From: Octopus bimaculoides
Lineage: Eukaryota
Direction of reading: 5' to 3'
Length of the DNA stretch: 64,000 nucleotides
NCBI RefSeq assembly: GCF_001194135.2
Contig: NC_068981.1
Span: 100,705,657-100,769,656, forward strand
Under the pieces are notes generated by a model, which saw only the letters and a program-made list of their open reading frames with translations, had not been told where the DNA came from and searched no databases. Shown here one piece after another: positions 1-64,000 of this stretch. A program made the position numbers and the translations under genes. Within the stretch, counting starts at the first letter, position 1. Each line of letters starts with the position of its first letter.

Positions 1-212
1 AAGTTATGAGGGAAAAAATAGGATCGTGTGAAATTTCTCAAAATCCTCTCCCCACTCCTTCGGAAAACATTTTCCTCCAAAAATTTCTTTATAATCGTAA
101 TCGATGCAATTTGAAAGGTATTTCTATAAAATTTCATTAATATATATCCATTTTCCTGAAAGTTATGAGGGAAAAATTGGATCGTATGAATTTTCTGAAA
201 GTCCTCCCCGTC
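1..212 (+). repeat. Two diverged copies of a ~50-bp motif with ~159-bp period
   Basis: aagttatgagggaaaaaataggatcgtgtgaaatttctc (1-39) versus aagttatgagggaaaaattggatcgtatgaattttctg (160-197). Confidence 0.6.
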
Positions 213-1083
213 CCCTTTCGTTTGCACAAATTTTTGTTTTTATATTCGTTTTCTACATATTTTTTTACACCTATTACACTTGCTTCTTTTTTTTTTTTTT
301 TTTGGTGACCAGGAGTTAAAGAAAACATTAACCGATCGAGGTTCTTCCCACCACCGCTATCCCCTACACATAATATTGTTCATAATGTAAACAACATTCT
401 GATTGCTAGTATGAATGGAGTGCCATAAACAATACCAGTAATTGCTCCTTGACAACAACTATTCCAATAGAAAAGGTAGTGTGATATGAAATCGAATTTG
501 AAATTTAGTATATATTTATTCCTTTACCTACACATACGTGAATTTTAGACACAACTGCATGGTAAACAGTATACATCACGAAGCTACAGCCAAAAGACTT
601 GAACTGCGAGTCATTGTTACTAAATTTTCATGTTCCATCATTGGTAAGGTTAATCATATAAACACACATATAGATAGTGAGATTCACTTTTATTTCTTGA
701 TAATGTTTTACTATAGAGTGATAAATAAAGCGACTCCCTAAGAAATCGCCTGTTTTTCCAAGATGTTCATTCTATTTTGTTTTTGCTGACTTTGTATAAT
801 ATAGTGTGTGAACTAGGTTAATATAGTGTGGATCTAGATATTAACCAACTATACTATCCAGCTGAGGATGCTTAACTTGCTAGAAATAGTGCCCAAATCT
901 GTCACAATACCCAACCGTCTTTTAAATGAAGGTCGCGCTTAACTAATATAGTCTTAGATACATTATGCCCGATTTAAAGTCGGGATCGTTATTACTGGAA
1001 CATCTTTAATAAGCTCGTTCCAAGTCTGAACAGAGAATAAATAACTGTTGGAAAATTTAAAAAATAAAAAAAAATATTGTATA

Positions 1084-1252
1084 GGCGCAGGAGTGGCTGT
1101 GTGGTAAGTAGCTTGCTTACCAACTACATGGTTCTGGGTTCAGTCCCACTGCGTGGCATCTTGGGCAAGTGTCTTCTACTATAGCCTCGGGCCGACCAAA
1201 GCCTTGTGAGTGGATTTGGTAGACGGAAACTGAAAGAAGCCCGTCGTATATA

Positions 1253-1303
<51 letters not shown>

Positions 1304-1501
1304 GTGTTTGTCCCACCACCATCGCTTGACAACTGATGATGGTGTGTTTACGTCCCCGTAACTTAGCGGTTCGGCAAAAAGAGACCGATAGAATAAGTAC
1401 TAGGCTTACAAAGAATAAGTTCCGGGGTCGATTTGCTCGACTCAAGGCGGTGCTCCAGCATGGCCGCAGTCAAATGACTGAAACAAGTAAAAGAGTAAAG
1501 A
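1084..1501 (+). mobile_element. tRNA-headed SINE, family A (full copy with central TA microsatellite)
   Basis: A-box-like TGGCTGTGTGG, B-box-like GGTTCAGTCCC, central (TA)n, tail GAGTAAAAGAGTAAAGAG; many homologous copies in the window. Confidence 0.85.
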
Positions 1502-1510
1502 GTATATTAC

Positions 1511-1604
1511 CTTCTCGCATTTTTTGCTCTAATTCATCTAGTGTTGGTTCAATAAGTTCCCAGCCTTCTGGGGGAGACTTTTTACTCCTTCTTACCTTAG
1601 GCAT
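1511..1604 (-). CDS. BUD31: BUD31 (G10) spliceosomal protein, first coding exon (94 nt); downstream exons lie outside the window
   Basis: Minus strand reads ATG CCT AAG GTA AGA AGG AGT AAA AAG TCT CCC CCA GAA GGC TGG GAA ... ATG CGA GAA G|GTAATA = [31 protein letters not shown], nearly identical to the known BUD31 N-terminus (human [31 protein letters not shown]). GT donor at 1510-1509. I found no next exon in 1-1500. Confidence 0.95.
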
Positions 1605-1715
1605 AGCTGTTTTGGCTCGTGTTTTGATTGTTTAAAATGATTTCTACAAGTGTTATTATGTTTCTATGTTATTTTAATATGTACAAACACAACAGTGAAT
1701 CTATTTCGTACGATT

Positions 1716-1731
1716 CCAATTGGCCGGAAGT
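1716..1731. promoter_or_regulatory. Candidate bidirectional promoter core: palindromic CCAATTGG (CCAAT on both strands) abutting ETS motif CCGGAAGT
   Basis: CCAATTGG at 1716-1723 and CCGGAAGT at 1724-1731, between the divergent BUD31 and PDAP1 start codons. CpG-containing patches occur nearby (1700-1760, 2040-2090). Function is inferred from motif and position only. Confidence 0.6.
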
Positions 1732-2169
1732 AGTTTCAAGTCACGTTCTCACGCAACTTCTACAAGTTTTTGTTTTCTTATATGTGTAATTACTCATATG
1801 TTATATACATATATATACGCTACAACTTATAAATTTAACAGTATTCATTTATCGAGTTGACAGAATTTATTCCGACTATTCAAACATAAATGAATAATGT
1901 AAATAAATTTATTATTATTTGTAGATCCTACTATGCGTCTGTAAAGTCTAAGCAGATTAATAATACAGGGGACCAGTCATTGTGTGGAAAAACACGTTTC
2001 GTTCTCAACGATTTTTATAAAAACTTCTCATCACAAATATTCGACGCTCCCCACCTGTGTGGCGCTTCCTCACGGCTCTACCCCGTTTACCTCAACAAAA
2101 CTACACCAGTTTCTATTACTTTTTCATAAAGCAACACTTAATAACTGTCGAAACTAAACAGTTAACAGG

Positions 2170-2179
2170 ATGCCTAGAG
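2170..2179 (+). CDS. PDAP1: PDAP1 (28 kDa heat- and acid-stable phosphoprotein) coding exon 1 (10 nt, MPR+G)
   Basis: ATG CCT AGA G|GTAAGG, a phase-1 donor that joins exon 2 in frame (G+GA=Gly) to give MPRGGSTAGRGKKSHKG, matching the PDAP1 N-terminus type MPKGGRKGGHKG. Confidence 0.8.
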
Positions 2180-3899
2180 GTAAGGTTAGAATATCATTTA
2201 TATGCCTACAAATAATTTTTATTTTAACTTGAATTCATATCGTGTTTAAGTTGTGTCTCTTCTCTTCTAAAAGCAAGCAACCAGTATTTCATTTATCAGA
2301 ATCCAACTCAGCATTAGGATTATTTGAAATTATTAGTTTTTTTTTTTAATTACGATTTCAGTGACTTTTTTTGTCCATACATCTCAGTTTAGTTTGATTT
2401 TAATCAGCATTTTTTTTACTANNNNNNNNNNTTTTTTTTTTTTTTTTTTTTTGGGGAAATTTTTGTGCTTGAATTTTTAATCATTCAGAAAGTTGTCTCC
2501 GTTTTAATAATGTCTCTTTTTGCATATAGACAGACATACATGTTTTTTATTTATATTGTATCGTTTAATGATTCTTAAATAGTTAAATGAAGTTAATGAC
2601 CACAATATACAGAGTAAACTGATCACAAGTCGCGTTAAATTTTGATACCTGGTTGTTTTATTGATATAGAAATATATTCGACTTCAACTTTTAATTTCAT
2701 TTTGTTTATTGCTGAAATTCATTTCACTTTCATTTTAAGTTTAAAACGAAATTTATTTACTAACTTGTATGTAATATATAAACGTTTCCAAGTTTCAATA
2801 TTTATTATTTCCAGATTTTTTTTTTTTTTTTTTTTTTTTGTTTAGAAATTATTTACTGTAGAAGCCCAACAGTAATTGTTGTCTCTATCTCTTTTGCAGT
2901 ACACTTTAACATATTTAACCGACACGTTTTTCAAACTATTGGATCAGTTGTTGGTTTACTAGCTTTATTTATTTCTAGATTAGAAATGAAGATAATCTTT
3001 GTAACATTAACCCATGCAATTGAGGTCCAAAAGAGATTGAAACAAGCTAATATTTTCAAGGTTACTAATAGCTTCATGTTATAAAATTTTTTAAAAACTT
3101 GTCAGAAAAATTACTAGAAATTTCATGAACATTAACCAATTTTATTTTTGGAATTTTATGTTTAGGAAATCATTTTCTTTATACAGTCGGTCTAATGTGT
3201 GCCTTGATTTCGCCGTAGTTTTAATAAAATATATTTCAATAATTCTCTTTAAAAAATTGCTTTTATATGAAACTCATTGTTGAAACGAATCTTAAAATTT
3301 TAAGGGGTGGTTCGATTCTCTAGTAGCAGTAAATCATTCAAATAAAGAGTACTTTATAAATTTCTTCGTGAACAGCTTTCTACGTATTAATATAATGAAA
3401 GCTATTATCTACTTCTGCCTAAATTTTGGACTATATTAGTCTATAATAATAGTAATAATATTAAGTCGGTAGCAGCTATTTCTTATGATGATGAAATAGT
3501 TTCAGTACGAGTTATTTCATTAATTTTCTAGAATTGATTACTTCCCTTGATGAGCGTCAGGCGACAGATTGCATTTCAGGAACCCTTCCTGACCGTATTT
3601 TTTTGTTTTTCTCCCTAAACTCTAAAAATCTTTTTGTATTCTGTGAAAGTGTTGAGGATTTTCCTCATGATTTAACAGGAATGTGACTTTGAATATAAAT
3701 ACCATAAAATAAAATTTAAAAAAAGGAATTTTTTTTTTGTGTGTGATTAAGTCGAAAATTCATTTCATTTGAGAATACTACAATAAAAATTTAGAACTGC
3801 AATTTAATGGTAACAAGAACACTCTTTACAAAAATAAACTAAGAAAATGGTAAAAAAAAATATATAACAAGGAATCCAATAAGTAAATAAACAAAATAG

Positions 3900-4195
3900 A
3901 GGCATGCTCGTGACTGTGATAAGAACTTCCTAACCACGTGGTTCCGGGTTCGATCCTACAACGTGGTACATTATTGCCCAGAAACTGAAAGAAGCCCATC
4001 GTGTGTGTGTACATAAACACGTATATATGTACACAAACATACATGTTTGTTTTCTAACTCGTAACTTAAAAGAGCCCGATAGAATAATTACCAGGCTTAA
4101 AAGTTAAGTACTTGGGTCGATTTATTCAACCAAACCCTTCAAGGTGGTACTCCATCATGGCTGCAGTCCAATGACTGAAACAACTAAAAGATGAA
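3900..4195 (+). mobile_element. SINE family A, degenerate and internally deleted
   Basis: Head ggttccgggttcgatcc, gaaactgaaagaagccc, tail cagtccaatgactgaaacaactaaaag. Confidence 0.7.
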
Positions 4196-7015
4196 TGGCA
4201 TTACTACCGTACCCATCCTTTTTTTTTCTTTTTTTCTAAACATTGTGTAGCGAAAACTACGTTATCCAGTGTGTCCTGTTTTTGCTTTTTATTCTTTGCT
4301 AGGATCGGAGTGAGTGGGGGAGCATTTATTATTTCTCACAAGGAGTTGTATAATTGAAGTCCACAGTAATTAGGGATGACTTTACTGAAGTCCACCTTGT
4401 AGAAATTTTGGCTGCTTGCTGGTGGGTGCTGGTTCAAGTGAATTAAAAAATGTAGACAGTTCTCGGTTGAATATAGTGACCATCGCTTTCATTTGAAGTA
4501 GATTTCATAGACGGAAACTGAGAGAAGCCTGTTGTGTGTATATATATATACACATATACACACACACATACACACATATGTATCTTTGTGGGCAATCAAT
4601 CGTATTTGGTCTTGGAGAACAAAATATTTGTTTGGAAAATTCTGTATAAATTTTTTTATTTCTTGAATGTTTATTTTTGCAGCTCAACAGTGAAAAACAT
4701 GGTCACACTGCCGTGTGTGTGCGATTGTTTTTTTTTTTTCACTATTCAGTTATAAACATAAAAATTTCATTCTGAACTTGCCGAACAAATATTTCTTTTT
4801 TTTTTTCCGAGACCAAATACGATTGATTTCCTCTTTATTTTTACGTCCCCGTAACTTAGCGGTACGACAAATGTGACCGATAGAACACATACCAGGCTTT
4901 TAAAAAGTAAGTACTGGGATCAATTTGTTCGCCTAAAAAAATCTCTTCATGGCGGTACTCTAGCATGGCCCAGTCGAAGACTGAAACGGGTGAAATATGT
5001 GTTTGTGGAGGGGAGTAGATGTTGGTCTATCTATAACTACAGTATTCTAGCATTTTCTCAACTATACACTCTACTCCTTCTCCTTTGGAGTATTAGTCCT
5101 GAGTGTAACTCATAAACTACAAATAATATAAACATATAGGAAGCCACTTATAACATTGGTCGACACGATTTTTGGTGCTGAGAAATAAAACGTTTTTTAG
5201 CTAATTTGATGGTGCTGATTCCGAAAATGACCTTAGTTCTTCATGGTTAGCTACCTTTTTTGCTGTACTGAAATTACTCATTTTTTTTGAAAAAAAAAAG
5301 ATCTATTTGCGATCTTGGCTGATGGCAAAATTTGATTTAAAAAGGTAGTAGAAACCCATGAATTGCATATTTTGTTATATGTAAGTATGATATACAGATA
5401 GCCATATTGAGCTAATACTGCTTCTGTCACTCATAATGAAAGTTTGTATTTCAACAATTAGTTTTCCTTTCTCTGACAGCAAAGTAAAAAAAAAATGGAG
5501 TGTATTAACTTTAAGGTATTATTTAAAGAAAGGGTATGTGTGTGTGTGTGTGTGTATACACACACGAGTATATAGGGATAAATTATTTAGGTGGGTACTG
5601 TATGACAACTTGTGTACAGTCCAGGTTCAGGCTACATGCATTTTTGCATGTCACCCCAGCAGAAGGAACCCATCTGCTCAGCACCATCTGTTTATTGCCG
5701 GTTTTGTTTTGAGGACTGCACACTGGCTGCATAAGGCCTGTGGGTGCTTTTTAAGCATCTAGGTGGAATCTGAATTCAGATGCAAAAAGCTGTAAGGTTG
5801 CTTTCTGACAGTCCACCGTCATGGATTGGAAATTTATTTATCAACACAGAAAAGATCAAAGGCAAAATTGAATTGTGGTGCTAGCTAAATTTCTATCTAA
5901 CACTCTGCCTCTATCACTTCACCACCTATAATGAAGGCACGTAGCCTTGTGGTTAGGGTGTTGTACTCACAATTCTCTGACTGGGTAGTGTATGTGTGTT
6001 TTGGAGCAAAACCCTTCATTTCACCTTGCTCTGTGATCATTTCCACAATTGACATGTGGCACACTGCACCTGCACAGGTGATGTAGAGATTTGATGGAGG
6101 GTATGAGCTAATGTACAGCACAGATATTTGATCATTTTAAACAACAAATCATCCATGCTGTTGTTCAGTAAGTAATTGAGGAGCATTCATTTGTCATCTA
6201 TGACAGAAGAGGCCACAGTGTGAACATAATGGTCCTTGATCAGAATTTCCAGCCATGAACATTCATTTCAATCAATTGGATTACCAGGTTCACTGAAATA
6301 GCATGTGACTGAAAAATCCACAGCCACATGTTACCTTATTGTAATTCCCAGGCAGTATTTGCGTGACACTGTGATGAGACTGGACCTTTTTGTTAAAAGT
6401 ACAATCCATTTGGTGTGCTTCTACACAGTTTCCATTTACCTAATTTCACTCACAACTTGCAGCTATAAAAGACACTTACCCAAGACTGTGTGATGAAACC
6501 AGACTCTTCGTAATTGCAAAACAAACTACTTAACTATTCTTTGCTTTTTGACTCAAATAGTTCTGGGTTCAGTCCCACTGCATGACACCTTGGGCAACTA
6601 TCATAGCTCAAGGACAACCAAAGCCTTGTGAGTGGATTGGATTTGGTAGACAGTAATTGAGAGAAATCATTGTGTGTGCATGTATTTATAGATGTGTGAG
6701 TGTGTGTGTTATGGTCTCCTTGTCTTGACGTCGTGTGTTGGTTCTAAATGAGTGTCACCATCATGCAGATACCTTTGTTTTCAGTCTTCTATGAAAACAT
6801 GTCTGATTATGGGGAAAATATTACCTCACTTGGAAACAGGTTACAGAAAGGGCATCTGACTGTAAACAAAAACCTTATCCAACCCTAGAAAAGTGAAAAC
6901 TGCTGATGGTGTATGTATGTATATATATATATATATATATATATAAGGGTGCAAAATAGCACCTATAAGAGCTAAAACATATAACTTGAATAGCCACACA
7001 TCTTTCTCCAATGAC

Positions 7016-7177
7016 ATAAAATTCACTGAATGAAGTAATTTAACAAGACCCTATCATATGACTTTGAAATTTAACCAATAAGGTTTTGTTTCTCCTCAGG
7101 GGAATTTACAAATTACTCCAGGTTAAAGAGATAGCTTGATAGGGTCTTATTAAATTACTTCATTCAGTGAGTTTTAT
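7016..7177. mobile_element. Small MITE-like foldback with ~41-bp inverted arms
   Basis: ataaaattcactgaatgaagtaatttaacaagaccctatca (7016-7056) versus tgatagggtcttattaaattacttcattcagtgagttttat (7137-7177), 2 mismatches. Confidence 0.75.
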
Positions 7178-7765
7178 ATCACTGGAGGAAGATGGTGTGG
7201 CTTGCTACTCTGTCCCTTTGAACATCTCATGAGGCTGGTGATTTTGTGTGGCTTTTTGAGTTATATTTTTTTAGCTCTTGTTTCTAGCAATTGTAGGTGC
7301 TATTTTGCACCCTTAGTTATGTATTCTACCTTTTTGGTTTTTGTTTTAACCACCTGTATTGTAACGTATCTAATATATCATATTAATTTATCGTTATATC
7401 TTATTGTGTGTGTGTGTATATATATAATTGTACATTCAAACATTAACTGAAAATTCCAAATGCATGTAGAATATGAAATTATTTGACAAAAAGCAAAATG
7501 GAAGTGACTTCCAAGTTTTCATGATGGTTGACTTTGTCAGACTGAAGTTCTGTAGTTGTGGATATCAATTATGTGTAATTACCTCTTGTTAGGATACAGT
7601 CTGTTGCATGTAGCTAGTCAATAGAATTAAAGACCAGTAACATTTGTAGCAATGTAAAATTGAATATATTTTTTTATTGGGGCTAATCAGTTACTTTAGG
7701 TGAAGAAAAAAATTTTGTGTTGGTGGGAAAATGTTGGATTAAGAGTGATGAGGTGCTCAGATTAA

Positions 7766-7976
7766 CACTTTAGTATTCAAACTGGCCATTTTAGGCCCAA
7801 ATTTTCTACCTGTTTTATGTTCAGATCAGGCCTCTCACACCTACCATGCAATGTTATTCTAAAAGTAAACGATCACATCATCAAAATCTTGAAGCTACAA
7901 GATAATGCATGTTTACTTCAAAACAATGTGAATAAATAAGCATTACTTTTGACAGAATAATTTGAATGCTAAAGGA
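7766..7976 (+). mobile_element. piggyBac-type MITE copy (TTAA-flanked)
   Basis: TTAA at 7762-7765 and 7977-7980; homologous throughout to 9527-9723. Confidence 0.75.
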
Positions 7977-8959
7977 TTAAACCAAAGTTGAGTTGGTATC
8001 AAATTCCTTAGTTAAATGAAGTTAATTGTCGTTTATAATCTGTTTGCTGTAGCTGAAATCTCATGTGGAGAATTGGAACAGGTGTCTTTAAGGAACAATG
8101 GTTGAATACAAATTTTTTCTGAGACGTACAAACATAGTTACATGTTATAAATAGATGCACTCCAAAGTCCATACGCTTATACATAAACTCACATATACAA
8201 ATACATCTCTCCATCTGTATATAAAATTTCAAATATATCACAAGATGTATATAAACTCATGTATTTCTTATACACTTTTCCCTACTGTAAAAGTAGGTGA
8301 GATTTATTGAGGAAGTCCTGTACAGCTGGACACTCTTCCTGACACAACCCTTACTTCTTTTCAAGTAAGGTACTTTATTACATGCCTTTGCTGCATTGAA
8401 CCACCAAGGTGCCAGACACACACAACTGCTGCCCAAGCAGTTTTAGTGCAGAAACACATGGAGACAAACACGTATGCAATGGGCTTCCATACTATTTGTG
8501 TCTACCAAATTTCACTTATCCAAGGTACTATGCAATGGAATTGAATATGAAACTATTTGTTAACAAACCAAACTTTTTAATTATAGAGCCAAGCCTCTAG
8601 TGGGGACTGCTGAGTAAACCAATCAATAATGAACTTATAATGACTACTGGAAATGGTTGTAAGTCAAATTTACTACAACAAAGAAATATGTAATGACCAT
8701 TATTTATGTTTTGTCTTGGGTGGGGTGGTTGGTGTTAGGAAGGGCATCCAGCTGTAAAAACTGTATCAAAACACACAGAAGTCTGGTGCGGGCTCCTGCT
8801 TAGCCAACTCCTGTCAAACTGTCCAACCCATGCCAGCATGGAAGGCAGACATTAAACAATGATATATATATATATATATATTGTAGTAGTAGTTGATAAT
8901 TTCTGTTAGCAAGGTGACATAGTTAGCAGCAGAGGTGTTTGTTCCAAAAAGTGTAGTAA

Positions 8960-9330
8960 TCATAGTAAGAACTGGATGGGAAAAGTTTGAGCTCTTACCT
9001 CTGCTGAGATCAATGGTTTTGTCCCACAATATGAAAGGGAGATAGTATGATGATTGTGTTCAAACTGCAATGCTGTATTGTAGTGAGATATAGGGCTTGC
9101 AAGCAGAAGACACGTGAAAGCTAGAAAAAAACAGTGTGTTTCATTGAATGCATGGATGTCAGAGTACAAATGAGCTGAGAGGAACACTGAGTATAAGAGA
9201 AATTAGGTGCAATGTGTAAGAAAGAGCAGTGCTGCTATGGTGATTTGATACATATGAAGGATGACTAAGGATGAGAAAAAGTCTGTACCTTCAAAGAGGC
9301 CAGCAGTCCTGTTGCTGTGAGTATCTCTTT
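8960..9330 (+). mobile_element. Degenerate RTE-clade LINE, RT C-terminal region
   Basis: Frameshifted GWEKF(R)ELLPLL...CVQTAMLY(G)SE, typical of the region after the RTE RT domain; an RTE-type 3' tail lies at about 8727-8860. Confidence 0.55.
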
Positions 9331-9526
9331 GAAAATCAAAGAGAAAGGTTAACTGCTCAGTTTAGAAATATACTGGCTTAAATAAAAAAAAAGTTCTTGT
9401 GCACAGTTAAATTTAAAATAGTACTTACCAGCTGAGTTCTTAAGCTGGTTGAAACATAACACAATCTTAATCCTTTCACTTAATGAATCTGTGACTGTGT
9501 GCTTAATTAGAAATCACTATAATTAA

Positions 9527-9723
9527 CCCTTTAGCATTTAGCCATATCAGGTCCGAATATTCTACCTGTTTTAGGTTCAAATTCAGCCTACTCTACAATG
9601 TCATTCTAGAAATATACAATCAGATCATCAAAATCTCAAAGCTCCAAGCTAATGCATGATTAATTCAAAACAATGTGAATAAATAAGCACTACATTTGAC
9701 AGAATAATTTGAATGCTAAAGGG
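9527..9723 (+). mobile_element. piggyBac-type MITE (best copy)
   Basis: TTAA|CCCTTTAGCATT ... AATGCTAAAGGG|TTAA: perfect 12-bp TIR with TTAA duplication at 9523-9526 and 9724-9727. Confidence 0.9.
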
Positions 9724-9791
9724 TTAAAATGTTTTAGATATCATATATATATATCTATTGCAAAAATATTTCTCTAATTTGTCTATTTTAG

Positions 9792-9904
9792 GAGGTAGTA
9801 CTGCTGGACGTGGCAAAAAAAGCCATAAAGGTCAAAGGCGGATGTTCACAAATGAAGAAGAACTTGCTCAACAACACGAAGAAGAAAAGAAAAAGGCCTG
9901 GAGA
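9792..9904 (+). CDS. PDAP1: PDAP1 coding exon 2
   Basis: ttttag|GA GGT AGT ... TGG AGA|gtaagt; encodes GSTAGRGKKSHKGQRRMFTNEEELAQQHEEEKKKAWR (cf. HKGRARQYTSPEEI in PDAP1). Confidence 0.93.
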
Positions 9905-10502
9905 GTAAGTTTGTTTTTGTTCTGTTTTTTTTTTTATAGGGGAAAATGAATTTGACTGTAGCATCTTAATTCATTTATGATTTAAGATTTTGAAGGTGAA
10001 TTTGTTTAAAAAGGTATTTAGTACTCTAGTTGGTGTTAAGCACTTTTTCATTGATTAAATTTGCTTATGGTTAATAAGTTAAATACTGAATTGAAGATTA
10101 CAATTGACCAGAGGTAGCTATTTATCTGGTTACTGCAAGACAAACAAAAATATTTCTTTTCACTATTGTTATCTGACAGAAAATAACTTGATAATAAATG
10201 GAATGTAATTTTGATGCCAGAAGCAGTAAAATACTAGATTAAACAAAACATGGATTTTAGTAATATCCTTTTTGCATTCCTAGTTCTAATCTCACCAAGG
10301 TTCGTTTTATCTTTCATTCTTCCTGAGTTCAGTTAATGTTATTAGTTGTTAATTTGACTGTACTCTTTTACCTTTGTATGTTGACCTTGCACTTAATGAT
10401 TTGTATAGTAAATGCTAAGTTTCAGAAAAGTGGGTTTTAATTACTGGTCGGATCCAGTTTGTTACTTAAGTCATTAATAAAGGCATCTTCTCTCTAATTT
10501 AA

Positions 10503-12294
10503 CCCTTTAGTGTTCAGATTAATATCAAATGTAATACTTATTTGTTCACGTTATTTTGAATTATTCAGGTTCAAGAGGGGTGTTCAATATTTGTTTGTGA
10601 CTTTAATTTTTTACATATAGATATGAAATTTTGTCAGTGGGTGCTTATATACCAGTGGATTATTATAGTTATATAATTTTAGCTGATCTTGCTGATTAAA
10701 TTTGACTTTTATGAGCAGGTAAATTTAATTAACAGGTGTAAAAGCAATAACATTATGTATAAACACTAAAATTGAATTTCTTAATGCATCTTATCTGTTT
10801 GATTTGTTACTAAAATTATCCCAGATGTCAGCCGCCAACAATTTTGCCACTTTTCATGATGAGGTACATTAATTTGAATTAATTAAAATACAGGTATAAT
10901 CAGTACAAGATTTTATTCTTTCTCTATATTTCATTGAAAATAAAGTACAAAACTCTTTTACTAGTCAGTATCCCATTGGCTATGTACTCTTATACAATTT
11001 AATGAATACATTTACATAACAGAATGCTTCTAAAAAAAAAAACTCATTAACAGGTGAAGCAAAGATGAATGCAGGTGTGTAACATACTGAAAATTAAATG
11101 TATTTCTCACTTTCACATATTTGTAATAAAATGAAAAGAATATATGATAGTATTACTATTAAACAACAAAATATAGTTATGCCATATTTCTATCGTGAAA
11201 CTGTCCAAAGCACACTTTGCAAGGCGAACACATATATGAGGTCTCGACATGATATCCTTTCGCAGTTTTTCATTTTTGCAGCGAACACTGTCTGCAAACT
11301 TTTTTCCTTCAATTTATTTTTTCCACTTTATTGAAGTCAGTATTTTCTGACATCCACCTCAGTTAATTTTGCTTTTCTCCCTGTTCTGTGCTTTCTGGAA
11401 GAAAAGCCCTCACATAACTAAGATGTGATGTCATCCCAAAATTTCAAATGGTCGTAGTCCTTTGGTGGCAGAGGTACCTTGTGGCTTTTTATATAAACAA
11501 TATATGAATTAACTATAGTTAGACAATGCTGAAGATATATATATATAGATCACCATACCTTATATCAAGATTCCAGTAGTTCCACAGTTGAGGGAGTTGC
11601 TTGATAACAAACATAATGTTTATAGTAAAAAAAGCTTGTTTCCACAGTATCAATTGGCTGCCATAGTGGATCTTGTCTTCCACAAATAGAAATTATGCAT
11701 TGAGCATATTTGTTTCTTCTGTGACAGCTTCAAAAAAACATTTCAGTAAAAATAAAAATAAATAGCCCAATGGTTGAGCATCAAGAGGTAGTCTGTATTG
11801 TGGACTAGTCTTTTCTGTGAAATCAAGAATTGTGGTTGATGTAGTAATCTTCAACCATGTTGCTGTAATGTTTTCAATATCATTTTCATCACTTTCATTA
11901 TCAAAATCTTTCTTGTCCAATGAAGATTCATAAATGTCAATATGATTCGTCCAAAGACAAATGACTGTTGGTTTTGTTTATATTTTGTACATCAAGATTA
12001 AAACCTTTGAAGTTGGAATCTCTACTTGCTGATGCCATATCGTTAAAAACTAAGATATACACTTCTCTTCAAACGATTAAAAAACCAAGTCTCAAAAATT
12101 TCATGGTATTTTTACTTAAATAAAGGCGGGACAGCCTTTAACTTGCATTATCTGAAAGCTCTGAAAATTCAGTAATGCAATTTATTTTTTTTAGTAATTT
12201 TGTAGAGGAATCAGATACTGCTGGATTTGACCAGTTCAAACAAATAAAAGGGAATAATTTTTGGCTGGATTTGGCCGGTCTAAACACTAAAAGG
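10503..12294 (-). mobile_element. Internally deleted piggyBac transposon with both ends and TTAA target sites
   Basis: TTAA at 10499-10502 and 12295-12298. Minus-strand transposase remnants: FTEKTSPQ..PLGYLFLFLLKCFFEAVTEETNM (ORF 11693-11920), KQAFFTINIMFVIKQLPQLWNYWN, and C-terminal Cys-rich CRQCSLQK*KTAKGYHVETSYMCSPCKVCFGQFH (about 11180-11300). I found no catalytic core. Confidence 0.8.
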
Positions 12295-12404
12295 TTAATG
12301 GTATACATAAAAACTACAGTAGATTTTATACATACAGTTACAATTTTCCAGGACCTTTTGGTTCCAAAGCCATAAGTTACTTAAATAATGTTGTGTAACA
12401 CAAT

Positions 12405-12772
12405 TTTTGTCCTTGGGTAGCAACTGTTACTTGCCCCTAAAAAGTATGAAAAATGGCTAAAATTTCCTTCAAACTTGTCTCTACTTGGATAGCTAGCAGC
12501 AAACAGAATTGTTGAGCTTACAATTCCTGTATTTATACTGCCATCTATGTTGCCAAAATGTTCTAGAAATTCTTGAAACTTAGAAAGTTCTACAAAATTC
12601 TGCTTCAGCAACTCTGTACTGAATTTGTCAGATATGTAACAAAAAATAAGACAGTTTCAAAACATTGATGTCCATGTCACAAAAGCAAGGTTTGAAGAGA
12701 AAAGTAGTCACTTCCTTTGATTTCTAGATAGAAGCAAATAGGAAATAATGCTTACTGACCAAAGTCAAAAAA
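12405..12772. mobile_element. ~400-bp MITE-like element, copy 1
   Basis: Extensive similarity to 20158-20586 (e.g. cttcctttgatttctagatagaagcaaataggaaataa); imperfect terminal inverted repeats. Confidence 0.65.
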
Positions 12773-13058
12773 AAAAAATTGTTACAGTGTAATTAAATGG
12801 AATACAGATACCTGTACATTAGTATAAGTGATACAAGTTTATTAATGCTGTACTGTACAAGGTACAAGTAAACCAGTCTGGTGGCCACAGGAATTAGAAG
12901 TTCCTGCTTGTAAATTAGTGTGGATTATAAGGGGTTCCAGACTACTAATGTCAGAAAAGTCTGTATTGTACTTGTATATATAGTGGTGGATTTAATTGTT
13001 AGATTCAATGTTTAATTTAGTGTCTTACTATTTTGATTTTGAAAAAGTTGCTCATTTA

Positions 13059-13098
<40 letters not shown>

Positions 13099-13194
13099 CT
13101 ATACCATTCATAACTAACCCAATAAATATATTCCTTAGAATTTAGTATTATCATTGAAATGATATTAAGGAGAATCTTTAGAGCACAAGGCAAA

Positions 13195-14480
13195 ATGCCA
13201 TCAGTATTTCATTACAGCTCTAATGTTCCAAGTTCAAATCCTGTTGAGGTCAACTTTATCTTTCATCCTTCCATGGTTGATAATGTAAAATGTGTCAAAC
13301 TTAATGGCCTTGTATCAGTATTGAGCTGGTTGGATTGTTAGAACATCGAAATAACTACTTTGCATTATTTCTTCTGACTTTATATTCTAAATTCAAATCT
13401 CATCTCAGTCAACTTTACCATTCACTCCTCTGGGGTTGATAAAATTAAGTACTAGTCAAGTACTGGGGTTAATGGTATTAACTAAATCCCTCCCACTTCA
13501 AAACCATTGGCTTTGTGCTTATATAAGAAATAATTATTAAGCCAGTTGATGGCAGAATGATAAAATTGTAAAAATCTCTGTGGTATTTAGTTAAAACTTT
13601 CTTGCTTTGAATTAAAATAATGGAGCTGTTTAACCAACTATACTCTTCGTACGAAATTGGTTTTTTGCTTTGGTCAGAAATGGTAGAGAGTAAGAAAAAA
13701 TACTTAGTAATTTCTGGTGGTATCATTTTATTTTCCAAGTTCAAATCTGGCCTGAGTAAATTTCCTTTCTTCCTCACATTGTCAATCAAGTGTTGAGGTG
13801 AATCTAATTGACTTTCCACTACCAAAACTTTTGGGCTTGTTCCTTAATTGGAAACAATTGTTGTTTGTTGTAAGTAAGACAGCAACTTGGCAGAATAGTT
13901 TGAGCTCTGGAAAAATGCCTTGCAGCACTTCTTCCAGTTATTTACATTCTGATTTCAAATCTTGGCACAGTCAACTTTGCTCTTCATCCCTCTGGTGGTC
14001 AATACAATAGAGTACCAGTCATGTACTAGGGTCAACTATTCCTGACCATCTAAAATTCTTGGCCTTGTACCTAAATTAGAAACTATTATCATTATGGTGG
14101 CAAGCTGGCAGAATCGTTAGCCTGTTGGGCAAAATGCTTAGTAGCATTTCGTTTGTCTTTACGTTCTGAGTTCAAATTCTGCTGATGTTGACTTTTTTTT
14201 ATCCCTTCAGGGTCAATAAAATTAAGTACCAGTCAAATACTGGAGTGTTTTTAATCACCTAACCTCAACCTCAAATTTCAGACCTTTTCTTGAAATTGTA
14301 AAATATAGAAGTGGTAAGCTAGCAGAATTGTTAGTATTTCTGCTGGCTCTTTATGTCCTGATTTCAAATCCCACCAAAGTTAACTTTGTCTTTCATATCT
14401 TTAGGGTTGAAAAGGAGTACTAGTGATGTACTTGGGTTGATGGTAACAAGTAAACCCTTCCCCCACCAAAATTGCTAACC
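13195..14480. mobile_element. Cluster of about 5 degenerate SINE family B copies
   Basis: Recurrent ggcagaatcgttag...gagttcaaat...tttcatcc...ggtcaataaaattaagtaccagt in both orientations; further copies near 30113-30270, 35947-36140 (-), 42460-42600 and 63856-63900. Confidence 0.65.
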
Positions 14481-14662
14481 TTATTTATGTCTTAAGTTAG
14501 AATTATTATTAGCCTGATCATCTTCGATGACTAGGATTTTGAACTTCTAGTACTGCTTTCTCAGCATCTTTTTTAACTCTTGCAAACTAGGTTATTTAAC
14601 TGTAGGGAAAGCAGTTAAAGTAAATGTTTTTTTTTTTTTTCATTTTTTCCCTTATGAAGATA

Positions 14663-15033
14663 TTTGTGTGTTGGCACTCTGTCACTTACGACGTCAAGGG
14701 TTCTAGTTGATCTGATCAACGGAACAGCCTGCTCGTGAAATTAATGTGCAAGTGGCTGAGCACTCTACAGACACGTGTACTCTTAATGTAGTTCTCGGGG
14801 ATATTCAGCGTGACAGTGTGACAAGGCTGGCCCTTTGTATTACAGGCACAACAGAAAGAGGAAGTAAGAGTGAGAGAAAGTTGTGGTGAAAGAGTACAGC
14901 AGGGTTCGCCCCCATCCCCTGCCGGAGCCTCGTGGAGCTTTAGGTGTTTTCGCTCAATAAACACTCACAACGCCTGGTCTGGGAATCGAAACCGCGAGTC
15001 CGCTACCCTAACCACTGGGCCATTGCACCTCCT
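14663..15033 (-). mobile_element. tRNA-headed SINE family C with 11-bp TSD
   Basis: Minus-strand head ggaggtgcaatggcccagtggttaggg...ggtttcgattcccagacc; TSD TTATGAAGATA at 14652-14662 and 15034-15044; homologous to 37683-38068. Confidence 0.88.
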
Positions 15034-15398
15034 TTATGAAGATAGCGCAATAGAGAAGTATCATCCAGGTGTTATTGGTAATAGTTTTAATAAATCATAT
15101 TTATATAAATTTGGATCTGTGTAAAGTATGATATAAATGTCACGAGCACATAGTTGTCTTATATAAACTTTCGTTTAATGCAATGTATTGGTTTACCTGT
15201 TAGGGGGTTGATCTATTTATTGAAGCTATCTCCATATGAGCTGCAGATCGGTCGGCCCACAAGAATGCAAGCTTTTGGGAGTTGTGGAGTGGAAATAACT
15301 AATTTTTTAATGATGATATTTTTGTAACAGCAATGTGTAACTTTTATGCATTTCTTAGATTACTTTTGGTGATGAAATTTTTCTTTATTGAATTCTAG

Positions 15399-15476
15399 AA
15401 GCAAAAAGGTTTGGATTGTGAAGAAGGAAACAAAAGTGGTAGCTCATCTTCGGAGGAGAGTGACAGTGGAGAGGAG
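15399..15476 (+). CDS. PDAP1: PDAP1 coding exon 3 (acidic/Ser-rich)
   Basis: ttctag|AAG CAA AAA ... GAG GAG|gtaact; 78 nt, KQKGLDCEEGNKSGSSSSEESDSGEE; keeps frame between exons 2 and 4. Confidence 0.88.
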
Positions 15477-15769
15477 GTAACTATTCTTTTCCAATTGCAA
15501 AATTCTGAAATTGTTGAAAATCGCTTTTATTGGTGATGCCTATCTCATCATCTTCAGCTGATAATTCTGAGCTTGACCAGGTATTGAACCTGAGACCTTT
15601 TATTTATTTTGAGGCAATCTTCACTAGTGGTTCTATGAAAAAGCACCCAGTACACTCTGTAAAATGGTTGGTGTTAGGAACCACATTCAGCTGTAGAAGC
15701 CATACGAAAGTAGACATTGGAGCATGACATAATCCTCCAGCATGTCAAAACTTGTTGAACTGTTTAATC

Positions 15770-16047
15770 CAGGGGTTTTCAAACTGTGGTCCGCGGACAA
15801 GACAGCAAATGCTGTCGTAGACAGCAAATGCTTTTTATGGGCAATTTGATTTTATGTTTTTTAATCGAAATCTTTTAATTGACAATAAACCTATTTGTTA
15901 AATACTGTTAAATAAATAAATGTAAAAATATATGTTATTTTAAGCAAGTATTTATGTATAAATTTCATAAGCGTTTATAAGGGGGTCCCTAAAGTAAAGC
16001 CTGAAATATAAAGGGGTCCCGTAAGTCAAAAAGTTTGAAAACCCCTG
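15770..16047. mobile_element. hAT-type MITE nested in an RTE-tail repeat
   Basis: TIR CAGGGGTTTTCAAAC / GTTTGAAAACCCCTG (perfect 15 bp); 8-bp TSD GTTTAATC / GTTTAACC. The flanks (about 15655-15769 and 16048-16090) rejoin into the RTE-type tail. Confidence 0.88.
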
Positions 16048-16419
16048 GTTTAACCCTTGCCAGCATGGAAGCAACATGTTAAATGATTACCTGATGTTCT
16101 AACCTCTGACTTGGAGGATTGTCATTTTAAAATGGTTAAACTTTTTGGGGGCGGTTTTTTTGCCTAGTTTGTGTTGTTTATTATTTTCTATAAAAAAAAG
16201 TTTTTCTGAGATAAAATTATAGTGATATCTGTTTCCTCTTCTTAGGTGTGTTGTTGGCACAGTGTTTTAAATGATATTTTTCCCAACTGTCTTCAAGTAA
16301 TATTCTTGAGATAGGTCAGGGATTGAGTCTGCAATCTTTATTTTGCCAGCTGGTTTTAGCTCAGAGATATCATCAGAAGGCAAGTGGAGAGAATAATGAC
16401 TAAATGTGTCGACAACACA

Positions 16420-16627
16420 TTCAGTACTTTAACATTTAGATTACCCTGTCAAATGTAATGCTTATTTAGTCGCATTGTTTTGAATTAATTAAGCATTGTC
16501 TTGTAGCTTTGAGATTTCAGTGATATAATTGTTTATTTTAGAATGGCATTGTAGGGTGAGTGTAAGAGGCCATATCTGGCTTGCATGAATGTAAAACTAA
16601 AATATTTGGGCCTAATATGCTAATGAG
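16420..16627 (-). mobile_element. piggyBac-type MITE copy (reverse)
   Basis: Reverse-complement match to 9527-9723, ending gctaatgag|ttaa. Confidence 0.65.
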
Positions 16628-16892
16628 TTAAAATGAGGAAATAGATTGTAAAATAGGCATCACTGTAATCTCATCTCAGAAAAATTATAGAGATACTTAT
16701 TGGGATTTGAAGCACAGGTGTAATAGTTTCATCAGACAATTGCTTCTCAACTACATGGCTTTGGATTCAGTCTCATTGTGTAGCACCTTGGGAAGTGTCT
16801 TCTACCATAGCTCTGGGCCAACGAAATCCTAAGGAGTGGGTATGATAGACAAACTGAAAGAAGCCCATGTATAATACATACATATATATATA

Positions 16893-17272
16893 CTCTTTAC
16901 GCTTTTACTTGTTTCAGTCATTTGACTGTGGCCACGCTGGAGCACCGCCTTTAGTCGAGCAAATCAACCCCAGGACTTATTCTTTGTAAGCCTAGTACTT
17001 ATTCTATCGGTCTCTTTTGCTGAACCGCTATGTTACGGTGGTGTAAACACACCAGTATCGTTTGTCAAGCGATGTTGGGGGGACAAACACACACACACAT
17101 ACATATATATGACAGGGTTCTTTCAGTTTCCGTCTACCAAATCCACTCACAAGGCTTTGATCGGCCCAAGGTTATAGTAGAAGACACTTGCTCATGGTGC
17201 CACGCAGTAGGACTGAACCCAGAACCATGTGGTTGGTAAGTAAGCTACTTATCACACAGCCACTCCTACGCC
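16893..17272 (-). mobile_element. SINE family A, full copy, preceded by a plus-strand half copy (about 16712-16890)
   Basis: Reverse complement of 1084-1501. Confidence 0.85.
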
Positions 17273-17859
17273 TATATATATATATATNNNNNNNNNNNNN
17301 NNNNNNNNNNNNNNNNNNNNNNNNNNNNNNNNNNNNNNNNNNNNNNNNNNNNNNNNNNNNNNNNNNNNNNNNNNNNNNNNNNNNNNNNNNNNNNNNNNNN
17401 NNNNNNNNNNNNNNNNNNNNNNNNNNNNNNNNNNNNNNNNNNNNNNNNNNNNNNNNNNNNNNNNNNNNNNNNNNNNNNNNNNNNNNNATATAGGGCAGGG
17501 AATTGTCAATTAGTAATAAAATTAATAATTAACAATTTTCTCTTCTGTTTTTGTTCTGTGTGTGTATGTTAGTCTCCTTGTCATGTGATAGTTGAAAATG
17601 AATGTCATTATCATGCAAAAAGCGTCCTTCATTTCGAATCTTCTGTGGAAACATATCTAGTCGTGGGAAAATATTGCCTTACCTGGAAACAGGAAGGGCA
17701 TCTGGCTGTAGAAAATCTGCTTCAAAAAATTCTGAACCATGCAAGCATGAGAAAGTGGACATTAAAATGATGGTGATGAGAGCTTATATATTTTAGATTT
17801 TAGCCATCTCCTGGTTCTTGTATTGTATATTCTCTTAATATTAACTTTAAAATATGTAA

Positions 17860-18077
17860 CCCATTAGCATTTAAATTGGCCATATCTGGCTCAAATATTC
17901 TTCCTGTTTTATGTTCAAACCAGCCTGATTTGGCCACTCATTCCTACCCTGCAATGTCATTCTAAAACTATAATCACATGACTGAAATCTTGAAGCTTCA
18001 AGATAAGACATGATAAATTCAAAATAATGTGAATGTATATGCATTGCATTTGATTGAAGAATTTGAGTGCTAAAGAG
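17860..18077 (+). mobile_element. piggyBac-type MITE copy, ending about 60 nt upstream of PDAP1 exon 4
   Basis: cccattagcatttaaattggccatatctggc ... gagtgctaaagag; homologous to 9527-9723. Confidence 0.7.
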
Positions 18078-18135
18078 TGAACATTGTTCAAACCATTTTT
18101 ATTATGTTTAATAATGATTAATGTCAATTTTCCAG

Positions 18136-18263
18136 AGTAAATCCAAAGGAGTTGGGCACCTTATAGATATTGATAACCCCAACCGGGTTGTTAGCAAAAC
18201 TAAAAAAGCTACCACTGTTAGTGTGGAAGCGAATCCCGCTCAAGGTCTTTCAAGAAGGGAGAG
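18136..18263 (+). CDS. PDAP1: PDAP1 coding exon 4
   Basis: ttccag|AGT AAA TCC AAA GGA GTT GGG CAC CTT ATA GAT ATT GAT AAC CCC AAC CGG ... GAG AG|gtatgt; KGVGHLIDIDNPNR and LSRRER match the conserved PDAP1 motifs KGVEGLIDIENPNR and LSRRER. Confidence 0.95.
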
Positions 18264-18882
18264 GTATGTAAAAAAATTTTTAATCTTTTGCATTTTAGAA
18301 GTAAAATTGTTCCAAGCTCAACTAAAGCAAATTGAATAATGCACTATGCCTGTTATTGGACATTTTCTGTTTATAATCCTGAGCATTTTGTTATGCTGCA
18401 GATGAATCCTAGTAAATGAGTATCAGTTAATGCGAGGAAAGACCTTCTGCTTTCCAGCTCCTGTTTGAAGAAAAGTTGTGAAAACAAAAATTATAAAAAC
18501 TTACTTGATTTTAACGCTTTTGTTACTATATTTCTAATTGAATTATCTCTTCTGTGAGTTTTATTAAAATTCTGAAATAATCATGAGTTCAAATGTCACT
18601 TATTGACGTATTAATCTGGTTTTTGGAACCTAGCAAAAGGTTGTAAATCTATTATACATTTTTTTTTTTTTGTTTCAAAACAAATCTCATTGCATGTAAA
18701 AACAGGTAAAGTTAATAAAATATAAAATTAAATTTTGTTGAAACATTCACCATAGAAAATGTGCTATTAGCTAATCTTTAGATGGATATACAACAATATT
18801 GTACAGTTCTATATTTAAGAGATGAGGAATTATGTACATTATTTACATTTCATGGATATTTGTCCTCATCTTGTTTGTTGTT

Positions 18883-18930
18883 AACACAACGTTTCAGCTG
18901 ATATATCCACCAGCTTTCATCAGGTGTCTT
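18883..18930 (-). ncRNA. Minimal type I hammerhead ribozyme-like motif
   Basis: Minus strand: GACAC-CUGAUGA-A-AGCUGG UGGAUAUA UCAGCU-GAAA-CG-U-U-GUGUU. Stem I GACAC/GUGUU; stem II AGCUG/CAGCU plus G.U; stem III reduced to the palindrome ACGU; predicted cleavage triplet GUU. Folded by hand; activity untested. Confidence 0.6.
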
Positions 18931-18988
18931 GGGGAAATTTCGAACCTGAGTTCTCATTCCTAAGGTATTTTTCAATGTTGTTGTTCAG

Positions 18989-19060
18989 GTCACTGCCTGG
19001 TATCGAACTCGGAATCTTGGCATTAGTTGCCTGTGCTCTTAACCACTACGCCATATGCCC
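18989..19060 (-). mobile_element. tRNA-like Pol III head of a hammerhead-containing repeat
   Basis: Minus strand gggcataTGGCGTAGTGGttaagagcac...ccGAGTTCGATACCaggcagtgacc (A and B boxes); second copy at 45865-45932. Confidence 0.7.
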
Positions 19061-19074
19061 TTGGGCAATTATGG

Positions 19075-19310
19075 AGTGAATTTTTTAGGGCTTATAAATC
19101 TAATATTTTCCTATCCTTCCTTAATACCGGTTCCCATATGCACTCAGTCTGCTTAGGAGGTTGTTGTATCCTAGCATATGTGCTGCTTCTTTTAGTTTTC
19201 GTATTTTCCACTGGTGTTCTCTGTCTATTATTTTAACTTCATCCCACAGGGGGTGGTCTCCATTTCTCCATACATGATCAGCTATAGCCAATTTATCAAT
19301 ATCTTCTTGT
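19075..19310 (-). mobile_element. Penelope-like element 3' end (region C-terminal to the GIY-YIG core)
   Basis: ORF 19121-19366 contains KLAIADHVWRNGDHPLWDEVKIIDREHQWKIRKLKEAAH, typical of the PLE endonuclease C-terminus; continues after a frameshift as IWEPVLRKDRKILDL*. Confidence 0.65.
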
Positions 19311-20157
19311 GTCACAGAAATCAATATGTCCATCAAAGACATGCTTATGCTTGCTGCATTTTTCATTTGATTTTGCTGCTGCTGTTTGTGAATATGAAAC
19401 TAGATTTTTTTTTTTATGTAAGAGTGAATGAAAATTTAATGTAGAAAAACTGCTGGAGAAAAGAATATTCGTGTTAAAAAATGTCAGACAATATAACACA
19501 ATTGAAAAGATGTATTTCCACGAATGTAACAAGATTTGCATTGAAATTTTCATTTAATGGTGAATAAGTTATTTTGATCAGATTAGTAATGAAAGGGTTC
19601 AGCTGTTGCAAAAAAATGTTTTGAAGTCTCTGGTGGATGTAAAAATATATTTTAAATTTAATTTGAAATAATCTAATTACTCAAATTTGACTAAAATTCC
19701 TTCAGTAAACCAAATAGATCTTATCACTCACTGAATTAACTTCAATTAACTATTCTGTGATAATCAGGAGCATTTGGATCAGATGCTTAATAACTAAATC
19801 CTTTTCTTTTTTTTTTTTTAAATATATAATGTTAATGCAAATACACGCAAATTTATACTAGTGCGCAAGTAAAGATCACTTATAAATATAAAGCAACAAG
19901 CATCAAAAACAGTCAACTAATTCTCATTAAAGCTGGTTTGTCAGTGTCTTTGCAAATTTACGCATCACAATCATGGCTTCAAAAAATAGAAAGTAAGATT
20001 CTTATTGAATTTGATTCTCCTATTCTCTATTTACAAATTATTACCCTAAACTTTGTATAATGAATTGTTTGCATTTGGTTTTTTGAAAATTTTCTTTTAC
20101 TTTAAAGTAATTACTAATCCATTTATGTAATTAACCAATGACACTTTGTACATTGAT

Positions 20158-20586
20158 TTTTGTCCTTGTGTAGCAACTGTTATTTCCTATTTGCTGACCT
20201 CTAGAAATTATGAAATATGGTTAATATTTCCTTCAAACTTTGCTTTTGTTACATTTATTTAAACCTCAAAGAACCTCTCTCAACACATAGCTACAATTCT
20301 CCCCTACTGCTCATGATCAGAGATGCCCATATTATCAGCCTCTGAGGAACATGCTCAAGTGTTTATGGTTAAGCAACTCTCTGGTATTGAGCAGAATATT
20401 TGCTACAATGATATTTCTGCTTTAGCAACTCGGTGCTGAATCTGTCTGAAATGTAACAGAAAATAGGTCAGTTTCAAAATATTGGTGTCCAAATCACAAG
20501 AGCAAAGTTTGAAGGGAATAGTAGTAATTTCCTTTGATCTCTAGATAGAAGCAAATAGGAAATAAAACTTATTGACCAAAGACAAA
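20158..20586. mobile_element. ~430-bp MITE-like element, copy 2
   Basis: Imperfect TIR ttttgtccttgtgtagcaactgttatttcctatttgc versus gcaaataggaaataaaacttattgaccaaagacaaaa; an internal fragment recurs inverted at about 56490-56640. Confidence 0.65.
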
Positions 20587-20724
20587 AACAAAAATTTTTG
20601 TTACATACTGTAATAGTTCTTTTCAATTAACACTGTTGACACTTTTGAGTTTGTATCTATAATCTTGTATTATATTTTTTTTTCAAAAATATGCAAATTG
20701 AAATATTTCTGAAATGTTTTTCAG

Positions 20725-20876
20725 GGAAGAAATTGAAAAACAACAAGCTCGAATTAGGTACCAGCAACTCCATGTCATGGGCAAAACAGAAGAAGCCAGA
20801 GCAGATCTTGCTCGTTTAGCACTTATAAAGAAACAAAGAGAAGAGTCTGCTAAGAGACGTGAAGATGACAAAAAAG
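20725..20876 (+). CDS. PDAP1: PDAP1 coding exon 5
   Basis: tttcag|G GAA GAA ATT ... AAA AAA G|gtaatg; [50 protein letters not shown] matches the conserved [24 protein letters not shown] core. Confidence 0.96.
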
Positions 20877-22105
20877 GTAATGGGACTTATACATTCACTC
20901 AACTTTACATTTGTTTCTTTGCTTGTGTGGGTTATATGAATGTTATTGAGGCATTACAGCCAGATGCTCTTCCTATCACTAACCATTACCTATTTTTCAA
21001 GTAAAGGATCTCTTTATTTTATGTGGCTTTGAAGATATGAAACAGGCACAAATGTAAACAAACACACACATTAGCATGTATGCATGCATACACACACACA
21101 CAGGTCTCTTTCAGTCTCTATTTATCAGATTCACTCACAAGAGTTGAGTCAGCTCGGGCTACAATAGAAGACATTTGCTCAAAGTGCTGCTGGGTGGAAC
21201 TGAAACTGAAACCAAATGTTTGAGAAATGAACTTCCACTGCTATCCCTGCACCTATAATGTTATTTCAGAAACAGGATTTTCTTTATATAAAGATAGTTG
21301 TTCTAGTGAGATTAATTTCTATGTTAGCAGAACAATTGAAATAAAGATTTCTTTTGCATATTGTGGTACAATGGCTAAGTTGTTTGAATCTTACTTCTGC
21401 CTTTCTGTTACATCACTGAGTAAGGGAATTTACTTTACTAGCCAGTGGATTTCACCCTAGCTTTATAGTTGATTGGTTAGCAAAAAAAATTACACACAAC
21501 TGTAAAAAAAAGAAAAATTTTCCAACAGTATTTTAATCTTTAAATTTGTGAAAACCTTAATTTAGGATAGAAAAACTGAAGTAAAACAGGAAATACAACA
21601 AAAATTACGTTCAATTAGAGTATAATCAATTTGAAATTATTTTTCATAGAATTAAAGAGAGAAACAACACTCACGTTATAATGGTTTAAATGAATTATTA
21701 GAGTTTATAAAAGCACTTAATCAAATCATTTATCAAATTTTGTTGACTTATTCAATGCATGTCAGTAAGCAAGAACACACAAAAAGACATTTGAAGCAAA
21801 ACTGACATTATCATATTACTGGAAAAGAACTTCTGTGCCATCATGTAACAACTGATTAGGAGTGGATCCTTCTCTGCACTGATATTGATCAGTTGCATTG
21901 ACCAAATACTGTCATGGACTCTTCCTGACATGTGATAGTGGTATTGGTAAATTCATTTTGTTTACTGTATATTCTAGGTGTAAACAGAACAGATGTATCA
22001 AATATTTTAATATAAATCTCTTATTTGTGTTGTAATATTGTTTACATATATATTAATATTTCCAGATTGGAATTAATTAAGCATTTTGTTGTTTTGTAAT
22101 TTCAG

Positions 22106-22155
22106 CCAAAGATAATGCCAAATCTACGGCAAATAAACTGAAAGGGAAGTCTTGA
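22106..22155 (+). CDS. PDAP1: PDAP1 coding exon 6 (to stop)
   Basis: tttcag|CC AAA GAT AAT GCC ... AAG TCT TGA; AKDNAKSTANKLKGKS*. The six exons total 531 nt = 176 aa plus stop. Confidence 0.88.
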
Positions 22156-22662
22156 TGTTAGGCGGTTTGAGTTAAAGAGCATCCTGTGACTATTAGCAAT
22201 GTGATTTTCACATTTTTACTAAGTTATCAGTGATAACTTCGTAACCATGATTACCACTTAAAAGTAATGTTAACTGTTATTACTATTATTTTTATTCTTA
22301 AAATATGTTACTGAGGTTCTGAAAACTGGCTTTTACCACTCCTTATATACTATAACTATATCTTGCATTTTTATCCTTCTTTAATTTTTTCCTAGTTGAA
22401 GAAATCTAAACTAAATGTACACCGCTAGCAGTTATTGGTTAGCAGAATGCATTTATATAAGATATACTTCTGCTTGAAATTAACTCAATGAGTAAAAAAA
22501 AAAAAAACTTTAGAAAATATGCAAATGATATAAATTGCAATGAACACTTTCTTTTGTTTATAAAGTTTGTCAGTAGGAAAACAACTTTAATAAATTATAT
22601 AAAATCAAAATAACCGACAAATTTTCTACTTAAAAGCATTGTTAAATTTTGTAAAAAAAAAT

Positions 22663-22668
22663 AATAAA
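22663..22668 (+). promoter_or_regulatory. Possible PDAP1 polyadenylation signal
   Basis: AATAAA about 510 nt after the stop codon, just before an assembly gap; weak evidence in AT-rich DNA. Confidence 0.25.
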
Positions 22669-24073
22669 TAAATTGTATTGCATCTTTATATATATANNNN
22701 NNNNNNNNNNNNNNNNNNNNNNNNNNNNNNNNNNNNNNNNNNNNNNNNNNNNNNNNNNNNNNNNNNNNNNNNNNNNNNNNNNNNNNNNNNNNNNNNNNNN
22801 NNNNNNNNNNNNNNNNNNNNNNNNNNNNNNNNNNNNNNNNNNNNNNNNNNNNNNNNNNNNNNNNNNNNNNNNNNNNNNNNNNNNNNNNNNNNNNNNNNNN
22901 NNNNNNNNNNNNNNNNNNNNNNNNNNNNNNNNNNNNNNNNNNNNNNNNNNNNNNNNNNNNNNNNTTTTTTTTTTTTCCTTGTATCAGAAAATCCCTTTAG
23001 TAAGAAAAGTAGAGAGAAAAAAAAGAATTTATGAAATTGCAAGATAATGAAATGTATTTTCATCAGCTAGATCTCTTAGTAACACTTAATATCAAGCTGT
23101 GTGTTATAATTAATGCACACATGGATATATTTATTTATGTTCTCAGTTTGATGCTTATGATATATTCTTGCATATTAACATTCGTTTATATTTGGTTTAA
23201 TATAATATAATGTTGTCAAGAAACCATTATTATTTGGGGTTTTTTTTTTTTCTTTTTTCTTTTTTCTTTTCCATGTTTGTCCTGTCACTTGCCCATGTGT
23301 TTATAGTTTTAAGAAGCTTCAGTTAGCTGCTGCTTTGCATTTAAAATGTTCTTGAAAGTTTTTATTTGTAGAACAAAACTATATTCATAGCGACTGGGAA
23401 AAACAAAAATGGAATTAAGCTTTTGCTTCATTTAAAATAGTTGCCCTCTCCTTTTTATGGCATCTAAATTAAAATTATTTTTCATTTTTTTTTATTATTA
23501 TTCATTAATACTCTTTATCTTTGGAGTGGTAACTGTCCTGTTGTTAAAAGAGAAATCTCTTCAACCCTTGAAGATTGTCAGGGACTTATGCTTCTTTAAC
23601 CTTCAAATTACTATGTATGTCTTCTGAATGTATTTTCATTAAAGATATCTTTTAAGCTAATATTGTTTTGTGTTGTTCAATCTGAGGACCAGAGTAGTTT
23701 TCAATTACAAAAAATTAATTGCCAATCATTGAAAACTAGTCATTAACTGTTGCTATACTGCTGAGTATCAACCTAGTCAAGATGAAATAGATCTTGAAAC
23801 AAGTTTTGATTCTATGTTTCACACACTATCTCACTGTATTTTTCTCTCAACAACAGCAACCTGTCATTGTGTAAATCTTTTCTTCAAGTCTGTATTGCAT
23901 TGCCTATATGTTGAAAGACATACAAAAACACAGAGAAATACACACACAAACCAAGCAAAGAAATAACCATGTATTATATATATATTTTTTTAAAGGCTGT
24001 TGCATTGTGTCGACAGACTTGCACCTAAGATTCTCACGTTTTCAATCAAAACTTGTTAATTACTATGATAGTA

Positions 24074-24133
<60 letters not shown>

Positions 24134-25233
24134 AAATTAACTTTTTCTCTTCTCTTCCCATGTAAATATACGTTGTGATGAGTTATCTCCCCTCATTCTA
24201 CATAGATGCTGTTATGGACAGACAGACGAAGATCAGCTTCTATTTTATAAGATTGATTTAAAGTTATAGTAATCTTATTAAATTAACTATGGAGAGTGAA
24301 GTTGTTAATCACATATGTTATTATTCTACTTATAGGTTTTCTTTTAGGCAATTTACTTTGCTACGTGAACAGTGTAATTTGAGTCTATTTCAAGTATGAA
24401 TAATCTGGAATTCAATAAGTGCCATATTGCTTACTGGGTAAAAAAAAACAAAAAACTTTATAACTACTTGATCAATAGTATCGTACTAAGTTCTTTCTGA
24501 ATGTTTCATGCTGAGATTTGTAGCACAAAATCATAGTTGAGAAGCTAACATACATTGCCATACTTTGGTACCGTTAAGTTTAAAAGCACAATTTTTCTAA
24601 TATTTGTTTTCTTTTCATGAATTTTCCCTTAGTGGATTTATCTGATAACTGTTGAATGTCCTTTGGTTTGGTGATATCTACTTTGCATTTCTTTAATAGT
24701 CCAGGAAAGGACTTGATCTCAACACTGGATGCCTATGACTCACTTGCCAGTTATACAGTGACTCAACTTCCATGAATTAAAATGCAAATTATTGCTGTAG
24801 GCTGTTGGAGAAAACACTGTATCACTAACTATATTTCATTAGATTGCTATGCTGGATAGTATTTCTCATATCAAGTTGAAAAAACATTTTGGTTTACTTT
24901 ACAATGTTCCTAGTATTTAAGTAAGTTATGGATCATTATTTATCTTGTATTTTAATCACTCTGTTGCCATATACTATGCTGTTTGTTTTGGAAGCAATGG
25001 AGTAACTGCAGTCATTAATCAAGCAGGCTTATATGCATAACAGTGTATGCTCAGAATTTTAGGAGCAATTGAAAACTCAGTTTTAATCTTACAAGACCAT
25101 GCTGTGGTTAATCATATATACCACAATATGATGATCTGAGCATGTATCTTTTGTCGAATTTGTTCTTTTTGAATGAAAACTGGTGACAGTAACAGACAAG
25201 GAGTAAAATATTAATATAAAAAATACAACTTGA

Positions 25234-25431
25234 CCTTTTATCATTCACATTTCTTTCTCAAATGTGTCACATTGTTTTGAATTAATCCTGCATTATCTCA
25301 CAGCTTTGAAGTGTCGATGACGTGATAGTTTATTTTTAGAATGACATTGTCTTGTAAGTGTGAGAGGCTGGATCTGGCCAGTTTGAATATAAAGCAAGTA
25401 GAATATTTAGGCTAGTTTGAGTGCTAAAGGG
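25234..25431 (-). mobile_element. piggyBac-type MITE copy (reverse)
   Basis: Reverse-complement match to 9527-9723, ending gagtgctaaaggg. Confidence 0.7.
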
Positions 25432-25868
25432 TTTAGGTACTGGAGTACTGAACCATAGACTGAAATTCTGCAACAAACTTTGGTCATCTGAAAAAAAAAA
25501 TTTAACATAGTTCTTGATACATTGTCTGGACTAAAAAAAAAAAAAGACTTGATGGTTATGGCTTGTTCAGTCAAGGTTGACCTATGTCTTAACACCTTGT
25601 TGGAATGTAATATGTAAGATTAAATGCTCTCTCTGCAAATGTAGATACCTGCACTTAATATGAATTTATAATCCATGTTTAACACTATAGAAGGTCATTG
25701 CATTGAACATGCTTAAGTGGGAGTATTTTACATGGCACTTGACTTGCTATTGTATCCTGTCTTCAGTAAAAAAAAGACATTTGGAGTAATATAGCTCTAG
25801 ACCTACTCTGGAATACCTTTAATTATAGATCAGCTAGGTTAGAGTTGATGTGGGTCTAACCGACAACA

Positions 25869-27082
25869 TGAAGGTTGGCTGAAAAGTTCATATGCTAACC
25901 AAGGTACTCCCATGAAATGTGACCAAATGTGGTTTATTTTTCAATATAATCCATCCTGTTTTCCATATACTTCTTCTATCATTATTGTAATGCTTGGATC
26001 TTGTTGGCGAAGATGCTTTCATCCTGTTGGTCAAAGAAGTCATCATCACTGCAATACTAGTTTCCAGTCAAGTGTTACCATATACTATGCTGGTTGTTTT
26101 GGAAGCAATGGAGTAACTGCAGTCATCAGTCAAGTAGGCTTCTATGCATAGTCAGGTGGGGAGGGTGATCAAGCAGTTCAAAGCCACAGTCACACACAGC
26201 AGCCATTGAAACCAAAGTCTTCTGTGCTAGAGCATCATGAAACAAGTCTCCTTTTGTCAGTTTTCCTGGGTGTTTGGTCCTGGCATAGTATTCTCCATTG
26301 ATCATGTGTTCCTTTTGAAGATAGTGCTTTTGCATCTCAAAAAACTGAGGCCATCACTTTCTCTGCAGATGAAACAACCTTGGCCTTTGGAGCAGGTGAG
26401 GAGGATTATTTCCATTACATGAATTGTCTCTTTGTCTCTGGCTCAAAGTGATGAACCCAACACTCATCCTGGATTAGGAAATGTTTGAAGAAACCAGCTG
26501 GATTTATCTCAATGTCAAATTTTCTCATGATGTGATCAGCTTGGTGCACTTTTGATCTGGTGTAAGAAGACATGGCACCCACCGAGCAGAAACCCTCATC
26601 ATGCCAAGTTCATTTTGCAGAATATTTTCAGTTCTTTCATGGGATCTGCTAATAGCATAAGCTATTTGATTTATAGTCAATCACCTTTCATCCATCACTA
26701 TGTGAACGCGTTTTCCTCAGTGGTAGTAGTTGGAGGATGTCTAGATGTTGGTTATTTTAAAGACTTTCCCTTTCTCTTAAATTCAGCTGCCCACTTTTGC
26801 ACTGTTGATAAAGCTGGAGTCTCATCTAATGTAACAACCATGTCAGCATGAATGTTCTTGGGGGCTTAGCCCATTATCTGCAGGTACTTGATGACACCAC
26901 TAAGCCAAATTTTGTCCATTTTCAAGAGAAGTCGCAACTAGTTACTTTTGAGGTCTCCTTTAAACCGTCAGATGTCAGTTTACTTGGAAAGAAACGATGC
27001 AGCTGAAATTAATGCATATGCAAGGTTTCACAGCTTTAGCATCGTTCCATAGTCAGCCTATGAACATTTCAGCCTGCCCTTG
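25869..27082 (-). mobile_element. Near full-length degenerate mariner transposon
   Basis: TIRs tgaaggttggctgaaaagttcatatgctaac and gtcagcctatgaacatttcagcctgcccttg|TA. Minus-strand remnants IQDECWVHHFEPETKRQFM and YLQKEHMINGEYYA...KLTKGDLFH...MAAVCDCGFELLDHPP (DD34D domain motifs). Confidence 0.88.
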
Positions 27083-27978
27083 TAAATACCTCTCACCTGG
27101 TTGCCTTTCAGCTTGAAAACACTTGCAAAAATATTTTCATACTTCCTGATGTGAAATACACTTTGATTTTGATTTACTATAATTTGAGTATAAAGCTAAA
27201 CTTAAAAAAGCTGCAGTGCTTCAATTACTTTGTCAGAAAGTTTTATAGTTACTTCGTGATTTGTCTTGTCAGGAGAAACATTCTTACATATATTTAACCA
27301 TTTCACAAAAGAAACCTTTTTAATTCATATGTACCCTTTCACATAGTCTGAGGTACTTTTTTTTTTAACATGAAGAGAAAATTTGGGTTAGGGTTTAATG
27401 AAAATAACATTTAAAAGCTTTTTCAAAACTTCGGTTTAATACCAAGTTTTTTATTGCTCATTACATGACCAATGTAACATTTGGCATTAAACCTACATAT
27501 AACAGAAGTGTCAAATATTTTGGATGGCTCTAGGCTGTTCATTGTTTAAAAATCCAGAGTTCAAAGAAACCAGTGGTAGACTGTATCAATAGACAAATGT
27601 TTAGCAAAGTTCATGAACTTTGATAAGCTTGTGTGTAACGGTGAAATAATTCTGGTGCTTTAATCAAAGCTTTATGTCAGAGAGCAGTTTTTAAAATGTC
27701 AACAAGTTTTAATGGCTTTTTTTTTTTTCCTTGCATATGCAAGTTTTGTTCAGAAATTCTGTTCTATTCCAGCTTACTGTGTTGTCTCTATATTCTTACA
27801 TTCACTATAATTACACAAAAACAATTTATTACATGTATACGAGTTTTTTGTCATTATCATCAGTTTGTGGGTTTTTTTTTCCATAGCAGCATGGATTGGA
27901 TGAGCCATTAGTTTGAATAGTTCTTATTTAGATTCATTGCCTTCCCAGATATGTCAGAGATCATGCCTTGTATGTATA

Positions 27979-28350
27979 CTCTTTTACTTGTTTCAGTCAT
28001 TTGACTGTGGCCATGCTGGAGCACCGCCTTTAGTTGAGTAAATCGACCCCAGGACTTATTCTTTGTAAGCCTAGTACTTATTCTATCGGTATATTTTGCC
28101 AAACCGCTAAGTTACGGGGACGTAAACACACAAGCATCAGTTGTCAAGCGATGTTGGGGGGACAAACACAGATACACATACATATATACGATGGGCTTCT
28201 TTCAGTTTCCATTACCAAATCCACTTACAAGGCTTTGGTTTGCCCGAGGCTATAGTAGAAGACACTTGCCCAAGGTGCCACGCAGTGGGGCTGTATCCAG
28301 AACCACGTAGTTGGTAAGCAAGCTACTTACCACACAGCCCCTCCTGTGCC
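27979..28350 (-). mobile_element. SINE family A, full copy
   Basis: Reverse complement of 1084-1501. Confidence 0.85.
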
Positions 28351-29485
28351 TGTATGTTCAATTTTGACATGTTTTGTATGCTGGATGCCCTGCCTAGTGT
28401 CAACCATGCTTACAGAGTGTGCTGGGTGAATTTTATTGTGGCATCAGTACTAAGAAGTTTATATTCTCAGCAAGACTAAAGAATCCTCTATACACTATAC
28501 TGTCTCCATTCATTAGCCTACCACATTTACAGAATATACTGACTGCATTTTATCATGGCATTTTATTGTGGTGGGGTTGTCTGGTCTTCTTGCAAAACTG
28601 AAGACTCCTCACTACAAACTACACTGTCTCCGTTGTAATATTTGTGTTTTCTGTTGTTCAATAATTGTCTTCTCTAGGGGACACAGAACAACTTGAACCC
28701 TTTCTGTTCTGAATTCTTGCAACTTATTCTTTAAGCCTAAAACAGGTGCAGGCATGTCTTTGTGGTTGAGGAGCTTGCTTTTCGACCTTTTGGTTTTAAT
28801 TTCAGTCTCATAGTGCTGCATCTTGAGCAAGTGTCTTCTATAGCCCTAGGCCAACCAAAGCCTTGTGACTGAATTTAGATAGATGGAAATTGAAAGAAAC
28901 CTGTTGTGTGTGTGTGTATCTATCTACCTGTCTCTCTGTATGTATGTATGTATATGAAGATGGAATAAGCAGAACAAGAGGAGACATGGAATAGAGTTAC
29001 TGAAGAGGTCACAATGTGTGATGAAAGAACTTTGACAAAGAAACTAAAATAATAGTTATAAAGCTGAAGTGAAGACCAAATATATAGTGTGTGTGTGTGT
29101 ATTTAATTGGCAAAATATGACCATCCCTAAGTATAACAATATATACATATCTATATACACATGTTCACATAATACATGTGTCTTTGTCTGGATATCATGT
29201 GGTGGTTGTAAACCTGTATCATTGTCATATAAGTAATGTCATTTGTTTTCAGCCTTCCATGAAAAACCTGCTTTGCCATGGAAATTCTGTCTGGTGCATG
29301 CAAGCATGAAAAAGTGAACATTAAAAATGAAAGTACATTTTTGTCTTTGGTTTGATTTGCACTTAAAAGCTACTTTTATATGAAATGGATCTATATTTTT
29401 AGTTAACCATAATAAGACATGCTAGAGGGTATGGTCTTATCTTAGATTTGCTAGTTCCCTGACTAAATATTTACAAACATTTATA

Positions 29486-29890
29486 GATACAGGTGTGGCT
29501 GTGTGGTAAGAAGCTTGCTTCCTAACCACATGGTTCCAGGTTCAGTCCCACTGTGTGACACCTTGGGTAAGTGTCTTCTACTATAGCCTTGGGCTGACCA
29601 AAGCTTTCTGAGTGGATTTGGTAGACGGAAACTGAAAGAAGTCTGTTGTATATACATATATGTATATATCTATGTGTGTGTCTGTGTTTGTCCTCCCATC
29701 ACCACTTGACAACTGGTGTTGGTATGTTTACATCCCCATAACTTAGCAGTTCAGCAAAAAGAATCAATAGAATAAGTACTAAGCTTAAAAAATAAGTCCT
29801 AGGGTCAATTTGTTTGAGTAAAAAATCCTCCAAGGTGGAGCTTCAGCATGGCTGTGGTCAAATGACTGAAACAAGTAAAAGAATAAAAGT
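29486..29890 (+). mobile_element. SINE family A, full copy
   Basis: Same head, central microsatellite and tail as 1084-1501. Confidence 0.85.
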
Positions 29891-30301
29891 AAAATTCCTT
29901 TGGAATATGTAAACCAAGAAAATATAAATGAATGCATAACTATGTAATAAAATAACATTAGACCTACTTGAAACAAAAGTAATTTCTAAGGAGAATTGTA
30001 GACCTCCTACTTGTTCACTAGTTTGTGTTTATATTTCTCCCATAATAAAACTACTAACAAAGATGAAATTCAAAATTCTGTTTTTCACCATTAATATAAG
30101 TTCAAATAAGATGGCAAGCTGACAGAATTGTTACTGCATCAGAAAAAATGCTTAGCGGTATTTCTGCCAACTTTATGTTCTGAAGTCTACCTTTCATCCT
30201 TTTGGTGTTAATGTAATCAACTTATCCAATCCCTCTGAAATTGCTGGCTTTGTGCCAAAATTTGAAATCAATATTCTAAATTCAAACCACTTAAACATGT
30301 A

Positions 30302-31142
30302 GAAAGTGGTACAAAAAGGTTCCCCGACTAGTTATGTTTAATAAAAAAAAAAATAACTTCTTCACCTAAGTTTTAACATCATTTCCTTCGAAAACACTGG
30401 TGCCATTGTTCCTGTCACTTTTGGAATCCGGCCTGGAAGTCATTTTCTGTAAATGAGTTGAGGACCTGCAATTCACTCTTGATTTTGACAACGGTGCTAA
30501 AATGGTGACCTTTGAGATGCATTTTCACCTTGCAGAAGAGATGGCAGTTTGCAGGTGCTAAATCTGGTGAATAGGGCGGATACCATGTTTTTAGCAAGAA
30601 ACCCATGAGTGAAGTGGAGCCCCATGAAGAATTCAATTCTTCATACTCCACAGATCTGGTTGCTTTCACTGAATGTCCTCCCTGAAACATTTCAAAATGT
30701 TGCAGTAGAACTCTTGATTGATGTCTGGCACTGGGGGATGAATTCTCAATGTACAATACCACATTTCCAGGGATGACTCTCATGGCAGGTCTTCCAAACT
30801 GCTCATCATCTTCCAGAGATGTCCTCCTGCTTTTTAAGCACCTATGCCACTCAAAATATTATGTACGACCCATTGCCTCATTACCGTATGCTTGCTGAAG
30901 CATGCTCAATGTCTTTATAGCAGACTTCCCAAGTGTAACGCAAAATTTTATAGTGGCTCTTCATTCCTGTCCATGACGAAATCGTAGACTACAGTATACA
31001 CATGATTGCAAACACACAAATTTCACGACTTGTGAAGTAAACACAGTGATATCCCTCAGCATATACCTCATGAAAGTTACTGTGTACTGCCATCTGTTAG
31101 CATGCTACAGAACTAGTCTGGGAGCAGTTTGATACCACATTG
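30302..31142 (-). mobile_element. Internally deleted mariner (second family) with TA flanks
   Basis: TIRs gaaagtggtacaaaaaggttccccgactagt and actagtctgggagcagtttgataccacattg; ORF 30415-30783 contains PPYSPDLAPANCHLFCKVKMHLKG (mariner YSPDL motif). Confidence 0.85.
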
Positions 31143-31240
31143 TATAATGCTGGACTACACTCTTGGAGTGATTGGCATTAGGAAGGGCATCCAGCTGTAG
31201 AAACTCTGCCAGATCAGACACACACATATATACACATATG

Positions 31241-31746
31241 CTCTTTTACTTGTTTCAGTCATTTGACTGTAGCCACGCTGGAGCACCGCCTTTAGTCGAG
31301 CAAATCGTCCCCAGGACTTATTTTTTGTAAGCCTAGTACTTATTCTATCGGTATCTTTTGCTGAACCGCTAAGTTACGGGGACGTAACACACCACCATCA
31401 GTTGTCACACAATGTTGGGGGGACAAACACAGACACACGAACGTATACACATACACACACATATATATATATATATATATATGTGGCTAGATTTAATTTG
31501 CGTATACAAATTTAATCTGCGATCCATGGGACGAGCCGTTTTAGCGATGCGTCCTGCCCAAGCTCGTCGAAACGCCGGTGTTAAAACGTGGGTGGCTGAT
31601 GAAGGAGAATGTTCTCTATGTGGCTCGTGTGTTCTCGTCTACGTTTGTTTGCAATGTCCTGTACCCAGATATGCACCTATACATACAGGTGGATGTCGGT
31701 ATGCACATACCTGTACGTATATATGCATATACTCATTTACTATTTG

Positions 31747-31783
<37 letters not shown>

Positions 31784-32688
31784 NNNNNNNNNNNNNNNNN
31801 NNNNNNNNNNNNNNNNNNNNNNNNNNNNNNNNNNNNNNNNNNNNNNNNNNNNNNNNNNNNNNNNNNNNNNNNNNNNNNNNNNNNNNNNNNNNNNNNNNNN
31901 NNNNNNNNNNNNNNNNNNNNNNNNNNNNNNNNNNNNNNNNNNNNNNNNNNNNNNNNNNNNNNNNNNNNNNNNNNNNNNNNNNNNNNNNNNNNNNNNNNNN
32001 NNNNNNNNNNNNNNNNNNNNNNNNNNNNNNNNNNNNNNNNNNNNNNNNNNNNNNNNNNNNNNNNNNNNNNNNNNNNNNNNNNNNNNNNNNNNNNNNNNNN
32101 NNNNNNNNNNNNNNNNNNNNNNNNNNNNNNNNNNNNNNNNNNNNNNNNNNNNNNNNNNNNNNNNNNNNNNNNNNNNNNNNNNNNNNNNNNNNNNNNNNNN
32201 NNNNNNNNNNNNNNNNNNNNNNNNNNNNNNNNNNNNNNNNNNNNNNNNNNNNNNNNNNNNNNNNNNNNNNNNNNNNNNNNNNNNNNNNNNNNNNNNNNNN
32301 NNNNNNNNNNNNNNNNNNNNNNNNNNNNNNNNNNNNNNNNNNNNNNNNNNNNNNNNNNNNNNNNNNNNNNNNNNNNNNNNNNNNNNNNNNNNNNNNNNNN
32401 NNNNNNNNNNNNNNNNNNNNNNNNNNNNNNNNNNNNNNNNNNNNNNNNNNNNNNNNNNNNNNNNNNNNNNNNNNNNNNNNNNNNNNNNNNNNNNNNNNNN
32501 NNNNNNNNNNNNNNNNNNNNNNNNNNNNNNNNNNNNNNNNNNNNNNNNNNNNNNNNNNNNTGTGGCTCGTGTGTTCTCGTCTACGTTTGTTTGCAATGTC
32601 CTGTACCCAGATATGCACCTATACATACAGGTGGATGTCGGTATGCACATACCTGTACGTATATATGCATATACTCATTTACTATTTG

Positions 32689-32725
<37 letters not shown>

Positions 32726-32888
32726 GACGGGCTTCTTTCAGTTTCCATCTACCTAATCCACTCACAAGGCTTTGGTTAGCCCGAGGCTATAGTAGAAGAC
32801 ACTTGCTGAAGTTGCCACACAGTGGGACTGAACCCAGAACCATGTGGTTCGTTAGCAAGCTACTTACCATACAGCCACTCCTTAGACC
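31241..32888 (-). mobile_element. SINE family A split at its central microsatellite (tail half 31241-31436, head half 32724-32888) by another repeat and a gap
   Basis: Both halves are in the same orientation and together make one complete family A copy. Confidence 0.7.
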
Positions 32889-32908
32889 TATATATATATA
32901 AACACAAA

Positions 32909-34320
32909 AGAATTACCATTTTTGGACATACTTCTAATTAAAGAAAATAACACTAGGAAAACAGCTCTCTTCTACAGACCTACAAACACACACCGATATT
33001 TGAACTTTCATTCCTCCCATCCCTTACATACCAAAAGAAACATACAATTTGATGTGGCAAAAAGAATTTACATAATAGTAATAGATGCTGAATTAAGGGA
33101 CACAAGATTACAGGAATGAAAAATATTTCTAAAGGGACAAAAACACCCTATTAGCTTAATTGACATGGCAATCACCAAAGCAAAAAACATCCCAACCACA
33201 ACCCTCAGAGGAAAACAAACACACAGAAATAAAAATGAACTCCTAAGCATTCCTTTTATCATTACCCACAACCCAAGAAATCATGACATCATCAACACTG
33301 CAAAATGATACCTCCCAATCCTTTAACATTCATGAAGAATGAATCAATTAATAACAAACTCAAAAATAATTTATAGCAAATGGCAAGCACCTAAGATAAA
33401 AAAACCCTCTTAACTCAAGGAAGATTTACAACCACAGAAACAACAGAGAGTTCAAAAATGTGGTGACCCTCATTGTGGAACATGTGACTACATTGAAGAG
33501 GGAGTACAAATTACTTTGAAAAACAATGACACTTTCAAAATGAATGTAAATATGAATTGCAAATCCAGGAATTTAATCTACTGTGCCACATGCCCCGAAA
33601 GCAATGAATACTACATTGGTGAAACGGGCATCAAACTATATGAGAGAGTAAGGGTACATAAACAACAAATCCATAACCCCTCCATTAGAAACACAACCTG
33701 TAGTGAACATTTTGAAAAATGTGGAAAATGAAAATTCAAAAGATTCCCTTTCTTCAAACTGCAGACAAAAAATTAACCACCGAGGCGATGGGCCTCACCG
33801 AGGCGATGACTACGGACCGAGACCTTTGGAAATGGGCTGTGCGTGAGAAGACCCGGCAAGCCAAGTAAGATCGTTGCCAGTGCCCCTGGACTGGTTCTTG
33901 TGCGGGTGGCACATGAGATGCACCATTTTGAGCGTGGCCGTTGCCAGTACCGCCTGACTGGCTCCTGTAGGATTTTCGAGCGAGATCGTTGCCAGTGCCC
34001 CTGGACTGGCTTGTGCGGGTGGCACATAAAAGACACCATTTCGAGCGTGGCCGTTTTCGTGCGGGTGACACGTAAAAGCACTCACTACACTCTCTGAGTG
34101 GTTGGCGTTAGGAAGGGCATCCAGCTGTAGAAACTCTGCCAAATCAGACTGGAGCCTGGTGTTGCCATCCGGTTTCACCAGTCCTCAGTCAAATCGTCCA
34201 ACCCATGCTAGCATGGAAAGCGGACGTTAAACGATGATGATGATGATGATGATAAGGCCAAGGGAGAATATTTTATTTGAAAGTATCAGTGAAAACTGAA
34301 CAAAAAATAATACCACAACC
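32909..34320 (+). mobile_element. Penelope-like retroelement remnant (RT C-terminus plus GIY-YIG), interrupted by an RTE insertion
   Basis: ELPFLDILL...FYRPTNTHRYLNFHSSHPLHTKRNI (PLE RT thumb), CGDPHCGTCDYI, NLIYCATCPESNEYYIGETGIKLYERVRVHKQQI (GIY-YIG), with stops and frameshifts; resumes after 34253 as KAKGEYFI*K. Confidence 0.88.
33778..34253 (+). mobile_element. 5'-truncated RTE-clade LINE 3' end (young-looking, CpG-rich)
   Basis: ORF end GLTEAMTTDRDLWKWAVREKTRQAK*; 3' UTR with internal tandem repeats; ggcgttaggaagggcatccagctgtagaaact motif; (GAT)n tail. Confidence 0.8.
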
Positions 34321-35058
34321 ACCAGAACTACCATCTCAACAATCCACAGAAAGACACTAACCAAACACTGCCTGAATAAAGAAAAGTATATATGAATTGA
34401 ATTGAATTAAACTAGTTTCAGCTCATGAACTTTGACCATGCTGGGGCAACACCATTTGATTTTACGACATACACATTTTTTTACTTTGCTAAAAAATTTT
34501 TCTTAGAACTTGATATTCGATGCATGAGAGTCTCTGATACTGCTGCCTTCTCTTGCACTTCTTGCTGTGAAGTTAAATTCATCTGGGACCATTGAGAGTA
34601 AGAGATCTAATCCTGTTTTTTGATGATATTTACATCTACCTGATATGAGTATACACCCTTTTTTGTACTATCATATGTACGCATGTGCATATATAAGTGG
34701 AAATATCTATAGGTATGTGTATATATGTGTGTGCAGGTATGTGAGTATGTATATTTACTTAAAAATATAGGGATATGATTTTGTATGGATGTACACCCTC
34801 TTATGTGTGTATGTGTGAACACATATATATGTATGTGTGAGTATTTGTGTATATATATGTGTGTGTGGGTGTTTTTATATATATGTGTGTATGTATGGAT
34901 ATTTATGTATATGTATACACATGGAGATGTGAATGTGTGTGTGTAGATGTAATAGATTTATTGGCTTTAGTTTATATATAAAATATCTAAATGACTAAAG
35001 TAGCCAGTTCTAAAATCTCTATAAGAGATGCAAGTAGTAACTATACTGAAAAGTAATA

Positions 35059-35312
35059 TTTGTTGCCACTTCAACATGGTTGTTTTGTATGGAATAATGT
35101 TACTACTGCTGTTGACAGAGGGCAAAATAGCTTAAAACCAGGTTGGTCTACTGGTCCTGACAACTTGCTAGATGGTAGGGGTTCACTCCTCTGCTTGCAA
35201 TATGTCGGACACAGATTGTGTCATTAACTGGCTAGAGAAGATGTTCTCTTGGGGTTAAAAAATAGCAGTAGTGCCCTCCCGTAAGGAACAGCCATGTTGA
35301 AGTGGCAACAAA
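35059..35312. mobile_element. MITE-like element with 26-bp inverted ends
   Basis: tttgttgccacttcaacatggttgtt (35059-35084) versus aacagccatgttgaagtggcaacaaa (35287-35312), 1 mismatch. Confidence 0.7.
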
Positions 35313-36410
35313 CATTTAAATGATTCTTCCCTTAAAATCATAGATTGATAGCTTATGGTAAATAATGTGTGATTGAATGTTCTAAAATGTGATTATTATT
35401 AAAAACAAATAAATAAAAATAATCCATGCAATACAATCTATTTGTCACAACTTCTTAAATATAAATAAAGGTAAAACATTTCAGGAGATAATTAGATTAA
35501 CACTTTCCCAACCAGCACCTTTAAAAGATTATTTTTAATAGAAACCACTTGAAAGTTACCTGGAGTAGCATCCCTAACATGAGAAACATAACAATGAAAC
35601 TGCAGACACCTGCATAGTTAGGAGCAAAGGAATAAGCTCACAATACCTAGCTAGTAAGTTCAAAAGTAATATTGTGTGAAGCAGAAGTAAACTGTATTAA
35701 CACGGTTGTTAAAACTGATGTAAGCAATTTATGTCAGAATGACTGAAGGAAGCTTCAAGAAATGATATACTCACCACACAGCCTCTTTCAGAATATATCT
35801 TTAAAAAAAAGTTGTCAATAGCATTGTCCAAGCAGATATAGTGGCTATAATATTTATTATGCCATAAAATGAAGCACAAGGGAATTATGCAAGATGCATA
35901 GGAAGATGTCATTTACGAATGGTATAGAAACCTACAATATTCTTTTCTACTCTAGGCACAAGGCCCGAAATTTTTGGTGAGGGGACCAGTCAATTAGATT
36001 GACCCCATTATGCAACCGGTACTTAATTTATGGACCCCGAAAGGATGAAAGGCAAAGTTGACCTCGGCAGAATTTGAACTCAGAATATAAAGACAGACGA
36101 AATACCGCTAAGCATTTCGCCCAGCATGCTAACGTTTCTGCCAGAACTATACACGAGACGTCCGCATGAGATTGAACATGCATATAGTTCCACCAATTAC
36201 ATTTGGGGTTATATTTCAAAAGTCTTCGTTTCAGTGCACCAAAATACCGGAAATAATTCTGCAGTGAATTTTGCCGGTTAGAGAACATGGTTATTTAAAT
36301 TTAAATAATAAGGGTGAAAAATTGAATATTAATTTAATTAATATCAATTTAGAACCAGTGGCCTAGCATATTGAAAAGTCTGAAGATTCAGAAAAATTAT
36401 ATTACATACC

Positions 36411-36598
36411 TATAAGAGGGATGACCACTAAGTGGACATCCATTATGCTAGATGTAGACCCCACTTTTCATTTGTCTTGCTCGCTTACGTTCTGGTGTTT
36501 GCTGAATTTTCTTGAGAACAATCTTTTCTTAGTGGTCAGACCATATGGGGTCTACATCTAGCATAATGGATGTCCACTTAGTGGTCATCTCTCTTATA
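36411..36598. repeat. Foldback with 53-bp arms and 82-bp spacer
   Basis: tataagagggatgaccactaagtggacatccattatgctagatgtagacccca versus its reverse complement at 36546-36598, 1 mismatch. Confidence 0.9.
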
Positions 36599-36743
36599 TG
36601 TGTGTATATAAATATATATATATGTATAGATGTAAAAAGGTTGAATGTAGATTCGTCCTTTAATTTGGAGGTTTTCAAAACAGATTTTTAATGTTGATTC
36701 ATCATATTTTGCTGGTAATTTACAGGCGTAAATTTGAAAATAA

Positions 36744-37110
36744 TACTTGTATATGATGTGTGGTGAATTAATGGAAAGAAATCCCATAAAACTCAACAAT
36801 TTAGTTAAAAGTGGAGGAGAAGATGTTAAAATATATATGAGAATTTTAATTCATGCAGACAATCGTTTCGTACAGAGATATAAAAATAATGCAAATTCAT
36901 GATTGAATTGATATATAATTAATTAATTTATTTAATTAATTTAATTTAATTCAATTCAATCATGAACTTGCATTATTTTTATATCTCTGTACGAAACGAT
37001 CATCTGCATGGATTAAAATTCTCTTATATATTTTAACAACTTGCCTTCTCCATTTTTAACTAGTTTTATGGGATTCTTTTCCATAAATTCACCCACACAT
37101 CATATACAAG

Positions 37111-37112
<2 letters not shown>
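36744..37112. repeat. ~370-bp near-perfect palindrome (foldback element)
   Basis: tacttgtatatgatgtgtgg...cagagatataaaaataatgcaaattcatgattgaattg is mirrored by caattcaatcatgaacttgcattattttttatatctctg...cacacatcatatacaagta; AT-only centre. Confidence 0.88.
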
Positions 37113-37141
<29 letters not shown>

Positions 37142-37682
37142 TCATCATCGTCATATATATAATTAAAGATAAAATCTTTATAAGACTTTATTAAGTATCC
37201 AGTATGTAATAAAACCATATAGGTAACAATTAAAAGAAATATATAATTATAATAATGGCACTAATGAATAGTGCCACATGCCAGAAGTAGATGCCAAATG
37301 GCTCTAAGAACTACATTATTTACCCCATTAGTACAGGTTGAAAGCAAGGAAAGTGAACAAAGATGTTTTTAAAGAAAAGGTTTAACCATAGATCAATTTT
37401 TAATTTAGAAATATAAATATCTCTTTACCTTCATCAGTATGGTATAGCACAATGTACATAATTATAAACATTTATACATACCCATATGAATAACAATGTA
37501 TATACAAGCATATGTTCACACTTATATTACAAGCTATATCTAATTCATTCACCCTCAGCCACATGTGTATACAACCAAAAATTATCCAGGAGTATATTGG
37601 TCAGAGTTATATATATTTATATATAACTAAGGATAAAATCTTTATAAGATTTTATGAAGTGGCCAGCATGTAATAAAACCAT

Positions 37683-38068
37683 TTTTGTAGGCACTCCGTC
37701 GGTTACGACGACGAGGGTTCTAGTTGATCCAATCAATGGAACAGCCTGCTCGTGAAATTAACGTGCAAGTGGTTGAGCACTCCACAGACAGGTGTACCCT
37801 TAACGTAGTTCTCGGGGTAGATTCAACGTGACACAGAGTGTGACAAGGCTGGCCCTTTGAAATACAGGTACAACAGAAACAGGAAGATAGAGTGAGAGAA
37901 AGTTGTGGTGAAAGAGTACAGCAGGGATCGCCACAACCCCCTGCCGGAGCCACGTGGGGCTTTAGGTGTTTTCGCTCAATAAACACTCACAATGCCCGGT
38001 CTGGGAATCGAAACCGCGATCCTACGATCACAAGTCCGCTGCCCTAACCACTGGCCCATTGCGCCTCC
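37683..38068 (-). mobile_element. SINE family C with 11-bp TSD
   Basis: TSD AATAAAACCAT at 37672-37682 and 38069-38079; homologous to 14663-15033. Confidence 0.9.
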
Positions 38069-38116
38069 AATAAAACCATATAAGTAACAATTAATGCAAA
38101 TATATAATTATATAAA

Positions 38117-38838
38117 TGTAGCAGTATGTGTAGCGAAATGCAGTGTTGTTGATGGTTCAATGTATGTTGCCAGGTGCAGCAGATGAAGAGAGGCGTGTTG
38201 GACCGACATCAAAGGAAAACAATGAGAAAAGAATCAGAATATAGTTTAAATAATTTATTTGGTTAACAGTTGCATTTATGTGTTCGATACACAAAGCTTC
38301 ATTTGAAATATCAATAAAGGCTGCTATATAAAGTTGCCAACTGCTTTGAGTCAGTGAAGGTAAAAACAGGAGAAATAGAATGTTGATTTGATGAGATAGT
38401 ACAAGGCATATTTTGTGTCTGTGTATGCATTGGTCACTTGGTTGTGTTGAGTCGTTTCTCTGTCTCATCTTGTTCGTGTCTGCAACTGCTACTGTTTTGT
38501 GTCACCAGTCACTGCTTGCTCATCTTTGGCTAGGTGGCTAACCACTTGCTGGTTGCATGCCTGGTGTGTGTCTAAGGAAACTGTATTTATAATGGTCTTT
38601 CTAGCTAGAAGGATGGATATACCATAGGAGTAGTTTGTACTTGTTTAGGTTACCTGTTGTCCACTTGAACTTTTTGTGACACAGTCAGATCAGAGGTCGA
38701 GTGGAAACTCATCCATCACTTTTTGATAGGATAAGGAAATTTCTTTTGTGCCCGTTTGGCCAGTGGTGGATTGTGCGAGTGAGAATTCTTAGATTCGGTT
38801 TTGAATCACAGCCCAAAAAATAAAATGTAGTTCCCACA
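38117..38838. mobile_element. Possible solo LTR
   Basis: TGT...ACA termini, 4-bp TAAA duplication, and it cleanly interrupts a local repeat unit; no internal coding sequence or second LTR. Confidence 0.4.
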
Positions 38839-39239
38839 TAAATTTAATTATAATAAGAGCACTAATGAAAAGCACCACATGCTAGAAGTAGATGCCAAAT
38901 GGCTCTAAGAACTACATTATTTATTCCATTAGCACACATTGAAAGTGAGGAAAGTGAACAAAGATTTTTTTTTTAAATACTGTAGTTCTTAGAGCCATTA
39001 GGCATCTACTTTTAGCATGTGGCACTGTTCATTAGTGCCCTTATTATAATTGTATTTATATAATTATATATTTGTATATATATATATATATATTTACAAC
39101 AGACTTCATTCAGTTTCTGTCTCGCAAATCCACTCACAAGGTTTTGGTTGGCCCGAGGCTATGGTAGAAGACACTTGCTCAAAGTGCCATGCAGTGGGAC
39201 TCAACCAGGAACCATGTTGCAAGTAATTGATACATGGTT

Positions 39240-41050
39240 TGGGAAGAATGAAGAATAGTGTCATCTGTGTAAGAGTAGATATTGATAGATGTAATACTGA
39301 GTAAGTCATTGATAAGAGAAGAGAGTGGGTTATGAAACTGAATTCTGGAACATGCTAGAGTTCTTAAAATGGGAGGTAGAAAGGATGGTACGATAATACA
39401 ATCTGATAGAAAGCTACCAATCCAGTAGATGAGACAGATGAAGCCCACAGGCTGACACTTTTGATAAGAAATTTGCATGCTACTCACAGTTGGCGGCTCT
39501 GTGGACATTGAAGTGAATAACATTGCTTTCACACAATTTCTCCAAGGTGAGAGCCCACTAGGAGATAGGTCAGTAGTGAACCTGGCTTTACAGAAACTTA
39601 CTGGTGGTCATTAAGGGGAGAGAGAGAGAGAGAGAGAGATTCACAGTGCTGGAGGACGTCATTGCTAATTGCTGTCTCCAGGGTCGGCTGAAATCTTCAT
39701 AAGCTGAAATATTCATGGAATGGGAGCAAATGAAGTTCATTTTTTAACATAGTTCCTCTTACTGTCCACACACTTCCTTCAGTAATTGCAGTGCTTGGGT
39801 CACACTGGTGAAGAAGCTACCCTGTTGGTCAAAAGAGTCATCAACAGCAGATAAGATGTCATCATCACAGCGATACTGGTGCCCAGCCGAGGGTTTTAAT
39901 GTTGGGAAACAGATGATAATCAGATAGAACCAAATCACTAACCTAGGGAGGGTGATCAACCATTTCAAAGTCAGTCATGCACAGCAGCCATTGAAACCAA
40001 GGACTTGTCTACTGAAGCAGTGTCCTAATGAAACAAGACGCCATTCATCAGTTTGTCTGGGTGCTTGGTCTTGATAGCTTTTCAGAACTGCCTTAGCAAG
40101 TTGTCATTGAACATTCCATTGATCGTTTTGAAGATAGTCAATAAACACAATATTTTTTGCATTAACATATAGCATGTGTAATAATGTGAAGTATATTTTG
40201 TATACTAAAATGTTTAATTTCAGAAATTTATCAAGCGAGCAAACATAAGCAATAAAAATACAAATTGCAAGTGTTTCAAAATGTGGGACACTACATGAAA
40301 AAAACTAACAAAAAAGAAACAAAATAGTGGTGTTTGTCTTCCAAAGGTACGATGAGAGGGCTCTATGTGGTGTGTCACTGAATGGGAACAGAAGTGGGGT
40401 GTGTGACATTACATTGACTAATAACCATAAAATAGTGCACAGAGAGTCCACACACATGCACGCACACACACACACACACACACAACACTTAGCATTGTAG
40501 GTGTTCTAATACCCTCTGTCATATTTAATGACAATTATAGCTTCCCTCTCTGGTGATTCATTGCTAAACCACTGCCTAATTTAATTGTATATATACATAT
40601 ATTCTTCTACTCTTTTACTTGTTTCAGTCATTTACTGCAGCCATGCTGGAGCACCGCCTTAATGTGTTTTAGTCGAAGAAATAGACCCCAGGACTTACTC
40701 TTTGTAAGCCTAGTACGTATTCAGTAGTATATATTTCTTTGGGAATTTTATGACCAGCCTTATCAGTTAAGATTTTGGACTTTTTATTTATTTTTGTCCT
40801 TTGTTCTAGTTTTGAGAAGAAACCTAACTTCAAGCAACTTTTTACAGATTAATTTTTAGACACTATTTTCTAATCATGGCAAAGTATGTAGGGGGTGCAA
40901 ATTTTGATTTTACACCCGCTAAAAATTTTAGGGGGTGCAAGCGCACCCCCTGTTCCCGGGCCCTTGGCAGTCTCCATTATCTTAGAGATATTGGAAGTTA
41001 GTTTGAGAGGGTAACAGTAGCCAGGGTTAGAGAAATTATCTTTCTTGAAA
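39240..41050 (-). mobile_element. CR1/L2/Jockey-group LINE RT remnant split by later insertions
   Basis: KKDNFSNPGYCYPLKLTSNISKIMET (about 40970-41050), then LNDHQ...KAR (about 39570-39620) and YWIGSFLSDCII...LINDLL...IYSYTDDT (ORF 39179-39532), in RT domain order. Confidence 0.6.
39675..40137 (-). mobile_element. Mariner 3' fragment, same family as 25869-27082
   Basis: TIR-like agggtcggctgaaatcttcataagctga; ORF 39759-39968 AGHQYRCDDDILSAVDDSFDQQGSFFTSVTQALQ. Confidence 0.75.
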
Positions 41051-41839
41051 TGGGACACACTGTTATTCATTTTCAAATATCAAAGTTGATCCCGAAAGGA
41101 AGGGAATGATTGAAGAGCTTGGTAGGTAGGTATACATATTGTGTCTGTATACACCAGGTATATACTTGCATATATTTATATGCATATGTTGTGTGCTAAG
41201 GTAGTATTTTGATGACTACTATTGAAAAGTTAAGAATAGAGCCCCCTATATACCCACAATTTCGAATGGAAGACGATGATTAACTGTCGTGGCGTTGTGG
41301 GTGGGTCTGTTGATCATTGTTAGTTAAACATTTGGCGACTAATGGCTAATATTTAAAAAAAAGTTACAATAGCCTGGGACATGGTAACACAACATATTTC
41401 CAGTTTTACTATTACTTTTACAGAGTTCTAGGTATCGTTTAATGTCAGAAAACTTCAAGGTTACATAAACTTGTCCTTTGAAATTAAGAGCTATAAATTC
41501 ATCTAAAAATAGATAACTGGAAAACACAGAGAAAGCTATTACATTAAAACACACAGAAAGCTATTACATTAAATTTAGTTGACAATAATTTAAGAATTTT
41601 ACTAGCGTTTCTGATATTTTTGTTTACTTTTTTTAAACATATCTTTGTGAGTGAGATCGATTTTGGCACATTGCAGCTTCCATAGTTATTCATAAGCTGT
41701 CTACCTGTCTTACTGACAATCTGTCTGCTGGAGTCTGAAGCAGCACACCTCGAATGAATACATATTACATGTCTTTTTAGGTACTAAACAGATTTAACAC
41801 ACTTATATATTAGAAAGTAGATCTTGAAGGTGGAGCAAA

Positions 41840-41926
41840 ATGCCACGCATCGATAGTGACATCAAATTGGATTTTAAAGATGTATTATTGCGTCCGAAGA
41901 GAAGCACGATTAAAAGCCGAGCTGAC
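41840..41926 (+). CDS. GMPR: GMP reductase coding exon 1 (87 nt)
   Basis: gcaaaATG CCA CGC ATC ... GCT GAC|gtaagt = [29 protein letters not shown], matching GMPR/GuaC type 1 (human [22 protein letters not shown]). Confidence 0.96.
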
Positions 41927-43501
41927 GTAAGTTGTGTAATTTTTTTTTCTTCTCACTATTATGGGAGTCAATACAGATAATAAAAATAATACTTGATAGA
42001 ATCCGCTGTATTTTCAAAACAATAATTTCATCTAATTCAGTATTTGGTACTTGTAATAACTTCTAGTTGTAAAGCTTCTTTCAGTATTTTAGATCACTAC
42101 GTTTCGCTGTTATTGGAAAACCAAATGCCGGCATTGTTTTTGTCATAGATATATGTGTCATAGTATGCGCTGCGAAATTTTAATATCGGTATTCTTTCGG
42201 TCACATCCGAAACAACAGACAAATAATTGAATGGCCAAAAGAAGAATATCATAAATATCACCGGTACAGAATATCGCTGATAATTTATGTTCTTGAATAT
42301 ATGCATCTAAAGAAGACTACAAAGTAATAGTTGCGACTTTCTAGAGAATTCTCAGACTGTCATATTTTCTAATAATATTTAGGCTGAATAGGCCTATCTT
42401 GTTTTAAAGAGAGAGAGAGAGAGAGGATGTTGTGATATTTATGACAGCAACAACGTAAGTGGAATGGTTCTAACCAAGATGCTTGCCATAATTTAATTCT
42501 AGATTCAGTCGGCTGATTTTCATCGTCCTCTAATCGATAAAATAAGTACCAGTCAAGTAGAGGGTCGATATTAAAACTATACCCCTACTCCCCAAATGCG
42601 CGACCTTGAGCCTCAGGCGATTTTAACTTTGCTTATCATCCTTCGTGGATCGATAGAACAAGTACAAGTTAAGCAGTAGATCGATATAATCGACTTGCTT
42701 GTCGCTACCCTTTAAGAAATCTTGGTCTTGTGTCCAAATGACATGTCTAAAACAATTTAGTTCTATTTGTTTACATTGAGACCGAATATAGCCGGTCTCG
42801 AGTTTATCTTTTGCTTCTACAATTTTAATCACATTACTATTGTGTCCGAAGAGAATATAACCATAGCAAACTCGTTTCCTTTCTCTGTAAAACTGGGATC
42901 TTGTGTCTATCAAAGAATATTATGTACTAATTTAAATACTTCTGATTCTATACCTTTCATTGGCATGTAAATTTACTTCCTCCCCGCGACAAAATGGATT
43001 ATTCAGTTTCACAAATTGTTTTGTAACACACAAATAATTCAAACAGTGGAATGAATTTGATCCGTGATGAAGAACAGAAGCCTAACACTTTGGGTACACT
43101 TCACCTCTCATGAAAGGTTCTGTCCGAAGCGTTAGACGTCTTACGCCATAATTTTTTTTATTCACTGGTTGAACCATTTTTATTACTTTTTATCGACGCA
43201 CAACATCACTAGTTTCTTCAGATTCTACTGCTGCACTTTTAGCAGCTTGTTACGTGTGTGCGTGATACACACACCATTTATGTAATTTCATACACACACC
43301 TAATCATATCGCTACATGTATATATATATTCGTACCCCACCGCCTCTCTCTCTCTCTCCCTGCCTGTGTACACACACACTAAACTTTGTACCGAATCTGT
43401 CTGTCTGTCATAATATATACTGCTCTACACCTTAGAGTGTGCTTCTTCTCCGGATATGTTTTCTACAAACGACCTATCTATCTATCTAGCTATCTATTGG
43501 A

Positions 43502-43535
<34 letters not shown>

Positions 43536-43983
43536 AGAGAGAGAGTCCAATGCAGATTCGCACCTCACCTTGAAAGATGCATTTTTCTGAAAAAAGTTTA
43601 TTCGAATTCCTATGTTTTACATGTCGGACATTATGAATATGCAAAAAAAAAAAAAAAAAAAAAAAANNNNNNNNNNNNNNNNNNNNNNNNNNNNNNNNNN
43701 NNNNNNNNNNNNNNNNNNNNNNNNNNNNNNNNNNNNNNNNNNNNNNNNNNNNNNNNNNNNNNNNNNNNNNNNNNNNNNNNNNNNNNNNNNNNNNNNNNNN
43801 NNNNNNNNNNNNNNNNNNNNNNNNNNNNNNNNNNNNNNNNNNNNNNNNNNNNNNNNNNNNNNNNNNNNNNNNNNNNNNNNNNNACTTGCTTTAATGAAAT
43901 TTTCAAACTTCAATATACAATACATTTAAAATTGGGGCGGAGGGGTGTGTTGGGGGTTAAAATTTAGAAATTTTTTTAGCCCC

Positions 43984-44034
<51 letters not shown>

Positions 44035-44782
44035 CTTGATTCAGAATTTCTTTACGAGCACTTAATTCTGAGACACGTGTTGAATGCTCCTCTTCCAGTT
44101 AACACCTGTGTATGTACCCACCTTCCATCCATCCATATATACATTGTATATTTTATTTGATATGCATTTTTTTTATGCTTGAAGAAGTATATCACTATAA
44201 AGTTTCACATACAAACAGATACGTCTGTTCACTTTCATCTTTCCATGTTACAACACATCAATAGATAGTACACAAATACTTTTGGTGAGTTGAAAGTCAG
44301 CTACAACACTTAGTTCTTAACATTGTTTTGTATGTGTATGCATGTATATAACTCCTATTCAAATGATGTAATTACTCGTTCACGTAATAATCTAGCCACA
44401 AGTCTTTTGAAATTAATCCTTTATTGAACGAGGAGGCCTTTTTTTCTCTAATAAAATAAGACAGTTCTTAAGCTGTTGACATTTCACCTTGCTTCTTTGA
44501 TTGCTTCAACTGTCACGCAAGCCAAGAAATGGAAAACTATAGATTCTGTTTTTAAAGATAACAAACAGAAAATTGTCGGCAGAGGCGAGTGAGTGGCTGA
44601 CTGTTATCCGAGAGAAGCTTTATATAATGCAAACAAAATATAACTAAATATGTGCGTGCGTATGTTATTAATAAAAGAAAGTGAGAACTAGAAAGCAGAG
44701 ACTGTGAAAGGGGAAAAAAAAGGAATGTATGTGGCTAGAGAATGAAAAAGGTAAAACTCAACAGGCAAAATGTGTATGTATG

Positions 44783-44887
44783 TATCTGAGGATGTAGTAT
44801 TATGTTCATATAGAAAATAGGTGGCGAGTCATGTACTATATAGATGGAATGGAGAATGCCACCTCTAGGCCGAAACAGCTGTAAGAC
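44783..44887 (+). ncRNA. Degenerate minimal hammerhead-like motif (second family)
   Basis: GUAU-CUGAGGA (44786-44792) ... AGGUGGC/GCCACCU helix ... GAAA-CAGCUG-U-A-AGAC. Palindromic ACAGCUGU at 44875-44882; stem I GUAU/AGAC has one mismatch; the base of stem II is poorly paired. Confidence 0.4.
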
Positions 44888-45798
44888 TTTTTAATTTGTG
44901 TCCCGTGGTCGAAGTGTGTCATATGTGTTTGTATATTGTCTTTATTGTCCTCTTGGTTGAAAAAAAAATAGGTTAATTAACATAGTACAGTGTCTGCAAG
45001 TTGATGAGTACCACATATTCCCCTCCATTTTCTTATTGCTATATATANNNNNNNNNNNNNNNNNNNNNNNNNNNNNNNNNNNNNNNNNNNNNNNNNNNNN
45101 NNNNNNNNNNNNNNNNNNNNNNNNNNNNNNNNNNNNNNNNNNNNNNNNNNNNNNNNNNNNNNNNNNNNNNNNNNNNNNNNNNNNNNNNNNNNNNNNNNNN
45201 NNNNNNNNNNNNNNNNNNNNNNNNNNNNNNNNNNNNNNNNNNNNNNNNNNNNNNNNNNNNNNNNNNNNNNNNNNNNNNNNNNNNNNNNNNNNNNNNNNNN
45301 NNNNNNNNNNNNNNNNNNNNNNNNNNNNNNNNNNNNNNNNNNNNNNNNNNNNNNNNNNNNNNNNNNNNNNNNNNNNNNNNNNNNNNNNNNNNNNNNNNNN
45401 NNNNNNNNNNNNNNNNNNNNNNNNNNNNNNNNNNNNNNNNNNNNNNNNNNNNNNNNNNNNNNNNNNNNNNNNNNNNNNNNNNNNNNNNNNNNTTTTTTTT
45501 TTTTTTTTTTTTTTGCTATAGACGACAAATCTCTCGTTTCAAAACACATCTACAGCTATGAATTCTATGTAACAGAATACAACTTACTTGCAGCCACGAA
45601 GGATTTCGCACCTTATATGGAATGGGGGGACAGGACTGCGTGAGTGATAGCTGTCGCTCGATCTGTTAGAAATAGCAGCCGAATCTATCCCACTTAACTC
45701 ACACTTTACTGTCTTAAAAAAGTTAAGATACATCGGAAATGCCTCCAATCCTAAGTCTACATGATCGGGGCTCATCTAGGTCTAAACAACAATATTGA

Positions 45799-45960
45799 CA
45801 TTATTTACATTTGACGGATATTTGTCCTCATCTTGTTTGTTGATAACACAACATTTCGATCCACGGGCATATGGCGTAGTGGTTAAGAGCGCGGGCTACT
45901 AACCCCAAGATTCCGAGTCCGATTCCAGGCAGAATTCCTTATCTCTTAAACATAGAACTG
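45799..45960. mobile_element. Rearranged copy of the tRNA-head/hammerhead repeat with a candidate 11-bp TSD
   Basis: Inverted 3' body, forward tRNA-like head (45865-45932) and forward tail; AACAATATTGA at 45788-45798 and 45961-45971. Confidence 0.6.
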
Positions 45961-46684
45961 AACAATATTGATCTCTCTATTTTTGTGTTTTTAAAAAAAA
46001 TTTTCCTTTATGTTTCTGTTGAATTTTAGTTTTATTTAATATCTAATGTCCCAGATCATCCCTAATTGAGCAAATTCCAGTCGTGGCCACAGGTCATTTA
46101 ATACGTAAGAGAATATATTGTCCGATGTACCAGTGTCTCGTTGACTGGTTTAAAGTGTCACGAGGTTTTATAATTCAGTTTAATATTGTTCAGAATTCGC
46201 ACACTTAAGAGGTCGTGGCGTAATTAAGTATAGAGATATAGGATGACAAGATAACAGGACCGTTGGCGCACCCTTATGAATTTATAGATAGTGCATAAAA
46301 GAATAATAAAATGACAACTTGTGAGCTGTATGGAAGTTTTCTATAAGGAAGTACTTTGATCTCGGGGCCCCCACACTTTTATTCTGTCATAATTTCTTCT
46401 CCATCCAGAAGTGAAAGGGATATCGTTTTCAGGTCATAAAGAAGTTTGGTCGATATTTTATTGGTACGTATTGTCATCAAGTGCATGAGAACAATTATTT
46501 TCTTTTATTTACTTTTTTCAGTTACTCAAAAAGGGATAGAACCCTTATATTTTTTTGCAGGGCTTCTTAGACCAATGAGCTTGATGCCCTTGTACCATTG
46601 TAAATCAACCCTTGCAGTGAAGATATGAGCAGGGAGGTAATTCTAGAGGTTGATGGTTTGAGAAGAAAAGTCTGGGTGTATGTT

Positions 46685-46725
<41 letters not shown>

Positions 46726-46887
46726 ACGTCTGTGGACCAATGGTTGGAATGTGTGTCTGAGTGAGTTTGTCACTTAAGTGACCCTTTTCTGGATGCGGTA
46801 TAGGATGACTGCATGTGCAGCAGCAGCAGCGCCCTTCTAGATGCAAGAGAAATATTTCATTGTAGGCCTCATCTGAGCTTTATAGAT

Positions 46888-48536
46888 TACTAGCAGAGAT
46901 ACCCGGCGTTGCCCGTGTTACATGCAATTGAAGAATGAGACTTTTCTGTTATATTTTCTGTAAGGAACTGGAATACATATGATTCGAATTTCATCAAAAT
47001 TGCACATGAGGGTTCTTTCCCTCTTTACACACCCTAAAAAAATTCTAATCATGAGACATGTATCCCATACTATTGATCTTTATGCGCATATTCCAAAATT
47101 TCAGTCTTCTGGAACCTGTAAAAAGGATTTTGCTCCTGAAAAATGGAGCTCATGGAGCGATAAAATGTGGGAATGAAGGCCCCTATTGGGGTTGGATGTG
47201 TTAATGTCAACCAGAGAAGTTGAATTGTTGGGAATGTTTTTAAGTTGGGTCTTATAGTATGCTTGTATATATGTGAGAGTATAGTCTCACTTTAATAGTT
47301 TCAGTATGAAATTGAAAGTATTAAAGTGAAAGTATTTGAAATTACAGTAGCGACATGTTATTGTTTCACTTTTGACAGGTAATACTGAAATAGTGGAATA
47401 GTTTCAGTGTTAAAGTGAAAGTATCTGACATTACAGTAGAGTGATGTTATTGTTTCACTTTTGACCCGTAATACTGGCAAAGGACGAATGATCATGATAA
47501 TCAGTCAGCTATCCTAGCCTAGTCATTACTACTCCCTAATGTAGGATTCCTCACCATACAGATGACAGGCACAGCTGTAAGATGCATTACGGATCTATAG
47601 CAATTGGAAGGGCATGACCCAATTGAAATAACAACGTGTGACGTTTGGAGTAAAAGGAAATGAAAGTGTCGCCTCTGAAGTTTGCAAATGACCACTATAC
47701 CGATAGGTAACTGGGCAGAAAAAAATTACAACCAATAAATGTCTTAGAACAACCAGTCACTCATCTGGGAATGCCTTGAAATCAATGTTACCAACTGGGG
47801 ACTATGTGTGACTCAGTGATAATAAAAAGACTCAAAGGAGGTCTGCAACAAAATAATTTTACTCAACACTTTGCAAGTGAATCAGTGGAGGCAAATATGC
47901 ATCACATTTACTTGATAATTTATGCACCACATTGCAGAAATCACAATGTAAGTATATGTGAAAGGATAGTCTTACACTGTTGTACTGTTGAATTACAAAT
48001 AATGCTCATCTGTATGTTCGGGTGACCCTATAGGTTCCAATAGTACAACTGTATTTGTCTTTGCTTAGGAAAAATGACTAAATTGTGGATGTAAAGTCCC
48101 CATGAAAGGGTCTTTGTAACTTCTAAGAAGAAGAAATTTAAGAAATATTACTTTATTTGTGTGTAATATGTATGGTTAAAATTTCATCAACATCAAAAAT
48201 ATATGAATTTTCATGGGGGTTATGGCCATTATACATAGAATATAATTTCCAAATTTCATAAAGATCCATTCAGTACTTTTGACGTAGTTTTTGTTAAAAA
48301 ATCAAATGACTAATGTGTGTGCATGTGTATGTGTGTGGGTGTATATATGTGTAGGTATCTGTATCTATGTATATATGTGTACATATTACATGTACATCTA
48401 TATATATACATCTACACATGTATACATATACATGTATGCATATAGATGTATATCTATATATATATATATATACATATACGTGTACATATACATCTATATG
48501 TATACATATATATCTCTCTCTGTCTGTCTATCTTTC

Positions 48537-48600
<64 letters not shown>
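46888..48600 (+). mobile_element. Possible non-autonomous Helitron/Helentron (DINE-1/HINE-like) element
   Basis: 5' tactagcagagatacccggcgttgcccg; later aaatttcataaagatcc...cagtacttttgacg followed by microsatellite. Resemblance by pattern only. Confidence 0.4.
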
Positions 48601-48609
<9 letters not shown>

Positions 48610-49976
48610 NNNNNNNNNNNNNNNNNNNNNNNNNNNNNNNNNNNNNNNNNNNNNNNNNNNNNNNNNNNNNNNNNNNNNNNNNNNNNNNNNNNNNNNNNNN
48701 NNNNNNNNNNNNNNNNNNNNNNNNNNNNNNNNNNNNNNNNNNNNNNNNNNNNNNNNNNNNNNNNNNNNNNNNNNNNNNNNNNNNNNNNNNNNNNNNNNNN
48801 NNNNNNNNNNNNNNNNNNNNNNNNNNNNNNNNNNNNNNNNNNNNNNNNNNNNNNNNNNNNNNNNNNNNNNNNNNNNNNNNNNNNNNNNNNNNNNNNNNNN
48901 NNNNNNNNNNNNNNNNNNNNNNNNNNNNNNNNNNNNNNNNNNNNNNNNNNNNNNNNNNNNNNNNNNNNNNNNNNNNNNNNNNNNNNNNNNNNNNNNNNNN
49001 NNNNNNNNNNNNNNNNNNNNNNNNNNNNNNNNNNNNNNNNNNNNNNNNNNNNNNNNNNNNNNNNNNNNNNNNNNNNNNNNNNNNNNNNNNNNNNNNNNNN
49101 NNNNNNNNNNNNNNNNNNNNNNNNNNNNNNNNNNNNNNNNNNNNNNNNNNNNNNNNNNNNNNNNNNNNNNNNNNNNNNNNNNNNNNNNNNNNNNNNNNNN
49201 NNNNNNNNNNNNNNNNNNNNNNNNNNNNNNNNNNNNNNNNNNNNNNNNNNNNNNNNNNNNNNNNNNNNNNNNNNNNNNNNNNNNNNNNNNNNNNNNNNNN
49301 NNNNNNNNNNNNNNNNNNNNNNNNNNNNNNNNNNNNNNNNNNNNNNNNNNNNNNNNNNNNNNNNNNNNNNNNNNNNNNNNNNNNNNNNNNNNNNNNNNNN
49401 NNNNNNNNNNNNNNNNNNNNNNNNNNNNNNNNNNNNNNNNNNNNNNNNNNNNNNNNNNNNNNNNNNNNNNNNNNNNNNNNNNNNNNNNNNNNNNNNNNNN
49501 NNNNNNNNNNNNNNNNNNNNNNNNNNNNNNNNNNNNNNNNNNNNNNNNNNNNNNNNNNNNNNNNNNNNNNNNNNNNNNNNNNNNNNNNNNNNNNAGACAG
49601 AGAAAGATAGACAGACAGAGAGAGATATATATGTATACATATAGATGTATATGTACACGTATATGTATAGATATATATATATAGATCTATATGCATACAT
49701 GTATATGTATACATATGTGTAGATGTATATATATATATATATATATAGATGTACATGTAATATGTACACATATATACATATATACATGCATACAGATATC
49801 TATACATATATACACCCATCACACACACATACAAATGCACACAAACACACACATTAGTCATTTGTTTTCTTATCCAAAACTACGTCAAAAGTACTGAATG
49901 GATCTTTATGAAATTTGGAAATTATATTCTTTGCATAACGGCCATAACTCCCATGAAAATTCATATATTTTTGATG
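48191..49976. repeat. Large inverted repeat (~350-380-bp diverged arms) flanking a 985-N gap
   Basis: 48191-48543 is the reverse complement of 49595-49976, with scattered substitutions and indels. Confidence 0.8.
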
Positions 49977-50541
49977 ATTCTGCCAGCTCACCACCTTACA
50001 GATAGATTATGTTGATGTGACACCAATGTGTTCCAACTTGTGCACTATTTCACTTGTTGTTGGGCAGGGAATTGGGTTTTGCTGCACACTGCTAACCTAT
50101 TACATGCTGGCACAGATCGACAGTCAATTTAATCATCCCAGCTTCTTCATTGGTACTTTATGCTACTGACTTTAGGAAAATGAAAGATAAAGTTGAACTT
50201 GACAGAAGCCAAAATGAACACTGCAAGGCATTTCATTTGACACTAACAATTTACGAATCCGAGAAAATTTTTTTAAATATTTCTGCTCAGTGTTCTGAAG
50301 AACCTACTCAACTAATACCAAATTCTGAACGATACTGATAAAATAATGTAGAGTTTGAAACTAGACAGACATAGTTTGTAGCTGTATCATTTCTATCAAC
50401 TCTGTTCTTATATAAATGTAAATGCCACCAAATGTTAATAATGCAAAACATGTACAGGATATAAACCACAAGATTTAATGAACTGGTTTCATCTTGAATA
50501 GATCTATTGAAATGAAACAAAAGGAATGTATGATAATCTTA

Positions 50542-50923
50542 CTCTTTACTCTTTTACTTGTTTCAGTCATTTGACTGCGGCCATGCTGGAGCACCATCCT
50601 TAGTCAAATCAAATCGACCCCAGGACTTATTCTTTGTAAGCCTAGTACTTATTCTATCAGTCTCTTTTGCCGAACCGCTAAGTTACGGGGGCCTAAACAC
50701 CAGTATCGGTTGTCAAGCGATGTCGGGGGNNNNNNNNNNATATATATATATATATATATACGACGGGCTTCTTTCAGTTTCCGTCTACCAAATCCACTCA
50801 CAAGGCTTTGGTTGGCTCGAAGCTATAGTAGAAGACACTTGCCCAAGGTGCCACGCAGTGGGACTGAACCCGAGACCATGTGGTTGGTAAGCAAGCTACT
50901 TACCACACAGCCACTCCTGCACC
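50542..50923 (-). mobile_element. SINE family A, full copy (small gap at the central microsatellite)
   Basis: Reverse complement of 1084-1501. Confidence 0.85.
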
Positions 50924-52127
50924 TAAATATATATTTAGTTATGTTATATGAGCACAGCTGCTTGAATACCCTTTAGTTAATTATGATAAACTGTTGATGT
51001 AAACACTTGTTTTGAATTCCAAAAGCCATACGGATGAGTAGCCAATCCTGTTATAACAAATATAAAATGAGGCCATTTGGACTTTTATAAAGCCTGATCT
51101 TGTAGTTGGGTTAATTGTTGTTTTTGACACTATTTTAGCAAGAGAGAATACACAATGAATATGACATGCCTCTATTCAGTAAGTTAAATTGCTCTCTAAG
51201 CTTGCTTTAAGCTAGCTGTCTGCAACTCTTTTCAACCAAATGTTGCAACAACAGTTTGAGTCATTTGATTGTTAACTTTATGCAGTGTGAAACAGGAAGT
51301 TTTCTTTTTAAAAAAGAAAATGACTTGTTGCAGAAATGAAGAAACAAAAATAATTGTATTGGATGATTGTTGTTGCTAACATGTTTGAAGTGGAGAAATT
51401 CTGTCACTCAATTCTAGGATGATGTAGCTTTTTATTCTGCTAGCGTTCATCTATAATAATAAATGCCAAAACGAATTTTGTGTGTCAGTGTGTCACCTTT
51501 TGACCCCCTCTCTCACTATTCAATGACACTTCTACTATTCCTCCTGCTGGGATGAGAGTAATAGTAAACATAGAGATGGTGAGGTGGTAGTAGCTTGATG
51601 GTTGTGATGGTAATAGTATGAGCTGTAAGTTGTGATAGAGTCAGAGACGATGATGACGATGATGGTGGTGGTAGCTGAGGCAGTCAGGGATGACAGTGAT
51701 AGTAAGCGATGTGAAAGACAGTGTGATTGTGGTGGAGGAAAAGGCGGCAAAGTCAAAGGTATTGATGAGGGTGGCGTCAGAAGTCAGAATGGTGTGTGTA
51801 TGGTAGTTGTGGAGGTACTGGTGATAGTGATGGTGGGGGTACTGGTGATGGTGATGGTTGAAAACAGTCAACAGAAAGAGAGAGAGAGATTAGATAGAAA
51901 AGAAATTGTACTGACTCCCGAATGAGAAGACTCAAGACTCAAGGCTCAACACTAGATAGAGTGTTGGCTGTGTCTGTGGTGTTGGTGAAGGTGTTGGAAG
52001 CATGGGTGTTGGTGTGGTTTTGTTGTTTTCTGGTGATTTTGATTGCTTTTTGGGGGGTACTGCTTGTTTATTTGTTGGTGTACTGTTGTGCCTTTTTCTT
52101 AGTCTTTTATGTGTGACTTCTGTCCAC

Positions 52128-53321
52128 TCAGTTCTGTTGGCCTCTCTGTAGTTCCAGTGGGTTGAAATTTGCTAGTGTTTTTTGTTCCTTTGGCAAGAGC
52201 TGTGTTGGCGTTTTTGTAGGTACTGTGGTGGTGGTGTTTTTGCTGGAGCCCTCTCTTATTTCTTTTCTTGGTGTTTCTTCTCTTGTTGGGGTTGCTTCAG
52301 TTGTTGTAGTGTGGTTGGTGCTTGTATCAAGTGGGTAGTGCCCTCCTTCTGTTTTAGTTGTAGGCAGAAGGCTTTCAGGTGGTTTATTCTGTCTGAATTG
52401 ATAATATCTTGGCCTTCTACCCTCAACTGTGATGTTCAGCATAGTGCCATCTGGAAGGCTGAGTTGGTCAGGAATTGCAAATTCCTGACCAAGTCAAGAA
52501 GGACGGCTGTGACAATCCAGCAAGCATTCATTTCTGGTGGTGTCTCAAGTATTTTTATCTTAGCAACGTGCCGTCCCAAGTATGTTGGAACTAGGACAAG
52601 TTCATTGTTTCTCAGCTGGGCTGTTGAGTGCTGTTTTGCTACATTTTGTGTAGCAAATCTAACTTCAATTGTGCCATATTTCTTAACCCTTACCAAATGG
52701 GTTGCTAGCATTTTTCAACTGCTTGCGTTGTGGCAGTTTCTAAATGTTTATTTTTTAATGATATACTTTTGTACACTATGGTATGTTTGTTTTCTCTATA
52801 ATATCTGTTGGTGTGTTTATCAAAACACATCTTTCACTTTTTCTTTTTAAAATGTTTCTGTAGTCTTTGAGAGGTTCTACAGAAACATCTATAAATTCAT
52901 TGATTGGTTTTGCTATTGGAGCAAAACCTTGGCTGTTTAATGTATTGGGTGTTCAATGTCAGTGTTAGTGGTGGTAGTGGGAGGGTTTGGATTCACAGTG
53001 TTGCAACGCTAGCAGTGTCCATTAGCTGAATTTCGTTGCTCTTTTCTCTTCTTTCTCGTGTTTCTTTTCTTCTGCCTTCTGTTGCTCAGTGTGGCATGTG
53101 CTAGCAAGACTTTGGTCGTCCCTCTCTCTGCCTTTTAAAGTGCAGAGTGGGCAGTGACAATTAATTTTAAAACTTTTTAGGCTGTCTTCAGACAGCAGAG
53201 GAGAGAAGTCAAAAAGAAAGGACGTACCGACATTCTTCTCCAAGGACATTTTTACAAATTTTAAAATCGATACAGTAAAAAATGGAGATTTTAAATTGAA
53301 AATTTGCCCCAAAAAGGGCAA
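52128..53321 (-). mobile_element. Possible ORF1-like remnant of a non-LTR retrotransposon
   Basis: Overlapping broken ORFs with non-random protein (YGTIEVRFATQNVAKQHST...LVPTYLGRHVAKIKILETPPE, then a Thr/Pro/Lys-rich region); no splice structure and no recognisable host gene. Confidence 0.35.
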
Positions 53322-53482
53322 AGTCCCGCCTAACTGCTCAGCTCAGCAAGAGCCCAGTTGGCCTGGCCAAAGAAATGTTGTAAAAAATTTTCAGATACAG
53401 CGATATTATCTGTAAAAATTGCACAAAAACTTACAGCTCATGAACACACGTCCTTCCTCTTTGAAATTCATGAGCAGAGTTC

Positions 53483-53483
<1 letters not shown>

Positions 53484-53534
<51 letters not shown>
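53484..53534. repeat. (AAT)n microsatellite, representative of many (TA)n, (CA)n, (CT)n and (GA)n tracts
   Basis: Read directly. Other tracts include about 24078-24130 (CT), 43986-44033 (TA), 46687-46724 (GA) and 55146-55208 (CA). Confidence 0.95.
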
Positions 53535-53536
<2 letters not shown>

Positions 53537-53772
53537 CTTTCTGTCTGATGAGTCAGAAGTGAAGTTCAGGGTGCAGCTGTTGCAATATAACAGTCTGTTA
53601 AGCACTTCTAAAGTACATGTATATGTATGTGCATTTGTTTGTGTGTGTATGTGTGTGCACATGCGTGTGGGCGAGTTTGTATGTGCCTGGGTGGGAAAGC
53701 GGACGTTAAACAACGGTGATAAGCATATCTAAGCAATGTTTGTGTGTATACGAGTGAAAAACAGAAAAAGGA

Positions 53773-53813
53773 GTACTAACCTATCTACATAGGATATGTA
53801 GATAGGTTAGTAC
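53773..53813. repeat. Perfect 18-bp hairpin with 5-nt loop
   Basis: GTACTAACCTATCTACAT-AGGAT-ATGTAGATAGGTTAGTAC. Confidence 0.95.
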
Positions 53814-55146
53814 ACTTAAGTTGTAATTCGCTTAGGTTGACCACTGACCACTCACCACAAGAATATCATGTTTCATGTTTCATGTTCCAAGTCTATTCTG
53901 GCATGACACTTCTTATTTACGACCCACCACTGATATAGACAGACACAGCTCATACATATCTATCTCTTACGACTTTTAAGATCTCTGTATCTATTCTATT
54001 TATCACTTTATCTTCTTCTTCTACATTTAGATTGTTCCTCACCACCCTTCACCAACCCATCTAAATAGCTTAGATGTAGCTTACTTGACTATCCAGACTT
54101 TCTCTTATTACTTCCTAGATTACCCGCCCCACCGATTTGACTCACTTNNNNNNNNNNNNNNNNNNNNNNNNNNNNNNNNNNNNNNNNNNNNNNNNNNNNN
54201 NNNNNNNNNNNNNNNNNNNNNNNNNNNNNNNNNNNNNNNNNNNNNNNNNNNNNNNNNNNNNNNNNNNNNNNNNNNNNNNNNNNNNNNNNNNNNNNNNNNN
54301 NNNNNNNNNNNNNNNNNNNNNNNNNNNNNNNNNNNNNNNNNNNNNNNNNNNNNNNNNNNNNNNNNNNNNNNNNNNNNNNNNNNNNNNNNNNNNNNNNNNN
54401 NNNNNNNNNNNNNNNNNNNNNNNNNNNNNNNNNNNNNNNNNNNNNNNNNNNNNNNNNNNNNNNNNNNNNNNNNNNNNNNNNNNNNNNNNNNNNNNNNNNN
54501 NNNNNNNNNNNNNNNNNNNNNNNNNNNNNNNNNNNNNNNNNNNNNNNNNNNNNNNNNNNNNNNNNNNNNNNNNNNNNNNNNNNNNNNNNNNNNNNNNNNN
54601 NNNNNNNNNNNNNNNNNNNNNNNNNNNNNNNNNNNNNNNNNNNNNNNNNNNNNNNNNNNNNNNNNNNNNNNNNNNNNNNNNNNNNNNNNNNNNNNNNNNN
54701 NNNNNNNNNNNNNNNNNNNNNNNNNNNNNNNNNNNNNNNNNNNNNNNNNNNNNNNNNNNNNNNNNNNNNNNNNNNNNNNNNNNNNNNNNNNNNNNNNNNN
54801 NNNNNNNNNNNNNNNNNNNNNNNNNNNNNNNNNNNNNNNNNNNNNNNNNNNNNNNNNNNNNNNNNNNNNNNNNNNNNNNNNNNNNNNNNNNNNNNNNNNN
54901 NNNNNNNNNNNNNNNNNNNNNNNNNNNNNNNNNNNNNNNNNNNNNNNNNNNNNNNNNNNNNNNNNNNNNNNNNNNNNNNNNNNNNNNNNNNNNNNNNNNN
55001 NNNNNNNNNNNNNNNNNNNNNNNNNNNNNNNNNNNNNNNNNNNNNNNNNNNNNNNNNNNNNNNNNNNNNNNNNNNNNNNNNNNNNNNNNNNNNNNNNNNN
55101 NNNNNNNNNNNNNNNNNNNNNNNNNNNNNNNNNNNNNNNNNNNNNN

Positions 55147-55212
<66 letters not shown>

Positions 55213-55692
55213 TCCAGCTTATCATCTTGTTTTTGTGTCGTTCACCATCTAATCTGTGAAGTCTAATACTTTGAGATAGGATATTCTTTTTTCTTTGCTT
55301 TTCTTTTTAATTTTTATTCTTTTTACTTGTTTCAGTTATTAGACTGTGGCCATGCTGGTTACCACCTTGAATTTTAGTCGAATGAATTAACCCCAGTACT
55401 TATTTTCAAAACTCTGGTACTTATTCCATCAGTTTCTTTTGCCAAACTGTTAAGTTACAGGGATGTAAACAAACCAGCACCAGTTATGAAGCAGTAGTGG
55501 TGGTTGTGGGGAACAAACACAGTAACACAGGCACAAAGACACATGCATACACATATGCGCGTGCGCACACACACACGACGGGCTTCTTTCAATTTCTGTC
55601 TACTAAATCCAGTCTGGGATATTTGTATGTGTGTGCCTGTAGTATTGTTCTGGACGAGTGGTACTCCAATGTGAATTTTGATTCTTGTAGAG

Positions 55693-55987
55693 CAGGGGTT
55701 AGGGAACTTTTTAACCAATTACCCCAAAATATATTTATTTATGCCGACGTTACCTCCTTGATTTGAAAGAAAGAATATCATAGATTCTTTGAATTCAAAA
55801 GGTTTATTGAATCTACTTACATGTCCATTACAATGAACTGATGCAGTGTTGCTAGAAGAAAAATTTCTGCTATAACAAGGAACGCATTTTTTATGTAATT
55901 TTACTTATGTCTAACGAGTCCTTATTATCCCCAAGAATTTCATTTTTATCCCACTTGGAGTAATTTACCCCGGTTCACTGACCCTGG
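55693..55987. mobile_element. hAT-type MITE with perfect 8-bp TSD
   Basis: TSD TTGTAGAG at 55685-55692 and 55988-55995; TIRs caggggttagggaac / gttcactgaccctgg (11 of 15 match). Confidence 0.75.
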
Positions 55988-58929
55988 TTGTAGAGAGTAT
56001 TTTCAGACCTCAAAGAGGGAATCTAGTCTTTGAGATGAAGATTTAGCATTGTTATATTATATGTGAACCACAATGAAACATCATTAAATATTGTGCAGTC
56101 TTGCATTTGTAGGGACTTAGATGATTTTATTTGTGTGTTGCTTTGTTTCTCTGTGGAGAGGGTTTGTTACAAGAGTGTTTCTTTAGTAATCGTCATCGTC
56201 ATTGTTTTAATATTCACATTTCTATGCTTGCATGGGTTGGACAGAATTTGTTGAGGCAGATTTTCTATGGCTGGATGCCCTTTCTATCACCAACCCATAC
56301 CTTTTTCCCAGTAAGATTAATATTTCCCCATGACCAGACATTTTTTCATAGAAGATTGGAAATAAAGGACAATATTTGCATGATGGTGACATTCCTTTAC
56401 AACTGTCATGCAATGTCAAGATAAGGAAACAGTAACATACACACACACACACCTATTTTCAGACAGATTCAGAACAGAGTTTAACAACAAGCAGAAATAT
56501 CATTATAGCAAATATTCTGCTCAATACCAGAGATTTGCTTGTCAGTTGCTTGACCTTAACCTCTTGAGCATGTCCCTTAGTGGTTGACAATATGTGTATC
56601 TCTGATTATGAGCAGAAGTGGTGAGGGAGCATCATAGTGAGTAGTGAGGGAGCATCATATGTGTTGGGGTTTGAATAAATGTAACAAAAGTAATGTTTGA
56701 AGGAAGTATTATCCATTAGGGGTATGCAAATAGGAAATCACAGTTGCTACTCAAGGACAAAAATCATGTTATACAGTGTAATTATTCCAATTTAGAACAT
56801 CAAATAAAATTATTCATCATGAAAAGGCAGTTATTGAATACAGTTTTGCTTGAGTTGGATCTCTGAAGAGAATCCATAACTTGGAAGCAGTTACATATGG
56901 AAGCAGTTACATATGGAAGCATTTCACAGGTCCGGTACTTTCAATAGGCTGTACTTTTGCTGTGTGAAAAATTTGTGTGGTTGTCTGACTGTGTCGCTCG
57001 GTATGTGTAACCATGGAAATAATGTCACTATAGCATAAAGTTTCCTTTATTGAATAAGAACTACAGATAAATATTCCACTAGAGACAAAAGAACCATGAA
57101 AATAAAAGAAATAATGTATATAGTACTAAATGAGATCCCAGATTGTTAGCTCAATATGACTGTCATTATTAAAAATGAATTGAAATATCACTTAAACTGG
57201 CCTGCATTTGTTGTACAATCCCAGCTCAATCATATGACAAACATGACATCTGGTGAAAAATAAATATAAAATTGTTTGACATATAGTGTTCTATAAAATG
57301 GCCAAAAATCTGAGATGAGCAATCTGAACGTTTTTTTTTTTTTTTTTTCCATTAGCACAAAATATCTTGTATTTTGTTTTGTTTTTTCTAGAATAGTTCT
57401 AATTTAAACTGGGGATAGTTGTTTAAGTTGAAGTAAGTTGCTTTGCTATTATATTTTTCCATAGAGTTTATCTTAGAAACTCCGATGAAATATAATAAAA
57501 TTGCAATTAATTGTCTGTAGGTTGTTTTTCTTCTCCAAGGGTTCTAGTACTTCTGAGTGAACTAGACTGGAAACAAAATATTTTGTGTTCACTTTCTCTT
57601 ACATATTCATATTTTATTCATATTTACTAGTGTAAATAGGTTGTAATAGAATTGTTTGCCTGGTAGTTAATAACAACTAAAGAAAACAGAAAGCATGTGA
57701 CTGAAATTGTTAATTTTTGTTGACTTCACGTCATTTGTGTGCTAGATAGTGAAAAATGTATTATTGTTAATATATGAGTGAAAAACGGACAACAAACATT
57801 ATAGTTAGAAATATAGAACATCAAATCCAAAGACATATTTTTTGATAATATGACAATTATCGTCACCATTTAGTGTCCTTGCTCCATATTGGTATGGGTT
57901 AGACAGTTTGGCAGGATCAAATGGACTCAAGGATTGCATCTGATCCTTTGTCTACTTTGCCATAGCTTCTATGGTTGGATGCCCTTCCTAATGTCAGCCA
58001 CTTTACAGCATTTACTAGGTGCTCTTATTGTGCCACCAGAACTTGTGAGGTCACCAAACAGCTTGTAAGAGACTGCAAACCCTGAAAGTGGCGTTATGCT
58101 AGAAAATAAGGGGTTAAAATATGAGAGAAGGGACTAGAGCAGAACAGGTTTCTTGGTGTAGAGGGGACCACATGGCTACTTATGTTTTAGAAGGGTTGGA
58201 AGGGTGATTGAGGTGGGGCAGGGAAGAGATAAAAAAATTTCAGTGATAAGGCATTTGTGTTGATCAGAAAAGTACAAAGTACAGAGAAGTGAATGGGGGT
58301 AGATGAATAAGGAGTGTGTGGGTGGGTAGTACAGGAACGGTGGTGGTGGTGGTGGTGGGAAATAATGAATGATGAACAAGTGTTGAGTGGATGATAAGTG
58401 GGGAAGGTAAGCAAGAGTAGATAACTACTATAGAATTTGAATAGGTTTGAGAAGTGGATGTAGTGAATGGAGAAAGGGTTGGGTTGGGTTTTGGGTGAGG
58501 TGACCAATAATGTATGGAGGTGAAGAGCAGCATGATGATCATGTACACAGGAGAAAGATGAAAGAGAGAGATGAGTGGTTAGATAAGTTGCAAGAGTGCA
58601 GCAAGAGAGAGAGAGAGAGAAAGAGAGAGGCAAGCATTGTACATGGGGAGAGTGAGAGATGTATGGTGGCAGAAAAGAGGTAAGATGATTTGGTGGCTGG
58701 TGGGGTGAGCAATGTATAATGTAGCTGGAGAGGACAGTATTAAGGACGAGGGCTGGAAATCAAATGAAGTAGTTCCTGGTAGTGAGAAGGATTAAAGGTA
58801 TCTAGGGAACACTGCATTTAGAGAGATGGAGGGTGGTGGGAATGTTTTGGGAAAGAATTTGGGTAAAGGGCCTAGTTGTGAATATATATATATACAGAGA
58901 GAGAGAGAGAGCGAGTACTTTCAGAACTT

Positions 58930-59140
58930 AGTTTTGCTGAGGTGGATGCGTCTTCTTGAGAACCACACATTATCAGTCATCCCAGTCCCTTGTCGTCTCT
59001 GTGAGATTCAATGTCTTGAGATTAGCCTTCGCCACTTCATCCCATCCTCTTCGGCAAACTCTATCCACATAAATAATTAACACTACTTTGTCCTCATCTA
59101 CATGCATCACACAGCCATACCAGTGCAGTCTTCTTTCTTG
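58930..59140 (-). mobile_element. Old RTE LINE ORF C-terminal fragment
   Basis: WDEVAKANLKTLNLTETTRDWDD resembles the LTEAMTTDRDLW end of the element at 33778. Confidence 0.55.
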
Positions 59141-59385
59141 TACTTTTGCAAGAAATTCTGTTAATTATAAATTTATAATGGCTTTGAATTAGTCATGTTT
59201 AACTCTCATTAGATTCCTTTGTTCTATAAAAAAGGTTCATAAAAGAAATTATAAAATAAGACAGACCTATTCCAACTTTATGATTGAACAGTTAGTTGTA
59301 GGAAATATGTCTTACTTTTAAAATAGTTACTTCACAAAACAATAAAAAAAAAGTAACATCTCACTCTAGTAAATATTGACAAACA

Positions 59386-59780
59386 GGTGCAGGAGTGGCT
59401 GTGTGGTAAGTAGCTTGCTTACCGACCACATGGTTCCGGGTTCAGTCCCACTGTGTGGCACCTTGGGCAAGTGTCTTCTACTATAGCCTCGGGCCGACCA
59501 AAGCCTTGTGAGTGGATTTGGTAGAGGGAAACTGAAAGAAGCCCATCGTATATGTGTATATATATGTGTGTTTGTGTGTCTGTGTTTGTCCCCCCAACAT
59601 CGCTTGACAACCGATGCTGGTGTGTTTACGTCCCCGTAACTTAGCGGTTCAGCAAAGGAGACCGATAGAATAAGTACTAGGCTTACAAAGAATAAGTCAT
59701 GGGGTCAATTTGCTCGACTAAAGGTGGTGCTCCAGCATGGCCGCAGTCACATGACTGAAACAAGTAAAAGAGTAAAAGAG
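59386..59780 (+). mobile_element. SINE family A, full copy
   Basis: Highly similar to 1084-1501. Partial copies also at about 21100-21250, 28765-28905, 39095-39225, 40605-40715 and 55316-55600. Confidence 0.88.
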
Positions 59781-60753
59781 TAAACATGTAAACCACATCA
59801 ATAAAACTATTTCAGACTCTTGTAAATAAACGTTTCTTTTATTTGTCGGCAACAACTGAGATTAGGAAATAGAGAAATGCACTCTAATTTAACTGGTGGA
59901 CACTCCTGCTGTCATTAAAATTATCTTCACAGTTTAACCGAAAAAGAAGGTTTCACTTTATCTCTTTTGTATTTCGACAAGCCTTTTTATTTACTCTTCT
60001 CATTGCCACTAATGTTCTACTATTATATTTACAATTATTTTTTAAGTGTTCGTTACTGAATCTATTCTGTTTTGCATTCATTTTCATTTGATTGAACTAG
60101 TTTGCATTTACCCGACTTTATTATGTCACCTGTGAAGATCCTGAGTAACATTCAAGAGGACAGTAGGGTAATATCCCATGTCTGTACAGAATTGTGTGAT
60201 GAAGGTTTTCTTTTTTTCCTTGAAGGTTGACTTGTATATATTCCATGTCCTGTTATTTGTAGGAGTATATCACTAATGAGTCCTTGCTGAACTCTGCAAA
60301 ACACATGCATAACTCTCAAGTGGCATCAGTGAATGCAAGAATGTCATACTGTCTTTGGCTTTATACTTTTCCCACAAGGTATTTAGAACAACCCATAACA
60401 TCTGAGCATATCTTACCTCCAAGTGTTTGGTGATTGTTCAAGCAATGGACCTATACACTAGCACACAGTTTCCATAGTTTTGTATTTGGAACCTGTTATT
60501 GTAAACTATAGCAGTAACTGGCAAGAAAATAAAACTCTTTCTTTCTCATATATATTCATTATTCATTTATTAGTTCCAAATGTTCAATAGAATTTAACAA
60601 CCTGAACACTTTGTCCAGCTCTCCAGTACTGTATTTATTGAATGACTGAGTGCACCTATAGACTAAATATCACAAGGTATTTTTGTTTAATGCACCAATT
60701 TATTAGGCATCCTCTTAGTGATGAATGCATGCATGCACGCACACACATACACA

Positions 60754-61527
60754 CACGTGGTCTGATCAATAAGTATCTGGACTGTTGATATATAATAACG
60801 AAGCTAAAGCACACAGAATAAAGCTGCTCGGCACAGACTGATCTTGAACTCCTCTGTGCATGCACACTAAGTTCTAACGTTCTAGCTCACTTCTGCTGTT
60901 TACAATAGTGCTTGGAAGGAAGGTGTGTAGTGTGTAATCATCACATTAATCATGACAGAAAGTTGAGCAGAGAATCTGCATTAAATTTTGCCAAAAGCTT
61001 GGTGATACCTGCTCAGAGGCCTATGCAAAGTTTTTAAAAAGTTTTCATCGTTCTCGACACAATCAGGGAGAACTTGTGCAACTGAAACTCGAGTGTCATT
61101 TTGGTCAGTTGAAAGCAGTTTTGGTACAAACTTGGCAGACTTGCGTCTTATACCAAAATCTTCAGTGATAAAGGACTGATCTGAACCATAACTAATCTGC
61201 ACATCCTCTAACTCACAGGTGATGATTTGATGATTTCTCCTCATAGCTGCTCGCACATCTGTGACAGTTTTCCCAGTTATGTTGGTTGTGGGTCTCCTTG
61301 AACATTCGTCACTATCGACATTTTTGCAGCCAACTTGGAAACGTTTGTGTGTGGCTCATACACTCCTCTCCATACACTTTCTGCAACTTTGTTTAGGCCT
61401 CTGAGCAGGTATCGTCATGACAACTTTCTCTGTCATGGTCAATGCAACGATCATATATTACACACGTTCCTTCCAAGCACTGCTGTAAAGAGCAGAAGTG
61501 AGCTAGAATGTTAAAACTCAAGCTATT
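60754..61527. mobile_element. Mariner derivative made of two 5' portions joined in inverted orientation
   Basis: Forward 5' end with EQRICIKFCQKLGDTCSEAYAK to 61030; the reverse copy 61031-61527 carries ORF 60981-61256 (EDFGIRRKSAKFVPKLL, WVP-like linker). Confidence 0.8.
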
Positions 61528-61859
61528 AATCCACCTGAGTTTATGGTTAATGACACTGCTTAAGGTGCTGTGTAGTAGGATTGAACCCAGAACCACATAC
61601 CTGTGCTCATGTATACATACACATGTTTGGATGTGCAAATAGGAGAAAGAGTACTCTGCACATATAGTAGTTTCTCTCTTGAGTGGAATCTGATGACTCT
61701 ATTGCTACTCCAAATTTCTTGCTTTTGTGTGTTCATACATTCATCTTCTTGTAGACAAATGTACAAAAGCCACAAACTTGAGGTAGTGACAAGGTGAACC
61801 ATAAGTTTTGAACAAATCTATCAGCAGAACTGATTAGTGCTATTTCAACAACAGCAACT

Positions 61860-62074
61860 GAGCATTTAATCTTGCCTTATCTGGCCCAAATATTCTACCT
61901 GTCCTATGTTAAAACTGAGAAGATCCAACCTCTCACACCTACTCTATAATGTCATTCTAAAAATATACAAATACACCATTAAAATTTTGAAGCTAGAAGA
62001 TAATGCATGATTAATTCAAGACAATGTGAATAAATAAGCATTACATTTGACAAAGAAATCTGAATGAGAAAGGG
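61860..62074 (+). mobile_element. piggyBac-type MITE copy
   Basis: Homologous to 9527-9723; ends gaaaggg|ttaa. Confidence 0.75.
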
Positions 62075-62421
62075 TTAAAGATGATTTAGTTGTTAGAGTA
62101 TTCTAATTACATGGTAGTTACAGGTATATACAGGTATATATTTACTGGTGTATATTCTTGATATTTACAAGTATATATCAGCTGAACTGGTTAGAGCTAT
62201 TTCAATAAGTGAAATTAAGCTTTTAAAGATGATTTAGTTGCCATAGTATTCTAATTACTTGATGTTTACAAATATAGGTATATTTTTATTCTTGAAATTT
62301 GCCTGCATACATTTAAAAAAAATTATTTTCGTTTTCTTTTTTACTGTTTTGTTATATGTCTTTTTTATGTTTATACATTTTTCTTTACTAATAATTTGTT
62401 TCCTGTGCTTTTATCTTGAAG

Positions 62422-62541
62422 GTTGATCTCACAAGAGAGTTCATCTTCCGAAATAGTGGTCAGACTTACAATGGAATCCCTGTTATGGCATCAAATATGG
62501 ATACAGTTGGAACTTTTGAAATGGCTATTACTCTTGCCAAG
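62422..62541 (+). CDS. GMPR: GMP reductase coding exon 2 (120 nt); gene continues beyond the window
   Basis: ttgaag|GTT GAT CTC ... GCC AAG|gtttgt = [40 protein letters not shown], containing the hallmark [11 protein letters not shown]; phase 0 joins exon 1. Confidence 0.96.
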
Positions 62542-62921
62542 GTTTGTTAAATTGTTAAATGCATTGTTAAATTTTTAAGTGTCATTATTAAAGTCTGACT
62601 TGGTAGAGTACAGGAAAAATACCCTGTGATAGTCATCTCCCTTCATATTCAGATTTCCTCATAGGGATTGTCATCTTTCTGTAGTTGATAGCATAAATAC
62701 TATACCATTCCTCTGGTTGTTGCTTTGTAACTTTGGCATATTTGATATATCATGTACTTCAACCCATTTGTTTGTTTGATGGAATTTTGATTCCTTATTA
62801 AGATTATGTTTAGTTATTCAGTTATGAAGGGGTATTTTTCTTGCTATGCATTACACTTCGTGAATTTCAACCCAATGAATGTTTTTCAAACCAACAACAT
62901 AGCCATATTATTTAATGAAAG

Positions 62922-63260
62922 TGCATGACTCAGTGGTTAGAGCATCAGGCTTACAATTGTGAGGTTGTGGGTTCGATTCTCTGACTAGGATGTGTGTTGT
63001 GTTCTTGAGCAAGACATTTTATTTTATGTTGCTCCTGTTCACTCAGCTGTAGAAATGAGTTGTGACGTCACTGGTTTCAAGTTGTATTGGCCTTTGCCTT
63101 TCCCCCAGGATAACATTGGTGGCATGGAGATGGGAGACTGGTATGCATGGGTGACTGTTTGTCTTCTACAAAACAGCCTTGCCTGGACTTGTGCCTCACA
63201 GGGGAACTCTCTAGGTGCAATCCTATGGTCATTCATGAAGGAAGGGGATCTTTACCCTTT
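62922..63260 (+). mobile_element. tRNA-headed SINE (fourth family)
   Basis: A box tgactcagtgg, B box ggttcgattct, then gttcttgagcaagaca...cactcagctgtagaaatgagt body. Confidence 0.6.
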
Positions 63261-64000
63261 ACTATTTAATGAGACTAACAGTTTAATGTGGGACCTGAAC
63301 TAGGCAGTTGAAGAGAGGGCATTCAGAGATAAACACAATTTTACAGTTATGACATTATTTAGATGGCTACTGTGATGGAAGGTTTAAATAAAAGGCCTGA
63401 AATAATATATAATGGATGTATTATAATGACGATGAAGAAAAACACTTTAAAAAAACAAGGAGAAATGTTGGAAGGTGGCAATGGTCTAAAAGCTAGCTTC
63501 ACAGAGGAAGGAAAGTTTGATCAATAGAACAGCTGAACTTTTATGAAAACCTGAAAATGGGTGGACTTATCAAAGTATTTGTAGAAGCAATTGATAAGAA
63601 ATGCTAAGTTGCTAATGACTGCTTAAGATACATCCTTCAAATGAGTGATATCTGTATGAAAGCTGGTGATTAGTATCAGAAAAGGGTAGCTTTATTTTTA
63701 CATGTCTCACAAGTTAATTGGTCTCAACTTGAGATATTCAAGTAATCTGACTATATTTAATAAAAGAGAGAAAGAAAAAGCAAAAAAGTATGTTTGCTGA
63801 AAGTCAGGAAAACAAAATTTGTTGTTGTTATTATTTTTATCGTTATTATTAAGATGGAGCTGGCAGAATCGTTCGTACCTGAGGCAAAATACTTAATGCC
63901 AAAATTTGAAGCCATTATTATTATTATTATTATTATTATCATTATTACGTGATGAAAACTCACAGCTTATTTTGCTGGGTATTATTATGGAAAGTGTCAG

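What the first reader, a model, noticed from the sequence alone, without database searches (positions are those of the whole stretch)
1511..2179. BUD31 and PDAP1 are head-to-head, the same divergent pair as in human
Seen: BUD31 exon 1 on the minus strand (ATG at 1604) and PDAP1 exon 1 on the plus strand (ATG at 2170), about 565 bp apart. Neither is in the ORF track. Established: human PDAP1 and BUD31 are adjacent and divergently transcribed at 7q22.1. Inference: if this is a mollusc, the pair has been kept since the bilaterian ancestor despite heavy TE load on both sides, which implies selection on a shared promoter. Microsynteny surveys may already list it.
Basis: partly seen in the sequence, partly recalled or inferred. 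Interest (0 to 1): 0.8.

Follow-up and report, generated by a model that had tools for sequence, protein, structure and literature searches.

The report
Ancient BUD31–PDAP1 head-to-head gene pair
In this octopus sequence two housekeeping genes, BUD31 and PDAP1, start 565 bases apart and point away from each other exactly as in human, zebrafish, other molluscs and an annelid, so this is a real but ordinary case of a well-known class of anciently conserved divergent gene pairs.

Summary
The window is Octopus bimaculoides chromosome CM046601.1. BUD31 coding exon 1 lies at 1604→1511 on the minus strand. PDAP1 coding exon 1 is a 10-nt mini-exon at 2170–2179 on the plus strand, so the two ATGs are 565 bp apart. 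Six GT-AG exons of PDAP1 splice to exactly the annotated 176-aa protein. BUD31 exon 2 follows after a 9.1-kb intron outside the window, so exon 1 is not a pseudogene fragment.

The same head-to-head pair, with ATG-to-ATG spacers of 359–619 bp, is present in a chiton, a gastropod, an annelid and zebrafish (pdap1b). In human it was already catalogued. A damselfly keeps the two genes adjacent but in tandem. Two ambulacrarians, Priapulus, a sea anemone and the shark pdap1a paralogue lack the pair.

The octopus spacer has no repeat copies elsewhere in the window. It sits in a ~7-kb domain where CpG is not depleted. It also holds the window's only CCGGAAGT (ETS/GABP-type) site, which is the one motif shared across the spacers of different phyla.

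A bilaterian origin is well supported. Selection for a shared promoter is plausible but not shown. Dávila López et al. (2010) already listed this pair as a potential bidirectional promoter conserved in eight vertebrates. The new part is the extension to spiralians. Interest is modest.

The parts
1511..1604 (-). BUD31 coding exon 1 (94 nt, ATG at 1604, phase-1 GT donor at 1510-1509)
   Evidence: tblastn gives 81% identity to human residues 1-32. Exons 1+2 match Pfam PF01125 at E 1.4e-27 and human BUD31 in spliceosome structure 5mqf_Q at E 5.7e-40. The same 94-nt exon is present in 6 species.
1605..2169 (.). 565-bp spacer between the two start codons; candidate bidirectional promoter region
   Evidence: It has no repeat copy elsewhere in the window. 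CpG o/e is 1.30. The orthologous spacers measure 359-619 bp.
1716..1731 (+). CCAATTGG followed by CCGGAAGT: a CCAAT box on both strands plus a consensus ETS/GABP-type site, 120 bp from the BUD31 ATG
   Evidence: This is the only CCGGAAGT in the 64 kb. It is also the only GC-containing k-mer shared by 3-4 or more of the six spacers, and 0 of 20,000 shuffles reached that.
2062..2071 (-). Second, weaker ETS-core site (GAGGAAGCGC on the minus strand), about 100 bp upstream of the PDAP1 ATG
   Evidence: Motif scan. Its function is inferred only.
2170..2179 (+). PDAP1 coding exon 1 (10-nt mini-exon, MPR + G)
   Evidence: It splices in frame to exon 2, and the assembled CDS equals P0001. The mini-exon is conserved in 11 species.
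9792..9904 (+). PDAP1 coding exon 2
15399..15476 (+). PDAP1 coding exon 3 (acidic, serine-rich)
18136..18263 (+). PDAP1 coding exon 4 (start of the PP28 domain)
20725..20876 (+). PDAP1 coding exon 5 (PP28 domain)
22106..22155 (+). PDAP1 last coding exon, ending in the TGA stop
1..5170 (.). Window part of a ~7-kb domain where CpG is not depleted (o/e 0.7-1.2). The domain is centred on the spacer and continues about 1.8 kb to the left of the window.
   Evidence: CpG o/e profile: both gene bodies are at 0.04-0.5 and the window-wide value is 0.39. An unmethylated state is inferred, not measured.
1058..1510 (+). SINE with a tRNA-like B box plus a (TA)n tract in BUD31 intron 1, abutting the exon-1 donor
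   Evidence: This segment has more than 100 blastn hits elsewhere in the window. The B-box motif occurs 9 times in the window.

Best explanation
This is the Octopus bimaculoides orthologue of an anciently linked, divergently transcribed pair of housekeeping genes. BUD31 is a spliceosome protein. PDAP1 (HASPP28, PP28 domain) is a small phosphoprotein.

The two genes start 565 bp apart on opposite strands. The spacer is a compact, repeat-free promoter region with ETS/GABP-type and CCAAT sites, and it sits inside a single ~7-kb domain where CpG is not depleted. That domain is probably unmethylated in the germ line. Transcription most likely starts in both directions from this one open region.

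The arrangement was inherited from the bilaterian ancestor. It persists because any breakpoint or insertion in the few hundred bases that hold both core promoters would damage at least one essential gene. Co-regulation may add further benefit.

What is shown: gene identities, splicing, orientation, spacing, the phylogenetic distribution, the motif and the CpG pattern. What is inferred: the transcription start sites, bidirectional activity, the methylation state and the nature of the selection.
For: Identity and structure. The window equals CM046601.1, with 0 mismatches over 32,155 nt. The PDAP1 model reproduces P0001 exactly. BUD31 exons 1 and 2 are 81-85% identical to human, and a 144-aa product is annotated. 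Pfam matches are PF01125 and PF10252.

Distribution. The pair is head-to-head with ATG-ATG spacers of 565 bp in octopus, 421 bp in the chiton Liolophura, 359 bp in the gastropod Pomacea, 559 bp in the annelid Dimorphilus and 619 bp for zebrafish pdap1b. Human is listed with a TSS distance of -188 bp (PMC3815023 Table S1) and an intergenic distance of 309 nt, with seven other vertebrates sharing the pair (PMC2871058 Tables S4 and S5). The genes are adjacent in tandem in the damselfly Ischnura.

Constant spacer against variable gene size. The PDAP1 coding span ranges from 680 bp (Dimorphilus) to 19,986 bp (octopus), while the spacer stays at 0.36-0.62 kb.

Promoter signs. The window's only CCGGAAGT lies in the spacer. 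The same 8-mer is in the chiton and damselfly spacers, and GCGGAAGT is in Pomacea. It was the only GC-containing k-mer shared, and 0 of 20,000 shuffles reached that. [quoted passage not shown] The CpG o/e domain is shown. The spacer has no repeat copies in the window.
Against: There are no expression, TSS, chromatin or methylation data for octopus, so bidirectional activity is not demonstrated. The two ETS-like sites are about 340 bp apart, each about 100-120 bp from its own ATG. That fits two abutting promoters as well as one shared promoter. The pair is absent within 10 kb in Ptychodera, Amphiura, Priapulus and Exaiptasia, and BUD31 is inverted in Ischnura. The linkage is therefore dispensable. 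Zebrafish and Dimorphilus spacers lack the strict ETS 8-mer. Repeat-free stretches of 900 bp or more are common in this window, so the absence of repeats from the spacer is not in itself remarkable.
Confidence: 0.75

Rival explanations
1. Passive retention. The two genes have independent core promoters that merely abut. The linkage has survived because a 0.4-0.6 kb spacer is a very small target for rearrangement breakpoints, and any break there destroys a promoter of an essential gene. There is no selection for co-regulation or for a truly shared element.
For: Each ATG has its own ETS-like site about 100-120 bp upstream, and the two sites are about 340 bp apart. In Ischnura, BUD31 is inverted while PDAP1 keeps a CCGGAAGT about 110 bp upstream of its ATG. 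The pair was lost in several lineages without loss of either gene. Dávila López et al. give the same reasoning for short divergent pairs (PMC2871058).
Against: The spacer length is held within 359-619 bp while the PDAP1 coding span varies about 30-fold. A single CpG-undepleted domain covers both 5' ends. As a class, conserved 5'-5' pairs show elevated co-expression (PMC3514665). None of this excludes the passive model, which overlaps with the best explanation.
Confidence: 0.35
2. Convergence. The head-to-head arrangement arose independently in vertebrates and in spiralians.
For: It is absent in the two ambulacrarians sampled, in Priapulus and in a cnidarian. In the 2010 64-species survey it was found only in vertebrates, although that data set included Ciona, nematodes, dipterans, Daphnia, Nematostella and Trichoplax.
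Against: Orientation is the same and the spacer is nearly the same in four phylum-level lineages, and the genes are adjacent in an insect. The chance adjacency of two given genes among roughly 20,000 is of order 1e-4 per lineage (my own estimate). CPSF4 lies next to the pair in zebrafish and human and next to PDAP1 in Exaiptasia, which indicates an old shared neighbourhood.
Confidence: 0.03
3. The 94-nt BUD31 match is a pseudogene fragment or a chance match, and the 10-nt PDAP1 exon is spurious.
For: Only exon 1 of BUD31 lies inside the window. A 10-nt exon cannot be recognised on its own.
Against: Exon 2 follows 9.1 kb away in the correct phase and is 85% identical to human. A 144-aa product is annotated. 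The exon length and phase are identical in six species. The PDAP1 exons splice to exactly the annotated protein.
Confidence: 0.01

Closest known systems
Human and vertebrate PDAP1-BUD31 divergent pair at 7q22.1, listed as a 'potential bidirectional promoter' by Dávila López et al. 2010 (PMC2871058, Table S5, rank 105) and as a 'divergently paired gene' by PMC3815023 (Table S1)
   Same: The two orthologous genes are the same, they are in the same 5'-5' orientation, and the spacer is sub-kilobase (human 309 nt intergenic or -188 bp TSS distance; zebrafish 619 bp and octopus 565 bp between ATGs).
   Different: The published lists cover only eight vertebrates. The octopus, chiton, gastropod and annelid instances extend the pair to Spiralia. 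Vertebrates have two PDAP1 paralogues, and only pdap1b keeps the BUD31 neighbour.
Conserved ancestral microsyntenic pairs (CAMPs) of Irimia et al. 2012 (PMC3514665)
   Same: These are unrelated genes kept linked in four or more major metazoan lineages, mostly in 5'-5' orientation, a subset of them with spacers under 1 kb that are taken as bidirectional promoters. HSPE1-HSPD1 is the textbook example.
   Different: I could not check whether BUD31-PDAP1 is among the 595 listed pairs, because the supplement is not held. Here the pair was seen in vertebrates, molluscs, an annelid and (in tandem) an insect, but not in the cnidarian sampled.
GABP/ETS-driven bidirectional housekeeping promoters of mammals (Collins et al. 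2007, PMC2077898)
   Same: A consensus CCGGAAGT site sits in a short divergent spacer with no repeat copies, within a region where CpG is not depleted.
   Different: The octopus spacer is AT-rich (33% GC) and is not a classical GC-rich CpG island. Factor binding and bidirectional activity are untested. The motif lies near one gene's ATG rather than centrally.

Membership tests
BUD31/G10 (Pfam PF01125) | Sequence match to the family profile above the curated cut-off | tested here: met
   The exon 1+2 peptide (72 aa) scores 96.6 bits against a cut-off of 23.8, E 1.4e-27. It matches human BUD31 in structure 5mqf_Q at E 5.7e-40.
BUD31/G10 (Pfam PF01125) | Complete gene: exon 1 spliced to the remaining exons, including the C-terminal Cys-rich zinc-binding half | tested here: inconclusive
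   A 144-aa PF01125 product is annotated at this locus. I verified exons 1 and 2 and their phases. The C-terminal exons lie beyond the DNA I could fetch.
PDAP1 / PP28 (Pfam PF10252) | PP28 domain and a full-length open reading frame | tested here: met
   PF10252 scores 99.2 bits against a cut-off of 25. [quoted passage not shown]
Bidirectional (head-to-head) promoter pair | Two protein-coding genes on opposite strands, 5' ends facing each other | tested here: met
   BUD31 is on the minus strand with its ATG at 1604. PDAP1 is on the plus strand with its ATG at 2170.
Bidirectional (head-to-head) promoter pair | Transcription start sites less than 1 kb apart | not testable with these tools
   The ATG-to-ATG distance is 565 bp, so the TSSs are less than 565 bp apart unless there are upstream non-coding exons. 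No CAGE or cDNA data were available.
Bidirectional (head-to-head) promoter pair | The spacer drives transcription in both directions, or shared elements affect both genes | not testable with these tools
   This needs reporter assays or mutagenesis.
Conserved ancestral microsyntenic pair (CAMP; Irimia 2012) | [quoted passage not shown] | tested here: met
   Vertebrates, molluscs, an annelid and an arthropod, in tandem. The criterion is quoted.
Conserved ancestral microsyntenic pair (CAMP; Irimia 2012) | Present in the published list of 595 pairs | not testable with these tools
   The supplementary tables are not held in the library.
ETS/GABP-type housekeeping promoter | Consensus CCGGAAGT site in the promoter | tested here: met
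   The single match in 64 kb is at 1724-1731. The site recurs in the chiton and damselfly spacers, and Pomacea has GCGGAAGT.
ETS/GABP-type housekeeping promoter | Binding by an ETS factor and dependence of transcription on the site | not testable with these tools
   This needs ChIP or mutagenesis.

The most novel reading that the evidence does not exclude
BUD31-PDAP1 is the surviving core of an older, pre-bilaterian neighbourhood of RNA-processing genes, CPSF4-BUD31-PDAP1. CPSF4 is head-to-head with PDAP1 in the sea anemone Exaiptasia. It is the next gene beyond bud31 in zebrafish, and it is two genes beyond BUD31 in human. On this reading the block is kept together by shared regulation, which would point to a role in mRNA processing for the poorly understood PDAP1.
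Probability: 0.12. Interest if true: 0.5.

Novelty: new member of a known kind. Interest (0 to 1): 0.27.

Why it matters
The finding adds one cleanly documented case to the roughly 600 known ancient microsyntenic pairs. The spacer stays at about 0.4-0.6 kb from a very compact annelid locus to a repeat-expanded octopus locus, while the PDAP1 coding span grows about 30-fold. The damselfly inversion and the several lineage-specific losses make this a convenient small system for asking a specific question. Are deeply conserved divergent pairs held together by truly shared promoter elements, or only by the cost of breaking two abutting promoters? The finding does not reveal a new kind of system, and the vertebrate part was already catalogued in 2010.

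Tried and rejected
1. The bacterial sigma-70 and terminator scan of 1400-2300 is irrelevant to a eukaryotic promoter and I disregarded it.
2. An Rfam scan of 1-6000 and a tRNA scan of the whole window found nothing. No hidden RNA gene explains the spacer.
3. A Pfam scan of the ten longest N-free ORFs found only a GIY-YIG fragment. No other gene was recognised. Most long ORFs listed run across assembly gaps.
4. The supplement of Irimia 2012 is not held. The supplement of the pan-cancer head-to-head paper has no entry for the pair.
5. Full-text searches for BUD31 or PDAP1 together with synteny or bidirectional promoter found no paper that discusses the pair.
6. The look-up of the Ostrea isoform X2 protein failed because only the longest product of a gene is on record.
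7. The 560-aa zf-CCCH gene downstream of PDAP1 in Pomacea is not CPSF4: tblastn gave no hit.
8. CPSF4 is not in the octopus window or in the 7.8 kb to its left that I could see.
9. I considered taking the repeat-free spacer as evidence of constraint and rejected this, because comparable repeat-free stretches are frequent in the window.

Full report
**1. What is in the sequence**

The window is AT-rich (about 35% GC) and has nine assembly gaps. On the minus strand, bases 1604→1511 read ATG…GAAG followed by GTAATA. They encode [31 protein letters not shown], which is 81% identical to human BUD31 residues 1-32 (tblastn E 5e-14). On the plus strand, 2170-2179 reads ATGCCTAGAG|gtaagg.

Ten bases cannot be recognised as an exon on their own. 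tblastn with human PDAP1 found downstream plus-strand exons, and I located an acidic exon by composition. The six pieces are 2170-2179, 9792-9904, 15399-15476, 18136-18263, 20725-20876 and 22106-22155. [quoted passage not shown]

Pfam gives PF10252 (PP28, 99 bits) for this protein and PF01125 (BUD31, 97 bits) for the BUD31 exon 1+2 peptide. That peptide also matches human BUD31 in spliceosome structures (5mqf_Q, E 5.7e-40).

**2. Origin of the window, and the pseudogene question**

The locus fetched for P0001 is GCA_001194135.2, chromosome CM046601.1, positions 100,697,826-100,737,811. It is identical to the window over 32,155 nt, with L001 coordinate = window coordinate + 7831. The public gene calls there are a 144-aa PF01125 product on the minus strand ending at the ATG I found, and the PP28 gene on the plus strand starting 565 bp away.

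BUD31 exon 2 ([41 protein letters not shown], 85% identical to human) lies at L001 249→127. It follows an intron of about 9.1 kb and is in the correct phase.

The exon structure is deeply conserved. BUD31 coding exon 1 is exactly 94 nt, phase 1, in octopus, chiton, gastropod, annelid, zebrafish and damselfly. PDAP1's first coding exon is a 10- or 13-nt mini-exon in all 11 species examined, the sea anemone included.

**3. Phylogenetic distribution**

I used the available look-ups on PDAP1 orthologues in chromosome-scale assemblies, and checked each locus with gene calls and with tblastn.

| Species (group) | Arrangement |
|---|---|
| Octopus bimaculoides (cephalopod) | Head-to-head, 565 bp between ATGs |
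| Liolophura sinensis (chiton) | Head-to-head, 421 bp |
| Pomacea canaliculata (gastropod) | Head-to-head, 359 bp |
| Dimorphilus gyrociliatus (annelid) | Head-to-head, 559 bp |
| Danio rerio pdap1b (vertebrate) | Head-to-head, 619 bp |
| Ischnura elegans (damselfly) | Adjacent but co-oriented; BUD31 then PDAP1, both on the plus strand, 898 bp |
| Ptychodera flava (hemichordate) | No BUD31 within 10 kb |
| Amphiura filiformis (brittle star) | No BUD31 within 10 kb; both proteins are reported on a contig of the same length, 86,018,223 bp |
| Priapulus caudatus (priapulid) | No BUD31 within 10 kb |
| Exaiptasia diaphana (sea anemone) | No BUD31 within 10 kb |
| Heterodontus francisci pdap1a (shark) | No BUD31 within 10 kb |

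The pdap1a result is a paralogue effect. In Menidia, BUD31 and pdap1a are reported on contigs of different lengths (16.9 and 19.2 Mb), and in zebrafish pdap1b is the copy that keeps BUD31.

For human, PMC3815023 Table S1 lists PDAP1-BUD31 at 7q22.1 as a divergent pair with a TSS distance of -188 bp. Dávila López et al. 2010 (PMC2871058) list it in Table S5, 'Potential bidirectional promoters', at rank 105 of 924 with an intergenic distance of 309 nt. They found it in Danio, Fugu, Gallus, Homo, Mus, Oryzias, Tetraodon and Xenopus. Their 64-species set contained Ciona, nematodes, mosquitoes, Daphnia, Nematostella and Trichoplax but no mollusc or annelid. In that survey the pair was reported for none of those invertebrates.

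Taken together, the same orientation and nearly the same spacing occur in Spiralia and vertebrates, and the genes are adjacent in an insect. Inheritance from the bilaterian ancestor with several independent losses is far more parsimonious than convergence.

**4. The spacer**

- **Repeats.** Positions 1605-2169 have no repeat copy elsewhere in the window. A SINE with a tRNA-like B box plus a (TA)n tract (1058-1510, more than 100 hits in the window) abuts the BUD31 exon-1 donor, and another copy lies at about 3940 in PDAP1 intron 1. However, only about 22% of the window is repeated within the window, and repeat-free stretches of 0.9 kb or more are common. The absence of repeats from the spacer is therefore not in itself remarkable.
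- **Spacer length against gene size.** This comparison is more telling. The PDAP1 coding span runs from 680 bp (Dimorphilus) through 2.6-6.2 kb (Pomacea, chiton, zebrafish) to 19,986 bp (octopus). The spacer stays at 359-619 bp.
- **CpG content.** CpG o/e is 0.7-1.2 over a single ~7-kb domain, from about -1.8 kb to +5.2 kb in window coordinates, centred on the spacer. It drops to 0.04-0.5 in both gene bodies, and the window-wide value is 0.39. In animals with mosaic methylation this is the expected footprint of a promoter that is unmethylated in the germ line and flanked by methylated gene bodies. That reading rests on general knowledge and was not measured here.
- **Motifs.** The only CCGGAAGT in the 64 kb lies at 1724-1731, directly after CCAATTGG and 120 bp from the BUD31 ATG. 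An unbiased k-mer comparison of the six BUD31/PDAP1 spacers found CGGAAGT (4 of 6) and CCGGAAGT (3 of 6: octopus, chiton, damselfly) as the top shared words with at least 3 G/C. The only other was the overlapping ETS-core 8-mer AACCGGAA (3 of 6). None of 20,000 shuffles gave CCGGAAGT in three regions. A weaker ETS core (GAGGAAGCGC, minus strand, 2062-2071) lies about 100 bp upstream of the PDAP1 ATG. In human, GABP binds most divergent promoters, and a consensus site can confer activity in the second direction (PMC2077898).

**5. Mechanism and its rivals**

The best reading is a compact ETS/CCAAT-type housekeeping promoter region inside one open, CpG-retaining domain, firing in both directions. 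Breakpoints and insertions are excluded from it because they would cripple an essential gene.

The data cannot say whether any element is truly shared. Each ATG has its own ETS-like site. The damselfly has inverted BUD31 while PDAP1 keeps CCGGAAGT about 110 bp upstream of its ATG. Several lineages have separated the two genes. These observations fit a passive model of two abutting promoters and a small breakpoint target at least as well as they fit selection for co-regulation. The only co-expression hint I found is that both human genes fall in one 440-gene housekeeping community in a single-cell study, which is weak evidence. Convergence and the pseudogene reading are effectively excluded (sections 2 and 3).

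**6. Comparison with what is known, and novelty**

The class is well described. Irimia et al. 2012 reported 595 conserved ancestral microsyntenic pairs, mostly 5'-5', a subset with spacers under 1 kb that are interpreted as bidirectional promoters. The mollusc Lottia retains most of these pairs. This specific pair was catalogued for vertebrates in 2010. I found no text that discusses it in invertebrates, and I could not open the supplementary lists of the microsynteny surveys.

By the CAMP criterion (linkage in four or more major lineages) the pair qualifies on my data: vertebrates, molluscs, annelids and arthropods. I therefore file it as a new, or newly documented, member of a known kind, with modest interest.

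**7. Side observation worth a follow-up**

The gene head-to-head with PDAP1 in Exaiptasia (464-bp spacer) is CPSF4 (E 8e-46 to human CPSF4 in 6fuw_C). In zebrafish the order is cpsf4(-) bud31(-) | pdap1b(+). In human, PDAP1, BUD31, PTCD1 and CPSF4 carry consecutive gene indices in PMC2871058 Table S5. The PDAP1-CPSF4 neighbourhood may therefore predate Bilateria, with BUD31 either inserted between the two genes or lost from between them. CPSF4 was not seen in the octopus DNA available to me.

Noticed in passing
L006 7257-9536 (Exaiptasia), L011 1-4580 (zebrafish): CPSF4 is head-to-head with PDAP1 in the sea anemone (464-bp spacer). It is the next gene beyond bud31 in zebrafish. In human the order is PDAP1, BUD31, PTCD1, CPSF4. 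This may be a pre-bilaterian CPSF4/PDAP1 neighbourhood of RNA-processing genes.
   Followed up: partly
L010 8417-10001 (Ischnura elegans): BUD31 and PDAP1 are adjacent but co-oriented (BUD31 stop to PDAP1 ATG is 898 bp). This implies a local inversion of BUD31. PDAP1 keeps a CCGGAAGT site about 110 bp upstream of its ATG.
   Followed up: partly
window 1-5170 and about 1.8 kb to the left (L001 about 6000-13000): A ~7-kb CpG-undepleted domain (o/e 0.7-1.2) is flanked by strongly CpG-depleted gene bodies (o/e 0.04-0.5). Further undepleted patches lie at about 31-32 kb and 41-46 kb of the window and are of unknown nature. They are next to assembly gaps and could be other promoters or young repeats.
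   Followed up: partly
L001 127-120 (outside the window, BUD31 exon 2 / intron 2): At the position where chiton, gastropod, annelid and zebrafish have …CGA/AGA G|gt, octopus has CGA G|gcaagt. This looks like a GC-AG intron with the consensus GC-donor context.
   Followed up: partly
window 2170-2179 and the orthologous positions in L002-L011: PDAP1's first coding exon is a 10- or 13-nt mini-exon (ATG + 2-3 codons + 1 nt) in all 11 species from sea anemone to shark. BUD31 coding exon 1 is exactly 94 nt in the six species checked.
   Followed up: yes
window 1058-1510, 3900-4000, 6559, 17210, 29532, 32825, 59432, 61578, 62963: A SINE family with a tRNA-like B box (GGTTCYGGGTTCRRTCC) has at least nine copies in the 64 kb. 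One copy ends at about 1500, roughly 10 bp from the BUD31 exon-1 splice donor at 1510-1509. ARAGORN calls none of them a tRNA.
   Followed up: partly
window 33414-33728 (+): An ORF fragment has a GIY-YIG nuclease domain (Pfam E 1e-5). It is probably a remnant of a Penelope-like retroelement.
   Followed up: no
window 2422-2431, 17288-17487, 22697-22964, 31784-32560, 43667-43883, 45048-45492, 48610-49594, 50730-50739, 54148-55146: There are nine runs of N (assembly gaps). Most of the long 'ORFs' in a mechanical ORF list run across them and are artefacts. One 10-N gap lies 250 bp into PDAP1 intron 1.
   Followed up: yes
L007 (Heterodontus pdap1a) against L011 (Danio pdap1b): Vertebrates carry two PDAP1 paralogues, already present in shark, gar and bichir according to their names. 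Only the b copy keeps BUD31 as its neighbour. The a copy sits next to a BAR-RhoGAP gene.
   Followed up: partly
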